From contig CAYSAU010000004.1 of NCBI GenBank assembly GCA_964429135.1, positions 127,028-191,027 of the forward strand: a DNA stretch of 64,000 bases, read 5' to 3'. The notes beneath the pieces were generated by a model, which made no database searches, was not told the DNA's origin, and saw nothing but the letters and a program-made list of their open reading frames with translations. The position numbers and the translations under genes are program-made. Positions within the stretch are counted from its first letter, which is position 1. Each line of letters begins with the position of its first letter. Shown here in pieces: positions 1 through 64,000 of this stretch. The DNA is from an uncultured Prolixibacteraceae bacterium. Its GTDB lineage: Bacteria; Bacteroidota; Bacteroidia; Bacteroidales; FEN-979.

Positions 1-43
1 TTTATTGCTGCCTTTCAGGGATGGAATTATGATTGTAAGGAAG

Positions 44-547
44 TTATAACTTATACTCGTATTTTATTTCTGATAGTTCCTCATTGGCTTTAATAATTTT
101 CATTTTTAATTCATCCTTGAACAGTATCATTTTTTGATGTAGGGATTCATCGCCAGTGGCTAAAATCTCTGCCGCAAGAATAGCGGCATTTTGGGCGCCA
201 TTGATGGCCACTGTAGCCACCGGGATACCCGGAGGCATCTGAAGAATGGCCAGGGCAGCATCCAGTCCTTCTAAAGAGGCTTTGATGGGAACTCCGATGA
301 CCGGAATGGTGGTCATCGCGGCAATGACACCTGGAAGGTGAGCGGCCATGCCTGCCGCGGCGATGATCACCCTGATCCCGCGGGAATAAGCTTTTTTTGC
401 AAATTCTTCCACTTTTTCAGGGGTCCGGTGTGCTGATAAAGCATTCATCTCAAACGGAATCTGCATTTCATTGAGGAATTTTGCAGCAGCTTCCATGACC
501 GGAAGATCCGAAGTACTGCCCATGATGATACTGACTTTTGGGTTCAT
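44..547 (-). CDS. purE: N5-carboxyaminoimidazole ribonucleotide mutase (PurE)
   Basis: ORF 44..616 has PurE-type motifs GSTSDLPVM, SAHRTP and AAGMAAHLPGV. I moved the start to the internal ATG (MNPKVSII) at 547, because the 23 aa upstream extension would run into the hpt start region. Confidence 0.9.
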   Translation of the reverse strand: MNPKVSIIMGSTSDLPVMEAAAKFLNEMQIPFEMNALSAHRTPEKVEEFAKKAYSRGIRVIIAAAGMAAHLPGVIAAMTTIPVIGVPIKASLEGLDAALAILQMPPGIPVATVAINGAQNAAILAAEILATGDESLHQKMILFKDELKMKIIKANEELSEIKYEYKL

Positions 548-573
548 ATCGTTTTCGTTTTCAGGGATTGACA

Positions 574-581
574 CAAAAGTA
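574..581 (-). promoter_or_regulatory. putative Bacteroidota -7 box (TACTTTTG) for purE
   Basis: The plus strand reads CAAAAGTA, which is TACTTTTG on the minus strand. This matches the TAnnTTTG consensus and lies 27 nt upstream of the purE ATG at 547. It is a motif match only. Confidence 0.3.
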
Positions 582-594
582 GTGATAATTTGAC

Positions 595-602
595 TAAATT
601 TG
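595..602 (+). promoter_or_regulatory. putative Bacteroidota -7 box (TAAATTTG) for hpt
   Basis: TAAATTTG matches TAnnTTTG and lies 22 nt upstream of the hpt ATG at 624, in the 76-bp divergent purE/hpt intergenic region. It is a motif match only. Confidence 0.3.
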
Positions 603-623
603 CATTCATTAACCAAGCTGACT

Positions 624-1160
624 ATGGGAAAAATCCAGGTTCAAGATAAATTTTTTGAAAAATTCATTTCTACGGATGAAATTAATGCAGCTGTTCAGAG
701 GGTAGCCGAAGGTATCAATCGTGATTATGCCGGGAAAAATCCTCTTTTTTTGGCTATGCTGAACGGGGCATTTGTTTTTGCAGCCGACCTGCTGAGAAAA
801 ATCACTATCCCCTGTGAAATTTCGTTTGTGAAATATACTTCCTATTCGGGAACTCAGACCACCGAAACAATAAATGAATTGATCGGACTTACTGAAGATC
901 TGATGGGCAGGCATGTCATCATTTTGGAGGATATTGTGGATACCGGGATCACCATGAATAAACTGCTTCAGGATATACAGAAAAAAAATCCGGAGGATGT
1001 TAAAGTCGCCTGTTTCTGTTTCAAACCTGAAGCGTTCAGACATTTTTTCTCCATTGATTATCTTGGAATGAGTATCCCCAATGCTTTTATCGTAGGCTAT
1101 GGTCTTGATTATGACGGACAGGGAAGAAATTTACCGGATATATACAAGATTTCAGAATAA
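624..1160 (+). CDS. hpt: hypoxanthine phosphoribosyltransferase
   Basis: ORF 600..1160 has the PRPP-binding loop VIILEDIVDTGITM and GYGLDYDGQGRNLPDIY, typical of Hpt. The start is placed at MGKIQV (624). Confidence 0.88.
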   Translation: MGKIQVQDKFFEKFISTDEINAAVQRVAEGINRDYAGKNPLFLAMLNGAFVFAADLLRKITIPCEISFVKYTSYSGTQTTETINELIGLTEDLMGRHVIILEDIVDTGITMNKLLQDIQKKNPEDVKVACFCFKPEAFRHFFSIDYLGMSIPNAFIVGYGLDYDGQGRNLPDIYKISE

Positions 1161-1213
1161 TATTCAGATGATTTTTTAATGTTACGCGTTTTTTTTCTTT
1201 ATAGATCTGTTGT

Positions 1214-1780
1214 ATGTTTAATCTGATTTTGTTTGGACCCCCGGGAGCAGGCAAAGGCACACAGGCCGGGAAACTTGCCGGAAAATTTGGATGGAAGCAT
1301 ATTTCTACTGGTGATATCCTGAGGGAAGAAATCAAACGGGGTACTGCCTTGGGATTAGAAGTTAAATCGGCAATGGATTGCGGACAGCTGGTTCCTGATG
1401 AATTGCTGATTGAAATCATGGAATCAGTTTTTTTGACTGACAATTTGACAAAAGGCTATGTTCTGGATGGTTTCCCACGTACTATTCATCAGGCTGAGGA
1501 ATTGGATAAAATGCTGAATAAGTATGGTCAGAAAGTTTCCCAGGTCATTTCCCTGGAAGTCAATGAGGAAGAGCTTGTTCATCGCTTGCTGAAAAGAGCC
1601 CTGGAACAAGGCCGGAAAGATGATACAGAGGAAGTGATTAAGAACAGGTTGCTGCAATACCATCGACACACCAAACCACTGATCGAATATTACAAGGCAC
1701 AGAAAGTTTTCAATGAAGTTCATGGCCTAGGGACCATTGATGATATATTTAAATCCATTTGCAGCATTATTGTTGTTTGA
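1214..1780 (+). CDS. adk: adenylate kinase (short form without a zinc lid)
   Basis: It has the P-loop GPPGAGKGTQ, then ISTGDILR and DGFPRT. The length is 188 aa. Confidence 0.92.
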   Translation: MFNLILFGPPGAGKGTQAGKLAGKFGWKHISTGDILREEIKRGTALGLEVKSAMDCGQLVPDELLIEIMESVFLTDNLTKGYVLDGFPRTIHQAEELDKMLNKYGQKVSQVISLEVNEEELVHRLLKRALEQGRKDDTEEVIKNRLLQYHRHTKPLIEYYKAQKVFNEVHGLGTIDDIFKSICSIIVV

Positions 1781-1817
1781 ATCTTGTCATTCGTTTTTTC
1801 CAACACAATATTTAGCC

Positions 1818-2807
1818 ATGACTGAATCCAATTTTATTGATTATGTTAAAATTTTTTGTGCTTCGGGAAATGGAGGTGCCGGGTCCAAGCATTTTCTCCG
1901 TACCCGCACCAGTAATAAAGGGGGACCGGATGGTGGAGATGGGGGAAGGGGAGGCCATATCATGCTTAAGGGGAACAGGCAGTTTTGGACCTTGCTGCAT
2001 CTGAAATTCACCCGACATTTCCGGGCTGAGAACGGGGGCGACGGTGCCCGGCAGCTTCGTCATGGCGCAAACGGAGGGGATGTGGTCATCGAGGTTCCTC
2101 TTGGAACCATTGCCAGGGATGCGGAAAGCGGTAAATTTGAATGTGAGATCACAGAAGATGGACAGATCCATGTTTTAATTCCGGGAGGCAGAGGGGGATT
2201 AGGGAATGACCATTTTAAGAATGCTGTTCGACAAGCTCCGAAATTTGCACAGCCTGGTGAGGAAGGAAAGGAAGCATGGAAAATCCTGGAATTGAAATTA
2301 CTTGCAGATGTTGGACTGGTGGGATTTCCCAATGCCGGAAAGTCGACCCTTCTCTCGGTGATTTCCGCCGCCAAACCTCAGATTGCTGATTATCCATTCA
2401 CTACACTGGTCCCCCACTTGGGGATGGTGAGTGTTTTTGATAAAAGATCCTTTGTCATGGCTGATATCCCGGGGATTATTGAAGGGGCTCATGAAGGGAA
2501 AGGGATAGGGCTGAGGTTTCTCAGGCATATTGAACGGAATTCTGTTCTCCTGTTCATGATAGCGGTGGATTCCCCGGATATTCGGAAGGAATATCAGGTA
2601 TTGTTGCATGAATTGGAACAATTTAATCCCGAGTTGCTGGATAAGATAAGGGTTCTCGCGATCACCAAAGTTGATTTGGCAGATCAGGAAATCATTGAAG
2701 CCCTGAAACAGGATCTTCCCGATATTCCCTGTATATTTATTTCATCTCACCGAAATACCGGGCTAGATAGACTGAAAGAAATACTATGGCAGAAACTGAA
2801 TTCATAA
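1818..2807 (+). CDS. obg: GTPase Obg/CgtA
   Basis: It has the Gly-rich Obg fold GGDGGRGG, the G1 motif GFPNAGKST and the G3 motif DIPGIIEGA. The start is moved to the ATG at 1818 (MTESNFIDYV); the ORF-track start at 1737 overlaps the adk 3' end. Confidence 0.92.
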   Translation: MTESNFIDYVKIFCASGNGGAGSKHFLRTRTSNKGGPDGGDGGRGGHIMLKGNRQFWTLLHLKFTRHFRAENGGDGARQLRHGANGGDVVIEVPLGTIARDAESGKFECEITEDGQIHVLIPGGRGGLGNDHFKNAVRQAPKFAQPGEEGKEAWKILELKLLADVGLVGFPNAGKSTLLSVISAAKPQIADYPFTTLVPHLGMVSVFDKRSFVMADIPGIIEGAHEGKGIGLRFLRHIERNSVLLFMIAVDSPDIRKEYQVLLHELEQFNPELLDKIRVLAITKVDLADQEIIEALKQDLPDIPCIFISSHRNTGLDRLKEILWQKLNS

Positions 2808-2811
2808 AACC

Positions 2812-3369
2812 GTGTTAGCATCTCTTGCCCATATCGACCGTTCCTTGTTTCTTTTCCTGAATGGATTGCATGGTGAGTTTTTTGATCCCATTATGTTCTG
2901 GGCTAGTAAAACATTGATCTGGTTTCCCCTGTTTGTTTTTCTTTTTTATTTAGTCATCCGTTCTTTCCGATGGAAAACCATCATCATTGTTTTATCTGTA
3001 GCTATCCTGGTCACGGTTTCTGACCAGTTATGCAATCTTTCAAAAAATGGATTTAAACGCCTTAGGCCTTCGCATGAATCCAGCCTTTCTTCAGAAATTC
3101 ATACAGTAAATGACTACAAGGGAGGAGCTTACGGGTTTTATTCGGCCCATGCAAGCAATACTTTTGCCATTGCTGTTTTTCTCCTGGTATTATTCAGGAA
3201 GAAGTATCGCTTTCTTCCCTTCTTAATGATTTGCTGGGCCTTGTTTTTTTCCTATACCCGAATTTATCTCGGGGTACATTACCCGGGGGATATCCTGGCC
3301 GGGATACTGATCGGAAGTTTGTTGGGATATCTTTGTGGGAAATTTATTTCTTACAGGCTGATCAAGTAA
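2812..3369 (+). CDS. PAP2 family phosphatase (membrane, undecaprenyl-diphosphatase-like)
   Basis: It carries the three PAP2 motifs KRLRPSH, SAHASN and TRIYLGVHYPGD, has several hydrophobic segments, and starts with GTG. Confidence 0.8.
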   Translation: MLASLAHIDRSLFLFLNGLHGEFFDPIMFWASKTLIWFPLFVFLFYLVIRSFRWKTIIIVLSVAILVTVSDQLCNLSKNGFKRLRPSHESSLSSEIHTVNDYKGGAYGFYSAHASNTFAIAVFLLVLFRKKYRFLPFLMICWALFFSYTRIYLGVHYPGDILAGILIGSLLGYLCGKFISYRLIK

Positions 3370-3497
3370 TGATGTGGTAAGTGCCTTTCCTTTTAGACTA
3401 TCTTGAAGGTTTTCTTTCAGTGTACTACCATGGTTAATGGATCCGGGTGATTCCCCCAAAAATCACCGCCCCAAAACAAATTTCCCGGGATGGTTTT

Positions 3498-4451
3498 TCA
3501 TGGCCGGAGTGAAGCAAGTTTCTGGAAGAGGTTGAATTCTTCTGTTGTCAGATTTTGGGGAAGATCAACGATGATTTTCAAGTAAAGATCTCCGAAAATC
3601 CCTTTTTTCTGGTAAACAGGCATTCCCATCCCTTTCATACGAAGCACTTTTCCATTTTGGGTTTCTTTGGGAATTTTCATATTGAAAGTTCCCTTCCAGG
3701 TCTGGACAGCAACGTTTCCTCCAAGGATCGCCTTGTAAAGTGAAACCTGAAGATCCATGTATAAGTCATTCTCTTTTCGGTCGAAACGATCATCCGGCAA
3801 CATTTCAACCTGAAGCATGAGATTCCCGCTTTCAGCTCCACGACCTCCTTTTCCACCTTTGCCCCTGACCCTTAAAATCTGTCCGTTTTTCACTCCAGGC
3901 GGAATACTGATATTGATTTTTTCACCATTGATATTAAGCAAACGCTGACTTCCGCGAAAAGCCTCTTCAAGAGTTATTTCGAGCCGTGCTTCAAAATCCT
4001 GTCCTTTCCTAGGTATTTCCTGAGAGCGGGTGGAGCGTCTTCCTCCGCCGGAACTGAATAAATCTGAAAACCCGCTACCACTTCCCCCGAAGAAAACATT
4101 GAAAAAGTCAGAAAAATCAGTCCCTCCAAAATCCTCTGAGGAATAGGTACGTGAGTACTGTTTCCCTCCTCCCTGCCTGGCCCATTGTGAAAAATCTGCT
4201 CCTCCGGACTGGGATGATTGTGCATACTGCTTCCAGTTTGATCCAAGTTGGTCATATTTTTTCCTTTTTTCAGGATCGTTTAACACCTCATAGGCTTCTC
4301 CAAGATCTTTAAATTTTTCTTCAGCCTGTTTATTTCCGGGATTTTTATCCGGATGATATTTTACGGCAAGTTTCCGGTATTGTTTTTTGATTTCAGCCTG
4401 AGTGGCCGTTTTCGAAACACCCAGCACCTTGTAATAATCCTTGTATTCCAT
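3498..4451 (-). CDS. cbpA: DnaJ-class co-chaperone, CbpA-like (J domain plus C-terminal substrate-binding domains, no zinc finger)
   Basis: It has the J domain DYYKVLGV...YHPDKNPG, a Gly-rich linker, and no CxxCxGxG repeats. Confidence 0.8.
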
Positions 4452-4466
4452 AAGAATAAAAAAATT

Positions 4467-4928
4467 TTAATATCCGTAGGTTCGGCCTTCAAACTTCTCC
4501 ACTTTTACCTGCATCACTTTCACTTCCCGTATGGAAGGAGGGTTAAACTTGAATTCTCCTGTTGAATATTGCGACATGATTACATGAAGCGCTTCTGTTT
4601 TTCTGATGTCCTCTTCAATGAATTTCACCTTGCCGTAAGCCAGGACAGATCGGTATTTCATGCTCCAGGAACAGGCGACATTTTCATTTTGATAGCGAAG
4701 CAGGTGATCGGTACTGAAGTGGATACAAACTTCAGGATGATTATTCAGGATGGTGATTTTTTTTCCTGATCCGGAGCCATGGAGAAAAATAATATCTTCC
4801 CGGAACCCGAAATTCATGGGAATGACATAAGGATGGTGATCGTCATCCACCATGGCAACATGACACCATTGACAACGCCGGATGATGTCGTGGATAGCCT
4901 TTTTATCCGTAAGGGCTTTGTTTTTCAT
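4467..4928 (-). CDS. pyridoxamine 5'-phosphate oxidase family (FMN-binding split-barrel) protein
   Basis: At 153 aa, the pattern HVAMVDDDHHPYVIPMNFGF...IFLHGSGSGKK is typical of the Pyridox_ox_2-type family. This is recognition by eye only. Confidence 0.6.
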   Translation of the reverse strand: MKNKALTDKKAIHDIIRRCQWCHVAMVDDDHHPYVIPMNFGFREDIIFLHGSGSGKKITILNNHPEVCIHFSTDHLLRYQNENVACSWSMKYRSVLAYGKVKFIEEDIRKTEALHVIMSQYSTGEFKFNPPSIREVKVMQVKVEKFEGRTYGY

Positions 4929-4939
4929 AATAAGATGAA

Positions 4940-6307
4940 TTATCCGAAAAGTTTTCTGTACACTTCTTCGATTTTTCCCGCCATGATGATGTTGATGGAA
5001 AAACGTTTAAGGTCTATTCCTTTCGCATTATGTTTTGAAATATAAATACGTTCGAAACCTAATTTTTCTGCTTCGGTGATCCTGATTTCCACACGGTTAA
5101 CAGGACGGATTTCGCCGCTCAGTCCTACCTCCGCGGCAAAGCATGTTTTATGGTCGATTGGCAAATCCTGGTTGGAGGAGAGGATGGCCGCGACAACAGC
5201 CAGATCAATGGCTGGATCTTCAACTTTGAGTCCACCCGCGATATTCAAAAATACGTCTTTATGTCCAAGCCTGAAACCGCTACGTTTTTCCAATACAGCA
5301 AGCAGCATATTAAGACGCCGGGGATCGAATCCCGTGGTGGAACGCTGTGGGGTCCCGTAAACGGCTGAGCTGACCAGGGACTGGGTTTCAATAAGCATGG
5401 GGCGCAATCCTTCTACCATGGCCGCGACAGCAATCCCGCTGACCGGCTCATCCCTTTGACTGAGCAGAACCTCTGAGGGATTGGATACTTCACGGAGACC
5501 ATGGTCATTCATTTCATAAATCCCCAACTCGGAGGTTGAACCAAAGCGATTTTTTAATGATCTTAGGATACGGTAACCGTAATTGCGGTCACCCTCAAAC
5601 TGCAATACTGTATCCACCATATGCTCCAGTATCTTTGGACCAGCCAGACTCCCGTCTTTAGTAATATGTCCGATCAGAAAAACCGGAACATGAGTGGTCT
5701 TGGAATATTTCTGAAGTTCTGTAGCACATTCCCTGATCTGTGAGATACTTCCTGCTGAGGATTCTATGATATCAGTCTGAAGGGTCTGAATGGAATCGAT
5801 GATGATAATGTCGGGCTGGAGGGCTTCGAGTTGTTGGAAAATCGCCTGGGTATTGGTCTCTGTAAGGATATAACAGGATTCATTATGAACGCCTACCCTT
5901 TCGGCCCTCATTCTGAGTTGCTGGTCACTTTCTTCCCCGCTGATGTATAAAATTTTTTGTCCCTTACACTTTAATGCAATCTGAAGCATCAGGGTTGATT
6001 TTCCGATACCCGGCTCTCCTCCGATCAGCACAAGGGAACCCGGGACGAGTCCTCCTCCCAGAACCCGGTTCAGCTCCTGGTTATGGGTGTTAATACGGGA
6101 TTCATTCTTGTAATTGATCTCCAGAATTTTTACAGGAGATCCGGATCGCCGATCGCCGGTTGCAGAACGCATTGCACTTTTTTCTTCCCGCTGGATTACT
6201 TCTTCCACCAAGGTATTCCATTCCCCGCAGTAAGGGCATTTCCCCATCCATTTTGGAGACTGTGAGCCACAATGCTGGCAAAAGAAAGCTGTTTTCACTT
6301 TTGCCAT
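4940..6307 (-). CDS. radA: DNA repair protein RadA/Sms
   Basis: It has the N-terminal zinc finger CQHCGSQSPKWMGKCPYCGEWNT, Walker A GEPGIGKST, the RadA-specific KNRFG motif and a Lon-like C-terminal domain. Confidence 0.95.
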   Translation of the reverse strand: MAKVKTAFFCQHCGSQSPKWMGKCPYCGEWNTLVEEVIQREEKSAMRSATGDRRSGSPVKILEINYKNESRINTHNQELNRVLGGGLVPGSLVLIGGEPGIGKSTLMLQIALKCKGQKILYISGEESDQQLRMRAERVGVHNESCYILTETNTQAIFQQLEALQPDIIIIDSIQTLQTDIIESSAGSISQIRECATELQKYSKTTHVPVFLIGHITKDGSLAGPKILEHMVDTVLQFEGDRNYGYRILRSLKNRFGSTSELGIYEMNDHGLREVSNPSEVLLSQRDEPVSGIAVAAMVEGLRPMLIETQSLVSSAVYGTPQRSTTGFDPRRLNMLLAVLEKRSGFRLGHKDVFLNIAGGLKVEDPAIDLAVVAAILSSNQDLPIDHKTCFAAEVGLSGEIRPVNRVEIRITEAEKLGFERIYISKHNAKGIDLKRFSINIIMAGKIEEVYRKLFG

Positions 6308-6318
6308 AGACTTAGTAT

Positions 6319-6816
6319 TTATTTAAATGAGTTATAAAGTTTTTCAACGATATGGCTGGTAGAATAATCCTTGACCAGATCAAGGGTCACTATTTTTCCT
6401 CCTTTGGCGTTGACAATATCAAAACCAGATATCTCCTCTTCTTTATAGTCTTTGCCTTTTACAAGAATATCCGGCTGAATCATTTGGATCAGCTTATAGG
6501 GTGTTTCATCTTCAAAAACGGTAACGGCATCGACAAAAAAAAGTGATGCCAGCGTCATGGCCCTTGCATGCTGGATATTCAGGGGCCGATGTGGCCCTTT
6601 CAATTTTCTGACGGACTCATCGGAATTCAGGCCGATGATCAGAATATGCCCCAGATCTTTTGCCTGGGCAAGGTAAGTGATATGACCCAGGTGTAAAATA
6701 TCGAAGCAACCATTCGTGAATACTATCTTCTGGCCTTTAAATCGCCAGATCGCCAGTTGTTTTTCAAGTTGCTCCCAGCTAAAAATTTTAGATTCAATAA
6801 AAGCCTTATTTTTCAT
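6319..6816 (-). CDS. D-glycero-beta-D-manno-heptose 1-phosphate adenylyltransferase-like cytidylyltransferase (RfaE domain II type)
   Basis: The pattern FTNGCFDILHLGHITYL...IIGLNSDESVRKLKGPHRP...KGKDY matches RfaE domain II over the full 165 aa. Confidence 0.8.
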   Translation of the reverse strand: MKNKAFIESKIFSWEQLEKQLAIWRFKGQKIVFTNGCFDILHLGHITYLAQAKDLGHILIIGLNSDESVRKLKGPHRPLNIQHARAMTLASLFFVDAVTVFEDETPYKLIQMIQPDILVKGKDYKEEEISGFDIVNAKGGKIVTLDLVKDYSTSHIVEKLYNSFK

Positions 6817-7909
6817 CTGGATTTCTATTGAAAGATAAAAGTAATAAAGATAATCCCCCCACCATGGCGATCATGACGGTCTGTGCAGTCCAGGCAATCC
6901 ATCCGATAGCAAGGCCTGTTGGTTTTGCCACAGCATACAGCAATAGAGTTTCCTGAATAATAGCGGGATAAAGACCGATCCCGCCAGGCGTGATCATAAT
7001 CCCGACGCTACCCAGCACGAGAGAAGATAAACCCGCGCCAAAACTTAAACCGCTCGTCTCGGTAAAACAATAAAAGATAAAATATAACATGAAAAAATAA
7101 AGAGTCCAGATTGCCAGAGAATAGAAAATAAATAACCATGGCTTTTTGATCAGGACAAGCGATTGTAATCCCTCCCAGAAACCAAGAACAAGTCTTTTAA
7201 TTTTCTGAAAAAAACGTAAGGACCTAAGTTTCTTCCTGAAAAGATAAAACAGAAAAACTAAGCAAGCTATAAAAACACCAACAAGGGATAATAATAACAG
7301 GGAATAGTGGAGATCTCCGAATTTCGCTGCCATCTGGGGATAAAGGTTCACCTTCAAATATCCGCTTATGGTGCCGATCTGGGTAAAGAACATTAAAACA
7401 AACAATAAAAAGAAAAGGATCATATCGATAGCCCTTTCGGTGATCACAGTTCCCAGGGCTTTATTAAAGGGGATCTTCTCGTACTGGTTCATCAAACCGC
7501 AACGGGTTACTTCTCCCAGGCGGGGAAAAGCAAGATTTGCAAAATATCCCACCATGACGGCATAGAAAGTGTTTTTAAATGACGGTTTGAATCCCATGGG
7601 AGTAAAAAACAGCATCCAGCGAAGAGAACGCAACACATGGCTGAGAATTCCCAGAAGGATGGAAAGCAGTACCCACCAGTAGTTTGCTGTCTGAAAGGAA
7701 TTGATAATTTGTGATTTTTCAAGTGAGGTGAGATTTCTGAGCGAGAGCCAAATAACTAGTAATCCCAATCCGAGAAAGAAAATGAACTTGAAGATAGTGA
7801 CAATTTTATTTCTTTTTTCCACGGGGGAGTTTATTTCCTTGATCGGGAAATGCGATGGCAGGTTTGAAATTTTTCGCGGTTTCAAAGTCCATGCTGGCAT
7901 AAGAAACAA
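6806..7909 (-). CDS. UPF0104 / lysylphosphatidylglycerol-synthase-TM-region family membrane protein
   Basis: It is a polytopic membrane protein with [10 protein letters not shown] and the [11 protein letters not shown] motif of the flippase-like LPG_synthase_TM family. The ORF-track start at 7909 overlaps panD by 104 nt. An in-frame GTG at 7822 (VEKRNKIV) is the more likely start. Confidence 0.65.
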
Positions 7910-8171
7910 TGATTACCATATCGCCGGGTAAAAATTTACGGGCAGCAGCGCCGTTCAGGCAAATCACTCCACTACCTTTTTCCCCTTTGATCGCGTAGGT
8001 CTCAATTCGTTCTCCATTGTTGATATTCAATACCTGAACCTGTTCGAATTCAATTAGGTTAGCGGCTTTCATCAGGATTTCATCAATGGTAATACTCCCA
8101 ACATAATTAATATTGGCTTCTGTAACGGTAGCACGGTGTATCTTCGATTTTAAAACCTGAATCTGCATCAT
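7806..8171 (-). CDS. panD: aspartate 1-decarboxylase
   Basis: It has [23 protein letters not shown] (the self-processing Gly-Ser site) and is 121 aa long. Confidence 0.93.
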
Positions 8172-8183
8172 GCTGCAAAATTA

Positions 8184-9032
8184 CTAAAAAAGTTCAATAT
8201 TATCGATGAGGCGTATATCCCCCAGGAAAACAGCTGTCAATGCCACAAACTGGTCTTTATGTGACCAAGTTTCCACAGGCATCAGGGTGTTCTTTTCGGC
8301 AATTTCGAAATATTCCACTTTTAATTCAGGATTTTCCTGTATTTTTTTAATCGCCCATTCTTTTAATTTCCTTATCGGCATTTTGCCTTTCTTCTCCCTG
8401 ACTTCTGTAAGCACCTTGTAAATTTTTGGAGCAAGGTTGCGCTCGGCTATGGTCAGTCTTATATTTCGGGAACTCATGGCCAGGCCATCGGTTTCTCTTA
8501 CTGTTTCGCAGGGAATGATGTCAATGGGTAACATCAGCGTATTGACGAGCTGTCTGATAATGGCAAGCTGTTGGTAGTCTTTTTTCCCAAAATATGCTCT
8601 GGATGGTTCTATGATCCCGAATAATTTTTTTACCACAATGGCTACTCCTTTAAAATGACCTGGTCTGAATTTTCCTTCCATGATCTTGTCGAGCATACCA
8701 AAATCGACATCTATGGAAATCATTTCGTTTTCAGGGTACATTTCTGTCACCGAAGGGGCAAATAAAATATCACAACCTTCTTTGGCAAGCATTTCAGCAT
8801 CGCGGTCGATAGAACGTGGGTATTTTTCAAGGTCATTCGGGTTATTGAACTGGATGGGATTGATAAAAATACTGCAAACGGTGACATTGTTTTCCTTAAC
8901 CGATTTCCTCACCAGTTCCAGATGGCCTTCATGCAAGGCCCCCATGGTGGGAACAAAGCCAATGGACAAGCCTTGCTCCCTCAATTTCCGGACTTCGGTT
9001 TTTGTTTTTCTGATTGTTTCTATCAGTTTCAT
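8184..9032 (-). CDS. panC: pantoate--beta-alanine ligase
   Basis: It has the PTMGALHEGH and FGKKDYQQ motifs and is 282 aa long. Confidence 0.93.
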   Translation of the reverse strand: MKLIETIRKTKTEVRKLREQGLSIGFVPTMGALHEGHLELVRKSVKENNVTVCSIFINPIQFNNPNDLEKYPRSIDRDAEMLAKEGCDILFAPSVTEMYPENEMISIDVDFGMLDKIMEGKFRPGHFKGVAIVVKKLFGIIEPSRAYFGKKDYQQLAIIRQLVNTLMLPIDIIPCETVRETDGLAMSSRNIRLTIAERNLAPKIYKVLTEVREKKGKMPIRKLKEWAIKKIQENPELKVEYFEIAEKNTLMPVETWSHKDQFVALTAVFLGDIRLIDNIELF

Positions 9033-9046
9033 TTTTTCTGAAGAGA

Positions 9047-9703
9047 TTACATCTTTATAATTTTATACTGGATGGCAATTTTGACCATCTCAACAGAGGA
9101 TTTACACCCGAGTTTTTTCATGATATGGTTTTTGTGTGTTTCAACCGTCCGGATACTGATGCCCAAACTTTCCTGAATTTCTTTATTGACAAATCCTTCT
9201 GCGATAAGCTTTAAAATTTCAAGTTCACGCTTTGATAAAGAGGATAATTTTGTGTCCTCGTGACCGGGATCCTTCGCCTGACGGATATAACTATTGACCA
9301 GGATTTTCGAGATCAAATCTCCAAAAAACTCTTCTCCTTTATAAACAGCATAGATGGCTTTGACCAGCTCATCACGGGTAGTGTTCTTAGGGAGATAGCC
9401 TTTTGCCCCTGCATTCAGGGCATTGACCACAAAATCTTCATGGGTGTACATAGACAGGATAAGAACCCTGATATGCGGAAACTCTGCAGAAATCCTTTTG
9501 GTGATCTCGATGCCGGAAATATCCGGAAGTGAAATGTCTAAAACCAAAACATCCGGTTGGGTGGTTTCCAATTTTTCAAACAGGCTTTTTCCTGAATTTG
9601 CCTCTCCAATGATAATGATATCTGGAATTCCGGAAAGCAATGCCTTAATGCCATCCCGGACCAGATCATGATCCTCGGTCAGAAATATGCTGATCTTCTC
9701 CAT
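9047..9703 (-). CDS. NarL/LuxR-family response regulator
   Basis: It has a receiver domain (DVLVLDISLPDISG) and a C-terminal LuxR HTH (LSKRELEILKLIAEGFVNKEI...RTVETHKNHIMKKLG). The TAATG overlap with the kinase stop at 9703 suggests translational coupling. Confidence 0.9.
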   Translation of the reverse strand: MEKISIFLTEDHDLVRDGIKALLSGIPDIIIIGEANSGKSLFEKLETTQPDVLVLDISLPDISGIEITKRISAEFPHIRVLILSMYTHEDFVVNALNAGAKGYLPKNTTRDELVKAIYAVYKGEEFFGDLISKILVNSYIRQAKDPGHEDTKLSSLSKRELEILKLIAEGFVNKEIQESLGISIRTVETHKNHIMKKLGCKSSVEMVKIAIQYKIIKM

Positions 9704-10368
9704 TATTGATTCAGTGGTATTTTGATTTGTATTAAGGTTCCCTTCCCAGGGGCGGACTTGATATCTATGTTGCCATTTAATAAATTTACCCTTTCAGCGA
9801 TATTATGTAAGCCGTGACCTCCATGTTTTCCGGGTACTTTTGGACGGAATCCGATCCCATCGTCCTGAATACTCAGGTATATATCTTCACCGGCACTGGT
9901 CAGTCTCAGATAACCTTGTCTGGCACCGGAATGTTTGACGATATTATGGATGGCTTCCTGAAAAATCCGGTAAAGATGAGTCTGGATTTTTTTATTCCAA
10001 AGATCAGTCCTGACGCGATGTTCAAATTTGATTTTTATCCCGGAAGCCCTGCTCGAATCCTCACAGAGGTTAAAGAGGGCAATGACCAGCCCGAATTCAT
10101 CCAATACGGGAGGCATCAGGTCAGTAGTTATCCTCCTGATCTCATCAATGATATGATCAAACTGAATTTTGATGCCTTCGAGATTCTCTTTGATATCTTT
10201 TTCTTCCATATAGGTCAGGCTGTCCAGTTTCATTTTGATGGCGATCAGTGATTGTCCGATGCCATCATGCAGTTCTCTGGAAAGCCTTTGTCGCTCGAGT
10301 TCCTGTCCGTCAATCACGGAAACGATGTTCGGGCTAGTGCTTTTTTTACTACTTTTGATCGTTGCCAT
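9703..10368 (-). CDS. histidine kinase core only (HisKA_3 plus HATPase_c), with no sensor or TM domain
   Basis: It has the H-box RLSRELHDGIGQSL, the N-box IFQEAIHNIVKHS and the G-boxes DDGIGF and GHGLHNIAERV. Only about 30 aa precede the H-box, and the ORF cannot be extended upstream. Confidence 0.85.
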   Translation of the reverse strand: MATIKSSKKSTSPNIVSVIDGQELERQRLSRELHDGIGQSLIAIKMKLDSLTYMEEKDIKENLEGIKIQFDHIIDEIRRITTDLMPPVLDEFGLVIALFNLCEDSSRASGIKIKFEHRVRTDLWNKKIQTHLYRIFQEAIHNIVKHSGARQGYLRLTSAGEDIYLSIQDDGIGFRPKVPGKHGGHGLHNIAERVNLLNGNIDIKSAPGKGTLIQIKIPLNQ

Positions 10369-10415
10369 AAGGCCGGTAACAGTAAAGTTGAGACAAACAT
10401 ACTAATTTTCGGGTT

Positions 10416-12752
10416 ATGGAATTTCTTAAACTGCGTATTCACTGTATTTTCCTTTTTTCTCTTGTATGTTTTTTTTCTTTCAGTCAGACGAAAACCGTCA
10501 CTTATTATGCTGACCCCGCTTCCCTTCCCCCTGAGTTAACCGTGGAATTGAAACACCTGAACGCCCATGTCCGGTTTAATCCGGGAGAGAACGAGGTCAT
10601 TGCTACAGCCGAATTTACTATCCTTCCCAATCGTTTTTTTACTGATTCCATTGTACTTTATGCTCCTGACTTCACTATAAAAACAGTAGAAATTAACCAT
10701 CGGAAAGTCAGTTATAAGATATCCGGAAAGAACCTGGTCATTTATCCGGAAGATATCTCTCATCCTGTCTCATCTTATCCTGAGCTTAAAAAGGGTGTAC
10801 CTGCTAAATTATTTATTAATTATAATGCAAAACCTTTGGCTGGAGCAATTTATTTTATAGGATGGAAGCCGGAGGAAGAAGGAAAAAGACAGGAAATCTG
10901 GGCACATCGTCCCCATGGCTGGTTGCCTTATGCCGACGCGAGGATCACCACTGATTTTTATATCACTTTTAATCAAAATTTCAAGGTTTTTTCGAATGGA
11001 GAGAGGTTGGAAGTAAAGAATAATGAGGATGGTACACTCACCTGGCATTATGCCATGAGGAAAGATCACCCTTATTTTTCGACAGCCCTTGTCATCGGAG
11101 ATTATCAATATGAAGAATCCGTAACCTCTCGTGGAATTCCTCTTGAATTCTGGTATTATACTGGTTTTTTCGACCGGGTTTCCACTACCTATAAATATAC
11201 GGAACAAATGTTCAGCTTCCTTGAAGAAGAAACGGGGGTTCCTTATCCTTATCCGGTTTACCGCGAAGCACCGGTGATCGATTATATGTACGGAGCCATG
11301 GAAACAACCACCAGTACTATTTTTGGCGATTATATGCAGATCACTCCACGGTCCTGGTGGCAACGCAATTATGTGAATGTGAATGCCCATGAACTTGCGC
11401 ACCAGTGGTTCGGAAATTATGTCACCCATTTTGTCAACCGTGATGTCTGGCTCACGGAAAGTTTCGGGACCTATTATGCCAAACTGTTCGAAAAAAGTAT
11501 TTATGGTGAGGACTATTACCAGAACATCAGAAATGAAGAAATGCTCCAAGCCATGGAAGCCTCAAAAAAAAATGATTTTCCGGTTGGCGGGACCCAGGGA
11601 GGGAATCAGCGTATCTATCAGAAAGGATCCCTTGTCCTCGATATGTTAAGATATATCATGGGAGAAAATGAATTTAAGCATGCCATTCAGCACTATCTGA
11701 ACAAGTTTGGCTTTAATTATGCTGAAACCAATGATTTCATCCGTTGTGTTTATGAAGCAGGCGGGAAACCATTCCATTGGTTCTTTGATGAATGGGTTTT
11801 AAGGGGTGGCGAACCCCATTATCAGGTTGACTATTCAGTTGTCGCGGATAGTTTGAATAACCAAACGGTTCAAATTCATGTTCAACAATTGCAGGAAGTG
11901 ACGAATTTAAAAGGTCTTTTCAAAATGCCTGTGAAGTTCGAAGTTTATTATACAGATGGAAGCCTTGACAGTACCCTTGTCTGGATTGAAAAAAGGGAAG
12001 AAAGCATCTCAATCCCCAGCAAGGCAGGAAAAAAAATCGCCTTTCTTTTATTTGATCCTGGCCGAAAAATCCTGAAAAAACTTACTTTTAAACGCAATTA
12101 TGATGAACTTTCAGCCCAGCTTCTCGGTGCGAAAGAAATGATTGACCGTTATGATGCTTTGCTTGAATTACGTTCTTTCTCACCGAAGGAAAAGAGAGCG
12201 CTTTTGCAGAAGGCTTATATAGGAGAACACTTTCATCTGATCAAATCAGAGATCTTGAGTCAATTAGCAGATTGTAAGCAGCATGACATAATGGAACTTT
12301 TCCGTTCTGCCCTGAATGATCCAGATGCTAATGTCAGAAAGACTGCTTTGCTACTTTGTAGTCCTCTACCACTTTCTTTGAAGAAAGACGCGGAGAATTG
12401 TTTGAAGGATTCTTCCTTCTTGAATGTCGAAATTGCATTGGACAATCTTGCCCGGTCTTTTCCACAGAGCATACCGGATTATCTTGAACAAACCGCGTTT
12501 GAGGAGGGATGGAGGGGAAAAAATATCCGAATGAAGTGGCTGGAAATTGCCATCCTGAACGGACAAAAGGAGAGTCTGAACGAACTGATTAGTTATTCGG
12601 GGCCGAAATATGAGTTTGAAACCCGAATGAATGCATTTAATCTGTTAAAGAAAATTAAATATTCTGACGAACAAACTATGAATAATGCCCGTTCTGCCAG
12701 CCAACACTGGAATAATAAACTAAGTGCCGCGGCAAAGGAATATTTAAAATAA
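10416..12752 (+). CDS. M1 family zinc aminopeptidase with a HEAT-like C-terminal region
   Basis: It has an N-terminal signal peptide, the exopeptidase motif GAMETT (a GAMEN variant), and HELAHQWFGN followed 18 residues later by E (WLTESF). Confidence 0.88.
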   Translation: MEFLKLRIHCIFLFSLVCFFSFSQTKTVTYYADPASLPPELTVELKHLNAHVRFNPGENEVIATAEFTILPNRFFTDSIVLYAPDFTIKTVEINHRKVSYKISGKNLVIYPEDISHPVSSYPELKKGVPAKLFINYNAKPLAGAIYFIGWKPEEEGKRQEIWAHRPHGWLPYADARITTDFYITFNQNFKVFSNGERLEVKNNEDGTLTWHYAMRKDHPYFSTALVIGDYQYEESVTSRGIPLEFWYYTGFFDRVSTTYKYTEQMFSFLEEETGVPYPYPVYREAPVIDYMYGAMETTTSTIFGDYMQITPRSWWQRNYVNVNAHELAHQWFGNYVTHFVNRDVWLTESFGTYYAKLFEKSIYGEDYYQNIRNEEMLQAMEASKKNDFPVGGTQGGNQRIYQKGSLVLDMLRYIMGENEFKHAIQHYLNKFGFNYAETNDFIRCVYEAGGKPFHWFFDEWVLRGGEPHYQVDYSVVADSLNNQTVQIHVQQLQEVTNLKGLFKMPVKFEVYYTDGSLDSTLVWIEKREESISIPSKAGKKIAFLLFDPGRKILKKLTFKRNYDELSAQLLGAKEMIDRYDALLELRSFSPKEKRALLQKAYIGEHFHLIKSEILSQLADCKQHDIMELFRSALNDPDANVRKTALLLCSPLPLSLKKDAENCLKDSSFLNVEIALDNLARSFPQSIPDYLEQTAFEEGWRGKNIRMKWLEIAILNGQKESLNELISYSGPKYEFETRMNAFNLLKKIKYSDEQTMNNARSASQHWNNKLSAAAKEYLK

Positions 12753-12765
12753 TTTCTGGTTTACG

Positions 12766-13974
12766 ATGATGGTTAAAAAACAAAAAATCCTTACCCGTAC
12801 CATTCTGCTGGTCTCCTTTGTTAGCCTGTTTACCGATATCGCCAGCGAGATGTTATATCCTGTCATGCCGGTTTACCTCCGGTCTATAGGATTTTCGGTA
12901 ATGCTGATCGGAATACTTGAAGGAGTCGCTGAAGCTACGGCCGGGTTATCCAAAGGATATTTTGGTCAGCTTTCTGATAAAAATCAAAAAAGGGTACCTT
13001 TTATCCGGACAGGATACATCATGAGCGCCTTTTCAAAACCGCTGATGGCCTTTTTTACGTTTCCTTTATGGGTTTTCATTATCCGCACCCTTGACCGTTT
13101 CGGTAAAGGCGTACGCACTTCGGCAAGGGATGCTATGCTAAGCGATGAAACCACGCCTGAACACAAGGGAAAAGTATTTGGGTTTCACCGTTCCATGGAT
13201 ACACTGGGGGCAGCTATCGGTCCCATATTTGCCCTGATTTTCCTGTTTTTTTACCCGGAAAAGTATTTCTGGCTTTTTTTTATTGCCTTTTTACCCGGTT
13301 TGGTAGCCATTGCATTGACCTTTTTACTGAAAGATAAAGAACCCCCCTCACCTGCTTACCCCCTCACCCGCTCATCTGCTCCCATAAGCTTCTTTTCCTA
13401 CCTCCGTTATTGGAAAAAAGCAGGCCGGGTTTATCGTCTGCTGATCATTGGCTTATTGGCCTTCACGCTTTTTAACAGTTCTGATGCGTTTTTATTGCTG
13501 GCGCTAAAAGAACAGAAATTTTCTGATAGCCAGATGATCGGTTTTTATATTTTTTTCAACCTGATCTATGCATTGTTTTCCTATCCAGCTGGCGTCCTGG
13601 CTGATAAAATTGGATTAAAAAGAATGCTCATCATGGGTTTTTTGATATTTTCAGCCGTATATTTTTTCATGGGGTATGCTACCGGCGTTCTCGCGTTTGG
13701 AATTCTGTTTTTATGCTATGGAATATATGCCGCATCTACCGAAGGGATAAGCAAGGCTCTTCTCTCCAACTTGGCAGAACAAGAACATGTGGCTACTGCC
13801 ATTGGATTTTATAATAGTCTATCGAGTATTTTTACCCTTTTGGCCAGCAGTATTGCAGGTCTCATCTGGTTTGCCTTTGGAGCGAAAATTATGTTCATGA
13901 TTTCTGGAATGGGAGTGTTTATCGTTGTTTGTTACCTGTTGATTGTATTTCGTCACAAAGGCTTGCAACATTGA
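12766..13974 (+). CDS. MFS transporter
   Basis: It has about 12 predicted TM segments and an MFS-like loop motif DRFGKGVRTSARDAM between TM2 and TM3. Confidence 0.8.
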   Translation: MMVKKQKILTRTILLVSFVSLFTDIASEMLYPVMPVYLRSIGFSVMLIGILEGVAEATAGLSKGYFGQLSDKNQKRVPFIRTGYIMSAFSKPLMAFFTFPLWVFIIRTLDRFGKGVRTSARDAMLSDETTPEHKGKVFGFHRSMDTLGAAIGPIFALIFLFFYPEKYFWLFFIAFLPGLVAIALTFLLKDKEPPSPAYPLTRSSAPISFFSYLRYWKKAGRVYRLLIIGLLAFTLFNSSDAFLLLALKEQKFSDSQMIGFYIFFNLIYALFSYPAGVLADKIGLKRMLIMGFLIFSAVYFFMGYATGVLAFGILFLCYGIYAASTEGISKALLSNLAEQEHVATAIGFYNSLSSIFTLLASSIAGLIWFAFGAKIMFMISGMGVFIVVCYLLIVFRHKGLQH

Positions 13975-14009
13975 AAAAAAATCCCCGGCATCGCTGCACG
14001 GGGATTTTT
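13975..14009. terminator. bidirectional rho-independent terminator between the convergent MFS and LruC genes
   Basis: AAAAATCCCCG (13977-13987) pairs with CGGGGATTTTT (13999-14009) across an 11-nt loop. An A-run on one side and a T-run on the other allow it to work on both strands. Confidence 0.75.
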
Positions 14010-14030
14010 AATCTCAGAAAGCAAAAATCA

Positions 14031-17000
14031 TTAATAAATATTCGCCTGGTTTCTATATCCGGGTTTATTCATATACCAATCCGGATATTCTGAACCCGAA
14101 GATTGTGCCCAGGCGGCAAAATGCAGATAAGTTTGCACTATGTCGGCTTTTTCAACCGGGTAATCAAAATCAACCGGTATTTCCATGCCCCAGGGGAGCC
14201 CGGAAGCAGAGCGATAATACATGTTAAGGGCAGGATCGGAAGCATCGTCAAGGGTTGCGAAAAATACCGGATTGGCCAGCACCGTGGGTGGCTGATCTTT
14301 CAGATGTACTTCTTTCGACCTGTCTTGATTGATAAAAATAAACGGATTGTAAGGAGGGGTTCCGATACTGGTTTGGGGAGTCGACAAATGCATGGTAACA
14401 ATCTGCTCTTCTGTCTGAACTGTATATCCCCCATGAACAGTATTCACCAGGGCTCCGCCCAGGATATTGTTCACGGCATCAAAGGGAATAATCACCGTAT
14501 TGATGGTATGCCCTGATTCATATCCTTTAGGATCAATGTTAACTGAACTGCCCATTTTAATACAGCCGGTTACGCTTTCAACATTAGATGGGGCTGTGTT
14601 GAAGGCAATGCCGAAGCCGTTATTGTAAGAAGCGCCTGCTGCTTTGATTTTAAATCTGGCAATCAGATCAACCACTTTATTCTGGGCGTTGGTTACAATT
14701 TTATAGTTGAAGTTTACCACGAGGTCATTGAAATCATAATCCCCATAAGCCGGCCAGAGATCCTCAAAAGCATAAGAAGCATAATCGGTTTCATTGGGAT
14801 AATAAGAATTGAAAGCCCTTGTCGGATCCAATGGGTAGGCATCCTGACTGTCGGGAACACCATCCCCATCCGTATCAATAACCGAAGGATTGACGATGGT
14901 GATTACCAGGGTTTTATTGTCTGTACCGGCAGCATTGGTAGCTGTGAGCGGTACGTTGGTTACTCCGGCTGATGTCGGCACGCCTGAAATAATTTGGGTT
15001 ACAGGATCAAAACTCAGCCCTGCCGGAAGGTTGGTGGCATTATAAGTAATGGGTTGTGTGCCGCTTGCCGTCACGGTATAGCTGAAGGCTTGATTTTTTG
15101 TTCCGGTAGCGATCAGGGAACTGTTGATTTCCGGTGGCTGTGGGCCTTCAATAATCGTGATTACCAGAATTTTGGTGTCATTTCCGTAGGCATTGGATGC
15201 CGTCAGGGTAACATCGGTCACTCCGGCCTGGGTCGGACTTCCGTTAATGGTATGGGTATTCGGATCAAAACTCAAACCCGGAGGAAGATTGGTGGCATTA
15301 TATGTGATGGGTGATGACCCTGTTGCTGTAAGGGTGTAAGTGGAAAATTGCTGACCTGTCACCCCTGTTGCCGTCAATGCGCTGGTAATGGAAGGAGGCG
15401 TACCGACAGTAAGCACAAGTGTTTTATTATCGCTCCCGGCATTGTTGGTGGCCGTCAGCGAAATATTATAGACCCCCGCATTGGTCGGCGATCCGGTGAT
15501 TTGATTGGTGAATGGGTCGAACGACAATCCTGACGGGAGATTGGTGGCGTTTAAAGTAATGGGTTCTGTGCCGGTGGCTTCAACAGTGTAGGTAAAGGAC
15601 TGGTTCACAGGTGTACTGGCTGTTAGCGGACTGGTAATTACCGGAGGTGTTCCTGGAGATACAACCGTGAAGACAAGGATTTTTGTATCTGTTCCCACCA
15701 GGTTATCGGCTGTGAGGACAATGTTTGTTGTACCCGCTGCAGTCGGTGTGCCGGAAATGGTATGCGTGCTGGCATCATAAGAGAGTCCGGAGGGAAGGTT
15801 AGTCGCCGTATAAGTGATGGGATCAGTGCCATTAGCCGTGATCACATAAGGCGTAATGGCCTGGTTAAGCATCCCGGCAGCAGTGAGCGAACTGGTGATC
15901 ACCGGAGGCTGAGGTGCATTGCAATCCTGCGCATAAATCGTATAACCAGGATTATGCCAGGTAATGTTCGGACCAAAACTGCCATTTTTTGGATTGATGC
16001 TGGTTGCCCAGAAATCGATATATCCGGTCAAAGTGCCTCCGGCGACCTTGGAAGTACCGTTAAGGCCATGAACCTGGGAACCCTGGGAGGCAGGACCGTA
16101 AACAAATCCCTGAATGTCGAAATTTCCTGTCTCAACAAGGCTCTGCAGTTCGAGACGGGCATAACCCTGACCGCTGACACTGAATTCTCCAATGACTTTC
16201 AGAAAAGCATTGGGGCCGTTGACAAATCCCGGTTGTGCGGAAGAACCTGTGACAACCTGCATGGCCGTAGACTTGGTACTATTGACAAACATCTGGCAAT
16301 AATTAAGAATCCTGCCATCATCCTGGGTTTGTAAATCTTCAATTACGGTAAAATGATAATAATTCGTCAGGATTCCTTTTACATTCAGTTTGTTGGAAAC
16401 CGTAAAGGTGCCCCAGTTGGAGAAAGCTCCGCCTTCTTTGAGGTTGAAGGTCTTGTTGTTTCCCGGTAAGGCAAAGTTGGCCGTTCCGTAGTTTTCGATG
16501 GTGGCATAAATATTTGCAACAGGCATGGTGAGCAAACCTGAAGGTGAAACAATGACAGTGCCGCTGCCGGTTAAAGCAGTTATATGGGCCGTTCCGCAAA
16601 TCCTTAGCGAACCTCCGGCATTGATCGTTAAACTGAGGTTAACGGAAACGCCTTGCTGAACTACATAAATTCCTCCCGAGTTAATGGTGTAAGTGCCGGA
16701 GGTCGTAATGGGTGTTCCGGTATTACAATCATTGGACTCCAGGTTATTTCCTGTTTTTACAACGCTTTGTCCGAAGGTATAGCTGAAATTCTTTCCTGAG
16801 ATCGGAACTGCAACATATTCGGTAAGCCCCAGAGGGGTAACTTTCCCAACCCAGAGTTCCTTCATTCGCGAAGGAACCCTTAAATTGGTTTTATACTGCA
16901 GGGTATTGTCGGTACCCCCACTCATGATCAGTTTGCCGCCCTGGGCCGGGTTGTCCTGAAAGATCTGGATCAGGAAAAAATTATCCTGACCGGGATTGGC

Positions 17001-17195
17001 AACGCCGATGCTGACCTCAAGATCAAGAAAACTATCGAATCTGAATCCCGGCTGGATTTTAAGATCAGTGAATTTTTTGGGCTGGGTAGGCGTGTCAGGA
17101 TCGAAATGTTTCCTGCAAGCTGTCTGGAAAATCATGGATACTGCAAAAACCAGCAGTAGGATGGTGGATGCGGAAAAACGATAAATCTTTTTCAT
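14031..17195 (-). CDS. LruC (DUF4842) domain lipoprotein with four He_PIG-type Ig repeats
   Basis: The start is placed at M21 (MKKIYRF...MIFQTAC lipobox). It has an N-terminal Asn/Gly/Thr-rich region, four ~85 aa repeats, the TSP3-like Ca-binding motif DTDGDGVPDSQD, then YAFEDLWPAYGDYDFNDLVV, which is characteristic of the LruC domain. Confidence 0.8.
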   Translation of the reverse strand: MKKIYRFSASTILLLVFAVSMIFQTACRKHFDPDTPTQPKKFTDLKIQPGFRFDSFLDLEVSIGVANPGQDNFFLIQIFQDNPAQGGKLIMSGGTDNTLQYKTNLRVPSRMKELWVGKVTPLGLTEYVAVPISGKNFSYTFGQSVVKTGNNLESNDCNTGTPITTSGTYTINSGGIYVVQQGVSVNLSLTINAGGSLRICGTAHITALTGSGTVIVSPSGLLTMPVANIYATIENYGTANFALPGNNKTFNLKEGGAFSNWGTFTVSNKLNVKGILTNYYHFTVIEDLQTQDDGRILNYCQMFVNSTKSTAMQVVTGSSAQPGFVNGPNAFLKVIGEFSVSGQGYARLELQSLVETGNFDIQGFVYGPASQGSQVHGLNGTSKVAGGTLTGYIDFWATSINPKNGSFGPNITWHNPGYTIYAQDCNAPQPPVITSSLTAAGMLNQAITPYVITANGTDPITYTATNLPSGLSYDASTHTISGTPTAAGTTNIVLTADNLVGTDTKILVFTVVSPGTPPVITSPLTASTPVNQSFTYTVEATGTEPITLNATNLPSGLSFDPFTNQITGSPTNAGVYNISLTATNNAGSDNKTLVLTVGTPPSITSALTATGVTGQQFSTYTLTATGSSPITYNATNLPPGLSFDPNTHTINGSPTQAGVTDVTLTASNAYGNDTKILVITIIEGPQPPEINSSLIATGTKNQAFSYTVTASGTQPITYNATNLPAGLSFDPVTQIISGVPTSAGVTNVPLTATNAAGTDNKTLVITIVNPSVIDTDGDGVPDSQDAYPLDPTRAFNSYYPNETDYASYAFEDLWPAYGDYDFNDLVVNFNYKIVTNAQNKVVDLIARFKIKAAGASYNNGFGIAFNTAPSNVESVTGCIKMGSSVNIDPKGYESGHTINTVIIPFDAVNNILGGALVNTVHGGYTVQTEEQIVTMHLSTPQTSIGTPPYNPFIFINQDRSKEVHLKDQPPTVLANPVFFATLDDASDPALNMYYRSASGLPWGMEIPVDFDYPVEKADIVQTYLHFAAWAQSSGSEYPDWYMNKPGYRNQANIY
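14893..15915 (-). repeat. four tandem ~85 aa (~255 nt) Ig-like repeats (putative Ig / He_PIG type) inside the LruC gene
   Basis: The four units align visibly and share PPVITS.LTA....Q.F.YT..A.G..PITYNATNLP.GLSFD..T..I.G.PT.AG......TA.N..G.D.K.LV.T. Boundaries are approximate. Confidence 0.75.
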
Positions 17196-17364
17196 ACCAG
17201 AGATATTTGTTTTCTGAATGGATGTAAAACTAATGCCTTTGCAAGAGGTTTTCAAGGATTAACTCGTATCTGTCGATCATTGATTAAAAACCGTTAAGCT
17301 TAATTTTGTTTCCGTAACTTAGATAAAAATGTAAATATAGTTTATTAAAATATTGAAAACAAGT

Positions 17365-19653
17365 TTATTCCGGTATTCTGTAAATTTGAGCCGGGTCTCT
17401 GTATCCAGACAGGTTTTTATACCAGTCGGGGTATTGAACGCCGCCGGATTCTGCCCAGCTACCGAATTTAAGGTGGCCGTATACGATCTGGATCATTTCC
17501 CAGGTGTAATCAAATTTCACCGGAATGTTGATGGCCCAGGGAAGATTCCTGCTGGTTTTGTAATACCTTCCGGCAAGGGGATCGGAATCATCATCAATCG
17601 TGCCGAAAAACGAAGCATCAGCCAGGGAAGTAGGGGGTTTATCAGGCAGGTGAATTTCCATACCCCTCGCCATGTTCTTGATCAGGAAGGGGTTGTAGGG
17701 AGGTGTTCCCACTGCGGTCTGTTCCTGAGGAATGGCAAAATGCAGGTTGATCTTCAGGCTGTCTGAAATTCCGTACAATCCGTTGTTTTCTGTGTTAAAA
17801 AAGGCACCCCCGACCCTGTGAATTACATTTTCAGCATTATCGAATACGATGACAACCGCTTTTTCCTGGCCGTTTTCCACACCGTTGTTCCCCAGGGTGA
17901 TATAACCCTTTTGGAGGCTGTAGCCGGTCACGGATTCAACAGCAGCGGGAAGAACCCCGTCGAATTGCCATCCGAAACCATTTTGTAAGAAAGCGCCAAC
18001 CGCCCTGACGTAAAAGGTGGGTTTTACATCTACGACTTTATTCTGGGCATTGGTGACGTACCAGTAGTTATAATCCACCACGAGGTCGTTCAGGTCATAG
18101 TCGCCTTTGGCAGGCCAGAGATCTTCAAAGGCAAGGGATCCAAACACATCTTTGGCCGGATAATAATTATTGAAAGCTCGGGTCGGGTCCAGGGGATAAT
18201 CGTCAAGACTGTCGGGAACCCCATCTCCGTCGGTATCGGTAGGCTGAGGGTTATCACCTATCCCTTCCGGATTGCAATCCGTCACTGGAATGAAGTTTTG
18301 AATATTCGCCCAGCTTACCAGGGTGGCGCCATTGGTAAATTTTGAAGCATTCCAGTTGCTCATGCTTCCGCTTTGGGTGGCAAATTCAATGGCTCCATTC
18401 ACCGTGGCTGAATTAATGGTGGCCGTGGTCACCTTGATGGAGTTCAGGCTGCCTGAGCCAAAAGCTCCATTGGAATTAAGCGTCATGCTTCCGGCGGAGA
18501 CCTGGGATTGATTGGTCAGGTTCATGGCGCCGCTGTTTATATTAATGCTTCCATCGACTTTCAGATAGCCATTGTTCATGTTTAAAGTAGTTGGATTTAG
18601 GCTAAGATTGCCATGAATGATCCATTTACAATCATTCTGGATGACGCTGCCGGCATTGAGGCTGACATTGCCCTGTACCTCCATGGACCCGGTATTGGTC
18701 ACATTCTTATTGGCTTCAAAAGAACCACTGGTATAAAAAGTGCCATTATTGGTCAGACTGCTGCCGCTATTAAGGGTGAAATTTCCGTTGATGATCATAC
18801 TCCCATAATTGATTACCGGTCCGTTTGGGGCAAATGACTGACCAATGGTAAAATCGTTGGCATAATTCGTCAGGCTGGTTGTGCTTTGGTTCATGTTTAT
18901 CCCTCCGTTGAAATGAGCATGCGCTGTTGGATAAATGGTGATCCCGGAGCTGCCGTTCATGGCAAAGGAACCGCTGGTGGTAAGGGTACCCCCTGCCGTG
19001 ACAAGGATGGCGCAATTCGTCCCCCCCATGTTATTGATGCTACTGATATTAGCAGTGGAACAAATTTTCAAAGTGCCTCCCCCGTTCCAGAACTCAAAAT
19101 TCACTGTCCCTGTAAAAGGAGAAGTAATGCAATAGGTTTTTCCGTTTTTAATGGTCACCGAATTGCCGGTAACCGTAATGTCACAACCAGTATTGCAATC
19201 GGGTTCGCCTACCACGAATCCTTCTTTCAAAACGCTCTCCGAGGAAAAAGTATAATTAATTTCATCAGCAACATTGACAAGTGCAAGCTGAACATTTCCA
19301 TCCCCGAAATCCAGCTTGAAGTAAAGTTGGGTCAGTGCTGTCGGGATCCGGAGTTTGGTGACAAAGGGAAAATTGTATCCTGTTGAACCGGTCAGTAAAA
19401 TTTGTCCCTGTTCTGCAGGATTCCCGTTATACAATGAAACCCGGGCAAGTTTTCCCACATATTCAGGGAAAACGGAAGCAATGGTAATATTGACTTCACG
19501 GGAAGATTCCCAATTGAAATTAGAAGCTACCTTCAGGTCCTCCATTTTCTTAGGTTTCCCGGAATTATCATCAGATATGGATTTCCGACATGCGGAAATG
19601 GAAATAAAAAACAATCCTGCTAATATTGCAAGCATTAATTTCTGAGATTTCAT
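17365..19653 (-). CDS. LruC (DUF4842) domain lipoprotein, paralogue without Ig repeats
   Basis: It has the lipobox FFISISAC, a long Asn/Gly/Ser/Thr-rich beta-helix-like region, DTDGDGVPDSLDDYPLDPTRAF and LAFEDLWPAKGDYDLNDLVV. The C-terminal ~290 aa are collinear with the neighbouring gene. Confidence 0.8.
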   Translation of the reverse strand: MKSQKLMLAILAGLFFISISACRKSISDDNSGKPKKMEDLKVASNFNWESSREVNITIASVFPEYVGKLARVSLYNGNPAEQGQILLTGSTGYNFPFVTKLRIPTALTQLYFKLDFGDGNVQLALVNVADEINYTFSSESVLKEGFVVGEPDCNTGCDITVTGNSVTIKNGKTYCITSPFTGTVNFEFWNGGGTLKICSTANISSINNMGGTNCAILVTAGGTLTTSGSFAMNGSSGITIYPTAHAHFNGGINMNQSTTSLTNYANDFTIGQSFAPNGPVINYGSMIINGNFTLNSGSSLTNNGTFYTSGSFEANKNVTNTGSMEVQGNVSLNAGSVIQNDCKWIIHGNLSLNPTTLNMNNGYLKVDGSININSGAMNLTNQSQVSAGSMTLNSNGAFGSGSLNSIKVTTATINSATVNGAIEFATQSGSMSNWNASKFTNGATLVSWANIQNFIPVTDCNPEGIGDNPQPTDTDGDGVPDSLDDYPLDPTRAFNNYYPAKDVFGSLAFEDLWPAKGDYDLNDLVVDYNYWYVTNAQNKVVDVKPTFYVRAVGAFLQNGFGWQFDGVLPAAVESVTGYSLQKGYITLGNNGVENGQEKAVVIVFDNAENVIHRVGGAFFNTENNGLYGISDSLKINLHFAIPQEQTAVGTPPYNPFLIKNMARGMEIHLPDKPPTSLADASFFGTIDDDSDPLAGRYYKTSRNLPWAINIPVKFDYTWEMIQIVYGHLKFGSWAESGGVQYPDWYKNLSGYRDPAQIYRIPE

Positions 19654-19675
19654 AAGAATATTTTTTTACAACATA

Positions 19676-19695
19676 CAAAAATATACACAAATATA
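19676..19695 (-). promoter_or_regulatory. two tandem -7-like boxes (TATTTTTG / TATATTTG) upstream of the second LruC gene
   Basis: The plus strand carries CAAAAATA (19676-19683) and CAAATATA (19688-19695). Both are TAnnTTTG on the minus strand, 23 and 35 nt upstream of the ATG at 19653. They are generated by a tandem 10-mer AAATATACAC x2 (19679-19698). Confidence 0.3.
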
Positions 19696-19837
19696 CACTA
19701 CTCCAAGTTCCAATTCGCAAATGACAGTAAATATCAGGTAAGTGGAAACTTTAATTGAGTATTTGTGTCTTTTAACTTGGTGCTTTGCTATCAAGATATG
19801 AAAGACGGGATGCAAATAATAAGTAAATTTGCGTTTC

Positions 19838-20932
19838 ATGAATAAAGCTTTTAAGAATAAACTAAGTGTAATAGTCGGTTTAAGTGGCGGGGTTGACTCT
19901 TCTATGGCAGCCTACTTGCTTAAGCAGCAAGGGTTTGACGTTATTGGAGTTACTATGGCACTATGGGATGGACAATATTACAAAACGGGAAAACATGCTT
20001 GCTATGGCTCCGATGAACAGCAGGAAATCAAGGAAGCCAGGTCGATGGCGGATAAATTGAAAATTCCCCATTATATATTTAATTGTGCCTTGGAATATAA
20101 GGATTCTGTATTACGGTATTTCCGGACTGAGTATCTTTCCGGACGTACACCGAATCCCTGTATTCAGTGTAATCAACTCATTAAATTCGGTCTTTTACCA
20201 GCTTTGGCTGAAAAAGAAGGCCTTGCCTTTGATTTTTTTGCTACCGGTCATTATGCAAAATGCTGGTGGGATGAAGCAAGACAAAGGTTTTTATTATCGA
20301 AAGCGGCAGATCCCAATAAGGATCAGACCTATTTCTTATATCGGCTGAGCCAGGAACAACTTTCAAAAGTCATGTTCCCTCTTGGGGATTATGAAAAGCC
20401 TGCCATTAAAGCCCTTGCGCATGAGGTCGGGATCACGGCAGTGGATTTGGAGGAAAGCCAGGATTTTTATGGAGGTGATTATAAAGAACTTCTCGGTACT
20501 GAAGAACATCCGGGTCATATCGTGAATTTAAAAGGGAAAGTCCTGGGACAGCATAAGGGGATTTGGAATTATACTATCGGACAGCGTAAAGGACTGGGAA
20601 TCGCTCATTCTGAACCTCTGTATGTGATTGCTTTTGATAAAGACAAAAATCATGTTATTGTCGGAACCAGGGAGGAAACTTACCATTCTTCTTTTATGGT
20701 ATCTGACCTGAACTGGATTTCATTGGAGAAACTCAAAAAACCCATGGAAGTCCTTTGCAAAACTCGTTCTGCTCAAAAAGAAAAGGAAGCACTGCTTGAG
20801 CCTATGGGAAAGGATGAGGTACTGGTAACTTTTTTTCATCCCAGCGACAGCATTGCCCCAGGACAATCGGCGGTGTTTTATGAGGGAGATGTTGTCGTCG
20901 GAGGTGGAATCATTAAATCAATCAGGAATTAA
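19838..20932 (+). CDS. mnmA: tRNA 2-thiouridine(34) synthase MnmA
   Basis: It has the PP-loop GLSGGVDSS, then RTPNPCIQCNQLIKF and DQTYFLY. The start is placed at the ATG at 19838 (MNKAFKN); the ORF-track start is a TTG at 19829. Confidence 0.92.
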   Translation: MNKAFKNKLSVIVGLSGGVDSSMAAYLLKQQGFDVIGVTMALWDGQYYKTGKHACYGSDEQQEIKEARSMADKLKIPHYIFNCALEYKDSVLRYFRTEYLSGRTPNPCIQCNQLIKFGLLPALAEKEGLAFDFFATGHYAKCWWDEARQRFLLSKAADPNKDQTYFLYRLSQEQLSKVMFPLGDYEKPAIKALAHEVGITAVDLEESQDFYGGDYKELLGTEEHPGHIVNLKGKVLGQHKGIWNYTIGQRKGLGIAHSEPLYVIAFDKDKNHVIVGTREETYHSSFMVSDLNWISLEKLKKPMEVLCKTRSAQKEKEALLEPMGKDEVLVTFFHPSDSIAPGQSAVFYEGDVVVGGGIIKSIRN

Positions 20933-20935
20933 GAG

Positions 20936-20953
20936 TGAGGAATTAGGAATTAA
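20936..20953 (+). promoter_or_regulatory. 18-nt element TGAGGAATTAGGAATTAA, copy 1 (11 nt upstream of the M28 peptidase ATG)
   Basis: It is an exact match to the reverse complement of 26409..26426. It starts 3 nt after the mnmA stop and is built of AGGAATT heptamers. Confidence 0.5.
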
Positions 20954-20964
20954 AAACAGCAGTG

Positions 20965-22749
20965 ATGAGATTTCTTAAGGTTTATACCATTTTTTTCTTG
21001 TATGGGGTTTCTTTGTCGCTTTTTGCTCAGAAGGGTGAGGTTACAACTCAGGAGCTTCATGATTTCGTGCAATTTCTGGCTTCTGATTCGTTGAAAGGAA
21101 GAAAACCCGGGAGCCCTGAGATCAATGTCGCTGCCCGTTTTATTCTTGATCATTTTAAGTCGATAGGGTTAAAACCTTTAGCGGATGACGGATATCAAAA
21201 TTTTGATATCGTTACGGATATCCAATTGGGTGAAGGGAATAGATTTGGTTTTGATGGTTTTCAGGGAGAACTGAAAAAGGATTTTATTCCCCTTGCTTTT
21301 TCTTCAAGCGGGGAAATTAATGCCCCCGTGGTTTTTGCCGGTTATGGGTTTGATCTTTCGCTCGATAGCTTGGAGCGGAATGATTATTCAGGGCTAGAGG
21401 TTAAAGGGAAATGGGTGATGGTCTTTCGTGCAGATCCTGAACTTGAAAATCCCGACAGTAGATTTATCCCTTTCAGTGATGTACGAAGCAAAATTCTGAC
21501 GGCCAAAGATAAAGGCGCTGCAGGCGTTTTATTGGTGACATCAAAAGGACTTGAAAAAGAAGATAAGCTGATGTCACTGGTCGTGGAAAACAATGAAATG
21601 ACGAGTGGGATCCCGGTGATCAATATAAAACGACAACTGGCTGATCAAATCCTGAAAAAGACCGGATGGAGGATTGACAGTCTTGAACAGGGTATGGTTG
21701 CCGGGAAGACTTCCATAGGTCTCGAGATTCCATTATACGTGTCAGCCCGGGTTGAAGTGATTCAGCAGACAGAGAAAACAGCCAATGTCGTCGCCTGCCT
21801 GGAAGGAAATGATCCCCAGTTGAAGGAGGAGTACCTTGTGGTTGGCGCTCATTATGATCATCTGGGTTTCGGAGGTCAGGGAAGCGGATCGCGGATGCCC
21901 GATTCAGTAGTCATTCATAACGGGGCTGATGACAATGCTTCAGGTACGGCCATGATCATGGCGCTGGCGGGAAAGCTTGCCGCAGAAAAGAAAAAGCTGA
22001 AGAGAAGTATCCTCTTTGTTGCATTCAGTGCAGAGGAAATCGGACTGATAGGATCAAAATATTTTACCAGTCATCCTGTGGTGGATTTAAAGAAGATTAA
22101 AACTATGTTTAACTTCGATATGGTAGGTCGTTTTGATAAGGAAAAGAACTCTATATCAGTGAGCGGAACTGCTTCCTCTATGGAAGCAGATTCAATACTC
22201 CACCAACTTGAAACCGGTCTGTCCTTTAAGGTCGTACATTCTCCGGATGGCTATGGTCCTTCAGACCATGCTTCTTTCTTTGCTGCTGATATTCCGGTTT
22301 TCTATGTCAGTACCGGTGTTCATACAGATTATCATACTCCTTATGATGATACGGAAAAACTTGATTTTCAGGGTATGAAAAAAGTTGCAGATTATGCTGC
22401 GACACTGATTCTAACCATTGATACCCTTACCAGTGCTTTAACTTTCAAAGCTGGTGGAAAAAAGGGTATAACTGGCCGTAGTGGTCGTCGCCTGAAGGTG
22501 ACCCTTGGGATCATGCCGGATTTTGCAGGCAGCGAAAAAAAGGGGCTCAGGGTGGATGGAGTGACCAAAGATGGCCCAGCGGATAAAGGAGGGTTGAGGA
22601 AAGGCGATATCATCGTGGGTTTGAATGGCATGAGCGTAGGTGATATTTATGAATATATGTCGCGTCTTTCAAAGCTGAAACATGGTATGACCGTCAACGT
22701 GGAAATAATCCGCGATGACAGACATGAAGTTTTAATCATGCAATTGTAG
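20965..22749 (+). CDS. M28 family zinc peptidase with a PA-like insert and a C-terminal PDZ domain
   Basis: It has a signal peptide, the M28 metal ligands HYDH, GADDNASG, EE(IG) and NFDMVG, and the PDZ segment GLRVDGVTKDGPADKGGLRKGDIIVGLNG. Confidence 0.85.
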   Translation: MRFLKVYTIFFLYGVSLSLFAQKGEVTTQELHDFVQFLASDSLKGRKPGSPEINVAARFILDHFKSIGLKPLADDGYQNFDIVTDIQLGEGNRFGFDGFQGELKKDFIPLAFSSSGEINAPVVFAGYGFDLSLDSLERNDYSGLEVKGKWVMVFRADPELENPDSRFIPFSDVRSKILTAKDKGAAGVLLVTSKGLEKEDKLMSLVVENNEMTSGIPVINIKRQLADQILKKTGWRIDSLEQGMVAGKTSIGLEIPLYVSARVEVIQQTEKTANVVACLEGNDPQLKEEYLVVGAHYDHLGFGGQGSGSRMPDSVVIHNGADDNASGTAMIMALAGKLAAEKKKLKRSILFVAFSAEEIGLIGSKYFTSHPVVDLKKIKTMFNFDMVGRFDKEKNSISVSGTASSMEADSILHQLETGLSFKVVHSPDGYGPSDHASFFAADIPVFYVSTGVHTDYHTPYDDTEKLDFQGMKKVADYAATLILTIDTLTSALTFKAGGKKGITGRSGRRLKVTLGIMPDFAGSEKKGLRVDGVTKDGPADKGGLRKGDIIVGLNGMSVGDIYEYMSRLSKLKHGMTVNVEIIRDDRHEVLIMQL

Positions 22750-22786
22750 ATCATTCATTTATCACTTGTTTATTGTAATTCTGGTT

Positions 22787-23188
22787 ATGGATCTTCAATC
22801 TTTCTTCAACGATGCCTTTTTACTGAAATTTATCAAATTCAGCCTGGTTGGTTTTTCAGGTGTTCTGGTGGATTTCGGGATTACCTTTATATGTAAAGAA
22901 TTTCTTAGGATTCAGAAATATTTTGCCAATGCCATAGGTTTTACATTGGCTGCTACTACCAATTACATGCTGAATCGTATCTGGACTTTTCATAGCCATA
23001 ATCCGAACATTACCCTTGAATTCACACGTTTTTTTATCATAGCCCTGATCGGGTTAGGAATCAACCTCCTCATCATATGGGCGATGTCGGGTAAATTTAA
23101 AGTGAATTTTTACCTGTCCAAACTGGTGGCCACCATCATCGTAATGGCCTGGAATTTTCTGATCAATGCGTATTATACGTTTGCCTGA
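22787..23188 (+). CDS. GtrA family membrane protein
   Basis: It has four TM segments. The pattern FIKFSLVGFSGVLVDFG...NYMLNRIWTF is typical of GtrA. The start is placed at the ATG at 22787. Confidence 0.75.
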   Translation: MDLQSFFNDAFLLKFIKFSLVGFSGVLVDFGITFICKEFLRIQKYFANAIGFTLAATTNYMLNRIWTFHSHNPNITLEFTRFFIIALIGLGINLLIIWAMSGKFKVNFYLSKLVATIIVMAWNFLINAYYTFA

Positions 23189-23265
23189 AAAGGATTGCAC
23201 TGAAAGAAATAATCTATCCGGCAAATCTCAGATTATTCCCTATGATTTTTATCTAGGCTACCTTG

Positions 23266-24156
23266 CTATTGAGTTTTTGTCATGGTGGCGGGAATGCAGA
23301 TAATAAAATCAGCTTTCCCGAAGTGTTCTTCCTCCAGCTTTGTCATGTTGTCCTGTTCCACACAACTGATGGTCAGGATTTTCACGGGAACAGTATTTTT
23401 CCGGATGTAGTCTTTGACATACCATACGACACCTTCATGGTTATCGCTGTGATAGGCGCCATTGAAATGGAGGAAACACATCCCGGTTCCCGGCCCGCCT
23501 TTCATGATGAATTGTGCCATGGTGGCATCTTTCAGCGCTTGAGCCTGACCGAGGTTTTGGGTCAGATGGGCTGGCATTCCGGCACCAACAACTTTCGCGA
23601 TGGAGCGATAACACTCCAGGGTGGTGTCGTATTTAATGGGGAGGGTAGCCATTAATCCACGCTGAGCCGCATTGAGGCTGTCGAGTCCTTCAAAGCCTTT
23701 CTGGTTGACCAGGGCTGCATATCTCCGGGGGACATTGGTGGCCACGAACGTTAACCCTTTTTCCCTGGCGAAGTCGAGCAGGGGAGCATAATCGGTCTTA
23801 TAATTTGCCCAAAGTTTGGCTTCCGCTTCAAAATCCTTTTTCCGGATTTGCTTGGAGATATATTCACTGACAAGCAACTGATTATCCCTTTCAAACATTT
23901 CTGCTCCCATCATCAGATGGTCTGTTTTTTCTTCATACAGGTCGCGCATCAGCTCATATTCCAGCCAATGACAGATAGGATTATCATGTAATTCGCCGAA
24001 AAAGATAAGATCGGATGATTTTGCCGCTTTCAGAAGAGCTGTATAATCAAATGATTTTCCCTGGGAGGAAAAGATCACGTAAGCAGGTTTGTCGCTTTTA
24101 AAAGCAGTAAGAATAAAAAAACCAAGCAGTATCAAGAGGGTGGAATATTTTTTCAT
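23266..24156 (-). CDS. ChaN-like (DUF399 / haem-binding uptake family) secreted protein
   Basis: It has a signal peptide and IFFGELHDNPICHWLEYELMRDL, the hallmark of the ChaN/Cofac_haem_bdg family. This is recognition by eye. Confidence 0.6.
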   Translation of the reverse strand: MKKYSTLLILLGFFILTAFKSDKPAYVIFSSQGKSFDYTALLKAAKSSDLIFFGELHDNPICHWLEYELMRDLYEEKTDHLMMGAEMFERDNQLLVSEYISKQIRKKDFEAEAKLWANYKTDYAPLLDFAREKGLTFVATNVPRRYAALVNQKGFEGLDSLNAAQRGLMATLPIKYDTTLECYRSIAKVVGAGMPAHLTQNLGQAQALKDATMAQFIMKGGPGTGMCFLHFNGAYHSDNHEGVVWYVKDYIRKNTVPVKILTISCVEQDNMTKLEEEHFGKADFIICIPATMTKTQ

Positions 24157-24164
24157 AGGAAGAA

Positions 24165-24662
24165 TTATTTGGGATCTTTCATCAGGTTTGTTTCCATAAA
24201 GGCCAGGGGCAGCAAAGTCTGCATCCCCTCTATCACATAAATTGATCCGCTTTGCCCGCCCAGGATCAGTCTGATTTTTTGTCGAAATTTTATTTCATAT
24301 TCAACGATGGCCTGGCGACATAAGCCACAGGGAGGAACGGGTTCATTCACCCGGAAAGAATCCGCGCTGGCTGTAATGGCAAGGGCTTTGATCGGGATAC
24401 CGGGATACTGTGATACAGCAGCATAAACGGCTACGCGTTCAGCACATAAGCCGGAAGGAAAGGCCATGTTTTCCTGGTTGCTCCCGCTGATAACAATACC
24501 GTTTTCCAGCATTGCTGCCGCCCCGACATGGTAATTAGAATAGGGAGCATAGGAGGAGATCAGTGCCTTTTTGGCAGCATCAAGCAACCCACGGTCTTCC
24601 CCGCACAATTCCTTGTCGGAATCAAAAATCTGGTAATCGAATGAATGTGTGCAATGTTTCAT
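24165..24662 (-). CDS. cdd: cytidine deaminase
   Basis: It has the zinc ligands CAERVAV and PCGLCRQ. The start is moved to M15 (24662) so that it does not overlap the upstream peptidase stop at 24673. Confidence 0.88.
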   Translation of the reverse strand: MKHCTHSFDYQIFDSDKELCGEDRGLLDAAKKALISSYAPYSNYHVGAAAMLENGIVISGSNQENMAFPSGLCAERVAVYAAVSQYPGIPIKALAITASADSFRVNEPVPPCGLCRQAIVEYEIKFRQKIRLILGGQSGSIYVIEGMQTLLPLAFMETNLMKDPK

Positions 24663-24672
24663 GGGAGAGGGT

Positions 24673-26397
24673 TTAATCCAGCAAATTATCATCCTCCTCC
24701 TCAACGGCCGGATTTAAGGTATCCGGTTTGGGCGGAATATATTTCCCGCTCAGAATGCCGGTATATTTTTCTGGATCTTTAAGGGTAGAGATGGCCAGTG
24801 TAATTTCCGGATCCTTGTTCAGTGAAGATTCGATTTTTCCTTTTTGATAGTAATACCGGGTGACGATTTCCATTTTCAGCAGCTCACGTATCTGGCTTTC
24901 ATATTTTTTAAGGTCCTCTTTTTTATCACTTTCTATTTTTGCTTTCAGATGATCGTATTCTTCCTGTATGGCGCTGAGATAATTTTCCTTTTCCGCTTCT
25001 TTTTTCAACCGTTCGAGTGCCTGTTCGCTGCTGGTAGTATAGGAATAGTTTTTATCGGCTAAATAATTCAGGAAATCCTGGTAAGTATCTTCATCGAGTT
25101 CGAAATTGGATGCAGGGGGAATGGTTTTATTGAGTCTGGCAAATCGTGTGGCATAATCGAAGATCAGAAACTTTCGGTAAAGGGTGGTGGCCAGAGTGCT
25201 GAATTTCCGCGGAGGTAAAATCAGATCAGGACTGATACCACCTCCGTCGTAGACACTTCTTCCATTTTTGGTTTTAAATTCCCGGATCAGAGAATCAGGT
25301 ATTTTTCCGAAAGCGCCTTCCTTGTTTTTATGGGAATAGTCGATGGCCTGGATACAGCGCCCGCTTGGAATATAATATTTAGCAACGGTTATTTTTAGCT
25401 GAGCATTGTAGCTCAGGGGAACCACATTCTGAACCAGTCCTTTACCGAAGGTTCTTTGGCCGATAATGACTCCACGGTCGAGGTCCTGAATAGATCCGGC
25501 AAGGATCTCGCTGGCTGAAGCGCTCTGACGGTCAACCATAATGGCAAGGGGTATTTTAAGATCAAGTGGGGGGTTCATGGTGAGGTGGGTCCGGTTTTTA
25601 TCAGCTTTTTTGCCTTTGGTACTGACGATTTCCTGTCCGCGTTCCACAAATAAATTCGCGATGTCAACGGCTTCATTAAGTAATCCGCCTCCATTACCCC
25701 TTAGATCTAAAATAATCCCTTTTAATTCGCGGGATTCTTTAAGTTTCAGAAAAGCCTGCTTCACCTCTTTTGCTGCATTTTGAGTGAAACCGGAAATCTT
25801 CACATATCCGATTTGGGAATCAACCATTCCCGCATACGGGATGTTGTCGATTTTTATAATTTCACGGGTAATGTTCAATTCAATTGGAGCAGTTTCACCC
25901 TCCCGTTCAATCACCAGATCAATCTTAGTTCCGGGTTGTCCTTTGAGTATGGCACTGACCTGATCGTAAGTCTTGTTTTTAGCAGACTGATGGTTGACCT
26001 CAATGATTTTATCCCCGGCTTTTAATCCGGCTTTCCAGGCTGGTGAACCCTCGTAAGGTTCTGAAATAATCACGTAATCGCCCTGTTGATGGATCAGCGA
26101 TCCTATCCCGCCATACTGACCGGTTGTAATGAATTTATAGTCTTCCACCTGTGATTCGGGAATAAAATTAGTATAGGGGTCAAGGGATTCAAGCATGGCG
26201 TTAATACCAGTCTGGGTAATTTCACCGGGTTTAATGACATCTACATATTCTGTGCTTAATTCCTTGATCAAGGTGGAATAAATATCCAGGTTTTTTAAAA
26301 TTTCAAAACCATCCTCTCCAGTTGCCTGAGCAAACAGAGAATGACTGTTAAAAAGAATAACCCAGGCAAATAACCCTATAACAACAATACGCTTCAT
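24673..26397 (-). CDS. S41 family C-terminal processing peptidase (Ctp/Tsp-like) with a PDZ domain
   Basis: It has a signal peptide, a PDZ domain (PAWKAGLKAGDKIIEVN), the catalytic region DRQSASASEILAG and TFGKGLVQ. Confidence 0.88.
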   Translation of the reverse strand: MKRIVVIGLFAWVILFNSHSLFAQATGEDGFEILKNLDIYSTLIKELSTEYVDVIKPGEITQTGINAMLESLDPYTNFIPESQVEDYKFITTGQYGGIGSLIHQQGDYVIISEPYEGSPAWKAGLKAGDKIIEVNHQSAKNKTYDQVSAILKGQPGTKIDLVIEREGETAPIELNITREIIKIDNIPYAGMVDSQIGYVKISGFTQNAAKEVKQAFLKLKESRELKGIILDLRGNGGGLLNEAVDIANLFVERGQEIVSTKGKKADKNRTHLTMNPPLDLKIPLAIMVDRQSASASEILAGSIQDLDRGVIIGQRTFGKGLVQNVVPLSYNAQLKITVAKYYIPSGRCIQAIDYSHKNKEGAFGKIPDSLIREFKTKNGRSVYDGGGISPDLILPPRKFSTLATTLYRKFLIFDYATRFARLNKTIPPASNFELDEDTYQDFLNYLADKNYSYTTSSEQALERLKKEAEKENYLSAIQEEYDHLKAKIESDKKEDLKKYESQIRELLKMEIVTRYYYQKGKIESSLNKDPEITLAISTLKDPEKYTGILSGKYIPPKPDTLNPAVEEEDDNLLD

Positions 26398-26408
26398 GTA
26401 TCTAATTC

Positions 26409-26426
26409 TTAATTCCTAATTCCTCA
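26409..26426 (-). promoter_or_regulatory. 18-nt element TGAGGAATTAGGAATTAA, copy 2 (11 nt upstream of the S41 peptidase ATG)
   Basis: The minus strand reads TAA-ATAA-TGAGGAATTAGGAATTAA-GAATTAGATAC-ATG. It is identical to 20936..20953 and has the same 11-nt spacer length to the start codon. Confidence 0.5.
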
Positions 26427-26430
26427 TTAT

Positions 26431-26652
26431 TTATGGTACCGGATCAAATCCTTTTCCTCCCCAGGGGTGGCAACGGCTTAATCGTTTTAATACCAGCCAT
26501 CCTCCTTTCCACGCTCCGTGCTTTTGAATAGCCTCAATGCCGTATTGAGAGCAACTTGGCGTAAACCGGCAGGAAGGCATGAAATAAGGCGAAATGGCTG
26601 CCTGATAAAATCGTATCAATAAAATAAAAAATTTACCGGGTAAGTTTTTCAT
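26431..26652 (-). CDS. yidD: membrane protein insertion efficiency factor YidD
   Basis: It has the signature [31 protein letters not shown] and is 73 aa long. Confidence 0.92.
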
Positions 26653-27049
26653 TTACCTCTGTTAAACGCCGTAAAAGTAAGATTATTTTAGTTTGAATTT
26701 CGGTGAAAGGGAGTATTTCTTTAGCGATATAAGTGATACAAATCAGCAAGGAGGATGTTTTAGAGTGTAAAGATGGATTCAGGTGTTGCTTATTCAGCCG
26801 GTAGCTTTCCTTCATTCTTCTCCGGATGAGGTTTCTATCAACCGCTGAATGAAAATGATGCCTAGGTACGCTGAACATCACCTGGGGAAGAGGATTATCA
26901 AAGGTTTCCACGATAAGCCAGGTCATTCGAAAAGCTGGAACATGCAGCGTTGAACCTTCCCTGAATAGCTTACGAATAAGTTGAAAACGGCTCAGCCTTT
27001 CATTTTTTTTAAAGGGTTGCTTCACAAAGCTAAGATTTTGAATAAGCAA
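26633..27049 (-). CDS. rnpA: ribonuclease P protein component
   Basis: It is a basic ~138 aa protein with [19 protein letters not shown] and [13 protein letters not shown], located immediately upstream of yidD. The start is a TTG and its exact position is uncertain. Confidence 0.75.
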
Positions 27050-27802
27050 CTATTTCTTCTTACATTCCTGTAAGAGGAAATGTTCCATAGCCATAGTCAT
27101 GGAAGGAGCAGTTGGAGTGGGGGCCTCAAGGTTGAGATTCAGTCCGGCATCCTTCACGGCTTTTGCAGTGGCCGAACCAAAAGCAGCGATGATCGTATCC
27201 TGTTGTTGAAAATCAGGGAAATTCTTAAGCAGTGATTTGATCCCAGAGGGACTGAAGAAAACCAGCATATCATATTTCCTGATATCAATATCGGAAAGGT
27301 CGCTGGCTAAGGTTCTGTATATTATCGCTTTTTTATAAATGATCTTATGTTCATCAAGCATTTTCGGAATTTCCAGCTTGTGAATATCTGAACAAGGCAA
27401 TAAGAATTTTTCAGTCCTGTGCTTTTTTATATGTTCCATCAGGTTGGAGAAATTTTCCTTACTGTGGAATATTTTTCTTTTCCTGAACTGAACATACTTC
27501 TGAAGATAATATGCAGTGGATTCAGAAATGGTAAAGTATTTCATGGATTCAGGAACCTCTATCCTCATTTCTTTACACATCCTGAAATAATGATCAACGG
27601 CATTCCTCGAGGTAAAAATAACCGCCGAATAATCCAGGATGTTTATTCTTTCTTGCCGGAATTCTTTAGCCGTTAAGCCTTCAATTAAGAAGAACTTCCG
27701 GAAATGAATGTTAACATTGAACTTTTTTGCAATTTCCCCGTAAGGGGATTTCTCAAAATCGCTTGGTTTGTGTTGGGAAACGAGTATATTTTTTATTTTC
27801 AA
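27050..27802 (-). CDS. uroporphyrinogen-III synthase (HemD) family protein
   Basis: At 250 aa it has HemD-like two-lobe repeats (AVIFTSRNAV, LVFFSPSGIKS and AFGSATAKA). The start is a TTG. No other haem biosynthesis gene is nearby. Confidence 0.65.
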   Translation of the reverse strand: MKIKNILVSQHKPSDFEKSPYGEIAKKFNVNIHFRKFFLIEGLTAKEFRQERINILDYSAVIFTSRNAVDHYFRMCKEMRIEVPESMKYFTISESTAYYLQKYVQFRKRKIFHSKENFSNLMEHIKKHRTEKFLLPCSDIHKLEIPKMLDEHKIIYKKAIIYRTLASDLSDIDIRKYDMLVFFSPSGIKSLLKNFPDFQQQDTIIAAFGSATAKAVKDAGLNLNLEAPTPTAPSMTMAMEHFLLQECKKK

Positions 27803-27854
27803 GGCCTTTTTGTATTTCGCTAAATGAGTTCCTAATACCTTAAAAATCCCGTGG

Positions 27855-28634
27855 TTACGTGTAAATCAAGAAAAGTTTAACGATTACCATCAGGGGTAAA
27901 AATTCGAGGCTGCAAAGATATATAAATAAAAACAAATAAGAAAATTTTGTCATCGACAAGCCGATGAAAAAACCTCTCATAACCCTAAAAAGGAAGAGTA
28001 AGGTGAAGATGATCAAACAGATCCAGAGCAGTAAGATCGATTTCAGATAAAGGACCATAATTAGCAATGGGAGTAGCAAGATCCCAGAAATTAGACAGAA
28101 AATCAGCAGATTAAGCAAATATGCCCTTGTGGTTTCGCGGGTATTGAAAACCACAGAAAGAAATTGAATCAATATGATTTTCAATCCCCAGAAAACGGAG
28201 ATGCCCAGTATAATCATGATAAATATCCCCCAGGGAGGGATTTGAAAAAAAGAAAAATGAAGCAGGCTTTCATTGCACTGGAATAACAGAAGAGACAATG
28301 ATATAAGGTATAGGATTCCAAGGGCAATTGAAACCCTTTCCCTGAATAGATTCCCATCCCGGGATAACTGGTTGATAAACCTTTTTGAAAAAGGGGCTAA
28401 GCATATCTGTCGAATCCGCCTGTGGTAATGTACCTGAGCCCAGGCCAGCAAAACTAATCCAAAAAGCAGTATCCCCGTGATCCAGTCAGGTTGAAAGGGA
28501 CGGTATTCCCTGTTATGAAAATGAGAGGGACGAAGTTCATGGGTCAGAAAAGGAGAAACAGTGAACAGTTGTTCTTCGTGAGGATTGCTTTCCATGTTCA
28601 GGGTGGTATCCGGTGATTGATGGAGTGGGCTCAT
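27855..28634 (-). CDS. DUF4271-like polytopic membrane protein
   Basis: It has about 6 TM segments and its position upstream of the HemD-like gene is typical of Bacteroidota DUF4271. The start is placed at 28634, where an ATGA overlap with the upstream stop suggests coupling. Confidence 0.55.
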   Translation of the reverse strand: MSPLHQSPDTTLNMESNPHEEQLFTVSPFLTHELRPSHFHNREYRPFQPDWITGILLFGLVLLAWAQVHYHRRIRQICLAPFSKRFINQLSRDGNLFRERVSIALGILYLISLSLLLFQCNESLLHFSFFQIPPWGIFIMIILGISVFWGLKIILIQFLSVVFNTRETTRAYLLNLLIFCLISGILLLPLLIMVLYLKSILLLWICLIIFTLLFLFRVMRGFFIGLSMTKFSYLFLFIYLCSLEFLPLMVIVKLFLIYT

Positions 28635-29323
28635 CGTCCGGAAAAATAATCCCATAAAACATCGGATGGGGGAGGGGCAATGATTTTGATCGCTTCCTTT
28701 TTCACCGGATGGATGAATTCAAGAGAACGGGAATGAAGGTGGATGGAAGCATCGGGATTTGATCTTGGATATCCATATTTCAGATCACCCTTGATCGGAC
28801 ATCCGATGGCTGCAAGCTGAGCACGGATCTGGTGATGGCGTCCGGTAAGTAATTCCACTTCGAGCAGGTGATATCCTTTGCTGGAGTCAATCAGCGTATA
28901 ATTTAAGATGGCTTTTTTTGTGCCTGGTGAGGGAAAGCGGGTGATAAAACTTTTGTTTTTCACCTGATCCCGGCTAAGGTAGCCGACAAGTTGTTCCTTT
29001 ATTACGGGGGGATGCTGTTTGACAACTGCCCAGTATGTTTTATGAATGTTTCCCTGTTTCAACATTTCATTTAGCCGGGAAAGGGCTTTGGATGTCCGTG
29101 CAAAGATTATGGCACCGCTCACCGGCCGGTCAAGACGGTGAACCACACCCAGAAAAACCTCAGCGGGTTTTTGATATCTGACCTTAAGATAGGATTTTAC
29201 TTTCTCACTCAGGGGTTCATCCTTGGTTTTATCTCCCTGTACAATGGCCGAAGGGGGTTTGTTCAGGATGATCAGGTGGTTGTCTTCGTAAAGGATTTCA
29301 AGATCAGTACTGTTCTTTTTCAT
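28631..29323 (-). CDS. RluA family pseudouridine synthase
   Basis: It has the catalytic motif [10 protein letters not shown] plus [14 protein letters not shown] and HLHS. Confidence 0.88.
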
Positions 29324-30128
29324 TGGGGAAATCCAGTGATTTCACATCATTGATATAAGTGTTGACTGCTCCCCTGACCTCTTCCGATAAGTTATGGTAA
29401 CGACGAAGAAAACGAGGAGAAAATTCCAGTGTGATTCCAAGCATGTCATGAAGAACCAGAACCTGACCGTCCACTTTTTGTCCCGCCCCTATTCCGATGA
29501 TGGGTATTTTAAGTTCGGAAGTCACTTCAGCTCCTAATTTGGCCGGGATTTTCTCCAGTACGATGGCAAAACAACCTGCCTTTTCAAGCAGATGGGCATC
29601 ACTGATCAATTTGGTTGCTTCTTCTTCGGTAGTGGCACGTACCACATAAGTTCCGAATTTGTGAATCGACTGAGGGGTCAATCCGAGGTGTCCCATCACG
29701 GGTATTCCGGCCGAGAGAATGCGATCCACCGATTCGAGGATCTCTTTTCCACCCTCCATCTTGACAGCATCTGCACCACTTTCTTTCATAATTCTGATGG
29801 AAGAATTCAGTGCCTCGATGGAATTACCCTGATAGGTACCGAATGGCAGATCCACGACTACCAGCGCTCTTTTTACCGCCCTGACAACGGATGAGGCATG
29901 ATAAATCATTTCATTCAGGGTGATGGGGAGGGTTGAAGTATGTCCGGCCATCACGTTGGAAGCAGAATCACCTACCAGAATCACATCAATGCCTGTGGAA
30001 TCCAAAATCCTTGCAAAGGAATAATCGTAGGCAGTGAGCATGGTAATTTTTTCTCCTTTCAGCTTCATTTCCTGAAGGATGTGGGTCGTGACTTTCGTCA
30101 CATTCCGGAATGAAAACGCTGTAGCCAT
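29304..30128 (-). CDS. panB: 3-methyl-2-oxobutanoate hydroxymethyltransferase
   Basis: The motifs [26 protein letters not shown] and GHLGLTPQS are collinear with PanB. Confidence 0.92.
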
Positions 30129-30197
30129 ATTTTATATATTATCATGCAAAGCTACAATATTTTTATGTACATTTGCCTTCCGGAAATCTCTCACTTC

Positions 30198-31193
30198 ATG
30201 CAATATCTTAAATTGTTTTTCCTGTCACTCTTACTATTAGCCGTAGTTCCGGGATGCAATAAAGAACTTAATGTGAATGCTGACTGGAAAGACATCACCG
30301 TGGTGTATGCCTTACTTGACCAAGCCAGGGATACGACTTTTATTAAAATTACCAAGGCTTTTTTGGGACCTGGTGATGCTCTGCAGTTTGCCAAAATTTC
30401 AGACTCTAGTAATTATCCCGACAAAATGGATGTCAGACTGGAAGAATGGGATGCTAGCACGTATAAAAACACATTTTTCTTAGATACCCTGACCATTCAT
30501 AACAAAGTGGCTGGGGATTCTGTATTTTATTACCCTGATCAGCTGATGTATTTTACCACGGTGAAGCTGAACGAGAATTACCAGTATAAACTGTACATTA
30601 CAAATAAAATCAGCGGTAAGGAAGTGACCGCGGAATCAGGTCTTGTTCATGATTTTTCAATCGAAAAACCATTGCCTTATTTTAAAATGGATTTCAGACC
30701 GGAGTACAACAATGAAGTGAAGTGGTACACGGCCAAAGCAGGTCGCCGCTATCAGTTGAATATCCGTTTTCATTATCAGGAGTCATTAAAGTCCGATACA
30801 TCGGTGAAGGTAACAAAATACATAGACTGGATTGTTTTCAGTAATGTCAAGTCCATCGATCTCCAGGGAGGACAGGAGATTTCGCAATATTATTCCTGCA
30901 ATGGTTTTTATAATGTCATTGGCGCTAACATCCCGGTCAATCCTAATGTCAACCGTAAAGCGCTTTTCGTAGACCTGATTTTTTCTGTTGCCGCAGAGGA
31001 TTTGAACACCTATATGGAAGTGACAGAACCTTCCTATACCATCATCCAGGAAAGGCCCTCATTTACCAATATCGTTAACGGGATAGGCCTTTTTTCGAGC
31101 CGGTTTACAAAAGCGCTGGATTCCATGCAACTGAGTGCCTATACCCTGAATGAACTCAAGGTTAACGAGAAAACAAAATCCCTAGGTTTTTGA
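30198..31193 (+). CDS. hypothetical lipoprotein
   Basis: The start is placed at MQYLKLFF...AVVPGC (lipobox). I recognise no family. Confidence 0.55.
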   Translation: MQYLKLFFLSLLLLAVVPGCNKELNVNADWKDITVVYALLDQARDTTFIKITKAFLGPGDALQFAKISDSSNYPDKMDVRLEEWDASTYKNTFFLDTLTIHNKVAGDSVFYYPDQLMYFTTVKLNENYQYKLYITNKISGKEVTAESGLVHDFSIEKPLPYFKMDFRPEYNNEVKWYTAKAGRRYQLNIRFHYQESLKSDTSVKVTKYIDWIVFSNVKSIDLQGGQEISQYYSCNGFYNVIGANIPVNPNVNRKALFVDLIFSVAAEDLNTYMEVTEPSYTIIQERPSFTNIVNGIGLFSSRFTKALDSMQLSAYTLNELKVNEKTKSLGF

Positions 31194-31323
31194 TTTTTAT
31201 TCCCTGAATTTCTGTCTTTTTGTCACCTCTATGACATAAAACCCTGCTTTGGCACAATGATTGACAGGTGCTATGACAATGATTCACATAAACTGAGTTT
31301 ACTACGAAAGGAGAAATTATAAC

Positions 31324-33258
31324 ATGGGAAAAATTATTGGTATTGATCTGGGCACCACGAATTCATGTGTGGCCGTTATGGAAGGGAATGAACCTGTAGT
31401 CATTCCGAACAGCGAGGGAAGAAGGACTACACCCTCTGTTGTAGGTTTTATTGACAACGGAGAGCGTAAGGTTGGCGATCCGGCCAAACGTCAGGCCATC
31501 ACCAACCCGACCAATACGGTTTCTTCAATAAAAAGGTTCATGGGGGAAACCTATGATCAGATGGATAAGGAAATCAAAAGAGTACCTTACAAAGTGGAGC
31601 GAGGAGAAAACAATACACCCCGCGTAAGCATCAGTGGGAAATTGTACTCACCTCAGGAAATTTCTGCCATGGTCCTTCAGAAGATGAAAAAAACAGCGGA
31701 AGACTACTTGGGCACTGAGGTAAAGGAAGCTGTCATTACCGTTCCGGCGTATTTCAGCGATTCCCAGCGTCAGGCTACCAAAGAAGCCGGGGAAATTGCT
31801 GGTCTTACCGTGAAAAGGATAATCAATGAACCTACTGCTGCTGCTTTGGCCTATGGGCTTGATAAAAAACATAAAGATATTAAAGTCGCTGTCTTCGATC
31901 TTGGTGGCGGGACATTTGATATTTCCATCCTCGAGCTGGGTGATGGCGTTTTTGAAGTCAAATCAACCAATGGGAATACCCATCTTGGGGGAGATGATTT
32001 TGATCAGATTCTGATAGATTGGCTGGCCGATGAATTCAAGAAAGATGAAGGCCTGGATTTGCGTAAGGATCCCATGGCCCTCCAACGGTTGAAAGAGGCT
32101 GCAGAAAAAGCCAAAATAGAATTGTCCAGTTCCATGGAAACGGAAATCAACCTTCCTTATATTATGCCGGTTGATGGTGTTCCTAAACACCTGGTCAAGA
32201 AGCTGACAAGGGCTAAATTTGAGCAACTTATCGACAGCCTGATGCAATCCACCATTCCTCCCTGCCAGCAGGCATTGAAAGATGCAGGTATGAGCGCATC
32301 AGAAGTCAATGAAGTGATCCTCGTCGGAGGTTCCACCAGAATTCCCGCTGTCCAGAAACTGGTCAGGGATTTTTTTGGAAAAGAACCTTCCAAAGGTGTC
32401 AATCCTGATGAAGTTGTCGCCATAGGCGCAGCCATTCAGGGCGGGGTGCTTACCGGAGAAGTTAAAGATGTTTTATTACTTGATGTTACTCCGCTGTCTT
32501 TGGGCATTGAGACTTTGGGTGGCGTGATGACCCGGCTGATCGAATCCAATACTACCATTCCGACACGTAAATCGGAGGTGTTTTCAACGGCTGCCGATAG
32601 TCAGACTTCCGTGGAGATTCACGTATTACAGGGAGAACGTCCGATGGCTAACCAGAATAAGAGCATCGGCAGGTTCCATCTGGATGGTATTCCGCCTGCA
32701 CCAAGAGGAATTCCTCAAATTGAAGTGACTTTTGACATTGATGCCAATGGCATTCTTCATGTCACGGCAAAAGATAAAGCCACGGGAAAATCACAGCAGA
32801 TCAGAATTGAAGCTTCCTCCGGGCTTTCGGAAACAGAAATCAACCGGATGAAAGAAGAAGCTCAACGTAATGCGGATGCCGATAAACGAATGAAGGAAGA
32901 AGTGGATAAGCTGAATCAAGCTGATTCATTGGTTTTCCAGACAGAAAAGCAACTTAAGGAATTCGGCGATAAATTACCGGCTGATAAAAAAGCCAATATT
33001 GAGAAAGCTGCCGAAGAACTTAAAACTGCCCATAAAAACCATGATCTTCCCGGGATTGATAGGGCTATGGCCAACCTAAACGCCCTTTGGCAGACCGCCA
33101 GCGAAGAAATGTATAAAAACGCTTCTCAGGCCGGACCCCAAGGAGATGCTCAAGCAGGAGGAGGTCAATCTCAAGCCGATACAGACGACAGAGGCCCCAA
33201 AGGATCTGGAAATGATGAAGTGACAGACGTCGACTTTGAGGAAGTCAAGGATAAATAA
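31324..33258 (+). CDS. dnaK: molecular chaperone DnaK (Hsp70)
   Basis: It has [18 protein letters not shown] and [11 protein letters not shown] and is 644 aa long. AAGGAG lies 13 nt upstream of the ATG. Confidence 0.97.
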
Positions 33259-33281
33259 ACTAATTTTTTCGGTTTCTATAT

Positions 33282-33315
33282 ACGGGGATGGGTTAAAAAC
33301 CCATCCCCGTTTTTA
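33282..33315 (+). terminator. rho-independent terminator of dnaK
   Basis: A perfect 13-bp stem forms between ACGGGGATGGGTT (33282-33294) and AACCCATCCCCGT (33298-33310) across an AAA loop, followed by TTTT. Confidence 0.85.
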
Positions 33316-33440
33316 TTAACGGAATGTTAATAAATCGTTGAAGAATTTTCAGGAATTATATGGATATTTGTATTTCTAATAGAATACGCTTCGATTATTC
33401 TTTTGAATTTTATGATCTGAAAAAAATTAAATACGGTTTT

Positions 33441-36400
33441 ATGAAAAAAATATTAATACTCTTGGTTTTCATCTTTGGATTAAGTTATCTGGGATGGCCG
33501 CAATTATTATTGGTAGATGACTTTACCGGGTTGACGGTTGGAGCTAATTTAGCCGGACAATCAGGCTGGACAAAAGGTGGAAGTGGCCCTGATGCAACAA
33601 TTGGAAATGCAACTGTGCTCACCTATGCCAATTATAATGGAGGAGGCGGGGAAAATGTTATTATGCCAAATCCAACCGTAACCGCAAGCCGGGTATATAA
33701 AGCATTGACATCATCTCCGGCTCCCGGGACCAATACTTTTTATTTTTCTTTTCTCCTGCGGCTTACTGCTACAACTGCTGCTTCAGGAAATTATTTTATG
33801 TCATTAGGTGATCCGGGTACAGGAACCGTTTATTTTGCCAGAATATTTGCTCAGACAAGTGGCGCAGGTTTTAATCTGGGGATAGGGAAATTAACCAATA
33901 CGGCTACATACGGAACTACTGTTTTTAACCTGAATCAGACATATCTGGTGGTTGTCAGGTATGATTTTGTGACCGGATCATCCAACGATCCCATGTACCT
34001 TTATGTTAATCCTGTTCTTACAGCAGAACCATCAACAGCTAGTGCTGAAATTTCGGTTACCTCTGGTAATGACGGGAATCCAACCACAGTGGGTAATTTT
34101 CACTGGCATAACCGGGGTGTTGCCAACCCTGTCGGGATATTTGATGCAGTAAGGGTGGCTTACGGTGCAAGTAGTGCCGCTGCCTGGACCAGCCTTGACG
34201 CCTATTTACCAAGCGGAACCCCAACGATTACGGTTGCTCCTGCTGCACTTACAGATTTTAATTACCTGGTAGGAGCCGGTCCATCATCTTCTCAAACCTA
34301 TACTCTTTCTGCAGCCAATCTCACTCCTCTTGCCGGGAATATTACAATAACCCCCTCAACAAATTATGAGGTTTCTCTCGATAATACTACATTTTTCTCT
34401 GTCGCCATTACAAAAAACTATACCGGTGGCACCTTGGCGGCTACCCCAGTATATGTCAGATTGAAAGCAGGATTGGCTCTGGGAAATTATAACCTTGAAA
34501 ACATTGTCAATTCCGGTGGAGGGGCTACCGCCGTTAATGTAGTATGTTCTGGTAGTGTAGTCAAGCCTGAACCTTCCAATCATGTGACGGCCTTTGCGGC
34601 CGCCACAGGTGTTCCATCATACAGTACCATCAATACAACTTGGAGCGATGCTGCAGGCGGAACATTACCGGATGGCTATCTTGTAAAAGCCGCCACGGGT
34701 GGTTATGCTTCTATTACAGATCCAGTGGACGGAACGCCTGAACCCGATGCTCTGCTGGTGAAAAATATCAACCAGGGGGTTCAGACGGCCGCGTTTACAG
34801 GTCTGACAGACAACACTCAATACTATTTTAAAATTTTCCCTTATACAAATTCAGGCACTGCCATCAATTACAAAACCTCAGTTACGGTCCCTCAAGCTAC
34901 TGCCACTACTACACTCAGCCCTTCCATTACCTATACCTGGATAGGTGCTGATGGTGCAGCCTGGAATGTTGCTGCTAACTGGTCGCCTGTGCGGACCTCT
35001 CCCAATATCAATGACATCCTGATCTTTAGTGGAGGAGGAACCAAAACGGTCACTGCAGTCCCAACCGAAACAGTCGGAAAAATTGTCTTGTCAGGGAATA
35101 CAATCATAAACCTTCAAAGCAATGCCGCTTCAGTACTGAGCATTTCCGGAGTGACAGGCGCTGATCTTGATATTCCTGTCGGTTGTGCCCTGAATCTGAA
35201 TGCAATTAACGCCATCACTATTTCCCTTTTGACTTCTGCTACTGCCAGCATCAGTGGAAACATGACTTTTTCAGCCACCGCGAATACAGCACATCGGCTG
35301 ACTGCCGCCGATGCCAATGCCATTACTTTTAATTCCGGGGCTAACTTCACGGCAGGATTGTATTTCCAGGGAAATGCCTTTGGTGCCACCTCGCTTGGTT
35401 CCGTGATATTTGCCAGCGGGTCGACTTATAACCACCAGGCAGGAAGCAATCCTTTCGGAGCCAGCCAGCCCAATAGCGTGGTTGTCTTTCAAACCGGAAG
35501 TCTTTACAAAGTTATTGCTAATGCTTCACCTGCTTTTTCGGGAAGGAATTATGCAAATTTTGAGCTTGATGCAAGCAGCGCTTCCATTACCACAACCGGA
35601 GCCAGCGCGGTGACCATGGATAACTTAACCATCACTAACGGTACCCTGAACTTCAATATGACTGGGACACCGGGACATTCCATCAAAGGAAATATTTTTG
35701 TCGCCAGCGGAGGTACCCTGAATTTCAACCCTGCCTCTGCAGGAACAGTCGCCCTGAATGGTAGTACGGAACAAAGCATTTCCGGACCAGGACTCATTAC
35801 CACGGGAACAAACTCCACTTTCGACATTTCTAATGTTGCTGGAGTTAGTCTTGGAACTTCTATTGCCATGAATGGGAAGCTGAAGCTTACCTCCGGATTA
35901 TTGACCCTTGGGTCAAGCGATCTGTTGCTGGGAACAACCTCTGTTATTCTTGGAACCCCTTCTTCAACCAATATGATTGTAGCCACCGGCAGCGGACAGC
36001 TACAAAAAAAGTTTGCCAGCGGGTTTACAGGGAGCTTTGAATTTCCGGTTGGTGACAATAACCCTCCCGCCGAATATTCCCCCGTGACACTGAACTTCAT
36101 TTCCGGAACTTTTGGAACCGGCAGCTATGCTGGCGTTAACCTGGTTAATGCCAAATATCCAGACGATCCGAATACCGGGAATTATCTCAATCGTTACTGG
36201 GCTGTTACACAAAATGGTATTACCGGATTTAACTGCAATGCTACTTTTCAGTACCTGCCCGAAGATGTTCATGGAACTGAAAGCCAGATCTATTGTCTCA
36301 GGGTTCTTCCATTGCCGTTTACCACCTTTAATATAGCCAATACCACCCTTCATCAATTGTCGGCCAATGGTTTGAATACATTCGGCACTTTTACCGGTTC

Positions 36401-37997
36401 CCAACCCCAGTTGCCCCAGGTAATCACTTCACCGGTAATAGATGTTACCTATAATTCAGCCACGGCAGGGGGTGATGTCACCAGTGATGGGGGATCTTCC
36501 ATCAATGCACGCGGTGTTTGTTATGCCACCACCCATAATCCATCCCTGACAGGACCCCACACCACAGAAAGCGGTGGAACTGGTGCATTCACCAGCAATC
36601 TGACCGGTTTGCTACCCCAAACCACCTACTACGTGAGGGCCTATGCTACAAACATGGTCGGTACGACATATGGTGGTGAGGTTTCCTTTACTACCCTGTG
36701 TGAACCTTATCCCCCTGCAATTGATTTTTATGCAGATCATATCAATATTAATGTGGGAGACAGCATTAACTTCTTCGATGCCTCATTGTATTGCCCGACA
36801 TACTGGAAGTGGTCTTTTGTCGGAGGAGAACCTTATGAAAGTTTTGCTCAAAATCCGACCTGGATCCATTATAACTATCCCGGTGTCTTTACGGTTTGCC
36901 TTGATGAAAGCAACAACTATGGCTATTCTTCCATTTGCAAGGAAGCCTATATTACGGTCACGGCACCTCCCGTTCCCTCGGATGCTAAACTCGTGATTAC
37001 CGAGATTATGTATAATCCACCTGAATCCGGTGTCGATACCCTTGAATTTATAGAAGTATATAATAATGATGCAGCCCCTTTAAACATCAAGGATTTTTAT
37101 TTCGATAAAGGGGTAGTATATACTTTTCCGGATACAACCCTGCAACCTTATTCCTATCTGATTGTGTCAAAAAGTGCAGCAGCCATGTTTAATACTTTTG
37201 GTATAAATGTTTTGCAATGGATTGATGGATCGCTCAACAATGGGGGAGAACCGATTGTGATCTATGACAATCAGGGATTTTTAGTGGATTCTGTTTACTT
37301 TGACGATGTTCCGCCCTGGGATACCCTTGCCGATGGCTGGGGACCTTCCCTGGAGCTCTGTGATCCCAATTCAGACAACACCAACCCGTTGAACTGGAGG
37401 GCCGCTATTGAATTTGCTGCCATTAACCCTGCCGGAGATTCAATCTGGGCCACACCCATGACAGGATGCTCCTATCTCCCTTTGGCAAACTTCGAAGCCA
37501 GCGATACTGCCATAACGCAATACCAGTATGTAACATTTACTGATCTGTCATCTTCCGATGCAGTTAACTGGTTCTGGACTTTTGAAGGAGGAATCCCTGA
37601 TGCATTTGAAGGGAAATCGCCGCCTCCTGTACAATATCCGTTTATGGGCGCTTTTGATGTAAGCCTGACAGTAGTTAATGTTGTAGGACAAAACACCCTG
37701 CTCAAATCGGAATATATTGAAGTTGGCCCTTCAGGTATTCCTGCTCCTGCCATGGATGAAGGAATACAGATTTATCCAAATCCCGGAAAAGGTCCTTTTA
37801 CATTGCAGCTTAACGCTCACCTTGTCCCGTCTGTTGTTACCATTATCAATCAACTGGGAAAAGTAGTTTTTGAAGTTGAAATCAAGCAACAAACAAATAT
37901 CATTAATCCGGCAAGACTTACACCGGGAATATATTTCCTAAAGGTTGTGACAGAAAATCCGGGAGTAACCAAATTAAGTAAATTAATCATTCATTAA
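33441..37997 (+). CDS. large T9SS-secreted multidomain protein (type A CTD) with a lamin-tail domain (LTD), PKD-like domains and a beta-helix-like core
   Basis: The start is placed at MKKILILLVFIFG (33441). It has a LamG-like N-terminus and an FN3-like module ending YFKIFPYTNSGTAINYKT. It also has a TYTWIGADGAAWNVAANW-type beta-helix region and an LTD (KLVITEIMYNPPESGVDTLEFIEVYNN). The C-terminus IYPNPGKGPFTL...GIYFLKVVTE...KLIIH is a Por_Secre_tail. Confidence 0.8.
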   Translation: MKKILILLVFIFGLSYLGWPQLLLVDDFTGLTVGANLAGQSGWTKGGSGPDATIGNATVLTYANYNGGGGENVIMPNPTVTASRVYKALTSSPAPGTNTFYFSFLLRLTATTAASGNYFMSLGDPGTGTVYFARIFAQTSGAGFNLGIGKLTNTATYGTTVFNLNQTYLVVVRYDFVTGSSNDPMYLYVNPVLTAEPSTASAEISVTSGNDGNPTTVGNFHWHNRGVANPVGIFDAVRVAYGASSAAAWTSLDAYLPSGTPTITVAPAALTDFNYLVGAGPSSSQTYTLSAANLTPLAGNITITPSTNYEVSLDNTTFFSVAITKNYTGGTLAATPVYVRLKAGLALGNYNLENIVNSGGGATAVNVVCSGSVVKPEPSNHVTAFAAATGVPSYSTINTTWSDAAGGTLPDGYLVKAATGGYASITDPVDGTPEPDALLVKNINQGVQTAAFTGLTDNTQYYFKIFPYTNSGTAINYKTSVTVPQATATTTLSPSITYTWIGADGAAWNVAANWSPVRTSPNINDILIFSGGGTKTVTAVPTETVGKIVLSGNTIINLQSNAASVLSISGVTGADLDIPVGCALNLNAINAITISLLTSATASISGNMTFSATANTAHRLTAADANAITFNSGANFTAGLYFQGNAFGATSLGSVIFASGSTYNHQAGSNPFGASQPNSVVVFQTGSLYKVIANASPAFSGRNYANFELDASSASITTTGASAVTMDNLTITNGTLNFNMTGTPGHSIKGNIFVASGGTLNFNPASAGTVALNGSTEQSISGPGLITTGTNSTFDISNVAGVSLGTSIAMNGKLKLTSGLLTLGSSDLLLGTTSVILGTPSSTNMIVATGSGQLQKKFASGFTGSFEFPVGDNNPPAEYSPVTLNFISGTFGTGSYAGVNLVNAKYPDDPNTGNYLNRYWAVTQNGITGFNCNATFQYLPEDVHGTESQIYCLRVLPLPFTTFNIANTTLHQLSANGLNTFGTFTGSQPQLPQVITSPVIDVTYNSATAGGDVTSDGGSSINARGVCYATTHNPSLTGPHTTESGGTGAFTSNLTGLLPQTTYYVRAYATNMVGTTYGGEVSFTTLCEPYPPAIDFYADHININVGDSINFFDASLYCPTYWKWSFVGGEPYESFAQNPTWIHYNYPGVFTVCLDESNNYGYSSICKEAYITVTAPPVPSDAKLVITEIMYNPPESGVDTLEFIEVYNNDAAPLNIKDFYFDKGVVYTFPDTTLQPYSYLIVSKSAAAMFNTFGINVLQWIDGSLNNGGEPIVIYDNQGFLVDSVYFDDVPPWDTLADGWGPSLELCDPNSDNTNPLNWRAAIEFAAINPAGDSIWATPMTGCSYLPLANFEASDTAITQYQYVTFTDLSSSDAVNWFWTFEGGIPDAFEGKSPPPVQYPFMGAFDVSLTVVNVVGQNTLLKSEYIEVGPSGIPAPAMDEGIQIYPNPGKGPFTLQLNAHLVPSVVTIINQLGKVVFEVEIKQQTNIINPARLTPGIYFLKVVTENPGVTKLSKLIIH

Positions 37998-37998
37998 C

Positions 37999-39636
37999 AT
38001 GAAAACCATGAAAAAGTTATTATCAGTATTGTTTTTATTGATCCTGCTTTCCTCTTCCGTGACTTTCGGACAGGGACTGGAAAATTTCAACAATTATGTT
38101 GGTACATCTGGCACTTATTCTGACGGCACGTTTACGGGTCAGGATGGATCTGTCTGGTCCTATACTCAGTGCCGTAGTGATAGGGCCATCGTAGCTCCTT
38201 CTCCTTGTTTGGGTAAAAACCGCACCCCTGCAGCCAACGTTTACTCCGGTGCCATTCATAATGGTTGCGGCGTTATCAGTTTTGATTATAAACAGGGATT
38301 TTCTTCAGCTGTTAATCTGAATATCCTCATCAATGGTCTGGTTGTCGGCAACGTAACAAGTCCAGGGGGAACAGCGGATACCAGTGTGGTGCATAATTCC
38401 GGACCGATCACGGTCAATGTATCCGGTGATTTTGAGATCAGATTTGAACAAGCTAATAATTCTTCCTCCGGACAGGTTACGGTGGATAATGTTACCTGGA
38501 CCTCATACGGAGGTGGCCCCTTGCCTGAACCCACCAACTATCCTACTGCTTTCACTGCAACTCCTTCTCCTTTTACCATTAACCTGAGCTGGGTAGATGC
38601 TATTGGAGACCAAGTGCCGACTGCTTACCTGATCCTGGGCAGCGAGGAAGACAATATTGATCTCCCCATCGACGGAATTCCGGAACCCAATGACCCGGAT
38701 CTGTCTGATGGAACCGGCGCCCTCAATGTTTTACCCGGTGTTCAGTCCTGCCAGTTTACAGGATTACAAAGCAACAAGCAATTTTTCTTCAAGATCTTCC
38801 CCTATACCAATACCGGTACGGCCATCAATTATAAAACAAATGGTGTTCCACCCAGCGCCAATGCCACCACCCCCAATGTTGCCATTATCAATTATGAAAA
38901 TTTCAATTCCGGCACTTTTGGGTCATGGTCTCAAAAAAGTATCCTTGGCGATACCACCTGGTCCATTGATATGACTCATGGTGTCGGAGGTACTCCCTGT
39001 GCAAAAGTCAGTGGCTATTATGGTGGATCATCTCATCAGAATGAAGACTGGCTGATCTCTCCCGCGATGAATTTCAACCAGTACACCAATGAAGAGCTCA
39101 CTTTCCAGACGGCAAAGAATTATACAGGACCGGATTTGGAACCCCTGATATCAAATGATTACAACGGAACAGGCGATCCCAATGATTTTACCTGGTCTCC
39201 CCTTGCAGGAACGCTTTCAGCCGGAAGCTGGGTATGGACGCCTTCGGGTATCATCAGCGTTGCGGGAACGGCCGGGAGTGCTGTTTATATTGCCTTTAAA
39301 TTCACCAGTACAGATACGGAATCTGCTACCTGGGAAGTGGATGAAATCCTTACCACAGGTATCCGCATTGTCGGTGTTCCGGAAACGGAATCAAGTCTGA
39401 CCAGTTTCAGCATAACACCAAATCCTTCCAATGGACAATTTACTCTTTATTTTAAGGATAATTCCGAAAAAGAAATAAGGATTACTTCCCTGGTTGGAAA
39501 AGAAATCTATGTTGTTAACACCAACCAGATCAATCTTGGAATTAAACTTCCCGATCTTTCTGCAGGGATTTATTTCGTTCAGGTTAAACAGGCCGGAAAT
39601 ACCAAGGCTGATGTCAAAAAACTTATTGTACGCTAA
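37999..39636 (+). CDS. T9SS-secreted protein (type A CTD) with an FN3-like module and a choice-of-anchor-J-like domain
   Basis: It has a signal peptide and shares the module ...FFFKIFPYTNTGTAINYKT with the upstream gene. NEDWLISPAMNF is typical of choice-of-anchor J domains. The C-terminus is ITPNPSNGQFTLYF...GIYFVQVKQ...KKLIVR. Confidence 0.75.
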   Translation: MKTMKKLLSVLFLLILLSSSVTFGQGLENFNNYVGTSGTYSDGTFTGQDGSVWSYTQCRSDRAIVAPSPCLGKNRTPAANVYSGAIHNGCGVISFDYKQGFSSAVNLNILINGLVVGNVTSPGGTADTSVVHNSGPITVNVSGDFEIRFEQANNSSSGQVTVDNVTWTSYGGGPLPEPTNYPTAFTATPSPFTINLSWVDAIGDQVPTAYLILGSEEDNIDLPIDGIPEPNDPDLSDGTGALNVLPGVQSCQFTGLQSNKQFFFKIFPYTNTGTAINYKTNGVPPSANATTPNVAIINYENFNSGTFGSWSQKSILGDTTWSIDMTHGVGGTPCAKVSGYYGGSSHQNEDWLISPAMNFNQYTNEELTFQTAKNYTGPDLEPLISNDYNGTGDPNDFTWSPLAGTLSAGSWVWTPSGIISVAGTAGSAVYIAFKFTSTDTESATWEVDEILTTGIRIVGVPETESSLTSFSITPNPSNGQFTLYFKDNSEKEIRITSLVGKEIYVVNTNQINLGIKLPDLSAGIYFVQVKQAGNTKADVKKLIVR

Positions 39637-39660
39637 AGAGGTATTGCATAAAAAGTAAGA

Positions 39661-39699
39661 CAAGGTTGCCTTATTATAAGGCAACCTTGGTCTTTTTTT
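39661..39699 (+). terminator. rho-independent terminator after the 545 aa T9SS gene
   Basis: A perfect 13-bp stem forms between CAAGGTTGCCTTA (39661-39673) and TAAGGCAACCTTG (39677-39689) across a TTA loop, followed by GTCTTTTTTT. Confidence 0.8.
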
Positions 39700-41210
39700 G
39701 CTTACTTCCTTACTTTTTTGGTTCATCACAAGAGGTGAAAACGGAAAAGCCTTCCGACCCACCTTTACGCATTGAAATACCGGTCAAATCAGATAAAGAA
39801 ACATACCGGCTTACTTCTTGTGATTCAAACGGAGTTATGCTTTTTTTTAAAAGCATTGAATCCATGGAAGAATCCAGGATAAAATGGTATTTTTCCTTCT
39901 ATGACCGGAATTTACAAGTTGTCTGGACGAAAACGATTCCGTTGGATGAACACATGGAATACCGCTTTTCGGCATATCACCAGGACACCCTGGTGATGCT
40001 GTTTTCCCTGTCAGGAAAGAAAAAAGGGAATGCGGCCGATTATCAAATACTACGAATACTCCTGAATAAATCCGTTTTTATTATCAACCAGGGCATGTTG
40101 CCTGTTAACTCAGAAGTGGCTTTCTTCAGTCATGCCCATCAACAGGTATGGCTGGGCATAAAATCAAAAGCAATTCCGGATCAATTGCTACATGTGAACC
40201 TTGGAAGCGGTAATCAACACTTATTTCCCCTCGGAGAAGGTAGTCAGATCAGCCTTCGCTGGATGGCTTCCGATACTTCAGGCCAATTTATCAGGGCCGT
40301 GGTTACCCGTCAGGTCTCAAAAAAGTCCTGGGAGCATTATCTGGTGAACTATGATACTACGGGAAAAATCAGAAATGAAAAACTGATTGGGAACATGAGC
40401 ACGGATCTTAATTTTACAGGATTTCAAGTGTATTCCTCCGGCGATGGAAAAGATATGGTACTGGGAACTTATGGAATAAACAGTGAAAAGGAATCCTCAG
40501 GGTTTTTCTCCAAATTCTTTGCCGCCGGAACTCAGAATATGACGAATTTTTATCATTTTTTGGAACTCCATCATGCAAAGGATTTATTAAGTGAAAAAGA
40601 TATTCTGGGACTTAAAAAGAAAGCCCTGAAAAAAAACCGCAAACCTGGGGAATATCCTCTTGATTTTAATCTTCTTCTCCACACAATATTTTTCAGGGAG
40701 GGTGAATACATTTTATGCGGAGAGATATTTTCCCCTCAATATCATACAGAAAGTTTTACTGATTTTGATTTTTATGGAAGACCTTATTCAAACAGTTATT
40801 CAGTCTTTGATGGCTATCGCTTTACCCATGCACTGATTGCCGGGTTTGGTCATGACGGCCAATTAAAATGGGATAATGCGCTGAATATTAGAAATGTAGT
40901 TTCTTATGAACTTAGTAGCAAAGTGAATTTTTTCCCGTCCGGGGAAAATATGGTTTTGTGTTACCTTGGTGATGGCAGGATAGGGTATAAAATGATCCGC
41001 GCAAATGAGGAAGTGGAAAAAACCGAATATATACCGATTGAAATGCTGCATCCCGGGGATAAATTACTGACTGAAACCCGTTCCAGGATGATCCCCTGGT
41101 ATGGTTCTTATTTTCTGTGTTCCGGGTATCAGGAAATAAAAAATGTTTCCCTTGACAATAACAACAAAAGATTGGTTTTTTATTATACCAAAATACGTTT
41201 TGAGGAGTAG
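39666..41210 (+). CDS. hypothetical protein (orphan, possibly secreted)
   Basis: This 514 aa ORF matches no family I recognise. The ORF-track TTG start at 39666 lies inside the upstream terminator hairpin but would give a signal-peptide-like N-terminus (KATLVFFCLLPYFFGSSQ). Alternative starts are the TTG at 39687 and the GTG at 39735. Confidence 0.5.
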   Translation: MPYYKATLVFFCLLPYFFGSSQEVKTEKPSDPPLRIEIPVKSDKETYRLTSCDSNGVMLFFKSIESMEESRIKWYFSFYDRNLQVVWTKTIPLDEHMEYRFSAYHQDTLVMLFSLSGKKKGNAADYQILRILLNKSVFIINQGMLPVNSEVAFFSHAHQQVWLGIKSKAIPDQLLHVNLGSGNQHLFPLGEGSQISLRWMASDTSGQFIRAVVTRQVSKKSWEHYLVNYDTTGKIRNEKLIGNMSTDLNFTGFQVYSSGDGKDMVLGTYGINSEKESSGFFSKFFAAGTQNMTNFYHFLELHHAKDLLSEKDILGLKKKALKKNRKPGEYPLDFNLLLHTIFFREGEYILCGEIFSPQYHTESFTDFDFYGRPYSNSYSVFDGYRFTHALIAGFGHDGQLKWDNALNIRNVVSYELSSKVNFFPSGENMVLCYLGDGRIGYKMIRANEEVEKTEYIPIEMLHPGDKLLTETRSRMIPWYGSYFLCSGYQEIKNVSLDNNNKRLVFYYTKIRFEE

Positions 41211-41224
41211 GTGGAAAAACGCTG

Positions 41225-41545
41225 TCAGGGCTGTTTGACCACAAATAATTTGTTGTCACAGGGTAGAATCATCATGGTGGTATCAAAATAATACCTCGGT
41301 CCTGTGATTTTTATCTGATAAGGGTTGTTGCCTGTCAGATCGAACCTTTGGGTATAATCTTTATTTACGGTAACGGTATTATGGATTTGGACCACAGTGA
41401 CTGATATGGCTGAATCCATCTTGTTTTCCAGCCAAAGTATCCCTTTGCCTCCGCAAGGATCTTCTTCGGTTTTCTTTGAACAGCTTGCCATGGCGAAAAA
41501 TATTGCCATCAGGAAAAGGGTGACTGTAATGATATTTTTTTTCAT
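41225..41545 (-). CDS. small hypothetical lipoprotein
   Basis: The start is placed at MKKNIITVTLFLMAIFFAMASC (lipobox), giving about 106 aa. I recognise no family. Confidence 0.5.
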   Translation of the reverse strand: MKKNIITVTLFLMAIFFAMASCSKKTEEDPCGGKGILWLENKMDSAISVTVVQIHNTVTVNKDYTQRFDLTGNNPYQIKITGPRYYFDTTMMILPCDNKLFVVKQP

Positions 41546-41680
41546 AAAGAGGGAATTGACCAATGCAAAAATAACAGCTTTCTTTGAATAACAAAATTCT
41601 TTATTGTAAATTGTAGCCTATCAGAAAATATTTTGTTAGGGTTATACGTTCATTTTTGTAAAAGGTTATCAGATTATTAC

Positions 41681-41688
41681 TATTTTTG
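41681..41688 (+). promoter_or_regulatory. putative -7 box (TATTTTTG) upstream of the giant PKD gene
   Basis: It matches TAnnTTTG inside a 259-bp AT-rich non-coding region. A second ATTTTTGTA copy lies 30 nt upstream (41653-41661). It is a motif match only. Confidence 0.25.
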
Positions 41689-41804
41689 TATCTTATCGAG
41701 TTCAGAATAATATTTTCATCCTTTAAATACAACCCATTTGTTGTAACTTTAGTCTAATTTTCAAGTATAACATAAATCGGAATAATTTATCAAAACCCAA
41801 TCAT

Positions 41805-44800
41805 ATGTTCCATCGATTTATACGCTTTGCACTCCTCGCTACCTTGCTCACCACATCGATGTTCAGAATTGCTGCTCAACCTTGTGCAGATACAGAACCA
41901 AGGATCACCGGACCTGATGTGGTTTGTGCGAGCCTCACCAACACGATTACCTATATTACACCGGCAATAAGCGGGCATAATTATTCCTGGACGATAACCC
42001 GTACGAGTACCGGTAGCGGAGGATGGAGTGTGGTGGGTTCAACCACGACCAATCAACTGGATATTCGCTGGACTGCTCCCGGAAATTACCTGTTGACCCT
42101 TACTGAAGGCGTGAGCGCATCGCCTTGTACTCCCGTGCAAACCACGCTGAGTGTTACTGTTCAACCATATCTGGTAGCTTATTTTACGTATGTGGCAACC
42201 TCTGAATGCTTTAACAATATTGTTGATTTTCAGGGTGACAGATCCAGCCCCCCTTCGGGAGACCCCACTCTTACATATAATTGGACATTTACCGATGGAA
42301 GTTGGACCACTACTTCCAATATTGCCAATCCTCAGATCTCTTTCCCGTCTACTCCTGGAGTCACTTATGAAGCTACCCTCAGGGTTTCAAAAACAGATGC
42401 CTTTGGAAGAGTTTGGGAAGATGCCATCACCGATTATATTTATGTTGATCCGAACAAATATAAACCTATCGCATTATTTACTGCCACTCCAGTGGGATGC
42501 CTATATGATGGTATTCGCTTCGATGCCAGCGCCAGCCAGCCGACCCATGTGATTACCAGTGAAAGTATTCTTCACTTTACCTGGGATTTTGGCGATGGAA
42601 ATGTTGTAACCTATCCCGGCACACAGCCCATAGTCGTTCATAATTACACCACTTATGGCAATTATACAGTTCTGCTTACAGTGACCAATACAAAATACTG
42701 CACCGAGACTACAACCCCTTATATATTGAATGTTGCAAATACCATTCCTCTCTCACAATTCACCTTATCACCTGCCTGTTTAAATGAACAAACGGTATTC
42801 GATCCCCGGAACTCCATAACTCCGACCGGTACGATTACAGATCTTTTCTGGACTTTTGGTGATGGCTCAGTAGCCACAACCCATGATGTAAATGAATTGG
42901 TTAACCATACTTATACCGAACTTGATATTCCCCAACCAGCAACATTAAGGGTCAGGAACTCGTTAAATTGTCTATCTGAAATTTATCAGCTCCCCGTGAC
43001 TGTTAACCGCTCCCCAAGGGCTGTTTTTACTCATGGGAATGCCTGTGCCGGGAATCCGGTGACGTTTACGAATACCAGTCAGCCAGAAGGGGGATCCAGT
43101 ATCGTTTTACATGAATGGGATTTTGGAGACGGAAATACAAGCAACGAGGTGAACCCCATCCATCTTTATACAGGAACTGGAACATTTCCCGTCACCCTCA
43201 CAGTGACCAATAATGATGGATGCAGGAACATTACTTCCGATGTGATCACGGTCAGTCCGAGGCCCGATGTTGAGTTTACTGCAACCCTGGGAAGTTCTCC
43301 TTTCGTGATGAACTTCCAGGAAGTACTGAATTCTACACAATTTGTCGGTAACAATCTGGTATGGGATTTCGGCGATGGCAGCGGTACCACCGGTCCCACC
43401 CCCGTCCATTCCTATCCGGGCCCTGGAACTTTTCTGGTCACCCTTACCGGAACTGACATGATGACCCAATGCCCTAATACCGTCCAGCATTCTGTTACTC
43501 TGGGGGCAATTCCCTCCGCTTATTTTTCAGCCATCCCGGATGAACAGTGTCAGGGTAGCACCATTTCCTTTGTTCCGCAAATTCCTCCCGGAGGTTTTAT
43601 TCAGGATGAAGACTGGTATTTCAATGACGGATCTTTACCCAACCCGGTTCACTATGATTTTCCAAATACCCCGGCTTTTCCGGTTCATACCTTCAACAGT
43701 TCCGGTACTTATCTGGTGGAGCGTTATGTTAACCGTGGTACCGCCAACGAGGCATACCATAGTTTATATGTCACTATTCATCAGTTGCCGACCGCCATGT
43801 TTACCTGGTTCAGCGATCCTTCCTGGACGCATCAGTTATTTGCCTGCAGTGGGCAGCCGGTTTATTTCCACGACCTTTCCAATTCGGAAGAACCCCCTGG
43901 GGTGATATATAAATGGTATTGGGATTTCGATGATCCGGCATCCGGCCCTGACCAGTTTTCGACGCTGAAGGATCCCATTCATACTTTTATCGGAGCAGGC
44001 CCATTTAATGTTTCACTCACGGTTACCGATAACCTCAGGGATTGTAAAAGCACCGTGACCCATCAGGTTATAATAAATCCTCCTATTCCGGTTGAGTTTA
44101 CCTATACCAATAATAACTGTGTCAACCAACTGGCCTATTTTACTCCTAATCCGGCTTTGATTCCATCCGATTACACCTGGTTATGGAATTTTGGTGATGG
44201 TTTTTCAATCAATACTCCGGGGTCAGTTTCACATTTATATTCCGCTGTAGGCGTTTATCCTGTTACTTTGACCCTGACGGATCAATATGGATGTACCAAA
44301 TCAATCACTCACGATATTACAATCATTCCAGGACCAATTGCAAATTTCACCTTTACCTCCCCGACTTGTCATGGTCAGCCCATTCAGTTTACTGACCTGT
44401 CTTATGTACCTAATCCCTATCCCGATATTATTACTGCCTGGGCCTGGGATTTTGGCGATGGAGTGGGCACTTCCACCCTTAAGGACCCGGTTTATACTTA
44501 TCCCACTTTCAATCCCGGGGGTTATTATGTCAGCTTAACCGTTACCACCAACCGTGGTTGTACGGCTACCCGGACTTATCTTGTTCAACCTATTCCTTCT
44601 CCGGCAGCTGACTTTAAGATCGTACCCCTCACGCCTGCCTGTGCGGGTCAGACCGCTCAGTTCCAGGATGACTCCCAAACCAACGGTGTGGACATTGCTA
44701 GCTGGTCTTGGGATTTCGGAGATCCGGGCTCAGGTACGGGCAATTACTCGACAGCTCAAAATCCGATACATTTGTTCAGCGCTCCCGGAACTTATATGGT

Positions 44801-47800
44801 TTCCTTGACCGTGAAAAACGTTAACAACTGCAGTAATACAAGAATCAAACCCATTACCATCAATACCCCACCTACGGCTGACTTTTCGGCCACTGAAGCC
44901 TGCCAGGGAACGAATACGGTTTTCACAGATAATTCTACCACACCCGCAGGTACAAATATTACCACTTATACTTGGGACTTCGGTGATGGCTTCGGAGGTA
45001 CAGGCCCTAACCCTCAACATGCTTATGCTACTTATGGAACCTACTATGTCAGACTGACGATTTTAAATACCGACCTCTGTATCAATGAAACCGTTAAACC
45101 GGTTTTTGTTCATCCTAACCCCTTGCCTGATTTTTCATTTTCGCCTTCCACCTGTATCGGAAATCCGGTTTCCTTTACGAATCTGTCCACCATGCCTCCG
45201 GGAAATGGTTTTTCAGACAGACCGGATATCTGGACATGGGATTTCGGCGATGGCTCTCTTCCTGTTACCATCAATTACCCGGATAACCCAAATATTGTTC
45301 ATACTTTCCTGGGTACTGCCCCATCTCATATTGTTACCTTGACCGTTACCTCAAATACAGGGTGCGTGGCATCCATACAAAAAACGGTTAACAGTGTTCC
45401 ATCCCCGGATGCAAATTTCTCTTATTCAGGAAGCCAATGTGCTGATCAGGCTATTCAATTTACAGATCAGACTTCGGAAGCCGGAGGAGGAGCTATCCAG
45501 TCCTGGTACTGGACTTTTGGTGACCCTCTTTCAGGTGCCAGCAATACTTCCACTTTACGCAATCCCATTCATACTTTCATAGGTGGACCGGGAACCTATA
45601 CCGTTACGCTTTTAGTCACCAATACCAATGGATGTACCAGTACCAGATCGTATGATGTGATCATTAATATGAAACCTGTGTCGAATTTCACAGCCACCAC
45701 CCCCTGTGAAAACAGTCCGACTATCTTTACCAATACTTCTACCCCCAATGCCGCTGCCATTGTTTCCTCCTTCTGGGAATTCGGCGATGGAGGTACTTCT
45801 AACCAATCTTCTCCTACTTATACCTATCTGACTTACGGAATCAAGAATGTCAAACTTACCGTCACCAATTCCAATGGATGTATTCATGATACTACCAAGC
45901 AGGTTTCAGTCTATCCTAAACCAACAGCATCATTCACCTATTCAGCCAATGCCTGTATAGGAAATCCGGTGAACTTTGTCAATCATTCAACCGTTCCCGG
46001 CTCCATGTCGAGTTATATCAATACCTGGGTTTGGGATTTCAATGATGGTTCACCGGTACAAACCATAACCTACCCTGATAATCCTGATGTGACCCATACC
46101 TTTCTCGGTACTGCCACCTCCTTTACCGTGCGACTTACCGTGACGACTACTGCTGGGTGCACCAATTTCATTGATCAAACCGTAAATCTTGTTCCATCTC
46201 CCGTTGCAAACTTCTCTTATTCTTCCACCAATTGTATTTATCAATCTGTACAATTCACAGATCAAACGCAAACTGCCGGAGGAAGCAATATTCAATTCTG
46301 GAGCTGGAATTTTGACGATCCGGGATCAGGATCAAATAACTTCTCACAGTTACAAAACCCTGTTCATATTTTTCAATCCAGCGGAACCAAGACGATCACC
46401 CTGATCGTAACCAGTATGAACGGGTGTAAGGATACTGTGACCAAAGACCTGACCATCAATGCCCGTCCGGTTTCACAGTTCTCTGCCACCACTGCCTGTT
46501 TGGGGTCGGTAACAACTTTTACAGATGAGTCAACCCCCCCGTCAGGTGCTAGCATTGTCAGTCATTTCTGGGAATTCGGGGATGGAGGTACTTCTTCGAT
46601 TGCCAATCCGACATATACCTATTTGTTGGCAGGCAATCATAATGTCACACTTACCGTAACCACCAATCAGGGTTGTACAAAAGACACCACCATACAGGTA
46701 ACTGTGCTGGGTAAACCTATATCAAGCTTTACTTACACTTCTCCGAATTGCTCGACTGATTCCGTGTATTTCACCGATCATTCTTCCACACCTCATGGTT
46801 CAATCACCAAATGGGAATGGAACTTTCAGGATGGATCTCCGGTAGTCACACGCAATTATCCGGAATCACCCAATGTGGCGCATAAGTTTCCCAATGGAGG
46901 CACCTTCAATGTGAAACTGACGATTACGACATCGGATGATTGTGTGTCGGAAAAAACCCTTCCGGTACAGGTTGAATTTGCACCCCTGGCTAATTTCAGT
47001 TTTGCCGCCAATGCCTGTGCGCTTTCTCCTATTCAGTTCACAGATAATTCCCAGCCCAATGGAGGGGCTCCGGTGGTGAACTGGAACTGGAATTTCGGAG
47101 ATCCCGGCTCAGGATCCAATAATACTTCCATAGTTCAAAATCCCACCCATGCCTTTACGGCAGGAGGCACATACGATGTTTATCTGATTGTGACCAATGT
47201 TAACGGATGTAGGGATACCATTCAAAAATCCATTACCGTCAACAATGCCCCGGTAGCTATATTTACTGCTGATACTTCCTGCTTGACAAGTCCGACTCAG
47301 TTCATCGACCAGTCCACCACCTCTCCTGGAAATATCATTGCATGGGCCTGGAATTTTGGGGATCCGGCATCAGGTACGAACAATACCTCGACCTTGCAGA
47401 ATCCAACGCATATATATAATTCCCCGGGAACATATACCGTATTGCTGACGGTGACCAATACAGCTACCTGTACAAAAGACACTTCAATGCAGGTGACAGT
47501 GAACCCGAAACCAGTGGCTTTATTCAGTTATTCAGCAAGCTGTGTGGGAGATTCCACACAATTTACGGATTTATCCATCGCTCCGGGAAGCTCAGTGACT
47601 TCCTGGTTGTGGGATTTTAATGATGGTTCCCCAACGGTTAACCAGCAGAACCCTATGCATGCGTTCATGACTTCCGGAACTTTCCAGGTAAAACTGGTGG
47701 TGACTAACTTGAGTAATTGCAAGGATTCCGTGATCATACCCGTTGTAACACGTCCCACCCCGACAGCCGCTTTTCAGTATGTCAATTTCTTCTGTCCGGC

Positions 47801-49889
47801 AGGTCAGGTGAATTTCCAGGATCAATCCACAGGAGCTGGTTCTGCCATCACAGATCATTACTGGATCTTTGAACCAGGTTATACCTCCACCCTGGTCAAC
47901 CCGACTCATGTATTTCCGGTAACCAATATGAAATACTTTGTTCAACTGATCGTCACCGATAATTTCGGATGTAAGGATACCATCGGTGACAGTGTGTTTG
48001 TGAAACCCGGGTTCAGTTTTACCTTTACCAATGATACGGTTTGTCTGGGTTATCCGACCCATTTCAATCCCATCAACAATGCTGAAGGGGATAGCCTTTA
48101 CTCTGTGGCCTGGAATTTCGGAGATCCGAATTCAGGACCGGCAAATATTTCATACCAGTACAGACCTCAGCATATTTTCACCCAACCCGGATTATATTCC
48201 GTGAAAATGAAAGCATGGAATTCCGATAACTGTGTGGATAGCATTTACAGGGATATACAGGTATTTGCGCCGCCCAAAGCTGCTTTTGCCTTCCAGAACC
48301 CGCCCTGCGACAGTACGGTATATTTCCATGATTCCACGATGATTACAGGTAACGGGACCATTGCCAGCTGGGAGTGGAGATTCGGTGACGGAACACCTCC
48401 TCTGATTATTCCAGCTCCCGGTCCGGGAAGCACTTCTCATTTATATGTTAACGCGGGCTATTATCCAGTGACGCTGATCATTACCAATACAAGTGGATGT
48501 GTTGACAGTCTGACAAAGATCGTACAAAGATTCCCATGCATCAAAGCAGTATTTGAATATCCAGACACCCTGCGATGTGCCCGTTATCAGATCTCATTCT
48601 CTGACAGCTCACTGCCGGTTTCCATGATCACTCAATGGCATTGGAAATGGGGTGACGGAAAGGATACTACCTATACCAGTCATGGGTCACCGATTACTCA
48701 TATCTATGCAGATTCGGGAAGATATGCGGTTACTCTGGCCATACGGGCTTTGCTTGATGGGGTCACGATCAAGGACAGCATGACAAGATTTGTCACTGTT
48801 CATCCGACACCCTACTCCCTCTTTTCAAATATGGGCGTCTGTCTGAATCAACCGACCATCTTCCTGGATACTTCCAGAACATTCGGAGAACCTATTAAAC
48901 AATGGAACTGGGAATTCGGGGAACCAACATCCGGTGTTAATGACACTTCCACAAAACAGAATCCTGTTCATAAATATATGAATAAAGGTCTTTATGATGT
49001 AGAACTTCTGGTCATGAACCGTTTCGGTTGTAAAGATTCACTGACCAAAACCACCCGGGTTTATGGTTTGCCTGAAGCCCATTTTGCCAGTTCGGTAGCT
49101 TGTACCGGAGATCCAACTTATTTCACCGATAATTCGATCCTGTCAGATACCATAGCGGGTTTCTGGGCATGGAATTTTGGCGAGCTAAATTCTCAGAAAG
49201 ATACCTCCAACCTCCAGAATCCTGAATACAGATATAGAACGGAAGGTGATTACCTGGTTCGGTTTATTGTGAAAGATTACTATGGTTGCAAGGACACCAT
49301 TGATTCTACCATCAGGGTGAACATTACTCCGACCAGCGCCTTTACTTTTACAGAGAATTTTGACGGACGCCAGGGTAAAGTGAAGCTGAATAACCATTCG
49401 GATGGAGCCACGGTTTACAATTGGGATTTTGGCAACGGAATGACTTCTACTGAGGATAATCCCATTGTGAGTTATACGGAAGATGGAACATACATCATCA
49501 AACTGATTGCCTTGAACCAGTTTGATTGTTCTGACACCACTTTCTTCGAGTACAAATTGTTGTTTAAAGGACTATATGTACCTAATGCCTTCTCACCAAC
49601 CAGTACCATTCTTGCAGTGAGGCTGTTCCAACCTGTTGGCATGAATCTGAAGCAGTATCATATTACAGTGTTTGACAGTTGGGGTCATCTGATGTGGGAA
49701 TCCACCAAACTTGACGATAAAGGAAGACCGGCTGAAGGATGGGATGGTACCTATAACGGGAATATCATGCCTCAGGGGAATTATATGTGGAAAATCAAAG
49801 CCCTTTTTGTTGATGATTCTCCATGGAACGGCTCTGATATCGGTGTAGGCGAATATAGTACCATGGGCTCTGTGACATTAATCAGATAA
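41805..49889 (+). CDS. giant cell-surface protein with about 28 PKD repeats and a T9SS type B (gliding-motility-associated, CHU_C-type) C-terminal domain
   Basis: It is 2694 aa with a signal peptide. I counted about 28 occurrences of the W-x-F-G-D-G/P PKD core motif, each in an ~85-90 aa unit with paired Cys. The C-terminus YVPNAFSPTS...VFDSWGHLMWES...GWDGTYNGNIMPQGNYMWKIKA matches the type B sorting domain. Confidence 0.88.
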   Translation: MFHRFIRFALLATLLTTSMFRIAAQPCADTEPRITGPDVVCASLTNTITYITPAISGHNYSWTITRTSTGSGGWSVVGSTTTNQLDIRWTAPGNYLLTLTEGVSASPCTPVQTTLSVTVQPYLVAYFTYVATSECFNNIVDFQGDRSSPPSGDPTLTYNWTFTDGSWTTTSNIANPQISFPSTPGVTYEATLRVSKTDAFGRVWEDAITDYIYVDPNKYKPIALFTATPVGCLYDGIRFDASASQPTHVITSESILHFTWDFGDGNVVTYPGTQPIVVHNYTTYGNYTVLLTVTNTKYCTETTTPYILNVANTIPLSQFTLSPACLNEQTVFDPRNSITPTGTITDLFWTFGDGSVATTHDVNELVNHTYTELDIPQPATLRVRNSLNCLSEIYQLPVTVNRSPRAVFTHGNACAGNPVTFTNTSQPEGGSSIVLHEWDFGDGNTSNEVNPIHLYTGTGTFPVTLTVTNNDGCRNITSDVITVSPRPDVEFTATLGSSPFVMNFQEVLNSTQFVGNNLVWDFGDGSGTTGPTPVHSYPGPGTFLVTLTGTDMMTQCPNTVQHSVTLGAIPSAYFSAIPDEQCQGSTISFVPQIPPGGFIQDEDWYFNDGSLPNPVHYDFPNTPAFPVHTFNSSGTYLVERYVNRGTANEAYHSLYVTIHQLPTAMFTWFSDPSWTHQLFACSGQPVYFHDLSNSEEPPGVIYKWYWDFDDPASGPDQFSTLKDPIHTFIGAGPFNVSLTVTDNLRDCKSTVTHQVIINPPIPVEFTYTNNNCVNQLAYFTPNPALIPSDYTWLWNFGDGFSINTPGSVSHLYSAVGVYPVTLTLTDQYGCTKSITHDITIIPGPIANFTFTSPTCHGQPIQFTDLSYVPNPYPDIITAWAWDFGDGVGTSTLKDPVYTYPTFNPGGYYVSLTVTTNRGCTATRTYLVQPIPSPAADFKIVPLTPACAGQTAQFQDDSQTNGVDIASWSWDFGDPGSGTGNYSTAQNPIHLFSAPGTYMVSLTVKNVNNCSNTRIKPITINTPPTADFSATEACQGTNTVFTDNSTTPAGTNITTYTWDFGDGFGGTGPNPQHAYATYGTYYVRLTILNTDLCINETVKPVFVHPNPLPDFSFSPSTCIGNPVSFTNLSTMPPGNGFSDRPDIWTWDFGDGSLPVTINYPDNPNIVHTFLGTAPSHIVTLTVTSNTGCVASIQKTVNSVPSPDANFSYSGSQCADQAIQFTDQTSEAGGGAIQSWYWTFGDPLSGASNTSTLRNPIHTFIGGPGTYTVTLLVTNTNGCTSTRSYDVIINMKPVSNFTATTPCENSPTIFTNTSTPNAAAIVSSFWEFGDGGTSNQSSPTYTYLTYGIKNVKLTVTNSNGCIHDTTKQVSVYPKPTASFTYSANACIGNPVNFVNHSTVPGSMSSYINTWVWDFNDGSPVQTITYPDNPDVTHTFLGTATSFTVRLTVTTTAGCTNFIDQTVNLVPSPVANFSYSSTNCIYQSVQFTDQTQTAGGSNIQFWSWNFDDPGSGSNNFSQLQNPVHIFQSSGTKTITLIVTSMNGCKDTVTKDLTINARPVSQFSATTACLGSVTTFTDESTPPSGASIVSHFWEFGDGGTSSIANPTYTYLLAGNHNVTLTVTTNQGCTKDTTIQVTVLGKPISSFTYTSPNCSTDSVYFTDHSSTPHGSITKWEWNFQDGSPVVTRNYPESPNVAHKFPNGGTFNVKLTITTSDDCVSEKTLPVQVEFAPLANFSFAANACALSPIQFTDNSQPNGGAPVVNWNWNFGDPGSGSNNTSIVQNPTHAFTAGGTYDVYLIVTNVNGCRDTIQKSITVNNAPVAIFTADTSCLTSPTQFIDQSTTSPGNIIAWAWNFGDPASGTNNTSTLQNPTHIYNSPGTYTVLLTVTNTATCTKDTSMQVTVNPKPVALFSYSASCVGDSTQFTDLSIAPGSSVTSWLWDFNDGSPTVNQQNPMHAFMTSGTFQVKLVVTNLSNCKDSVIIPVVTRPTPTAAFQYVNFFCPAGQVNFQDQSTGAGSAITDHYWIFEPGYTSTLVNPTHVFPVTNMKYFVQLIVTDNFGCKDTIGDSVFVKPGFSFTFTNDTVCLGYPTHFNPINNAEGDSLYSVAWNFGDPNSGPANISYQYRPQHIFTQPGLYSVKMKAWNSDNCVDSIYRDIQVFAPPKAAFAFQNPPCDSTVYFHDSTMITGNGTIASWEWRFGDGTPPLIIPAPGPGSTSHLYVNAGYYPVTLIITNTSGCVDSLTKIVQRFPCIKAVFEYPDTLRCARYQISFSDSSLPVSMITQWHWKWGDGKDTTYTSHGSPITHIYADSGRYAVTLAIRALLDGVTIKDSMTRFVTVHPTPYSLFSNMGVCLNQPTIFLDTSRTFGEPIKQWNWEFGEPTSGVNDTSTKQNPVHKYMNKGLYDVELLVMNRFGCKDSLTKTTRVYGLPEAHFASSVACTGDPTYFTDNSILSDTIAGFWAWNFGELNSQKDTSNLQNPEYRYRTEGDYLVRFIVKDYYGCKDTIDSTIRVNITPTSAFTFTENFDGRQGKVKLNNHSDGATVYNWDFGNGMTSTEDNPIVSYTEDGTYIIKLIALNQFDCSDTTFFEYKLLFKGLYVPNAFSPTSTILAVRLFQPVGMNLKQYHITVFDSWGHLMWESTKLDDKGRPAEGWDGTYNGNIMPQGNYMWKIKALFVDDSPWNGSDIGVGEYSTMGSVTLIR
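45111..47505 (+). repeat. three tandem copies of a ~800-nt super-repeat, each encoding three PKD domains
   Basis: Units start at about 45111, 45914 and 46710. Within each unit the PKD cores follow the same order: F(G/N/Q)DGS(P/L) with YP(D/E)(N/S)P, then F(G/D)DP.SG..N.S, then a third PKD. The third is EFGDGGTS in units 1-2 and a second GDP-type core in unit 3. Boundaries are approximate. Confidence 0.7.
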
Positions 49890-49908
49890 CGCTAAAATAT
49901 TTCTCGTA

Positions 49909-51018
49909 ATGAAAAGAAGCATTATATATCCATTCCTGTTGTTATTGGGATCACTTTTTCTCAATCTGGCGGCCCATGGGCAGGACATGAACTACTCCCA
50001 GTATTTCAGCACACCTATCTATTATAATCCGGCTTTTACCGGTCTGAATACCGGTTTAAGGGCAAGGTTTTTATTCAGGGATCAATGGCCAAGTTTACCC
50101 ATTGATTATAAGTCTTATTATTTTTCGGCAGACTTGGGTGATCGTAACCTGCCCGGATCAGGTGGGTTGGGAATAACCATCAATTCGGATACGCCTGGTA
50201 TTGGGTTGATCAATAACCTTTCTGCCGCCCTGAATATCGGCGTCCGCATTCCTATCACTGCTTTTCTGGTGGCCCAGGTTGGGATCAAAGCGGCTGTAAT
50301 GCAGAGAAAAATTAACTGGGAGAAACTGGTGTTTGCTGATAACCTGGATCCACGCTATGGCAATATTTATCAGACTTCTTTTGTTGCACCTGATGCCAAT
50401 AAACGGGTGGTTCCTGATTTCGGCGCTGGAGGTATCCTTCAGTTCATGAGTCCGAATTCTAATATTTCAGGGAATGTGGGATTTGCTGTGGATCATATTT
50501 TCAGACCGGATGTCGGATTTCTTTCCACCGGCGCTTCTCCTTATCCCCGCAAATGGGTTGGGCATGCCGATATCGTTATTTCAGCCGGTTCACCCGGCTC
50601 TACCTCAACTCAATATCGTGGTTCTGATGAACCGTTGAAGATAAATATCGGGGCTTTATATCAGAATCAGGCCGATCTGAATTCACTGCAGGTGGGTTTA
50701 AATCTGTTAAAATTTAATATCTATTTGGGAGGATGGTATAAAACCACCATGACTGGTCTTCCAAACAGTATTCTTGCATTGGTAGCCGGGTACCGATATA
50801 TGTTCCAGGATAACATGAGCATTAAATTCATGTATTCCTATGACCTTCAGATTTCCGGTGCGCTCCAGGGTACTGGGGGGGCTCATGAAATCAGTCTCGT
50901 TCTGGAGTTTGATAAATTATCTTTATTTGGCGGAGGTGGAAGTGGGGGTGGATACCTCCCCGGTGGTGGCGGACGTTCACGTAACGGCGGAGCCATGGAA
51001 TGTCCTTCCTTCTATTAA
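49909..51018 (+). CDS. PorP/SprF family type IX secretion system membrane protein
   Basis: It has a signal peptide, then QDMNYSQYFSTPIYYNPAFTG, which is the family hallmark. It has a beta-barrel-like alternating pattern and a Gly-rich tail ending ECPSFY. It lies immediately downstream of a type B CTD gene. Confidence 0.85.
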   Translation: MKRSIIYPFLLLLGSLFLNLAAHGQDMNYSQYFSTPIYYNPAFTGLNTGLRARFLFRDQWPSLPIDYKSYYFSADLGDRNLPGSGGLGITINSDTPGIGLINNLSAALNIGVRIPITAFLVAQVGIKAAVMQRKINWEKLVFADNLDPRYGNIYQTSFVAPDANKRVVPDFGAGGILQFMSPNSNISGNVGFAVDHIFRPDVGFLSTGASPYPRKWVGHADIVISAGSPGSTSTQYRGSDEPLKINIGALYQNQADLNSLQVGLNLLKFNIYLGGWYKTTMTGLPNSILALVAGYRYMFQDNMSIKFMYSYDLQISGALQGTGGAHEISLVLEFDKLSLFGGGGSGGGYLPGGGGRSRNGGAMECPSFY

Positions 51019-51031
51019 TATCACCTACAGA

Positions 51032-53014
51032 ATGGATTTTCCTTTCATTCTTGTATTGCTGATTCTAACTATTTTCATCCTCATCCTGCCTTCCAGGGTT
51101 CGTTTTTTCTATACTCTTTTTGTGACAGGACTGATCATTGTGATCACCTCCATACCCGCTGTTGATACCCTGTTTCATGGGTCAAGGTCTTCTTTGGTTT
51201 TTTATGACCAGGAATTGCTGGGTACGGTGACTTTTACACTCGATGGTCTTAGCGCATTTTTTATCCTGCTGACCAACTTCTCCGTCTTCATGGGCCTGCT
51301 TTATTCAAATGGGTATCTGAAGTCATATCAGAAAAATAAAACCAGGGCCAGCTTGTCTTTGCATTATTTTAGCTATTGCTGGTTGCACCTTTCCATGCTG
51401 GCTGTGCTGATGCTTCGCGACGGACTTGCTTTTTTGATTGCCTGGGAATTGATGGCTGTATCCTCCTTTATGCTGATTCTTTTTGACGCTGAAATCAGAA
51501 CAAACCTGAAAATAGCTGTAAATTATCTGATACAGATGCATATTGGATTGGTATTGTTAGTCATAGCCTTTCTTATGGAAGGAATAGATACTGGCCATTT
51601 TGGTTTTGACGGGCTGACGACTTATTTTTCCAGGCATCCCAATGCACCCTTATGTTTTCTTTTCTTTGCCGGATTCGCGATTAAGGCTGGCTTTATTCCC
51701 TTCCATACCTGGCTTCCGGAAGCACATCCAGCAGCTCCTTCTCATGTTTCAGGGGTCATGTCAGGAGTGATGATTAAAATGGGAATATATGGTATCGTCC
51801 GGGTGCTTACTTATGTTCAGTCTGATTTTATAACCATTGGAATGACTTTGCTGATCATTTCTGCTCTGACTGGCTTATATGGGGTGATGATGGCAATTGT
51901 TCAGCATGACCTGAAAAAGCTACTGGCCTATCACAGTATTGAAAACATTGGCATCATAGGGATTGGTTTGGGATTGGGATTACTGGGATTGGGATTACAT
52001 CGACCACCCCTCGTAATACTAGGATTTGCAGGCAGTTTGTTACATGTGCTTAACCATTCTTTGTTTAAGCCCTTATTGTTTTTCAGCGCAGGTTCCGTTT
52101 ACAAGGCTTATCATACAAGAAATATAGAACAGCTTGGTGGTGTGATTCATAAAATGCCCAAAACCTCGGGTTTATTTATGATAGGCGCATTATCCATTTG
52201 CGGACTTCCGCCTCTGAATGGATTCATCTCAGAGTTCCTTATCTATTATGGTTTGATTATTGGAATGTCAGCAACAGTGGTTTATTATTCCATCTCCTTT
52301 CTCCTGACCATCATTGCTTTAACGCTCATCGGTGGACTGGCTATTTTCTGTTTTACCAAAGCCTCGGGTATAGTTTTCCTCGGATCTGGCAGAACGCGTA
52401 TTGATCATGAAATAAAGGAAGTTGAAACTGGGATGTTAATCCCCCAGTATCTGATCTCCTTCATGATCATTCTCATCGGATTTATTCCCATACTATTTAT
52501 TAATCCTCTTTTGGGCATAGTTTCTTCTGTTTTTCAAGTTCCTACGGGAGAACTTGCGACAACGCTATTACCGGTTCTTGATAAGATTGTTTTGCTGAGC
52601 GTTGTCCTGATTCTTTTCGTTATTGTTTTATTGTGGGTAAGGAAGCGGAAGCTGAATTCAGCCAATGTATTCACTGCGGATACTTGGGGATGCGGATATA
52701 CTGCCGCGACAACACGTCAGCAATATTCGGCTACTTCCTATGCTGCCAATTATGCCGAATTGGCTCATCCGGTTTTACAGGAAAAAACGGACTACGCTGA
52801 AATTCATGAAGAGGATATTTTTCCTGGTAAACGTTCATTTGCCTTTCATCCATTGGATATATTCAAATCGATTCTGAATAAGATCACAGACTATTCCATG
52901 TTGGTGTTAAAAAAAATCGCCCGCCTGCAAACTGGTAACATTCAGCATTATATTCTCTATGCCTTCATTTTTATTCTGGTTATTTTTGTTTTGCTTTACC
53001 TGGAACTGATATAA
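51032..53014 (+). CDS. antiporter-like membrane subunit (HyfB / NuoL-like; EhrA-like)
   Basis: The start is placed at the ATG at 51032 (MDFPFILV); the ORF-track start at 50840 lies inside porP/sprF. It has IAWELMAVSSF (TM5 Glu), AIKAGFIPFHTWLPEAHPAAPSHVS (TM7 Lys), SIENIG and HSLFKPLLFFSAGS (TM12 Lys). Confidence 0.85.
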   Translation: MDFPFILVLLILTIFILILPSRVRFFYTLFVTGLIIVITSIPAVDTLFHGSRSSLVFYDQELLGTVTFTLDGLSAFFILLTNFSVFMGLLYSNGYLKSYQKNKTRASLSLHYFSYCWLHLSMLAVLMLRDGLAFLIAWELMAVSSFMLILFDAEIRTNLKIAVNYLIQMHIGLVLLVIAFLMEGIDTGHFGFDGLTTYFSRHPNAPLCFLFFAGFAIKAGFIPFHTWLPEAHPAAPSHVSGVMSGVMIKMGIYGIVRVLTYVQSDFITIGMTLLIISALTGLYGVMMAIVQHDLKKLLAYHSIENIGIIGIGLGLGLLGLGLHRPPLVILGFAGSLLHVLNHSLFKPLLFFSAGSVYKAYHTRNIEQLGGVIHKMPKTSGLFMIGALSICGLPPLNGFISEFLIYYGLIIGMSATVVYYSISFLLTIIALTLIGGLAIFCFTKASGIVFLGSGRTRIDHEIKEVETGMLIPQYLISFMIILIGFIPILFINPLLGIVSSVFQVPTGELATTLLPVLDKIVLLSVVLILFVIVLLWVRKRKLNSANVFTADTWGCGYTAATTRQQYSATSYAANYAELAHPVLQEKTDYAEIHEEDIFPGKRSFAFHPLDIFKSILNKITDYSMLVLKKIARLQTGNIQHYILYAFIFILVIFVLLYLELI

Positions 53015-53925
53015 TGGGATGTCTGCTTGCTATCGTCACTGCCCTGTTTTTTCCCGGGATCATCCTCCGGATGAAAAGTTTGTCAAGCGGTCGGAAAGGG
53101 CCAAAGATAATGCAGCCCTGGAGAGACATAATGGTATTGTTACAAAAAGGAAGCGTTTTTAGCAGGGTGTCGAGTTATGTCTTTCGCATCGCTCCGGTAA
53201 TTTATTTATCCACCATTTTTTGTGCACTGCTGTTGTTGCCCTTTCCCGGGCTTCCATCAGTCTTTGGTTTTGATGGTGATTTTGTGCTTTTTGCCTATAT
53301 GCTTGCCCTGGGAAAGTTTTTATTTATCCTATCAGCGCTTGATACCGGAAGCAGTTTTGAAGGAATGGGGGCAAACCGTGAAGCCTTGTACAGTATGCTA
53401 ACCGAACCTGCTTTTTTCATTCTATTTGGGACCTTGTCATTGCTTACTGGTTATACATCCATGCAGCAGATCTTCGAATCCTTCCAGTTTGTAGGGCATA
53501 ACTCATTTATAATCGGGTTTATTGCGGTTTACCTCCTGATTCAGATCGCCATGATTGAGAATAGCCGTATGCCGGTGGATGATCCAAAGACACACTTGGA
53601 GCTGACCATGGTTCACGAAGTGATGATTCTTGACCATAGCGGATTCGACCTGGCCTTGATCCATATCGGAACAGCATTGAAATTTGCCATGTACGGGTCG
53701 CTGGTGGCAAACTTCCTGATCCCTGTCGAATGGGCGCTGTCAGCAAGAATAGCCCTATTTTTTGCCATACAATTGACATTTGCCGCTATGATAGGGGTGA
53801 TGGAGTCATTCCGCGCACGGAAAAAGCTGGCCAATAATCCGCAATTCATAGTCACCCTGAGCGTCATTGCACTGGTCGCTTTTATTCTGGTTTTATTGAT
53901 CACTTTCAATATGATCGCATCATGA
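53014..53925 (+). CDS. NuoH-like membrane subunit (HyfC / HycD-like; EhrB-like)
   Basis: It is a 303 aa polytopic protein with DTGSSFEGMGANREALYSMLTEPAFF and MPVDDPKTHLELTMVHEVM, typical of HycD/HyfC. An ATGA-type overlap joins it to the previous gene. Confidence 0.8.
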   Translation: MGCLLAIVTALFFPGIILRMKSLSSGRKGPKIMQPWRDIMVLLQKGSVFSRVSSYVFRIAPVIYLSTIFCALLLLPFPGLPSVFGFDGDFVLFAYMLALGKFLFILSALDTGSSFEGMGANREALYSMLTEPAFFILFGTLSLLTGYTSMQQIFESFQFVGHNSFIIGFIAVYLLIQIAMIENSRMPVDDPKTHLELTMVHEVMILDHSGFDLALIHIGTALKFAMYGSLVANFLIPVEWALSARIALFFAIQLTFAAMIGVMESFRARKKLANNPQFIVTLSVIALVAFILVLLITFNMIAS

Positions 53926-54539
53926 CCGTAATGCTCGTTATCGTTTTTGCAATTACCCTGATTTACCTGAGTATGACAAAACGTTTTCTCATCTTTACCG
54001 GACTCATCGGGTTTCAGGGAGTTTTGCTGTTTGTCCTTTCACTGCTTGAACTTCATTCCATTACCCTGGGAACCCTGCTGTTTGTGGCCATTGAAACTTT
54101 GGTTTTCAAAGTGATCGTAGTTCCCTACCTGCTCTTCCGGATCATTGATAAGACGGGTGAAGCCCGCGTACACGATAAAGCGCTTCCTGGTTTTTACAGT
54201 CTTTTATTTATAAGCCTTGGCCTGATACTTAGTATTGTGGTTTCTTTTTCCATGAATTCCAGACCATCCACGATGTTATATTTTATTGTCGCCTTCTTTG
54301 CAGTATATACAGGGCTGTTTATCATTATCTCCCATAGAAAAATATTCTCTCATCTCGTTGGTTTTTTGGTCATTGAGAATGCTGTGTTGCTGCTTTCCCT
54401 TGCCATAGGAAGTGAAATGCCTATGCTGATCAACATTGGCATTCTCCTCGATATTTTTGTCAGTGTATTAATCCTGGGAATTTTCGTGATGAAACTTAAG
54501 CAAACAACGCATGAATTAACAATGTTGAAAGATGATTAA
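53922..54539 (+). CDS. NuoK-like membrane subunit (HyfE-like; EhrC-like)
   Basis: It is 205 aa with about 6 TM segments and membrane-embedded Glu residues in FVAIETLVF and LVIENAVLLLSLA. It overlaps the previous gene by 4 nt. Confidence 0.75.
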   Translation: MTVMLVIVFAITLIYLSMTKRFLIFTGLIGFQGVLLFVLSLLELHSITLGTLLFVAIETLVFKVIVVPYLLFRIIDKTGEARVHDKALPGFYSLLFISLGLILSIVVSFSMNSRPSTMLYFIVAFFAVYTGLFIIISHRKIFSHLVGFLVIENAVLLLSLAIGSEMPMLINIGILLDIFVSVLILGIFVMKLKQTTHELTMLKDD

Positions 54540-54594
54540 TGCAATGTTTGAAGAATGTTATAATAAAAAGACAACTCTTAATCGTAACCGGTAA

Positions 54595-56034
54595 ATGTCA
54601 TCAGTCGGATATATTTTGATGGTTTTTTTCGCGGTTTTTCTCCTGCTGACGATTATCGTGGGATTATTGCACAGTAAAGTGATTGCCAGAGGGTTGACGA
54701 TCCTTTTTGTGATCATTCATCTGCTTTTCACTGTTTATTGCTGGATGCATCTGGGTGAAACGGTTCTCGAGTATTTTACTTTCGATCCGCTGGGTGTATT
54801 GTTATTGTCTGTCCTTTCATTACTCACGATAACCACAGTTTATCATGGTTTTATTTATGTAAAGGAAGATTCTCCGCGTATCTATGCCATCTATCATGCT
54901 GCATTAATGGCGTTAATTATCGCCATGTCGGGGGCTTATCTTGCCAATGGCATGACTACGGTTTGGATCTTTGTTGAGGCCACGACCCTCGCAGTGGCTG
55001 CGCTGATCTATCATGACCGGTCATCCATCGCCCTTGAGGCAACCTGGAAATATGTTTTTGTCTGTTCAGTCGGAATTGCCCTAGCTTATCTCGGGATACT
55101 TTTCCTCGGATTTACGGTGCATGATGGTCGGTTGCTTCATCTTTCTTTCAGCAACATCATTGAAATTGCCCGCATGGCCAACCCGCTTTACCTGAAAATT
55201 GCTTTTGTGTTTGTCCTGGTGGGATACAGCACCAAAATGGGATTATTTCCCATGCATACGGTTACTGTGGATGCTCATACTGTGGCGCCTCCGCCGATCA
55301 GCGCTTTTATTTCTACTACCCTTATGAACGTCGGATTCCTAGCTATTTTTCGCATCTATGCGCTTTTCTCGGCTACTACCATTCTTCCATTCATGAACCA
55401 TGTTTTGATTTTGTCAGGCGTGTTATCCTTGCTTGTTTCAGCAGGATATATGCTCAAAGCAAAACACAATAAAAGGATGCTCGCTTATTCAAGCCTTGAA
55501 AATATGGGCATAGTCGCCATTGCACTGGGAATTGGAGGCATCGGTTATTATGCCGCCATCCTTCATATCGTCCTTCATTCTTTTACAAAAGCAGGATTGT
55601 TCTACCAGATCGGTCAATCTTACAAGGTTATGGGTACCTATAAACTCGATGAATCAGGGAATTATATGACGCTATATCCTGCCGGAGCCGTTGCCCTTCT
55701 GCTTGGTTTTCTATGCATCACTGCTATTCCCCCTTCCGGAATGTTCATTTCGGAATTATATTTGATGAAAGCCATGATTATTTCCGGAAACTGGGTATTG
55801 CTGGCACTGACGGCTATTTTGCTTTGCTTTGTCTTATATGCCTTACTCACCCGTGTTCTTCATATTGTTTATTCCCAGCCAAGGGAAAAGCCATTGCATG
55901 AACCCAGAAAAGTGAATCCCTGGCAATCGGTCAGTCAATATATCCTCTTTGGCCTGGTCATTTTAATCTGTTTTATGCAACCTGAGCCATTGCGCCATCT
56001 GATTGAATCCATCATCAATGCCTTACCAAAATAA
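54595..56034 (+). CDS. antiporter-like membrane subunit (HyfF / NuoN/M-like; EhrD-like)
   Basis: It has FVEATTLAVAAL (Glu), STKMGLFPMHTVTVDAHTVAPPPISAF (Lys), SSLENMG and HSFTKAGLFYQIG (Lys). Confidence 0.82.
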   Translation: MSSVGYILMVFFAVFLLLTIIVGLLHSKVIARGLTILFVIIHLLFTVYCWMHLGETVLEYFTFDPLGVLLLSVLSLLTITTVYHGFIYVKEDSPRIYAIYHAALMALIIAMSGAYLANGMTTVWIFVEATTLAVAALIYHDRSSIALEATWKYVFVCSVGIALAYLGILFLGFTVHDGRLLHLSFSNIIEIARMANPLYLKIAFVFVLVGYSTKMGLFPMHTVTVDAHTVAPPPISAFISTTLMNVGFLAIFRIYALFSATTILPFMNHVLILSGVLSLLVSAGYMLKAKHNKRMLAYSSLENMGIVAIALGIGGIGYYAAILHIVLHSFTKAGLFYQIGQSYKVMGTYKLDESGNYMTLYPAGAVALLLGFLCITAIPPSGMFISELYLMKAMIISGNWVLLALTAILLCFVLYALLTRVLHIVYSQPREKPLHEPRKVNPWQSVSQYILFGLVILICFMQPEPLRHLIESIINALPK

Positions 56035-57587
56035 TGAAGGAAACCCGATATATCGAGCTGTTTTCTAATCCCGGGAGTGTTCTCCTCGAGGAGATACCCA
56101 TCATGGGATATGATGATTTTTTGTCCTTTACCAATTTGTTGATGGGTGAAGAAGGAACCCATTGCGCAGCCTACTTCGTCTTGCCTCAGAGAGACAAATT
56201 CCGGTTTATTTGCTGTATGGCTGCCGATGAAAATCACGCCCTTGTGATCTATTCTCATGAACAGGAAATCAGCCCCCTCCCATCACTACCCTCCATATCA
56301 GAGAAGCATTTTCAATTTCATGTCTTTGAAAGGGAAATCCATGAACAGTATGGCATCGGGTTTACCGGTCATCCCTGGCTGAAACCCATCCGATATCCTT
56401 ATAACAGGGCAGATCAGTCGGCCATCATGGATTGTTATCCCTTCTATTCCATTGAAGGGGAGGAGCTTCATGAAGTGGGTGTTGGCCCGGTTCATGCCGG
56501 GATCATTGAACCAGGGCATTTTCGCTTTATTGGTAATGGTGAAAAGGTTCTTCATCTGGAGATACACCTCGGATATCAGCACAGGGGTTTGGAACGACTG
56601 ATGGTTGAAAAGCAGGATATTCTTGCCCGGACTTTACTTGCTGAAAGCATCGCCGGTGATACCGTAGTGGGTCACACAATGGCTTATTCAGGCTTGATGG
56701 AATCACTTTCGGGTAAAACTATTTCTTCCCGCCTGTCAGTAGAAAGGATCATTGCCCTGGAACTCGAACGTATAGGGATTCATATTGGCGATACGGCTGC
56801 AATATGTACGGATATTGCTTATCAGTTCGGACAGGTCGTAAATGAGGCACTCCGGACCATCATTATCAATACTACCCAGTTATGGTGCGGGAATCGTTTT
56901 GGCAAAGGACTTATTCGTCCGGGAAGAACGCATTATCCCCTGCAGGAACCCCTTGCTAAAACCATTATGAAAAATCTGGATGAGGTGGAAGAACGTTATC
57001 TTCATATGGCCGACAGAATTTTCTCCCTGCCAAGCGTATTGGGACGTTTTGAAAGTATCGGGAAACTTTCCACCATGCAGGCCACCCTGATCGGAGCCGT
57101 GGGTATGACGGCAAGAACCAGCGGTATGCACCGCGATGTTCGCTGGTCTCATCCTTTCGGCGCTTATGTTAATCATCCTTATAACCCCGTGATTCTGAAA
57201 AAAGGAGATGTCTGGTCAAGGGCCATGCTTCGTAAAATGGAAGTGGTAAAATCTATTGAAATTATCAGGCAACTGTTGAAGGAGTTAAAGACAAATGATG
57301 TACACCTTGCGAATCCCGGAATCGCTGATTCAAAATATGGTAGCGAAAACCCAAAGTATTTCCTTGCCCCTTCTTCATTTGCTGTTTCCCTTGTTGAAGG
57401 CTGGCGTGGAGAAATTTGTCATATCGCGGTGACCGATGACGATGGCAAGATCATTTCTTATAAGATAAAAGATCCCTCGTTTCATAACTGGCAGGCATTA
57501 GCATTGGCAGTCAGAAACCAGGAAATCTCGGATTTCCCATTATGTAATAAGAGCTTTAATCTTTCATATTGTGGACATGACCTTTGA
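56034..57587 (+). CDS. HycE/HyfG-like large subunit (NuoC-NuoD fusion) lacking NiFe-binding cysteines (EhrL-like)
   Basis: It has a NuoC-like N-terminus (FEREIHEQYGIGFTGHP) and the NuoD/HycE-like motifs VGPVHAGIIEPGHFRF and GYQHRGLERL. The L1 position reads SIAGDTVVGH instead of R-x-C-G-x-C-x-x-x-H. The C-terminus reads NLSYCGHDL-stop instead of DPCxxCxxR plus extension. There is no CxxC anywhere in the 517 aa. Confidence 0.82.
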   Translation: MKETRYIELFSNPGSVLLEEIPIMGYDDFLSFTNLLMGEEGTHCAAYFVLPQRDKFRFICCMAADENHALVIYSHEQEISPLPSLPSISEKHFQFHVFEREIHEQYGIGFTGHPWLKPIRYPYNRADQSAIMDCYPFYSIEGEELHEVGVGPVHAGIIEPGHFRFIGNGEKVLHLEIHLGYQHRGLERLMVEKQDILARTLLAESIAGDTVVGHTMAYSGLMESLSGKTISSRLSVERIIALELERIGIHIGDTAAICTDIAYQFGQVVNEALRTIIINTTQLWCGNRFGKGLIRPGRTHYPLQEPLAKTIMKNLDEVEERYLHMADRIFSLPSVLGRFESIGKLSTMQATLIGAVGMTARTSGMHRDVRWSHPFGAYVNHPYNPVILKKGDVWSRAMLRKMEVVKSIEIIRQLLKELKTNDVHLANPGIADSKYGSENPKYFLAPSSFAVSLVEGWRGEICHIAVTDDDGKIISYKIKDPSFHNWQALALAVRNQEISDFPLCNKSFNLSYCGHDL

Positions 57588-57712
57588 AACGGAATTCAAT
57601 AATGTATCGTTACGTCAAAATATCCATGCAAGAATAATGGATCATGATGGTTCCAATCCCTGCATCTGCCTGATAATTTTTTTGCTTAGCAACGATCAAA
57701 GCACTATCCAAA

Positions 57713-58462
57713 ATGCGTGAATTTAAAATTTTCAGGAGTCATGGGAAGCAGTTTATTCCCGATTTGCGGAATGCCGAATTGCCCGGAATCTTTCGCGGAA
57801 GACCGGTAATCAGCGAGGATATAGTTCCAGATGAAGCCAGCAAACTCTCAAAAATTTGTCCTGTTGGCGCGATCCAGGCCGCCCCCTTTTCCCTTGATCT
57901 CGGCCGATGTGTTTTTTGCGGGGAGTGTGAGTTTTTCTTGCCGGGCAAGGTTTGTTTTACCAATGATTATCGCCTGGCTGCCAACAGGAGGGAAGACCTG
58001 ATCATTAAAGCTGGAGAAAATCAATCGCTTCGATTGTTTGAACCAGCGGTAAACCCTGAAATACGGAAAGTTTTCAAACATTCTCTAAAATTGCGACAGG
58101 TTTCTGCCGGTGGGGATAATTCCTGTGAAATGGAGTTGAATGCTGCCGGCAATGTCAATTTCGATATGGGAAGATACGGAATACAGTTTGTTGCATCACC
58201 CCGTCATGCGGATGGGATGGTCTTAACAGGACCCCTTACGCGAAACATGTCAGAAGCGATCAAACTCACCTGGGAAGCAATCCCTTCGCCGAAAATCTTA
58301 ATTCTGGTTGGATCTGATGCCATCAGCGGAGGGTTGTTTTTAGAAAGTCAGGCAATTAACCGCCAATTTTTGGAAGATCATCCCGCAGATTTATATCTGC
58401 CCGGAAATCCGACCCACCCCCTGACCTTCATCAATGGGATCATGGATCTGCTTGGGATTTAA
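57713..58462 (+). CDS. fusion of a degenerate ferredoxin (HycF/HyfH-like) and a NuoB/HycG-like small subunit lacking most FeS ligands (EhrS-like)
   Basis: The N-terminal half has FRGRP...SKICPVGAI...CVFCGECEFFLP, which leaves one complete 4Fe-4S ligand set. The C-terminal half has FVASPRHADGMVLTGPLTR, the NuoB/HycG hallmark. The cluster-ligand positions read GGDNSCEME, GSDAISGG and PGNPTHP. Confidence 0.8.
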   Translation: MREFKIFRSHGKQFIPDLRNAELPGIFRGRPVISEDIVPDEASKLSKICPVGAIQAAPFSLDLGRCVFCGECEFFLPGKVCFTNDYRLAANRREDLIIKAGENQSLRLFEPAVNPEIRKVFKHSLKLRQVSAGGDNSCEMELNAAGNVNFDMGRYGIQFVASPRHADGMVLTGPLTRNMSEAIKLTWEAIPSPKILILVGSDAISGGLFLESQAINRQFLEDHPADLYLPGNPTHPLTFINGIMDLLGI

Positions 58463-59076
58463 TATACTCCGTTTTTTCTGATGTCTGACAATATGGTCAC
58501 AATGGGGGAGCACCAGTGCTTAATTCCCATTCCTGCAGCTTTTGCCGTATATTTTCGGGTACGGATTACCGTTTTTGTGTTAGGATCGAAATAAGTCACC
58601 CAGACATTGGCCAGCTCGGTGGTTTTATCAAAGCTCTCAACGATGATCACGAGACCTATCCCGTCTTTTTCAGCGGGAGTATATTTTTTAACCATTTTTT
58701 CCACCTTATCCTCGGTAAACTGGGGTTTTTCCTTGTCGTTGTTGCCAAAGAGATCGGAAATGTCGATATTGGAATTACGTTCACCAACAACCGATAAGTC
58801 GATGAATACATAGTTCATGCCAAGCAATTTTTTCAAATCCATGGGGAAAGTGGTGAACCTGCCTTCTGCAAAAGCGGTATTCCAGGCTGGAATATCAAAG
58901 GAGAGCATCTTCTCGCGATCCATAAATGGGCCATAAAATCGTGCCTGGGAAAAATCAAGCCCAAACCATATCAACGAGCGTGCATTTCTGACATCCCCAA
59001 GGGTATATTTCGATTGAGAAAGCCCTGTCTGGGAGAAAATTGCCAGGAGCAAGGACAGGATAAATAATTTTTTCAT
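58459..59076 (-). CDS. hypothetical secreted protein
   Basis: It has a signal peptide (MKKLFILSLLLAIFSQTGLSQ) and is 205 aa long. I recognise no family. Its stop overlaps the convergent small-subunit stop in a TTAA. Confidence 0.5.
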   Translation of the reverse strand: MKKLFILSLLLAIFSQTGLSQSKYTLGDVRNARSLIWFGLDFSQARFYGPFMDREKMLSFDIPAWNTAFAEGRFTTFPMDLKKLLGMNYVFIDLSVVGERNSNIDISDLFGNNDKEKPQFTEDKVEKMVKKYTPAEKDGIGLVIIVESFDKTTELANVWVTYFDPNTKTVIRTRKYTAKAAGMGIKHWCSPIVTILSDIRKNGVY

Positions 59077-59115
59077 AGCTTCTCTTTTTAAGATATAGTC
59101 AAATATACAAAAATT

Positions 59116-59925
59116 TTATAATACTTCTTTTCCTGGGTACAATTTTTTCATGTATTGGCTGACCATTAATGCTGAGCATGATCGGGGAAGTATCCGGGTA
59201 AGAAAGAAATAATTTAAACGGTTTTTCCACCCCGGGATATGAATAGCTTTCCTTCCCAGGTTTTGTAATGAAGATATGGCGACTTTTTCTGCTTTCATGG
59301 CATTTTTAACCTGGTTTTTTTTCTCTCCCAGGCTTGTCAGATAGGTTGGGGTGAGTGTAATCCCGGCACAGCATGCCTGAATGTCAATCTTCTTCTCCTT
59401 AAATTCATGGTATAAGGCTTCTGCCAGGATGATGTTAAAAGCTTTTGTTGCAGCATAGGGTGCAACATACCTAGGACCAACCAATCCTGCCAGAGATGAC
59501 ATCAGAATAATTCCACCGGAACCCTTGTTCCCGATCATTTCAGCAAAATCATGAACCAGCAATAAGGGGGTCATACTGTTCAAATGGACGAAACGTTTCA
59601 GTTCGTTTGTGTTGTTGGAAAGAAATGGACGGACTTTACTGAAGGCCGCAACATAAATCATAAGCCGGCAGTCTATTTTCCGGATTGCTTCCATACATAA
59701 ATGGACGGAATGCTCATCTTCAAGGTCATGGGTAATACACAGGGTTTGAACTCCGTAGGTGGTTTCGATTTGACGAGACAGGTTGTGTAATGCTTCTTTG
59801 TGAATATCCACCATCACCAGATGTTGTCCTTTTTCGGCAAGGAGCATCGAAAAAGCTTTCCCTATCCCTTCGGCAGCACCGGCTATCAGCGCCCATCCTC
59901 CATATCTTACCAGATGGTTCTTCAT
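59116..59925 (-). CDS. SDR family oxidoreductase
   Basis: It has the Rossmann motif ALIAGAAEGIGKA, the catalytic motif YAATKAF (YxxxK), and is 269 aa long. Confidence 0.8.
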   Translation of the reverse strand: MKNHLVRYGGWALIAGAAEGIGKAFSMLLAEKGQHLVMVDIHKEALHNLSRQIETTYGVQTLCITHDLEDEHSVHLCMEAIRKIDCRLMIYVAAFSKVRPFLSNNTNELKRFVHLNSMTPLLLVHDFAEMIGNKGSGGIILMSSLAGLVGPRYVAPYAATKAFNIILAEALYHEFKEKKIDIQACCAGITLTPTYLTSLGEKKNQVKNAMKAEKVAISSLQNLGRKAIHIPGWKNRLNYFFLTRILPRSCSALMVSQYMKKLYPGKEVL

Positions 59926-59987
59926 GTTTTTTTTTATCTTTGCGATCTTTGCTTTTGCTGGTGCAATGATACTTATTTCTTATCAGA

Positions 59988-61172
59988 ATGAGGAGCTTGC
60001 TTTTTTTATTTTTAAGGTGTTTAAAATTTTTTCAATCGCTAAGCCGTAAAATATCCGGCTATTCCCTGAATGACATTCATGCCCAAAGGGTGGTCTCGGG
60101 AAAAGCGTGGGAGGATTTCTGTAATCAACTGAAACTGGCCGGAGCTTCCCTGATGTACCCTGGCACTCCACATGATGCTTTTCAACAGGCAGAAGGCTTA
60201 CGTTATCTCACCCGTTTAACCCGGGGAGGACTGGAAGCCTTTGTGGAATTCAACGATCCTGCCTTTCCGGTATTAAGAAGAACTGCCCATGAAACCATCA
60301 AGCTAGGAGCCGATAATCCCGACAACCTTTATTTCAATGCCCAGATCTCGGGAGATTTTGAATACCGTCTGAAAGGGAAAAGAAATACCATCCACTATTT
60401 GGGATTTTTCACTCAAAACGGCAATTATGGCACAACCGGGGGATTATCCCCCTGTGGGTCGCTTGAACATACCGAAATGAAACTTGAACCCGACGGAAGT
60501 TTTGAAATCATTTTAAGCGAAATTCCCAAAGGGAAAAACTGGCTGAAAATCTCCAGGGAAACCAGCCTGGTCATGGTTCGACAGACTTTTCTCGACCGAA
60601 ATAAGGAAATTCCGGCCGAACTTAGCATTGAAAACCTTGATGGACGGAAATCTCCCGAACCCATTACCCCGGCCATGATCGACGAAGGCCTGAAGACCGC
60701 CTCCCTGTTTGTGGCTGGCGCCTCACTGCTCTTTTCGAAATGGGCTAAGGGATTCAAGGAGCACGTTAACCAATTGCCTTTGTTTGACCCTGATGTTTCC
60801 AATGCGGCAGGAGGCGATGCCAATATTATTTATTACCACAGCTACTGGAAACTTGACCCCGACGAAGCGCTCTTGATCGAAGTTAAACCTCCTGATTGCG
60901 ATTCCTGGAATTTTCAGCTTAACAATTATTGGATGGAATCCCTCGATTATCGTTATTTCAATATATGTGTCAACAAGGCCGGAGCCCATTATGAACAGGA
61001 TGGAAGCGTGAAAATAATTATTGCCCACCAGGACCCTGCTCTGCCTAACTGGATCAATACCTGCGGGCATACGGAAGGAACGATGCTCTGGCGATGGTAC
61101 CGGCTAAAACCAGGGGAACAGGCTGTACAACCGACCTGTAAGCTGATCAAGAAACCTCAAAGCATACTATGA
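59988..61172 (+). CDS. hypothetical protein, DUF1214-like
   Basis: AEGLRYLTRLTRGGLEAFVEFNDPAFP...KLGADNPDNLY resembles DUF1214-type proteins from memory. The start is uncertain: the ATG at 59988 gives an odd N-terminus, and a TATCTTTG -7-like box lies at 59935-59942. Confidence 0.4.
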   Translation: MRSLLFLFLRCLKFFQSLSRKISGYSLNDIHAQRVVSGKAWEDFCNQLKLAGASLMYPGTPHDAFQQAEGLRYLTRLTRGGLEAFVEFNDPAFPVLRRTAHETIKLGADNPDNLYFNAQISGDFEYRLKGKRNTIHYLGFFTQNGNYGTTGGLSPCGSLEHTEMKLEPDGSFEIILSEIPKGKNWLKISRETSLVMVRQTFLDRNKEIPAELSIENLDGRKSPEPITPAMIDEGLKTASLFVAGASLLFSKWAKGFKEHVNQLPLFDPDVSNAAGGDANIIYYHSYWKLDPDEALLIEVKPPDCDSWNFQLNNYWMESLDYRYFNICVNKAGAHYEQDGSVKIIIAHQDPALPNWINTCGHTEGTMLWRWYRLKPGEQAVQPTCKLIKKPQSIL

Positions 61173-61258
61173 AATACACCAGGGGCGCTAAAACATACTT
61201 CGTGAACTTTGTGCATCCATTGTGACCATTGTGGTAAAATAATGAATTAATGTAAAGA

Positions 61259-62584
61259 ATGACAAAAAATACTATGACAGATTCCCGGGTTTTTGATCGC
61301 CGACCTTTGCTTTTTCGAATGCTGAATGCTGCCTGGGGAAGCAGTTATGTGCTGGGAACAAAAATAAAACTGGATAAGGATGACCTGATCAGAACAGCGA
61401 GAAAAAAAACCGGATTGTATGATCTTGGAAAGGAATTTCGCGAAGAACCACTGGAGCGCCTTCTGAAATCTGTCAATGAAGAAGCAGAATTGCATCCCAT
61501 CGGGCGTTTCATTGCCCGTGAACGTTTTGTCAGCCTGCTCAGTATCCGCCTCAGGGCTGAATGTCTGTTTAAGAAGTATCCCTGGATCCTCGACCAGGAA
61601 TTATATCCCGCTTGGATTATCCTGGGATTGCAAAGAACGGGGACCACAAAACTTCACCGTTTGCTTTCCGTTGATCCCGATCATCGCTTTATCCCAAGCT
61701 GGGAAGTCATTAATCCCTTACCATTGGATCAAAGCTTATATACCCACCCACCCGATAATTCACCCACCAGCCATTTCACCGGATTACCAACTGACGTGCA
61801 CGACAAACGTCTGAACATTGCCCGCACCTCAGCACGGGCGGTGAAACTCATGTTGCCGGGATTTTATGCCATACACCCAATAGAAATCTTTGAGCCCGAA
61901 GAAGATATTTTATTGCTCGATGTCAGCTTTCTATCGACCACCCCTGAAGCCATGATGCATGTGCCTTCATACGCAGCCTGGCTGGAAAATACAGATCAAT
62001 CGGAAGCCTACGCGTATGCGGCAAAATTGCTGAAGTTACTACAATGGTTCAGACCTGCTAAACGATGGATATTGAAAACCCCGCATCACCTTGAATTTCC
62101 TGATCTGATTGAAAGATATTTCGGTGAAGTTCATTATCTGTGGCCCCATAGGAATATTTATGAATCCGTCCCTTCCTTTCTTAGTATGGTTACCTATACC
62201 CATATGATGTTCTCAGATACCGTGGAGGAAAGCCGTATTGCACGCCATTGGGTAAAGAAAACCGGTTATATGCTCCAAAAGGCGCTGAATTATAGATTAC
62301 AGCAAAATCATGAATCGAAATTTACAGATATTTTATACCAGGATTTTATCAAGGACTCCATCTCTGAATTGTCCCGCATATATCAATTAAATGGGGGTTT
62401 GACCCCAGAACTCTCCGGGAAATTTAGACAGCATGAATTAAGCCACCCGCACAGAAAATATGGAACCCATCAGTATTCCTTGGCTGATTTTGATCTTACT
62501 GAAGCTGATATTGATCTGCATACCGGTCAGTATCAATCATTTTTAAAGCAATTATATGTCCGAAAACAAACAAGCTCAGTATAA
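61259..62584 (+). CDS. sulfotransferase family protein (Sulfotransfer_3-like)
   Basis: It has the 5'-PSB P-loop-like motif GLQRTGTTKLHRLL and a later RWILKTPHH segment, and is 441 aa long. Confidence 0.7.
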   Translation: MTKNTMTDSRVFDRRPLLFRMLNAAWGSSYVLGTKIKLDKDDLIRTARKKTGLYDLGKEFREEPLERLLKSVNEEAELHPIGRFIARERFVSLLSIRLRAECLFKKYPWILDQELYPAWIILGLQRTGTTKLHRLLSVDPDHRFIPSWEVINPLPLDQSLYTHPPDNSPTSHFTGLPTDVHDKRLNIARTSARAVKLMLPGFYAIHPIEIFEPEEDILLLDVSFLSTTPEAMMHVPSYAAWLENTDQSEAYAYAAKLLKLLQWFRPAKRWILKTPHHLEFPDLIERYFGEVHYLWPHRNIYESVPSFLSMVTYTHMMFSDTVEESRIARHWVKKTGYMLQKALNYRLQQNHESKFTDILYQDFIKDSISELSRIYQLNGGLTPELSGKFRQHELSHPHRKYGTHQYSLADFDLTEADIDLHTGQYQSFLKQLYVRKQTSSV

Positions 62585-63578
62585 CAATCCCGTTCTCGCA
62601 GTTTTCACGGGAATCCGTGACCTTTTCCGTAAACAGATCCCTTCCGGTGAACTTCGGGAAAATGATCGGTTGGATGGAAAAACCGTGCTGGTTGATGGCT
62701 CAAGCTCAGGCCTGGGTTTTGCCATCGCCCTGGATTGTGCCAGACGGGGTGCAACCATCATCATGGCTTGCCGAAGCGGTATCCCGGGTAAAGGAGAACA
62801 AGTGAAACAATTATCCAGGAACCCGAATGTTCATATGCTCCCGGTTGATTTTTCCGATTACAACAGTATTCTACATCTTGCTTACAGTATCCGGGATCAG
62901 TTTGCTCCTATCGACATCTACATCTGCAATGCCGGTATTGTACCTAAGAAAAGCAGGACTACCCCCCAGGGACTCGAAGAAATGTTCATGGTCAACTATT
63001 TCTCAAAATTTATTTTTGTCAATTTATTAGTAGAGAATAATTGCTTTTCTGATCCCGCATCTCGAATCCCCCGTATCATTTTTATCGCTTCCGAATCCCA
63101 TCGTAATCCTAAACAATTTGAATGGGAAAAATTCGGGATTTATGAACCCTATTCCATAGGGAAAAGTATGGAACTTTACGGTTATTACAAATTACTTCTG
63201 ACTACATACGCCAGGGAACTTTCCCGGCGTTTAAATCCAGTTTCACAAACCCGTTTTTCCATATTCGCACTCTGTCCCGGTCCGGTTAATTCAAATATTG
63301 CAAGAGAAGCCCCGAAAATTTTCCATCCACTGATTAAACTGGTTTTCGGGATTTTTTTTAAATCACCGCAAAAAGCCGCGATCCCTGCAGTTTATCTGGC
63401 CGCATCCGGGGATCAGGAAGGCAAAGCATGGGATTACTTTTTTCTGATGAGCAGGAAAGAAGCCGATGAAAAAGCAAACGACCCGGCCAATGGCCAAAAA
63501 GTTTGGCAATTGTCAGAGACAATGCAGAAAAAATTAATGGCAGATCATTCCCCTTTTGACAAAAAGTTCAATCCTTGA
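62556..63578 (+). CDS. SDR family oxidoreductase (long form)
   Basis: It has VLVDGSSSGLGFAIA (TGxxxGxG type), NAG and YGYYK (YxxxK). It overlaps the sulfotransferase 3' end by 29 nt. Confidence 0.78.
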   Translation: MSENKQAQYNNPVLAVFTGIRDLFRKQIPSGELRENDRLDGKTVLVDGSSSGLGFAIALDCARRGATIIMACRSGIPGKGEQVKQLSRNPNVHMLPVDFSDYNSILHLAYSIRDQFAPIDIYICNAGIVPKKSRTTPQGLEEMFMVNYFSKFIFVNLLVENNCFSDPASRIPRIIFIASESHRNPKQFEWEKFGIYEPYSIGKSMELYGYYKLLLTTYARELSRRLNPVSQTRFSIFALCPGPVNSNIAREAPKIFHPLIKLVFGIFFKSPQKAAIPAVYLAASGDQEGKAWDYFFLMSRKEADEKANDPANGQKVWQLSETMQKKLMADHSPFDKKFNP

Positions 63579-63661
63579 AGTATTTCTTTGATTTCGGGTG
63601 ATATTTCGTTATCTTTACTGTTTTCGAAAAGGACTGAAACCGAAATGTTATTTATACTGTC

Positions 63662-64000
63662 ATGAAAAAATATCCGATTCTGTTCTGGTTGATCTTTATT
63701 ACCACTGTAATGAAGGTAAGTGGCCAAAGTCAAGGTGAAAAATTGCAGTCTGCCTGGCCGGGTGCTGAAATTATTCTGAATTCAGTATGGTCAGTATCTC
63801 CATCCCTGATATGGAAATGGGATACCATTCTTTGTTATAATGACCAGAATGTCACACTCGAACGACTGACCCAGTCGTTTAATGCGAATGGAGATGTCCT
63901 GGTTCAAAAGGTCGAGAAATACCAGTCAGGGAACTGGGTCGACCTGATGCGAACTACTTATGTCAACGATATCCACGGACGTCCTGTAACTGCTACCACT
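63662..64000 (+). CDS. hypothetical secreted protein (5' partial, runs off the window)
   Basis: I translated it by hand from the ATG at 63662: MKKYPILFWLIFITTVMKVSGQSQGEK.... It has a signal-peptide-like N-terminus and is open for all 113 codons to the window end. It is not in the ORF track because no stop is present. Confidence 0.5.
   Translation, partial: MKKYPILFWLIFITTVMKVSGQSQGEKLQSAWPGAEIILNSVWSVSPSLIWKWDTILCYNDQNVTLERLTQSFNANGDVLVQKVEKYQSGNWVDLMRTTYVNDIHGRPVTATT

Follow-up and report, generated by a model that had tools for sequence, protein, structure and literature searches.

The occurrence of an identical 18-nt sequence, TGAGGAATTAGGAATTAA, directly upstream of two different genes for PDZ domain-containing peptidases in an uncultured Bacteroidales genome raises the question of whether the two genes share a regulatory element. 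Within the window, i.e., the whole 64-kb stretch of DNA analyzed, the 18-mer is found at positions 20936 to 20953 on the plus strand and 26409 to 26426 on the minus strand, in two intercistronic gaps of 32 to 33 nt each. The first copy begins 3 nt past the stop codon of mnmA, which codes for a tRNA 2-thiouridylase (19838 to 20932, plus strand; Pfam PF03054, PF20259, and PF20258), and precedes the gene for an M28 peptidase that has a signal peptide-like N terminus as well as PA and PDZ domains (20965 to 22749, plus strand). The second copy begins 4 nt past the stop codon of yidD (26431 to 26652, minus strand; PF01809) and precedes the gene for a CtpA-like S41 peptidase with a PDZ domain (24673 to 26397, minus strand). 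In both cases, 11 nt separate it from the ATG (20965 and 26397, respectively), and both start codons are kept in orthologs. The sequence and ORFs agree with the positions, orientation, and offsets given in the first-pass annotation, and Pfam domains confirm its gene identities at both junctions. The only additional match in the window with up to three mismatches is a self-match shifted by 7 nt (26402 to 26419); shuffled sequence gives 0.11 matches, and no complementary partner of the 18-mer was found in the window.

Parsing of the sequence revealed that each copy of the 18-mer, rather than being a discrete element, is the best-preserved stretch of a tandem AGGAATT array, which takes up its entire gap and reads in the sense direction of the two codirectional genes beside it. 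The array at the mnmA-to-M28 junction (20924 to 20964, plus strand) consists of six heptamer-phase units, namely, AGGAATT, AAGAGTG, AGGAATT, AGGAATT, AAAAACA, and GCAGTG, followed by the ATG. Its first unit is formed by the last codons of mnmA, the TAA stop codon of which (20930 to 20932) straddles units 1 and 2. The array at the yidD-to-S41 junction (26398 to 26430, minus strand) begins right behind the yidD stop codon and reads ATAATG, AGGAATT, AGGAATT, AAGAATT, and AGATAC, again followed by the ATG. TRF recovers both as period-7 arrays (4.7 copies at 20920 to 20952 and 3.9 copies at 26402 to 26428), in keeping with the extra flanking heptamers and the AGGAATT/AAGAATT build noted in the first-pass annotation. 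The 18-mer is composed of TG, two perfect AGGAATT units, and AA, i.e., two whole units and the ends of the two adjoining ones (units 2 and 5 in the first copy). Because it is made of heptamer units and unit ends, a null model of 18 independent bases is inapplicable. The two copies are indeed no chance match. The true coincidence is the use of one unit at two sites, which is the rule for genomes with heptamer repeat families (PMC4679880; PMC4692102). We are highly confident that the 18-nt identity is a by-product of two same-unit arrays that each happen to retain two perfect units in the source species.

An array occupies each of the two orthologous junctions in five to six of the six species of this clade. 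In the closest relative (L215; 92% identity in the M28 peptidase), the M28 site reads TGAGGAATTAGGAAATAA and the S41 site reads TGAGGAATTTAGAATTAA, with neither the identity between the sites nor the 11-nt spacing kept. Both features are specific to the source species, and the shared peptidase operator with a fixed spacing proposed in the first-pass annotation is therefore unsupported. The two junctions also differ in their histories. On the M28 side, the six-unit layout is common to all six species, and the noncoding 19-nt core GAGTGAGGAATTAGGAATT (20933 to 20951, plus strand) has 14 of 19 columns invariant, versus 0.13 expected at saturation. The mean pairwise identity of this core, including its imperfect unit, AGGAGTG, which is conserved among species, is 0.91, versus 0.39 to 0.49 at the saturated 4-fold sites of the adjacent M28 coding sequence. 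No other intergenic region in the syntenic 22 kb is as well conserved as the M28-side array (0.79 versus 0 to 0.71), and in five other species, GGAATT directly adjoins the M28 ATG. The M28-side array is clearly under strong purifying selection. On the S41 side, five of the six species have three to five units of variable sequence in a gap of 30 to 44 nt, and one species (L010) retains the M28-side array while having largely lost its S41-side counterpart (two units gone). The latter array would thus appear to be still drifting in unit count and sequence. More distant relatives have different heptamers or none at these junctions. Four strain-level assemblies at 98.1 to 100% identity have identical arrays, with no length polymorphism, in a small data set spanning five samples. 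In the same operon as the S41 gene, the DUF4271-hemD intergenic gap contains a degenerate two-unit relative, AGGTATTAGGAACT (27827 to 27840, minus strand), which is conserved in relatives and may or may not be a decayed array.

Beyond these junctions, arrays of period 7 characterize the lineage as a whole. A survey of 1.12 Mb from related Bacteroidota loci gave exact arrays numbering 33 at period 7, 9 at period 8, and 0 to 5 at each of the remaining periods from 2 to 15, with approximately none in shuffled sequence, and TRF counts concur with this period-7 excess. They are strongly intergenic (38 of 47, or ~80%), while ~89% of the DNA is coding. Individual genomes (L048, L063, L076, and L085) use one unit at several sites, and the window has two clear AGGAATT array sites and one degenerate site. 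Heptamer arrays of differing units lie upstream of 8 of 34 S41 orthologs versus 9 of 327 other genes and recur upstream of M28 orthologs in other Bacteroidota, the units in these lineages being TTGAATA, AGAATTT, CAGTTGA, CTAATAA, TACGATT, and others. A search of a genome collection for AGGAATTAGGAATTAARA returned at least 81 matches, and among the matches listed, 71 of 81 are true arrays of 3 to 46 units from many phyla. Those AGGAATT arrays adjoin unrelated genes (e.g., groEL, atpD, rpoC, and genes for CysN-like proteins and thioredoxin), 15 being sense and 15 antisense to the nearest start codon, and ~10 of the 81 matches listed have an inverted partner array. Given this lack of orientation bias and the inverted pairs among the matches listed, AGGAATT arrays as a class do not behave as a strand-specific RNA signal. 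We conclude with high confidence that both copies belong to a known but poorly understood class, the intergenic heptanucleotide simple-sequence repeats: they consist of head-to-tail 7-nt units at an intergenic site in a lineage with a period-7 excess, and the between-genome variation typical of the class is seen at the S41 junction, though not at the M28 junction.

Heptamers are the commonest class among long simple-sequence repeats, and the closest precedent for the present arrays is the TAACTGA repeat, which is found just upstream of start codons in marine Beggiatoaceae, cyanobacteria, and some Bacteroidetes (MacGregor 2015, PMC4679880). It shares with them tandem 7-nt units (mostly two to six copies), an intergenic position in forward orientation typically a few nucleotides upstream of the start codon, stop codons within the unit, the absence of canonical ribosome-binding sites, and downstream genes lacking a common function. 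The TAACTGA unit is used at many sites per genome, and S1, Csp, and CsrA have been proposed as its candidate binders (PMC4679880). The present arrays differ in unit sequence, in having two clear sites within 64 kb of the genome, and in that cross-species comparison shows purifying selection at one site, which goes beyond what is described for TAACTGA. The intergenic heptamers GGGAATC of Xanthomonas and GGGGA(C/T)T of Nostoc (Rehm 2015, PMC4692102), together with the STRR heptamers of cyanobacteria and the LSSR class in the account of Mrazek 2007 quoted by later authors, are likewise of period 7, strongly intergenic, and sometimes present as inverted pairs. AGGAATT shares the core GGAAT with GGGAATC but has GG only and hence no G-quadruplex potential; furthermore, its arrays here are short (three to six units), with a constant length on the M28 side.

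As to function, the reading toward which we lean, by a modest margin over even odds, is that the arrays serve as unstructured intercistronic spacers for translation initiation. The single Bacteroidetes-type −7 box on the plus strand within 17389 to 21239, TAAATTTG (19824 to 19831), was detected by a motif scan just upstream of mnmA; since this lone box precedes mnmA, the M28 gene is probably cotranscribed with it. The arrays would accordingly be transcribed in the sense orientation within polycistronic mRNAs, between codirectional genes, as C-poor, purine- and AU-rich tracts unable to fold. With moderate confidence regarding the mode of action, we propose that such a tract would act as an initiation spacer ahead of the operon-internal peptidase cistron, closing any reading frame entering from upstream (the unit gives TAG or TAA in all three frames within three units) and leaving the next start codon single stranded for the ribosome, S1, or another single-strand binder, in a host whose ribosomes are expected to disregard Shine-Dalgarno (SD) sequences. 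The arrays would have originated when a 7-nt unit was amplified by a slippage-type process, with the M28-side array later fixed and maintained by selection and the S41-side array drifting on. The folds of the two arrays are no more stable than those of shuffled sequences (z = +1.56 and +0.66), the centroid fold leaves both arrays unpaired, and the window has no match to an Rfam family; RNA folding, suggested as a check in the first-pass annotation, thus yielded no predicted structure, and a structured cis-regulatory RNA was excluded. The folding energies of the M28 and S41 initiation regions (−3.1 and −4.4 kcal/mol) compare with a window median of −4.4; because both regions are no less structured than others, an unstructured spacer fits the data without being distinctive. 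The purifying selection on the M28-side array makes a cis-acting posttranscriptional role plausible. A purely structural role leaves the exact conservation of its core, including AGGAGTG, unexplained, and this hints at a sequence-specific partner.

Simple-sequence repeats near start codons can be phase variable, and heptad repeats such as TTTTGAT of ctxAB are reported to function in some promoters. Control at the DNA level, through a very proximal promoter of the kind the first-pass annotation had raised or a contingency repeat, is nevertheless highly improbable here. A Bacteroidetes sigma-A promoter, marked by a TAnnTTTG −7 box and a TTTG farther upstream, is lacking close to either gene: there is no such box on the plus strand from the mnmA start to the M28 ATG (19832 to 20964), and the nearest one on the minus strand, at 27025 inside rnpA, lies ~630 nt upstream of the S41 gene and is the only one within ~1.5 kb upstream of it. 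The shortness of the gaps, the constant number of units on the M28 side in six species, and the identity of the arrays in the small sample of strain-level assemblies argue in the same direction. Pairing of the AGGA of each unit with the anti-SD of 16S rRNA, whereby a weak SD array would recruit or hold ribosomes, is scarcely more credible. Every unit has an AGGA, and the 7-nt period would place one near the SD distance where the array reaches the ATG, as in the five relatives with GGAATT-ATG at the M28 gene. However, the last AGGA ends 16 nt (M28) or 19 nt (S41) before the ATG in the window, too far for an SD, as the first-pass annotation had rightly seen, and no complement of the anti-SD of 4 nt or more lies 4 to 12 nt upstream of either start codon. 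The positions in unit 2 that a strong AGGAG would require are exactly those that vary among species. Moreover, Bacteroidia ribosomes sequester the anti-SD (PMC7797042, PMC13000453) and are blind to SD sequences except in rpsU (PMC7797042, PMC9976891, PMC13000453). The arrays resemble SD or standby sites in their purine-rich AGGA and single-stranded leader and differ from SD sites in spacing and in host class, and a standby or unstructured-platform analogy may be drawn only in the sense of working alike.

A shared operator, at which a trans-acting RNA-binding protein or sRNA would read the AGGAATT array to coregulate both envelope peptidases, has more to commend it but is still quite unlikely. 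The window has just two clear AGGAATT arrays and just two genes identified as coding for PDZ peptidases, each of the genes being preceded by one of the arrays; most clade species retain both arrays, the M28-side core is conserved in sequence, and heptamer arrays recur before S41 and M28 orthologs in other Bacteroidota. The GGA recurring every 7 nt resembles the multisite targets of GGA-binding regulators; CsrA/RsmA-type targets have multiple GGA motifs, as do these arrays in predicted single-stranded RNA and the initiation regions of both peptidase genes, though the arrays lack the hairpin-loop presentation of GGA. Likewise, HutP sites have the form UAG-N4-UAG, and the array, as UAG GAAU UAG GAAU UAA, has a 7-nt UAG spacing. 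Recognition of either type may be taken as a lead. Against a dedicated operator for PDZ peptidases stand the lost identity and spacing in L215, the near loss of the S41-side array in L010, the window's lack of a complementary partner, and, among the matches listed, the AGGAATT arrays before genes for GroEL, AtpD, CysN-like proteins, thioredoxin, and others. Because the array units in other lineages are unrelated, a sequence-specific factor cannot account for the S41/M28 association there. The arrays may instead be neutral products of slippage, tolerated in signal-free gaps, an explanation we regard as unlikely but worth serious consideration. Polymerase slippage has been proposed as the source of 7-nt units in work quoted in PMC4679880 and PMC4692102, and neutrality is consistent with the variable S41-side array, the different or absent heptamers at these junctions in distant relatives, and, among the matches listed, the occurrence of AGGAATT in either orientation beside unrelated genes. 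It sits poorly with the M28 side, where the core, its imperfect unit, and the unit number are conserved, and with the lack of length polymorphism among strains.

Returning to the translation-initiation spacer, the recurrence of arrays before orthologous peptidase genes permits a broader, admittedly doubtful proposal: Bacteroidota heptamer arrays might be more than slippage debris, having been recruited, with unrelated units and at least six independent times, before operon-internal ctpA-like S41 genes, and also before M28-PDZ genes, and being open thereafter to strong purifying selection, as at the M28 junction here. If this were true, 7-nt-periodic single-stranded RNA would have a function independent of the sequence of its unit, candidate roles being a spacer on which ribosomes or S1 load or a platform for Csp-type proteins in SD-blind bacteria, with envelope peptidase cistrons as its preferred clients.

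The sequence that the first-pass annotation singled out as a discrete 18-nt element is real but was misdescribed, for it belongs to two arrays of one lineage-specific heptanucleotide repeat. In a search of the window, TGAGGAATTAGGAATTAA occurs at 20936-20953 (+) and 26409-26426 (-), and with up to three mismatches allowed the sole extra match is a self-match shifted by 7 nt; shuffled sequence gives 0.11 matches. The gene neighbors are as first described: on the plus strand mnmA (19838-20932) precedes the gene for an M28 peptidase that carries PA and PDZ domains (20965-22749), and on the minus strand yidD (26431-26652) precedes the gene for a PDZ-containing S41 peptidase (24673-26397). The offsets likewise hold, with each copy placed 3 to 4 nt after the upstream stop codon and 11 nt before the ATG. 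Tandem Repeats Finder detects period-7 arrays at both junctions, and when these are read in heptamer phase the entire intercistronic gap is array in both cases: AGGAATT AAGAGTG AGGAATT AGGAATT AAAAACA GCAGTG ATG on the M28 side, with the mnmA stop and last codons forming part of the array, and ATAATG AGGAATT AGGAATT AAGAATT AGATAC ATG on the S41 side. Since the whole gaps parse in this way, the 18-mer comprises two perfect units flanked by the tail of the preceding unit and the head of the following one.

The window derives from an uncultured bacterium of the Bacteroidales. Contigs identical or 98 to 99.8% identical to it are present in several metagenomes, with the arrays unchanged. Through homologue searches and contig look-ups, we obtained five more species of the clade with identical synteny, whose M28 peptidases are 92% (L215, assembly GCA_964605775.1, the closest relative), 78% (L217/L214), 77% (L219), 78% (L006, on ENA contig ERZ21878447 ctg45473l), and 75% (L010) identical to that of the window. 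In L219, the public gene model of the M28 orthologue (2137-4005; 622 aa) is too long by 28 codons and runs into mnmA; its conserved ATG lies at 2221. All six species share a six-unit layout at the M28 junction, AGGAATT AGGAGTG AGGAATT AGGAATT A-rich GGAATT ATG, and in five of them GGAATT directly abuts the ATG. The 4-fold degenerate sites of the M28 coding sequence are saturated in the five distant species (identity of 0.39 to 0.49); the 19-nt noncoding core GAGTGAGGAATTAGGAATT on the M28 side nonetheless has 14 invariant columns across the six species versus ~0.13 expected, and its mean pairwise identity is 0.91. In a three-species alignment, moreover, no other gap between genes of the 22-kb syntenic block is as well conserved as this one (0.79 versus 0 to 0.71 elsewhere). 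A largely invariant core despite saturated 4-fold sites, together with the highest intergenic conservation in the block, indicates that the M28-side array and its core are under purifying selection. The S41-side array, kept in five of six species as three to five units of variable sequence, with two units lost in L010, is drifting within the clade. Its last perfect unit is separated from the S41 ATG by 13 nt in the window and by 17 nt in L006. Neither the exact 18-mer pair nor the 11-nt spacing is conserved across the clade; at the M28 junction L215 reads TGAGGAATTAGGAAATAA, and at the S41 junction TGAGGAATTTAGAATTAA, so that the proposed discrete operator gives way to two arrays of one repeat whose identity is already broken in the closest relative. 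This break and the unrelated flanks of the two sites speak against local duplication or gene conversion between them.

More distant relatives (~65 to 70% identity) keep the mnmA-M28 synteny and lack AGGAATT arrays; this junction carries (TACGATT)n in L020 and other heptamers in L014. Relatives differ in both the length and the sequence of the MnmA C-terminal tail beyond GGG(I/V)I (window 20908-20932; L014-L020). In the window clade, the first array unit supplies the last codons and stop of MnmA, and the last seven codons of mnmA are conserved at synonymous sites. Elsewhere in the window, the DUF4271-hemD intergenic region at 27803-27854 (-), in the putative S41 operon, is unusually conserved (three-way identity of 0.71) and includes AAGGTATTAGGAA, which may be a decayed AGGAATT array. 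At 33341-33362 (+), AAGAATTTTCAGGAATTATATG lies upstream of a 1545-aa gene that encodes a Por_Secre_tail (type IX secretion) domain; GAATTATATG is shared by three species and is similar to the GGAATT-ATG junction of the relatives at M28. At 33283-33312 (+), 3' of dnaK, a GC-rich hairpin precedes a T run (GGGGATGGGTT...AACCCATCCCCG TTTTT), and its stem differs in sequence at the same place in L006 and L010, as expected for an intrinsic terminator. Finally, TGGGATTGGGATTAC occurs twice in tandem, as GGGATT-type repeats, at 51959-51998 (+) within an open reading frame (ORF) at 50840-53014.

Several roles can be weighed for the two arrays. Shine-Dalgarno pairing is unlikely, because the AGGA closest to the start codon ends 16 nt (M28) or 19 nt (S41) upstream of it, too long a spacing, and Bacteroidia ribosomes are reported to ignore Shine-Dalgarno sequences (PMC7797042, PMC9976891, PMC13000453). 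The very proximal promoter suggested earlier is unlikely, as the Bacteroidetes -7 box TAAATTTG lies immediately 5' of mnmA, no TAnnTTTG -7 box is present between it and the M28 ATG or near the S41 ATG, and the nearest such boxes on the S41 strand are at 27025 and further upstream; from this placement we infer that both peptidase genes are operon internal. A structured RNA is ruled out by the lack of any Rfam family in the whole window at gathering thresholds and by the folding of the 81-nt stretches around both sites, which is no better than that of shuffles (z = +1.56 and +0.66); in the predicted centroid structures of both junctions, the arrays stay unpaired. Exceptionally unstructured initiation regions are also rejected, since the predicted stabilities for M28 and S41 are ordinary relative to the other 43 genes of the window, ranking 7th and 22nd of 45. 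Strain-level assemblies that are identical at both sites speak against phase variation, and a search for a trans partner found no complementary sequence elsewhere in the window with up to three mismatches. Three AGGAATT units supply TAG or TAA to every reading frame, which rules out an N-terminal extension or a small ORF through the array; for M28, an in-frame TAG at 20944 blocks such an extension.

Heptanucleotide repeats in intergenic DNA have been on record for decades from cyanobacteria, Xanthomonas, Beggiatoaceae, and some Bacteroidetes. To our knowledge no function has been established for them, and the arrays described here are a new addition to this class. We surveyed 83 nonredundant loci (1.12 Mb) comprising the window, two clade loci (L006 and L010), and 80 metagenome contigs encoding S41 homologues (L014-L093). 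Exact tandem self-matches 12 nt or longer numbered 33 at period 7, 9 at period 8, and 0 to 5 at each of the other periods from 2 to 15, with ~0 in shuffles, a strong excess for period 7 and a weaker one for period 8; Tandem Repeats Finder counts agree. By crude ORF calls, 38 of 47 period-7 arrays (~80%) are intergenic, versus ~89% of the DNA being coding. The units vary by genome (AGAATTT, CAGTGAA with 25 copies, GACAGAA, CCCCAGT-type, and CTAATAA), and one genome tends to reuse its preferred unit at several sites. The longest array in the sample, L024 12161-12335, has ~25 CAGTGAA copies plus GGGAACT units upstream of a ChaN-like gene that follows S41. The Bacteroidota contig L019 carries CCCCAGT and AACCCAG arrays (gene strand) between M28 and GtrA at 13066-13140; CCCCAGT is, we presume, the unit of cyanobacterial STRR1. 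Some arrays form inverted pairs between convergent genes. An array followed by its reverse complement would give a long hairpin, as in L048 1-81, L063 564-623, L076 7261-7315, and many of L094-L173 (e.g., L139, L171, L156, and L166), and such pairs often follow a stop codon or separate convergent genes, with a terminator-like look.

In published descriptions, heptamers are the most abundant class of long simple-sequence repeats in many genomes. Beggiatoaceae, cyanobacteria, and five Bacteroidetes carry TAACTGA arrays directly 5' of start codons; the genes that follow show no common function, and the proposed binders are S1, Csp, or CsrA (PMC4679880). In Xanthomonas and Nostoc, the intergenic heptamers GGGAATC and GGGGAYT differ from one related strain to another and are sometimes in inverted pairs (PMC4692102), and a Nostoc preprint describes start-codon-proximal heptamer repeats, leaving their regulatory effects unresolved. 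The lineage-wide period-7 picture agrees with these TAACTGA, GGGAATC, and GGGGAYT repeats. The literature searched contained no literal mention of AGGAATTAGGAATT or its variants.

A scan for AGGAATTAGGAATTAARA with one genome per species returned at least 120 stretches, and of 81 read among the matches listed, 71 are true arrays of A[GA]GAAT[TG] with 3 to 46 units. The arrays among the matches listed span Bacteroidota, cyanobacteria, Ignavibacteria, Chloroflexota, Verrucomicrobiota, Firmicutes, candidate phyla, and others; among them, 15 sense and 15 antisense arrays sit no more than 60 nt upstream of a long ORF, about 10 are paired with an inverted array, and many begin at the upstream gene's stop codon or overlap it. 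Their listed neighbors include GroEL, AtpD, a CysN-like GTPase, BatA/VWA, thioredoxin, SurA-like and PpiC chaperones, RpoC, and L,D-transpeptidase, with no PDZ peptidase among them. None of the listed loci is syntenic with the window sites, which places the clade's own genomes outside that sample. About half of 28 viral-contig hits are chance coding matches of the "KELGIK" type. With ~1,200 heptamer classes and arrays being common, any one unit should be found in many arrays, and we therefore reject the cross-phylum recurrence of AGGAATT as special.

Period-7 arrays of any unit occupy the codirectional gap directly 5' of S41 in 8 of 34 loci versus 9 of 327 other genes (Fisher P = 3.6e-5), a figure based on crude gene calls, loci collected through S41, and nonindependent lineages; periods 5, 6, 9, and 10 gave zero arrays upstream of S41. 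The period-7 arrays, which thus recur before S41/ctpA-like genes across Bacteroidota, are in L006, L019, L038, L040, L048, L054/L055, L076, and the window (26398-26430), and their units are unlike between lineages, which implies at least six independent acquisitions. The 13 other array-preceded genes include, from the same neighborhood, two M28-PDZ peptidases (L020 and L067), two ChaN, two GtrA, and one DUF4271. Association of S41 with unrelated units argues against a sequence-specific operator and leaves room for a sequence-independent role of heptamer arrays before such cistrons.

Both arrays would be cotranscribed with the upstream gene, and each would most likely serve as an unstructured, frame-closing intercistronic spacer for translation initiation. 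That the M28 junction is conserved at the sequence level points to a further, specific partner as a candidate. The locus is a compact test case, with two arrays of the AGGAATT unit in one small region, one frozen by selection across six species and the other still drifting, both in front of presumably operon-internal genes, in a bacterial class whose translation starts without Shine-Dalgarno pairing. Should the conserved array neither affect translation nor bind a factor, it would be an ordinary simple-sequence repeat, and the 18-mer identity would have no regulatory meaning; if it does either, it would provide the first functional handle on the heptanucleotide repeat class.

Follow-up and report, generated by a model that had tools for sequence, protein, structure and literature searches.

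What could drive a membrane arm of the complex I type when the peripheral arm attached to it has lost most of its redox cofactors? This question is raised by six co-directional genes, encoding four membrane subunits, a large subunit and a small subunit, at positions 51032-58462 on the forward strand of the 64,000-nucleotide stretch of DNA from an uncultured Prolixibacteraceae bacterium analysed in the present study (hereafter, the window; Table 1).

Gene organization and identity of the operon

The gene set and order proposed in an initial annotation of this locus were confirmed by domain, NCBIfam and PDB matches. Three of the five junctions overlap (ehrA/ehrB by 1 nt, ehrB/ehrC by 4 nt and ehrD/ehrL by 1 nt), not the four said to overlap or abut, and gaps of 55 nt and 125 nt are observed between ehrC and ehrD and between ehrL and ehrS, respectively. 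The start of ehrA was taken as 51032 because the listed open reading frame, beginning at 50840, runs into a PorP/SprF gene.

Table 1. Genes and motifs of the operon, with positions in the window
Feature	Position	Strand	Description	Basis or conservation
ehrA	51032..53014	+	HyfB/HycC/NuoL-type antiporter-like subunit, 660 aa	
ehrB	53014..53925	+	HycD/MbhM/NuoH-type subunit, 303 aa	
ehrC	53922..54539	+	HyfE-like small membrane subunit, 205 aa	
ehrD	54595..56034	+	HyfF/NuoN-type antiporter-like subunit, 479 aa	
ehrL	56034..57587	+	NuoC-NuoD/HycE-type large subunit, 517 aa, without NiFe ligands	
ehrS	57713..58462	+	Reduced HycF/NuoI-type ferredoxin domain fused to HycG/MbhJ/NuoB-type domain	
Remodelled L1 motif	56646..56675	+	SIAGDTVVGH (vs RxCGxCxxxH)	Alignment to HycE 'drvCgiCgfaH'
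Remodelled C-terminal L2 region	57531..57584	+	DFPLCNKSFNLSYCGHDL (vs ...DPCxxCxxR)	Alignment to HycE
Remaining [4Fe-4S] site	57857..57943	+	C49-P50 and C66-x2-C69-x2-C72	73/73 relatives
Former N2 ligands 1 and 2	58109..58135	+	GGDNSCEME (relatives GSCNGCE)	Alignments to MbhJ, HycG, Nqo6
Former N2 ligand 3	58310..58333	+	GSDAISGG, Cys to Asp202	Same type of alignments; D202 in 68/73
Former N2 ligand 4	58400..58420	+	PGNPTHP, Cys to Asn232	Alignment; N232 in 73/73

The locus is almost certainly an ehrABCDLS operon encoding an Ehr complex, kin of the group-4 membrane hydrogenases and complex I, with a large subunit that, judged from its motifs, would be unable to bind NiFe. The Ehr-type layout suggested by the initial annotation agrees with published subunit descriptions, in which EhrA resembles NuoL, EhrB carries the annotation hydrogenlyase subunit 4, EhrC resembles HyfE, and the large and small subunits are EhrL and EhrS (PMC7894505; PMC13194489). 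The name Ehr stands for Ech-hydrogenase-related or energy-converting-hydrogenase-related. Known examples include EhrA-1/A-2/B/C/D/L/S of Geobacter sulfurreducens (GSU0739-45), the six-gene clusters of Sulfobacillus and Rv0082-87 of M. tuberculosis; the present clade was compared with the Geobacter and Mycobacterium complexes by published description. Shared features are the NuoL/HyfB-, HycD- and HyfE-like subunits, the second antiporter-like subunit, the large and small subunits, a large subunit without L1/L2 cysteine motifs and the lack of linked maturation genes, and the two EhrA paralogues of Geobacter recur in relatives such as Flavihumibacter profundi. The six-gene version of Sulfobacillus likewise lacks the L1/L2 motifs (PMC4378227), and HydDB classes Ehr as a non-hydrogenase (PMC5037454). 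The function of Ehr, described in the initial annotation as unassigned, was still termed unknown in 2023 (PMC10284858).

The membrane arm

EhrA matches Pfam PF00361 (6e-48), the PDB chains HycC (1.8e-55) and MbhH (7.3e-53), the Mrp structures MrpA (1.9e-34) and MrpD (2e-25) and, at 486 bits and under the model cutoff, NCBIfam hydrogenase-4 subunit B. Its key residues (TM5 E139, TM7 K218, TM8 K249, TM11 H338/H342/K346 and TM12 E401) are all invariant in 62 of 62 relatives, and a conserved WGCGY motif is carried in a C-terminal extension. EhrD (PF00361, 2.5e-40; HyfF models, 6e-67; MbhH, 8.7e-25; MbsH, 3e-23) has the corresponding TM5 E128, TM7 K214, TM11 K332 and TM12 E387, and in the alignment Asn245 replaces the central TM8 lysine of MbhH and MbsH; these five residues are invariant in 77/77 relatives. 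Thus, the TM5 glutamate and TM7 lysine claimed earlier for both antiporter-like subunits were recovered, and the lysines of 'LFKPLLF' and 'FTKAGLF', previously placed in TM12, belong to TM11, TM12 carrying a glutamate in both proteins.

EhrB (PF00146, 2.5e-23) has HycD (1.5e-20) and MbhM (1.9e-19) as top PDB matches and reaches only 7.7e-6 against NdhA of NDH-1, thereby resembling HycD/MbhM rather than NuoH. The loop between TM5 and TM6 is acidic and conserved (ENSRMPVDDPKTHLELTMVHEVMILDHSG), and E123, E131, E182, D189, D190, E196, E202, D207 and D212 show at least 95% conservation. The only model matched by EhrC was the NCBIfam hydrogenase-4 membrane subunit (HyfE; 2.6e-11); neither a Pfam match nor a PDB sequence match was obtained for the window protein, and its relatives match PF00420 (NuoK family) weakly. 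The membrane carboxylates E58, E152 and D177, together with K63, are kept in 75 of 75 relatives, in line with the membrane glutamates attributed earlier to this subunit. EhrC and EhrD are the most conserved proteins (approximately 85% identity to the closest relatives, compared with ~70% for EhrL and ~60% for EhrS). The membrane arm, initially described as intact-looking, is so for the invariant Glu/Lys sets of EhrA, EhrC and EhrD, but not for the TM8 position of EhrD.

The peripheral arm

EhrL contains PF00329 and PF00346 and matches HycE (2.8e-31), MbhL (5.6e-27) and Nqo4 (3.8e-26); the best fold match of its AF2 model (pTM 0.80) was 7z0s_E (TM 0.76). The loss of the four NiFe cysteines, already noted in the initial annotation, was reproduced in the alignment with HycE and is family-wide, the L1 and L2 cysteines being missing in 80/80 relatives. 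The remodelled motifs are themselves conserved. In the L1 region, G208 and D209 are present in all 80 relatives and H214 in 75. In L2, DPCxxCxxR has become NLSYCGHDL, and D500, F501, P502, N505, K506, S507, L510, S511, Y512, G514 and D516 are invariant among the 78 relatives having this region, with C513 in 71 and C504 in 72 of them. Several non-canonical cysteines of EhrL are 85-99% conserved and none is invariant; at position 167 the window protein has Gly, where Cys is otherwise found. The quinone-ligating tyrosine (Nqo4 Y87) has no equivalent, the aligned position being G208. Overall, 34% of EhrL columns are at least 90% conserved.

EhrS consists of a ferredoxin domain (residues ~1-115) and a HycG/MbhJ/NuoB-type domain (residues ~120-249), with matches to PF01058 (8e-19), a Fer4 remnant (1e-3), MbhJ (4.1e-23), HycG (8e-21), NuoI (2.6e-4) and HycF (3.5e-3). 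In the AF2 model (pLDDT 88, pTM 0.87), the C-terminal half superimposes on MbhJ with a TM of 0.84 and an rmsd of 1.7 Å. In relatives the ferredoxin ligands read C38x3C42x2C45x3C49P and C66x2C69x2C72x3C76P. Only C49, C66, C69 and C72 are invariant among the cluster cysteines of EhrS, and this quartet is, according to the alignments, the ligand set of the N6b-type or 'medial' (middle) cluster. The former distal-cluster positions are now V38, A42, L45 and L76 and drift within the clade, whereas the former N2 (proximal) positions have settled as Asp/Asp/Asn. Of the N2 ligands, one cysteine of four is kept in the window protein (D135, C138, D202, N232); D135 occurs in 72/73 relatives, only 45 have C138 and the other 28 have Ala, Thr, Asn or Val there, and the N2 ligand set is absent in 73/73. 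C138 is also the only cysteine that the alignments place at any L1, L2 or N2 ligand position. These results bear out the earlier count of three missing proximal ligands and sharpen "at most one ferredoxin-type cluster" to exactly one site; the redox arm has lost the NiFe, distal and N2 cofactors but, with an invariant [4Fe-4S] site, is not entirely stripped.

Two hops, roughly 25 Å by established geometry, separate the medial cluster of complex I, MBH and FHL from the pocket, a distance too great for physiological electron transfer. By analogy with the cluster spacing in these homologous structures, the remaining cluster would be electronically isolated.

Linked genes and relatives

The window ORFs of 150 aa or more included no member of the hyp, hycI, fdh or CODH families; this size limit lies above small genes such as hypA and hypC, and within this range the earlier report of no hyp, endopeptidase, or formate or CO dehydrogenase partner holds. 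FDH, CODH, NuoEF and hyp were also absent from the top families of the 109 neighbours scanned, and no family of flanking genes extended beyond 10 of the 80 loci, the figure for the largest one.

Homologues at 60-73% identity numbered more than 120, and a relative is encoded in 576 genome stretches. Wherever the locus was untruncated in the 80 species-level Bacteroidota genomes kept, the genes stood in the order A-B-C-D-L-S with all six ORFs intact. The dN/dS values, 0.02-0.19 across the six genes (0.04-0.19 for ehrL), show that the whole operon is under strong purifying selection. Sister lineages at approximately 50% identity differ from the present clade, which has only the medial site and Asp/Asp/Asn, in having the full set of 12 cysteines that three clusters require; in the three-cluster sister clade, all cluster cysteines are present in 106 of 120 close relatives. 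The EhrL proteins of the three-cluster relatives nevertheless carry identical remodelled L1 and L2 motifs, and 117 of 151 clade-conserved columns are identical, with one fixed difference. Comparison of these sequences indicates that the loss of the distal and proximal clusters is specific to one derived, mostly Bacteroidota clade; in a neighbour-joining tree without support values, the family shows independent N2 loss outside this clade as well.

Comparison with related complexes

In MBH and MBS, all three [4Fe-4S] clusters are retained, ferredoxin is the electron donor and the Na+ module comprises MrpB/C/E/F/G-like subunits; the present operon encodes none of these subunits. The plan of an L/S module on a NuoH-like subunit with Mrp-type antiporter-like subunits is the same in Pyrococcus furiosus MBH (6CFW) and MBS/MBX (6U8Y), and MBS/MBX is an earlier known case of a large subunit lacking NiFe (PMC6349859). 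Hyf (HyfBCEFGHI) and FHL-1 (PDB 7Z0S) matched EhrA, EhrB, EhrL and EhrS best in sequence and fold, and the gene order is like that of E. coli hydrogenase-4; the present operon differs in its missing NiFe ligands, its fusion of HycF and HycG with one cluster, and its lack of HyfA, HyfD, FdhF and Hyp/HycI. Homologues of NuoL/M/N, NuoH, NuoC, NuoD, NuoB and part of NuoI, and the charged central residue axis, are shared with complex I and cyanobacterial NDH-1. N2, the quinone-ligating tyrosine, NuoA/NuoJ genes and NuoEFG are missing here, and EhrB is far nearer to HycD than to NuoH.

Discussion

Herein, we tentatively propose that the complex works as a cation/proton translocator independent of redox chemistry, and that its peripheral cap has been retained for a role in coupling, gating or sensing. 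Since no cluster is predicted next to the large-subunit pocket, an electron wire would be unable to drive the complex. The Mrp antiporter (6Z16, 7QRU) similarly has two PF00361 subunits with TM5 Glu and TM7 Lys and a small membrane subunit, recalling the weak NuoK-family matches of EhrC relatives; it works without electron input, and a gradient-driven mode is therefore a natural analogy. The series of conserved Glu, Lys and His residues is unbroken across the four membrane subunits, and in this proposal these subunits would move protons and/or Na+/K+, most likely by secondary, gradient-driven exchange like that of Mrp. The cap formed by EhrL and EhrS, seated on the NuoH-like subunit, would serve for coupling or gating. 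Conserved residues of the former NiFe pocket (D209, D516, Y512, H214) and the former N2 positions (D135, D202, N232) may together handle ions or protons at the point from which energy conversion starts in complex I, and the lone cluster could be structural or a sensor of redox state or O2. Several observations count against this reading. First, the cap is large and well conserved, more than a plug seems to require. Second, Mrp has neither a NuoH-like subunit nor a peripheral arm, and the Mrp-specific MrpB, E, F and G are missing here. Third, EhrD lacks the central TM8 lysine. Fourth, the three-cluster sister clade retains its cysteines, and the increase of Geobacter Ehr proteins on formate (PMC7894505) points to a possible redox connection for Ehr of the Geobacter type.

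Both parts of this fourth point also suit a rival view, which we consider unlikely, namely that of a pump that has remained redox-driven. Here, a soluble ferredoxin or flavodoxin would reduce the remaining, more exposed cluster, and electrons would pass on to an acceptor or cofactor that has escaped recognition; alternatively, the lost clusters would be replaced by a subunit whose gene lies elsewhere. The invariance of the four remaining ligands, the highly conserved former NiFe pocket and the additional EhrL cysteines are consistent with such a pump, and, since sister clades have a full three-cluster chain without a linked partner, the family could plausibly receive electrons from a soluble donor. 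However, the N2 ligands are gone from every relative and the leftover Cys138 is often replaced, a medial cluster would probably be too distant from the pocket, no partner gene recurs at the 80 loci, and the extra cysteines are not invariant, one being Gly in the window protein.

Less probable still is the reverse arrangement, in which a proton- or sodium-motive force drives a non-redox event in the cap, for example a vectorial reaction or the binding of a ligand in the cavity that once housed NiFe and N2 (such as CO2/bicarbonate or metal-ion handling), or in which the cap is a sensor reporting membrane energisation. The polar and acidic residues fixed in EhrS (D135, D202, N232) and EhrL (D209, S511, Y512, D516), and a cap under purifying selection, would suit this arrangement, but neither a catalytic domain nor a recurrent accessory gene was found, and no invariant pattern typical of known hydrolase or carbonic-anhydrase metal sites was seen. 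Also in favour, a SulP/STAS transporter and a PTS-EIIA protein lie directly upstream in one three-cluster relative (L083), although the SulP linkage is a single case.

That the genes are a relic, left by a dead hydrogenase and drifting under relaxed selection, is very improbable. The catalytic metal ligands and two clusters have indeed been lost, and Geobacter Ehr has been called non-functional in one paper (PMC13194489), whereas all of its subunits are detected by proteomics (PMC7894505). The conserved gene order and the low dN/dS argue that the operon is not a relic, dozens of charged membrane residues are invariant, and the intact ORFs likewise contradict the decaying pseudogenes that the initial annotation had allowed for. 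Finally, a misread canonical group-4 [NiFe] hydrogenase (Hyf or FHL-2 type) or complex I variant, as the top family and PDB matches (Hyf, HycE, MbhL, NuoD) and the public annotations 'Ni,Fe-hydrogenase III large subunit' or 'NADH-quinone oxidoreductase subunit C' would have it, is refuted by the alignments and virtually excluded, given the missing L1/L2 cysteines, N2 ligands and Tyr87 equivalent, the lack of a large hyp gene among the window ORFs scanned, and the NCBIfam scores, all of them far below the curated cutoffs.

Because the three-cluster relatives share the EhrL motifs and most clade-conserved columns, and because N2 has also been lost independently elsewhere, we argue from these sequences that electron transfer may be dispensable for the conserved core of the complex. 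The cluster cysteines are well kept in the sister clade, and electrons therefore presumably matter there. The one-cluster clade may therefore have changed its function rather than revealing an ancestral one.

Results

The six-gene set of the initial annotation, ehrA, ehrB, ehrC, ehrD, ehrL and ehrS (Ehr, energy-converting hydrogenase related), was confirmed together with the observation as a whole, with three small corrections. One of these concerns the gene junctions, of which three of five, instead of four, overlap or abut (TAATG, ATGA and TAATG), while 55 and 125 nt separate the genes at the other two. A convergent ORF overlaps the stop codon of ehrS by 4 nt, which sets the end of the operon at 58462; this ORF begins like a signal peptide and matched no Pfam family. 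Directly upstream of the operon are a gene for a giant protein, which combines 27 PKD repeats with a CHU_C type IX secretion signal, and a PorP/SprF gene whose end lies 13 nt before ehrA. No obvious promoter-like -7 element (TAnnTTTG) was observed between the PorP/SprF gene and ehrA in the window, and thus the ehr genes may be co-transcribed with the upstream PKD and PorP/SprF genes. The linkage of Ehr with these type IX secretion genes is not conserved in other genomes. Two more type IX cargo proteins with Por_Secre_tail, one of which also has a lamin-tail domain, and two large paralogous DUF4842 proteins are encoded in the window, which is otherwise an ordinary-looking Bacteroidota chromosome.

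Coordinates of the Ehr genes and of other features in the window and in related loci (L001 and the like)
Feature	Position	Strand	Remarks
ehrA	51032-53014	+	660 aa; listed ORF from 50840, the extra part overlapping the upstream gene
ehrB	53014-53925	+	303 aa
ehrC	53922-54539	+	205 aa
ehrD	54595-56034	+	479 aa
ehrL	56034-57587	+	517 aa
EhrL residue 167	56532-56534	+	Gly codon
ehrS	57713-58462	+	249 aa
Convergent ORF	58459-59076	-	205 aa
PKD-repeat protein	41805-49889		2694 aa
PorP/SprF gene	49909-51018		
Por_Secre_tail / DUF4842 genes	33360-37997, 37999-39636, 14031-17255, 17365-19653		
Small TPR protein downstream of ehrS	L001 4614-5141, L002 12538-13068, L005 7467-8009		same strand as ehrS
Tandem EhrA pair, Flavihumibacter profundi	L088 1444-3447 and 3447-5474		
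nos cluster and regulator, Flavihumibacter profundi	L088 17039-20753		
SulP/STAS and PTS_EIIA_2, Ignavibacteriaceae MAG	L083 1009-3441		same strand as the operon

Scans for sigma-70 promoters and terminators gave sites no more numerous than in shuffled sequence. A k-mer search upstream of ehrA in related loci recovered only the general Bacteroidota -7 element TAnnTTTG, in about one third of the loci, and no candidate regulator-binding motif emerged from the 200 bp upstream of ehrA. Within this 200 bp, TTTACTTTGCA, which contains the Bacteroidota -7 consensus, was observed in 17-20 of 56 related loci, and this indicates a dedicated promoter for the Ehr operon in the genomes concerned.

Using Pfam and NCBIfam, the subunits were assigned as two Proton_antipo_M proteins (HyfB-like and HyfF-like), one NADHdh, one HyfE-like protein (at 2.6e-11 only), a Complex1_30kDa and Complex1_49kDa fusion (EhrL), and a Fer4 remnant joined to Oxidored_q6 (EhrS). 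All NCBIfam scores were far under the curated cutoffs, and the scores against complex I cutoffs were 156 bits versus 360 for NuoD, 85 versus 116 for the nuoB family and 28 versus 305 for NuoH. The nearest solved relatives of EhrL were, in order, HycE (2.8e-31), MbhL and Nqo4; those of EhrA and EhrD were HycC and MbhH, those of EhrB were HycD and MbhM, and those of EhrS were MbhJ and HycG, the N-terminal 115 residues of EhrS weakly matching NuoI and HycF. For EhrC, no sequence relative was detectable in the PDB. The AlphaFold model of EhrL (pTM 0.80) had 7z0s_E as its top fold match (TM 0.76), and in that of EhrS (pLDDT 88) the C-terminal half fitted MbhJ at 1.7 Å rmsd. Since the best structural matches are only chains of FHL, MBH and complex I, at ~20-35% identity, a solved structure of a close Ehr relative appears to be absent.

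The predicted ion-translocating residues are largely retained. In EhrA, E139 (TM5), K218 (TM7), K249 (TM8), H338/H342/K346 (TM11) and E401 (TM12) were present in all 62 relatives, and in EhrD, E128, K214, K332 and E387 were present in all 77. The TM5 Glu and TM7 Lys initially reported for both antiporter-like subunits stand, whereas the supposed TM12 lysines are the TM11 lysine, TM12 carrying Glu in EhrA and EhrD. Asn245 of EhrD is invariant where MbhH and MbsH carry the central TM8 Lys. EhrB retains the acidic TM5-6 loop, and the NuoK-like subunit keeps its membrane Glu residues as claimed (E58 and E152 of EhrC), together with D177. A tandem duplicated EhrA, giving three antiporter-like subunits, was observed in 16 of 80 loci, including that of Flavihumibacter profundi; these pairs parallel EhrA-1 and EhrA-2 of Geobacter, whereas the window has a single EhrA.

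The peripheral arm lacks most of its cofactor ligands, in agreement with the first reading of the sequence. In the alignment, the NiFe cysteine motif L1 of HycE, RvCGiCgfaH, is replaced by SIAGDTVVGH in EhrL and the C-terminal DPCySCtdR (L2) by NLSYCGHDL, and Cys was found in the four L1/L2 ligand columns of none of 80 relatives. G208 and D209 are present in 80/80 relatives and H214 in 75/80, and hardly any variation is seen in the tail DFPxCNKSF(N/D)LSYCGxDL; the former NiFe active site is thus rebuilt and under selection, not eroding. The column of the quinone-ligating Tyr87 of Nqo4 holds G208 (80/80), and the equivalent of Nqo4 His38, H162, is present in EhrL but likewise in HycE. With both the NiFe ligands and the Tyr87 equivalent missing, the pocket can count neither as a hydrogenase site nor as a quinone site. 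A new metal site on the non-canonical cysteines C44, C60, C61, C167, C258, C285, C462, C504 and C513 was considered and is unlikely, as none is invariant and the window's EhrL is without C167. Residue 167 is Gly in the window versus Cys in 79 of 80 relatives (HFRFxCxGE), an oddity of this genome that argues against this Cys as an essential ligand.

In EhrS, three of the four ligands of the proximal [4Fe-4S] cluster N2 are lost, the positions reading D135, C138, D202 and N232 against MbhJ, HycG and Nqo6. Among 73 relatives the pattern was DCDN in 45, DADN in 14, others in 14 and CCCC in none. Because the remaining cysteine, C138, is kept in only 45/73, N2 is truly gone, while the other former ligand positions are fixed (D135 72/73, D202 68/73 and N232 73/73). 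Only C49-P and C66xxC69xxC72 are retained, with all four Cys in 73/73 relatives, so that one ferredoxin-type cluster remains, in keeping with the first description of at most one. In NuoI (Nqo9) of T. thermophilus complex I, the Cys-Pro of the first motif and the CxxCxxC of the second bind N6b, the middle of the N6a-N6b-N2 series. At positions 38, 42, 45 and 76, which are distal-cluster ligands in relatives, the residue drifts between small and hydrophobic types.

More than 120 database relatives of EhrL share 60-73% identity, and 576 stretches encode an EhrL relative in a scan with one genome per species. Conservation and synteny were examined in the best 80 of these 576 stretches, almost all labelled Bacteroidota (Bacteroidales, Prolixibacteraceae, Rikenellaceae, Saprospiraceae, Chitinophagaceae, Cyclobacteriaceae and Cytophagales), and the order A-B-C-D-L-S on one strand was observed in every one of the 80 loci uncut by a contig end. 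Conservation is highest in the membrane subunits: C and D of the closest relatives are ~85% identical to those of the window, whereas L reaches ~70% and S ~60%. The initial annotation had named frameshifts in orthologues as a sign of decaying pseudogenes; the ORFs are intact in related genomes, and pairwise dN/dS (NG86) was 0.02-0.19 across the six genes (0.04-0.19 for EhrL and 0.03-0.13 for EhrS), which together with the strong conservation rules out decay. A cultured carrier of the one-cluster type is Flavihumibacter profundi (GCA_020076305.1), whose EhrS reads GGDNSCEME, AGVDAISGG and PGNPVHP.

The reported lack of hyp, endopeptidase and formate or CO dehydrogenase genes held among the window ORFs of at least 150 aa, where no large Hyp, HycI, FDH or CODH was found. 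Neither a redox enzyme nor a maturation gene was found among 109 immediate neighbours scanned with Pfam or in the clusters of 439 flanking ORFs from the 80 loci, and the Ehr unit is self-contained. The flanks show lineage-local synteny only, namely gamma-glutamyltranspeptidase (GGT, 10), a small TPR protein (8) and GH109 (7). The TPR protein (~175 aa, with a signal-like N-terminus; 8/109 neighbours) is encoded directly downstream of ehrS and is absent in the window. In an Ignavibacteriaceae MAG, a SulP/STAS anion transporter and PTS_EIIA_2 lie directly upstream of a three-cluster operon, a single case that may be coincidental. The Flavihumibacter profundi locus also has, ~6 kb downstream of its Ehr genes, a Crp/Fnr-type regulator and a nos (nitrous-oxide reductase accessory) gene cluster, a linkage that is probably incidental.

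With EhrS as query, 3871 matches were obtained among 1.84 billion representative proteins, and in these cluster loss is graded. The closest relatives outside the window's clade (~50% identical) are the same fused protein with 12 Cys, a full three-cluster wire by ligand-column typing (C38x3C42x2C45x3C49P, C66x2C69x2C72x3C76P and all four N2 ligands). Other relatives have two clusters, medial and N2, and the window's clade has one. In a rough neighbour-joining tree without support values, window-type EhrS form a single clade, and this tree suggests additional independent N2 losses elsewhere in the family. Named three-cluster members are Bacteroidales, Ignavibacteriaceae, Myxococcota, Polyangiales and Bdellovibrionales MAGs, and their operons are likewise A-B-C-D-L-S without partners. 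An EhrL encoded beside a three-cluster EhrS (L081), 48% identical to that of the window, has the identical remodelled motifs AESIAGDTVVGH and DFPVCNKSFNLSYCGHDL. Of 151 EhrL columns at least 95% conserved in the one-cluster clade, 117 are unchanged in at least four of five three-cluster EhrL and one is a fixed difference; the membrane subunits of both types behave alike. Thus the NiFe ligands were lost and the pocket remodelled first, and the one-cluster clade gave up its Fe-S wire afterwards, the other parts of the machine staying nearly as they were.

Discussion

Ehr complexes occur across many phyla, including M. tuberculosis. By architecture and motifs, the present gene cluster is assigned as a further member of this known family; the Ehr interpretation offered initially is supported, as the subunit set, the A-B-C-D-L-S order and the loss of the L1/L2 cysteines match Ehr features. 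The nomenclature of Coppi 2005 is relayed in PMC7894505 and PMC13194489, and the subunit list matches that reported for Geobacter. The list also agrees with a syntenic six-gene set of Sulfobacillus that is without L1/L2 motifs (PMC4378227), and Ehr is set apart from hydrogenases in HydDB (PMC5037454). A pairing of FDH with Ehr has been proposed for Margulisbacteria and Saganbacteria (PMC6349859), whereas an FDH neighbour is absent at the window locus. We did not find a prior description of a whole clade reduced to one isolated cluster, with EhrL unchanged and three-cluster lineages as sisters.

In complex I, the medial cluster is one hop from N2, and N2 is one hop from the pocket. Given the loss of N2 and this spacing, we infer that the remaining cluster would be electronically isolated, ~25 Å from the pocket and too far for physiological electron transfer. 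This gap makes a pump driven by an electron wire unlikely in the one-cluster clade. For a membrane arm that is intact and under such strong constraint, the most economical function is ion translocation, and as there is no chemical energy input, gradient-driven exchange would be the natural mode. Herein, we tentatively propose, with somewhat less than even confidence, that the membrane arm performs a Mrp-like gradient-driven ion exchange. The cap that EhrL and EhrS form on the NuoH-like subunit would be retained for coupling or gating, the Asp/Asp/Asn site at the former convergence point of the four cluster ligands would be a candidate ion, proton or metal site, and the lone cluster would either have a structural role or sense redox state or oxygen. 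The Mrp pattern of TM5 Glu, TM7 Lys, TM8 Lys and TM12 Lys/Glu is present, except for Asn245 of EhrD in place of the TM8 Lys. The cluster differs from the MrpA-G set in having only MrpA/D-like subunits (PF00361) and EhrC, whose relatives match the NuoK family weakly; neither the Ehr cluster nor its flanks yielded MrpB, E, F or G. The complex would most likely be energetically like Mrp and is built like Hyf or MBH. Several observations stand against gradient-driven exchange. First, the cap is conserved beyond what a plug would seem to need. Second, the three-cluster sister clade has preserved its cluster cysteines well (all present in 106/120 close relatives). Third, Ehr proteins become more abundant in Geobacter on formate (PMC7894505).

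A further proposal, which we regard as rather doubtful, is that Ehr represents the first example of the full complex I/membrane-hydrogenase architecture, peripheral arm included, without electron transfer, with the former NiFe/N2 junction as an acidic gating site. This site would comprise D135, D202 and N232 of EhrS and D209, Y512 and D516 of EhrL, and would bind an ion or small ligand that triggers or gates the antiporter-like modules. The Fe-S clusters of other Ehr lineages would then be dispensable leftovers, and such dispensability would explain their piecemeal, repeated loss while all else stayed constant. It is unlikely that the window's Ehr is still a redox enzyme, using an unrecognised cofactor or a partner encoded elsewhere; the wire is complete in the sister clade, and the electron-transfer gap in the window's own clade weighs against such a role there. 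Less likely again is a machine that consumes the gradient to drive non-redox chemistry or sensing in the cap. A relic operon is highly improbable and was rejected on the intact ORFs and low dN/dS. A misread hydrogenase or complex I has next to no chance, ruled out by the ligand alignments and sub-cutoff family scores: EhrL and EhrS lack the L1/L2 motifs and proximal-cluster Cys set of group-4 [NiFe] hydrogenases, and the N2, Tyr87 and family-level scores of complex I (Nuo/NDH-1).

It is still debated how, in complex-I-type machines, peripheral-junction chemistry is coupled to ions moving tens of angstroms away. The one-cluster clade is a natural experiment in which the wire has been removed, yet the membrane arm, EhrL and the remodelled pocket are under strong selection, while sisters ~50% identical are wired. 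Comparison of the one- and three-cluster types would be a direct route to whether Ehr needs electrons, and if electrons are not needed, it would reveal another drive or gate for a complex-I-like membrane arm. EhrL relatives are present in hundreds of Bacteroidota genomes, of anaerobic and aerobic families alike, and this distribution, together with the cultured Flavihumibacter profundi, makes the question experimentally accessible and ecologically broad. Ehr complexes were described in 2005, according to PMC13194489, and the single-cluster variant turns an old question about them into a testable comparison.

What the first reader, a model, noticed from the sequence alone, without database searches (positions are those of the whole stretch)
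56034..57587. Hydrogenase large-subunit homologue with no CxxC motif and no C-terminal maturation extension
The protein is collinear with HycE, with a NuoC-like domain followed by GPVHAGIIEPGHFRF and GYQHRGLERL. Where group 4 enzymes have R-x-C-G-x-C-x-x-x-H, it reads E-S-I-A-G-D-T-V-V-G-H (Cys to Ala and Cys to Thr). Where they have D-P-C-x-x-C-x-x-R followed by a cleavable tail, it reads N-L-S-Y-C-G-H-D-L and then stops. No C-x-x-C pair exists anywhere in the 517 aa. It also lacks the Tyr/His quinone-site signature of NuoD at these positions, as far as I can align by eye. It therefore looks neither like a hydrogenase nor like a quinone reductase active site.
Basis: seen in the sequence. Interest (0 to 1): 0.7.

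Follow-up and report, generated by a model that had tools for sequence, protein, structure and literature searches.

The report
Cysteine-less hydrogenase-like Ehr complex subunit
This gene encodes the large subunit of an 'Ehr' complex, a known but functionally unsolved relative of membrane hydrogenases and respiratory complex I that has lost its nickel-iron site. In this Bacteroidota version the partner small subunit has also lost its iron-sulfur cluster.

Summary
ORF 56034-57587 encodes a 517-aa fused NuoC/NuoD-type protein collinear with E. coli HycE. It has no CxxC motif. A207/T210 and S511/G514 sit exactly where close Cys-containing relatives have the four [NiFe] ligands.

It is not decay. 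The replacement residues are conserved down to about 35% identity, and the protein lies in a six-gene operon (51032-58462) kept in nearly all of 80 Bacteroidota loci.

It is also not new. This is the Ehr (energy-converting-hydrogenase-related) complex, with the ehrABCDLS layout. It was named in Geobacter, is excluded from HydDB as a non-hydrogenase, and is repeatedly described as 'function unknown'. The rhizobial Hyq 'endo-hydrogenase' has the same layout and is also Cys-less.

One addition from this work: in this Bacteroidota clade the small subunit (57713-58462) replaces three of the four ligands of the proximal N2-type [4Fe-4S] cluster with conserved Asp, Asp and Asn. It keeps one ferredoxin-type cluster. 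Ehr relatives in five other phyla keep all four N2 cysteines. The former active site therefore appears cut off from electrons, while the antiporter-like membrane subunits keep their key charged residues.

Most likely this is an ion-translocating machine whose peripheral arm no longer does redox chemistry.

The parts
51032..53014 (+). ehrA: NuoL/HyfB-like antiporter-type membrane subunit, 660 aa from ATG 51032. The mechanical ORF starts at 50840 and overlaps the PorP gene.
   Evidence: Pfam Proton_antipo_M. Best NCBIfam hit is 'hydrogenase 4 subunit B', 487 bits, below its cut-off of 667. The first 64 residues of the long ORF are unconserved in 77 homologues; conservation starts at M65, which is nt 51032. 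E203, K282 and K410 are conserved in at least 95%.
53014..53925 (+). ehrB: NuoH/HycD-like membrane subunit, 303 aa
   Evidence: Pfam NADHdh. Conserved acidic residues E123, E131, E182, D189, D190, E196, E202, D207, D212 and E264 in 71 homologues.
53922..54539 (+). ehrC: HyfE-like membrane subunit, 205 aa
   Evidence: NCBIfam 'hydrogenase 4 membrane subunit' (HyfE), E = 2.6e-11, below cut-off. E58 and E152 are conserved.
54595..56034 (+). ehrD: HyfF/NuoM/N-like antiporter-type membrane subunit, 479 aa
   Evidence: Pfam Proton_antipo_M. Alignment to MbhH (6cfw_H) pairs E128, K214, H328 and K332 with identical MbhH residues in the antiporter-like motifs, and E387 with an MbhH Lys. Assigning these to the TM5/TM7/TM12 charged residues rests on my knowledge of complex I. 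All are conserved in at least 95% of 74 homologues.
56034..57587 (+). ehrL: the finding. Fused NuoC-NuoD / HycE-like large subunit without Ni/Fe ligands, 517 aa.
   Evidence: AlphaFold model pTM 0.82; best PDB fold match is HycE 7z0s_E, TM 0.77 over 526 columns.
56484..56528 (+). Residues 151-165, GPVHAGIIEPGHFRF: the beta1-beta2 loop motif shared with group 4 hydrogenases. E159 is retained. I158 sits at the position of Nqo4 His38.
   Evidence: Alignments to HycE and Nqo4. G151, P152, H154, A155, G156, I158, E159, P160, G161, F163, R164 and F165 are each at least 90% conserved across the 104 cluster representatives, including the four Cys-containing hydrogenases.
56643..56675 (+). Residues 204-214, ESIAGDTVVGH: the former L1 motif (RxCGxCxxxH). 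Cys1 became A207 and Cys2 became T210. D209 lies between them and is Ehr-specific.
   Evidence: Among 100 Ehr-type representatives: D209 92%, G208 93%, position 207 Ala or Ser 86%, position 210 Ser or Thr 82%. The Cys-containing relatives read C-G-[AV]-C.
57546..57584 (+). Residues 505-517, NKSFNLSYCGHDL: the former L2 motif (DPCxxCxxR). Cys3 became S511 and Cys4 became G514. The protein ends four residues later.
   Evidence: S511 99%, G514 99%, Y512 92%, D516 100%. C513 is not universal (Cys 42, Ser 28, Ala 22 of 100).
57713..58462 (+). ehrS: small subunit, 249 aa. An N-terminal NuoI/HycF-like half-ferredoxin is fused to a NuoB/HycG-like domain.
   Evidence: Pfam Oxidored_q6 at residues 136-246. 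Weak NuoI/HycF matches at residues 53-111. Alignments to MbhJ and HycG.
57857..57928 (+). EhrS residues 49-72: C49(P) ... C66-x-x-C69-x-x-C72, one complete ferredoxin-type [4Fe-4S] ligand set. The second cluster of the 2x[4Fe-4S] fold is missing.
   Evidence: All four Cys are present in 193 of 193 distinct Bacteroidota-type EhrS. The Acidobacteriota and Magnetoovum homologues have both full CxxCxxCxxxCP motifs.
58115..58126 (+). EhrS residues 135-138, D-N-S-C, where hydrogenases and complex I have C-x-x-C (N2/proximal-cluster ligands 1 and 2).
   Evidence: MbhJ GSCNGC and HycG GGCNGC align to GGDNSC. D135 is in 183 of 193 sequences. C138 is in only 128 of 193.
58316..58318 (+). EhrS D202, at the position of N2 ligand 3 (G-x-C in hydrogenases and NuoB).
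   Evidence: Asp in 190 of 193 sequences.
58406..58408 (+). EhrS N232, at the position of N2 ligand 4 (P-G-C-P became P-G-N-P).
   Evidence: Asn in 192 of 193 sequences.

Best explanation
WHAT IT IS (confidence about 0.9). The ORF is EhrL, the large subunit of a six-subunit Ehr complex encoded by one operon: ehrA-B-C-D-L-S, 51032-58462. It descends from a group 4 [NiFe]-hydrogenase large subunit of the HycE/HyfG type. All four metal-ligand cysteines have been replaced by a new residue set that is under selection: [A/S]-G-D-[S/T] and S-Y-x-G. It is a maintained gene, not a decaying one.

HOW IT MOST LIKELY WORKS (inferred, confidence about 0.35-0.4). The pocket cannot hold a Ni-Fe centre. It also lacks the His and Tyr that bind the quinone head-group in complex I.

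In this Bacteroidota clade the small subunit has in addition lost the proximal N2-type [4Fe-4S] cluster; its ligand positions are now Asp, Cys/Ala, Asp and Asn. Only one ferredoxin-type cluster remains, in the N-terminal domain. By homology with complex I and MBH, removing the proximal cluster leaves a gap too long for physiological electron tunnelling to the old active site. The peripheral arm is therefore probably not a redox catalyst.

The four membrane subunits keep the Glu/Lys/His residues of the Mrp/complex I antiporter modules, and EhrB keeps many conserved acidic residues. I therefore read the complex as a cation/proton-translocating machine that works like an Mrp-type antiporter or a proton-motive-force-driven transporter. 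The conserved acidic and polar pocket would act as a structural cap, gate or ion-binding vestibule. That pocket comprises EhrL E159, E204, D209, D480 and D516, and EhrS D135, D202 and N232. The remaining [4Fe-4S] cluster would be structural or a redox sensor.

SHOWN: homology, loss of ligands, conservation, synteny, and absence of a conserved partner gene. INFERRED: absence of electron transfer, ion translocation, and the role of the pocket.
For: Homology and fold: Pfam Complex1_30kDa + Complex1_49kDa; HycE 7z0s_E is the best sequence hit (E = 2.8e-31) and the best fold hit (TM 0.77).

Ligand loss, in register with the nearest Cys-containing relatives: ER[IV]CG[AV]C..SH / NKSF.LCY[SA]C.D[RL] versus E.[IV][AS]GD[ST]...H / NKSFNLSY[CSA]G.DL. 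There is no CxxC.

Selection: replacement residues are invariant in 26 and 77 sequences at 60-73% identity and 90-100% conserved in 100 cluster representatives down to about 35% identity.

Operon: the A-B-C-D-L-S order holds in nearly all of 80 Bacteroidota loci. No flanking gene family occurs in more than 10 of 80 loci.

Small subunit: N2 ligand positions are D135/C138/D202/N232. 192 of 193 distinct Bacteroidota-type EhrS have at most one Cys at these four positions, while C49/C66/C69/C72 are present in 193 of 193. Homologues from Acidobacteriota, Nitrospirota (Magnetoovum), Wallbacteria, Binatia and Acidimicrobiales keep all four N2 cysteines.

Membrane arm: conserved E/K/H in EhrA and EhrD and conserved acidic residues in EhrB.

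Literature: Ehr is defined as group-4-related complexes that lack the Ni/Fe ligands and have antiporter-like subunits, with function unknown (PMC6349859, PMC4378227, PMC10284858, bioRxiv 10.1101/765248). HydDB trains its classifier to exclude Ehr as not metabolising H2 (PMC5037454). The ehrABCDLS and EhrA/C/L/S subunit names appear in PMC6688271 and PMC7894505.
Against: No experiment or structure exists for any Ehr complex in the literature I could search, so the function is entirely inferred.

The four cysteines of the remaining [4Fe-4S] site are invariant. That would be odd for a purely non-redox machine and leaves room for redox chemistry at another site.

The complex lacks the MrpB/C/E/F/G-type small subunits of true Mrp antiporters.

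The AlphaFold model has pLDDT below 50 exactly at the beta1-beta2 loop (153-158) and the C-terminus (501-517). The geometry of the pocket therefore could not be examined, and the distance argument rests on homology with complex I and MBH rather than on a model of this complex.

I could not place the protein in a tree with named Ehr references such as Geobacter EhrL. Membership rests on the published defining features, not on phylogeny.

Genetic work on the Cys-less Hyq complex of Azorhizobium links that relative to H2 recycling (PMC2650096, PMC3357923). This warns against assuming that every Cys-less complex is unrelated to H2.
Confidence: 0.6

Rival explanations
1. The classical Ehr hypothesis. 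The complex is still a redox-driven ion pump. It takes electrons from ferredoxin, or from a docking oxidoreductase such as formate dehydrogenase, and passes them to an unknown acceptor, coupling this to H+/Na+ export.
For: This is the function suggested for Ehr in general (PMC6349859; bioRxiv 10.1101/765248). In Geobacter, Ehr subunits are more abundant on formate (PMC7894505). The single ferredoxin-type cluster is invariant, 193 of 193. The antiporter modules are intact.
Against: In this clade the proximal N2 cluster ligands are gone in 192 of 193 sequences, so there is no wire to the large-subunit pocket. No fdh, nuoEF or other oxidoreductase gene is conserved next to the operon in 80 loci. 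The quinone ligands are absent.
Confidence: 0.25
2. The conserved polar and acidic pocket is a new non-redox catalytic or metal-binding site, for example a carboxylate/His-ligated cation site or a hydration/dehydration centre. Its chemistry would be coupled to ion movement, by analogy with CO2-hydrating attachments on cyanobacterial NDH-1.
For: Ehr-specific gains of Asp at positions 209 and 480, where the hydrogenase relatives have Ala/Val and Ser. Conserved Asp/Asp/Asn at the former N2 site. Strong conservation of the whole pocket.
Against: No known metal-site or enzyme motif was recognised by Pfam or NCBIfam beyond the complex I domains. H214 is only 67% conserved and no Cys is conserved family-wide. 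There is no substrate clue in the gene neighbourhood. This idea is pure inference.
Confidence: 0.1
3. A Hyq-type 'endo-hydrogenase': an H2:quinone oxidoreductase that uses a non-canonical catalytic site, as proposed for the Cys-less HyqG/HyqI of Azorhizobium caulinodans.
For: Same six-gene layout (hyqBCEFGI is equivalent to A-B-C-D-L-S). HyqG is likewise a 504-aa NuoC::D fusion lacking both CxxC motifs. Deleting hyq affects recycling of H2 in N2-fixing cultures (PMC2650096, PMC3357923).
Against: All HyqI orthologues keep four Cys for an N2-type cluster (PMC3357923), whereas EhrS here has Asp/Cys/Asp/Asn. The quinone-binding His and Tyr are absent. There is no hyqR-like regulator and no link to nitrogen fixation in the operon. 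The Hyq authors themselves call a Ni,Fe site in HyqG 'uncertain, if not unlikely'.
Confidence: 0.03
4. A decaying relic: a former hydrogenase operon losing function, with the ligand substitutions being neutral drift.
For: All metal ligands of two cofactors have been lost.
Against: All six ORFs are intact, and several abut or overlap at their start and stop codons. The replacement residues are invariant or nearly so across hundreds of sequences. The operon is syntenic in nearly all of 80 loci. At least 592 candidate stretches in species-representative genomes encode a relative.
Confidence: 0.02

Closest known systems
Ehr, the energy-converting / Ech-hydrogenase-related complex, ehrABCDLS. Named in Geobacter sulfurreducens (Coppi 2005) and surveyed by Marreiros et al. 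2013 (BBA). Both are recalled from memory; the BBA paper is not held in the library.
   Same: [quoted passage not shown] Partner subunits are NuoL-like, NuoH-like, HyfE-like, NuoM/N-like and NuoB-like, with the same gene order. Some Bacteroidota loci carry two ehrA copies, which fits the seven Geobacter genes GSU0739-45 and the name 'EhrA-1'. Function is unknown (PMC4378227, PMC10284858).
   Different: In this Bacteroidota clade the small subunit has also lost the N2/proximal cluster ligands and one of the two ferredoxin clusters. Ehr-type operons sampled from five other phyla keep the N2 cysteines. I found no paper describing this; the key 2013 survey could not be read.
Hyq 'endo-hydrogenase' of Azorhizobium caulinodans and other diazotrophs (hyqRBCEFGI; PMC2650096, PMC3357923)
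   Same: Same six structural genes in the same order. HyqG is a NuoC::NuoD fusion of 504 aa lacking the N- and C-terminal CxxC motifs.
   Different: HyqI keeps four Cys for an N2-type cluster and has no ferredoxin-like N-terminal domain. The hyq operon has a regulator, hyqR, and a genetic link to H2 recycling during N2 fixation. Neither feature is seen here.
E. coli formate hydrogenlyase HycE and hydrogenase-4 HyfG, group 4a [NiFe] hydrogenases (PDB 7z0s)
   Same: Best sequence and fold match. Same NuoC-NuoD fusion and the same GP.H....EPGHFR and RGxE motifs. The gene order resembles hyfB-C-E-F-G-(H)I.
   Different: HycE has RVCGICGFAH and DPCYSC plus a cleavable C-terminal tail; here these read SIAGDTVVGH and NLSYCG followed by the stop. 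HycG has four Cys for the proximal cluster; EhrS has one. No HyfA/HycB, formate dehydrogenase or maturation genes are in the operon.
Respiratory complex I NuoC/NuoD/NuoB (Nqo5/4/6)
   Same: Same fold and no Ni-Fe site. The membrane arm has homologous antiporter-like subunits and a NuoH-like subunit.
   Different: The quinone ligands Nqo4 His38 and Tyr87 align to Ile158 and Gly208. Cluster N2 is absent. The NCBIfam NuoD score is 156 bits against a cut-off of 360. There is no NuoA/J/K set and no N-module.
Mbx/Mbs (Pyrococcus) and Mrp antiporters
   Same: MrpA/D-type subunits with conserved Glu/Lys. A peripheral NuoB/C/D-like module without hydrogenase activity, as in Mbs.
   Different: MbsL (6u8y_L) is a much weaker match, 47 bits against 112 for HycE. 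Mbx retains vestigial Cys (PMC4758237). From my knowledge of the solved MBS complex, it also keeps its FeS chain and has about 13 genes, including the Mrp small subunits. Here there are six genes and none of MrpB/C/E/F/G.

Membership tests
Ehr (energy-converting hydrogenase-related complex) | Large subunit homologous to group 4 [NiFe]-hydrogenase large subunits / NuoD | tested here: met
   Pfam Complex1_49kDa + Complex1_30kDa. HycE E = 2.8e-31. Fold TM 0.77 to 7z0s_E.
Ehr (energy-converting hydrogenase-related complex) | Lacks the N-terminal RxCGxCxxxH and C-terminal DPCxxCxxH/R Ni/Fe-binding motifs (PMC4378227, PMC10284858) | tested here: met
   A207/T210 and S511/G514 at the four ligand positions. 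No CxxC anywhere.
Ehr (energy-converting hydrogenase-related complex) | Encoded with NuoL-like, NuoH-like, HyfE-like and NuoM/N-like membrane subunits and a small subunit (ehrABCDLS) | tested here: met
   for the window. The same order holds in nearly all of 80 related loci. Subunit names are from PMC7894505 and PMC6688271.
Ehr (energy-converting hydrogenase-related complex) | Groups phylogenetically with reference Ehr large subunits such as Geobacter EhrL | not tested
   No named reference sequence could be retrieved. The genome scan returned only Bacteroidota, and cluster names were generic. A crude NJ tree puts the window protein in a large Cys-less group separate from the four Cys-containing relatives.
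Group 4 [NiFe] hydrogenase | Four Cys ligands in the L1 and L2 motifs of the large subunit | tested here: not met
Group 4 [NiFe] hydrogenase | Small subunit with four Cys binding the proximal [4Fe-4S] cluster | tested here: not met
   D135/C138/D202/N232 against the Cys positions of MbhJ and HycG. 192 of 193 clade members have at most one Cys at these positions.
Group 4 [NiFe] hydrogenase | Hyp maturation genes and, for HycE-type enzymes, a C-terminal tail with its endopeptidase | tested here: inconclusive
   There is no tail: the stop follows ...GHDL. The nearest Cys-containing relatives also lack a tail. The rest of the genome was not available to search for hyp genes.
Complex I NuoD (quinone reductase) | Quinone head-group ligands His38 and Tyr87 (T. 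thermophilus Nqo4 numbering; established from complex I structures) | tested here: not met
   They align to I158 and G208. Both are invariant in relatives.
Complex I NuoD (quinone reductase) | Cluster N2 in NuoB as electron donor, and scores above the curated NuoD cut-offs | tested here: not met
   N2 ligands are absent. NCBIfam NuoD scores 156 bits against a cut-off of 360, and TIGR01962 scores 128 against 459.
Hyq endo-hydrogenase (A. caulinodans type) | hyqBCEFGI layout with a Cys-less NuoC::D-type HyqG | tested here: met
   compared with PMC3357923.
Hyq endo-hydrogenase (A. caulinodans type) | HyqI with four conserved Cys for an N2-type 4Fe4S centre (PMC3357923) | tested here: not met
Mrp-type cation/proton antiporter | MrpA/MrpD-like subunits with the conserved TM5 Glu and TM7/TM12 Lys/Glu | tested here: met
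   EhrD E128, K214, K332 and E387; EhrA E203, K282 and K410; all conserved in at least 95%. Assignment to named helices is by homology and my own knowledge.
Mrp-type cation/proton antiporter | Full MrpA-G subunit set, including MrpB/C/E/F/G | tested here: not met
   Only six genes are present. The sole small membrane subunit is HyfE-like. The claim is therefore 'may work like' Mrp, not 'is a member of' Mrp.

The most novel reading that the evidence does not exclude
The Bacteroidota Ehr would be a naturally 'redox-dead' complex-I-type machine. It keeps the full NuoB/C/D-like cap and the antiporter arm, but it has lost the Ni-Fe site, the quinone ligands and the N2 cluster, replacing the cofactor ligands with conserved Asp and Asn residues. 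If so, it operates without electron transfer, as a secondary ion transporter or with a new non-redox or cation-binding site in the old active-site cavity. It would then show what the conserved coupling architecture of complex I does when the chemistry is removed.
Probability: 0.3. Interest if true: 0.6.

Novelty: new member of a known kind. Interest (0 to 1): 0.3.

Why it matters
Ehr complexes are widespread. Here, 479 clusters at 50% identity match at E <= 1e-30, and at least 592 candidate stretches in species-representative genomes encode a relative. They are routinely mis-annotated as 'Ni,Fe-hydrogenase III large subunit' or 'NADH-quinone oxidoreductase subunit C'. They sit evolutionarily between membrane hydrogenases and complex I, yet no function has been shown.

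For genome annotation, the practical point is that this operon should not be counted as H2 metabolism or as complex I.

For bioenergetics, the Bacteroidota clade offers a cleaner test case than other Ehr. Its iron-sulfur wire is also broken, which narrows the possible mechanisms and makes one question directly testable: does the complex-I-type membrane arm work here without redox chemistry?

Tried and rejected
1. The first literature query, with the bare term 'Ehr', returned only electronic-health-record and Ehrlichia papers. Later, more specific queries worked.

2. The defining review, Marreiros et al. 2013 (BBA), is not held. Whether it already notes N2-less Ehr small subunits could not be checked.

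3. I tried to obtain a named Ehr reference (Geobacter EhrL) for a direct comparison. The genome-collection scan used patterns specific to Bacteroidota (WCGNRFGK, EGWRGEIC) and returned only that phylum. Two cluster-member look-ups gave only generic names.

4. A labelled phylogeny with groups 4a-4i, MbxL and NuoD could not be built because no labelled references were available. As substitutes I used relative bit scores (Cys-containing relative P0215 234 bits; HycE 112, MbhL 98, Nqo4 95, MbsL 47) and a crude NJ tree without support values.

5. Cavity analysis of the predicted structure was not possible. The model is good overall (pTM 0.82), but the active-site loop and the C-terminus have pLDDT below 50, and coordinates are not exposed.

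6. The sigma-70 promoter and terminator scan gave counts at the shuffled expectation (23 found against 19.4 expected; 10 against 9.3) and was uninformative.

7. I considered an alternative Cys-based metal site formed by C258, C285, C462, C504 and C513. I rejected it because none of these is conserved across the wider family.

8. I considered a conserved partner oxidoreductase next to the operon. None was found. The only 'conserved' extra ORFs are antisense shadows inside the ehr genes.

Full report
**1. The observation.**

The ORF at 56034-57587 (+) is real and encodes 517 aa. It carries a NuoC-like domain (Pfam Complex1_30kDa, residues 54-124) followed by a NuoD/HycE-like domain (Complex1_49kDa).

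The best match among solved structures is E. coli HycE (7z0s_E, E = 2.8e-31), ahead of P. furiosus MbhL and T. thermophilus Nqo4. In that alignment HycE R-V-C-G-I-C-G-F-A-H pairs with S-I-A-G-D-T-V-V-G-H (residues 205-214). HycE S-L-D-P-C-Y-S-C pairs with S-F-N-L-S-Y-C-G (507-514), and the protein ends three residues later.

The protein has nine cysteines but no CxxC. An AlphaFold2 model built on 77 homologues (pTM 0.82, mean pLDDT 75.8) has HycE as its best PDB fold match (TM 0.77 over 526 columns), followed by the E. coli NuoCD fusion.

The quinone head-group ligands of complex I, Nqo4 His38 and Tyr87, align to Ile158 and Gly208.

**2. Not decay, and no alignment artefact.**

A search of 5.8 billion proteins filled the 8000-candidate limit. 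The best 120 hits are 59-99% identical, and those that carry a name are mostly Bacteroidota MAG proteins. In alignments of 26 and 77 of them, the residues around both former motifs are invariant: E204, G208, D209, H214, N505, K506, S507, L510, S511, Y512, C513, G514 and D516.

An exhaustive HMMER search of cluster representatives at 50% identity found 479 clusters at E <= 1e-30. I aligned 104 full-length representatives, down to about 35% identity. One hundred share the same signature: position 207 Ala or Ser (86%), G208 (93%), D209 (92%), position 210 Ser or Thr (82%), S511 (99%), Y512 (92%), G514 (99%) and D516 (100%).

The other four representatives (P0215, P0220, P0261, P0266) are true Cys-containing relatives. 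They read ER[IV]-C-G-[AV]-C-..-SH and NKSF.L-C-Y-[SA]-C-.D[RL], in exactly the same register. No alignment shift can therefore restore the ligands.

These relatives also end without a C-terminal tail, so the missing maturation extension is not unusual in itself.

Positions that separate the Cys-less group from these relatives are D209 (Ala/Val in the hydrogenases), D480 (Ser), S511 and G514. No cysteine is conserved across the whole Cys-less family, which rules out a relocated thiolate site.

**3. Genomic context.**

The gene is the fifth of six co-directional genes, several of which abut or overlap at their ends:
- a HyfB/NuoL-like subunit (true start ATG 51032)
- a HycD/NuoH-like subunit (53014-53925)
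- a HyfE-like subunit (53922-54539)
- a HyfF/NuoM-like subunit (54595-56034)
- the large subunit (56034-57587)
- a 249-aa small subunit (57713-58462)

In 80 related loci from species-representative genomes, almost all Bacteroidota, the order A-B-C-D-L-S holds wherever the contig is long enough. Some loci have a duplicated first gene.

None of the window's neighbours is conserved elsewhere. These neighbours are the PorP/SprF gene, an unknown 205-aa ORF, an SDR gene and a DUF1214 gene. No other flanking family occurs in more than 10 of 80 loci. The operon is thus a self-contained unit with no conserved partner oxidoreductase.

**4. What it is called.**

This is the published definition of the Ehr complex. 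[quoted passage not shown]

Sulfobacillus genomes show 'six syntenic genes' homologous to nuoH, nuoL, HyfE and HyfB. Their large subunits lack RxCGxCxxxH and DPCxxCxxH/R, and the authors state that 'their function remains unknown' (PMC4378227). The same was said in 2023 for Nitrospira, where Ehr is placed close to group 4f (PMC10284858), and for Elusimicrobia (bioRxiv 10.1101/765248).

HydDB explicitly excludes Ehr as homologous to hydrogenases but not metabolising H2 (PMC5037454). The subunit names (EhrA NuoL-like, EhrC HyfE-like, EhrL, EhrS; cluster ehrABCDLS) appear in PMC7894505 and PMC6688271.

A second literature thread describes the same architecture as the Hyq 'endo-hydrogenase' of Azorhizobium (hyqRBCEFGI). 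[quoted passage not shown]

**5. What is different here: the small subunit.**

Aligned to MbhJ and HycG, the four ligands of the proximal (N2-type) [4Fe-4S] cluster, G-x-C-N-G-C, G-x-C and P-G-C-P, read G-G-D-N-S-C, G-S-D and P-G-N-P in EhrS.

I examined 193 distinct EhrS sequences of this clade:
- D135 occurs in 183.
- D202 occurs in 190.
- N232 occurs in 192.
- The one surviving Cys (C138) is dispensable: Cys in 128, Ala in 45, Asp in 9.
- 192 of 193 sequences have at most one Cys at the four positions.

The N-terminal NuoI/HycF-like domain keeps C49(P) plus C66-x-x-C69-x-x-C72 in all 193 sequences. That is one complete ferredoxin-type cluster. The complementary ligand set is gone.

Ehr operons from other phyla are less reduced:
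- Acidobacteriota and Magnetoovum have two full ferredoxin motifs plus four N2 cysteines.
- Wallbacteria has one ferredoxin cluster plus N2.
- Binatia and Acidimicrobiales have the order S-A-B-C-D-L and a short small subunit with all four N2 cysteines.
- The Cys-containing relative P0215 has a separate 114-aa ferredoxin gene and a 158-aa small subunit.

The window thus represents the most reduced state sampled: no Ni-Fe site, no N2 cluster and one lone cluster.

From memory of the T. thermophilus structure, the retained ligand set corresponds to cluster N6b, the one next to N2. I did not test this.

**6. Mechanism.**

Shown:
- The cofactor ligands are absent and have been replaced by conserved polar or acidic residues.
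- The antiporter-like subunits keep their charged residues: EhrD E128, K214, H328, K332 and E387; EhrA E203, K282 and K410.
- EhrB keeps ten conserved acidic residues.
- EhrC keeps E58 and E152.

Inferred: in hydrogenases and complex I the proximal cluster bridges the ferredoxin-type clusters and the active site. From my knowledge of those structures, without it the remaining cluster should lie well beyond the roughly 14 A limit for physiological electron tunnelling from the old pocket. The pocket is then not a redox site.

The most economical reading is a cation/proton-translocating complex that works like an Mrp-type antiporter. Its peripheral module would serve as a cap, gate or ion vestibule, and the lone cluster would be structural or regulatory. 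I put this at about 0.35-0.4.

The alternatives are:
- the classical 'redox-driven pump with unknown substrates', about 0.25, weakened here by the N2 loss and by the lack of a conserved partner gene
- a new non-redox catalytic or metal site, about 0.1
- a Hyq-like H2:quinone enzyme, about 0.03, since HyqI keeps N2 and the quinone ligands are missing here
- decay, about 0.02

**7. Limits.**

- No named Ehr reference sequence could be retrieved, so membership rests on the defining features rather than a labelled tree.
- The NJ tree has no support values.
- The structural model is unreliable exactly at the active-site loop and the C-terminus.
- The 2013 survey that might already mention N2-less Ehr could not be read.
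- All functional statements are inference.

**8. Verdict.**

- The class is already known (Ehr/Hyq).
- This is a new, uncultured Bacteroidales member.
- Its clade is a possibly undescribed, further-reduced variant with a broken iron-sulfur wire.
- Interest is modest.

Noticed in passing
window 57713-58462 (EhrS); residues D135, C138, D202, N232 and C49, C66, C69, C72: The small subunit next to the finding has lost three of the four ligands of the proximal/N2 [4Fe-4S] cluster. The replacements (Asp, Asp, Asn) are conserved. It keeps only one ferredoxin-type cluster. Ehr relatives from five other phyla keep all four N2 cysteines.
   Followed up: yes
window 41805-49889 (+) and 49909-51018 (+): A 2694-aa protein made of about 27 PKD repeats, with a C-terminal CHU_C type IX secretion signal. 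It is immediately followed by a PorP/SprF-family T9SS membrane protein gene. This marks the organism as Bacteroidota. It is unrelated to the ehr operon and not conserved next to it elsewhere.
   Followed up: partly
window 50840-51031: The mechanical ORF for the first ehr gene starts at 50840 and overlaps the PorP gene by 179 bases. The first 64 residues are unconserved in 77 homologues. The real start is most likely ATG 51032, 14 bases after the PorP stop codon.
   Followed up: yes
window 58459-59076 (-): A 205-aa ORF convergent with ehrS, overlapping its 3' end by 4 bases. It has no Pfam or NCBIfam match and no counterpart next to ehr in the 80 related loci.
   Followed up: partly
loci such as L029, L041, L043, L048, L049 and L053 (two EhrA matches each); L039: Many Bacteroidota loci carry two tandem ehrA (NuoL-like) genes, giving seven genes as reported for Geobacter (GSU0739-45). 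L039 has a rearranged order, L-A-B-C-D-S.
   Followed up: no
L081 2475-2834 and L087 10601-10939; L086 11617-12051: In distant Ehr operons (Binatia, Acidimicrobiales) an ArsR/SmtB-type HTH_5/HTH_20 regulator gene lies close to the operon. In Wallbacteria an Rrf2-family regulator follows it. This may hint at metal- or redox-responsive control. Only three loci were seen.
   Followed up: no
antisense strand of ehrA-S in the related loci (for example L001 8250-8642, 6583-7830): The only ORF 'families' shared by many loci outside the six genes are long antisense shadow ORFs inside the ehr genes. They are artefacts of codon composition, not genes.
   Followed up: yes
database names of homologues: Public annotations call the large subunit 'Ni,Fe-hydrogenase III large subunit' (JGI) or 'NADH-quinone oxidoreductase subunit C' (NCBI). 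They call the small subunit 'Ni,Fe-hydrogenase III small subunit' or 'NADH:ubiquinone oxidoreductase'. Both are misleading for a protein without Ni/Fe, quinone or N2 ligands. No NCBIfam model reaches its cut-off.
   Followed up: partly
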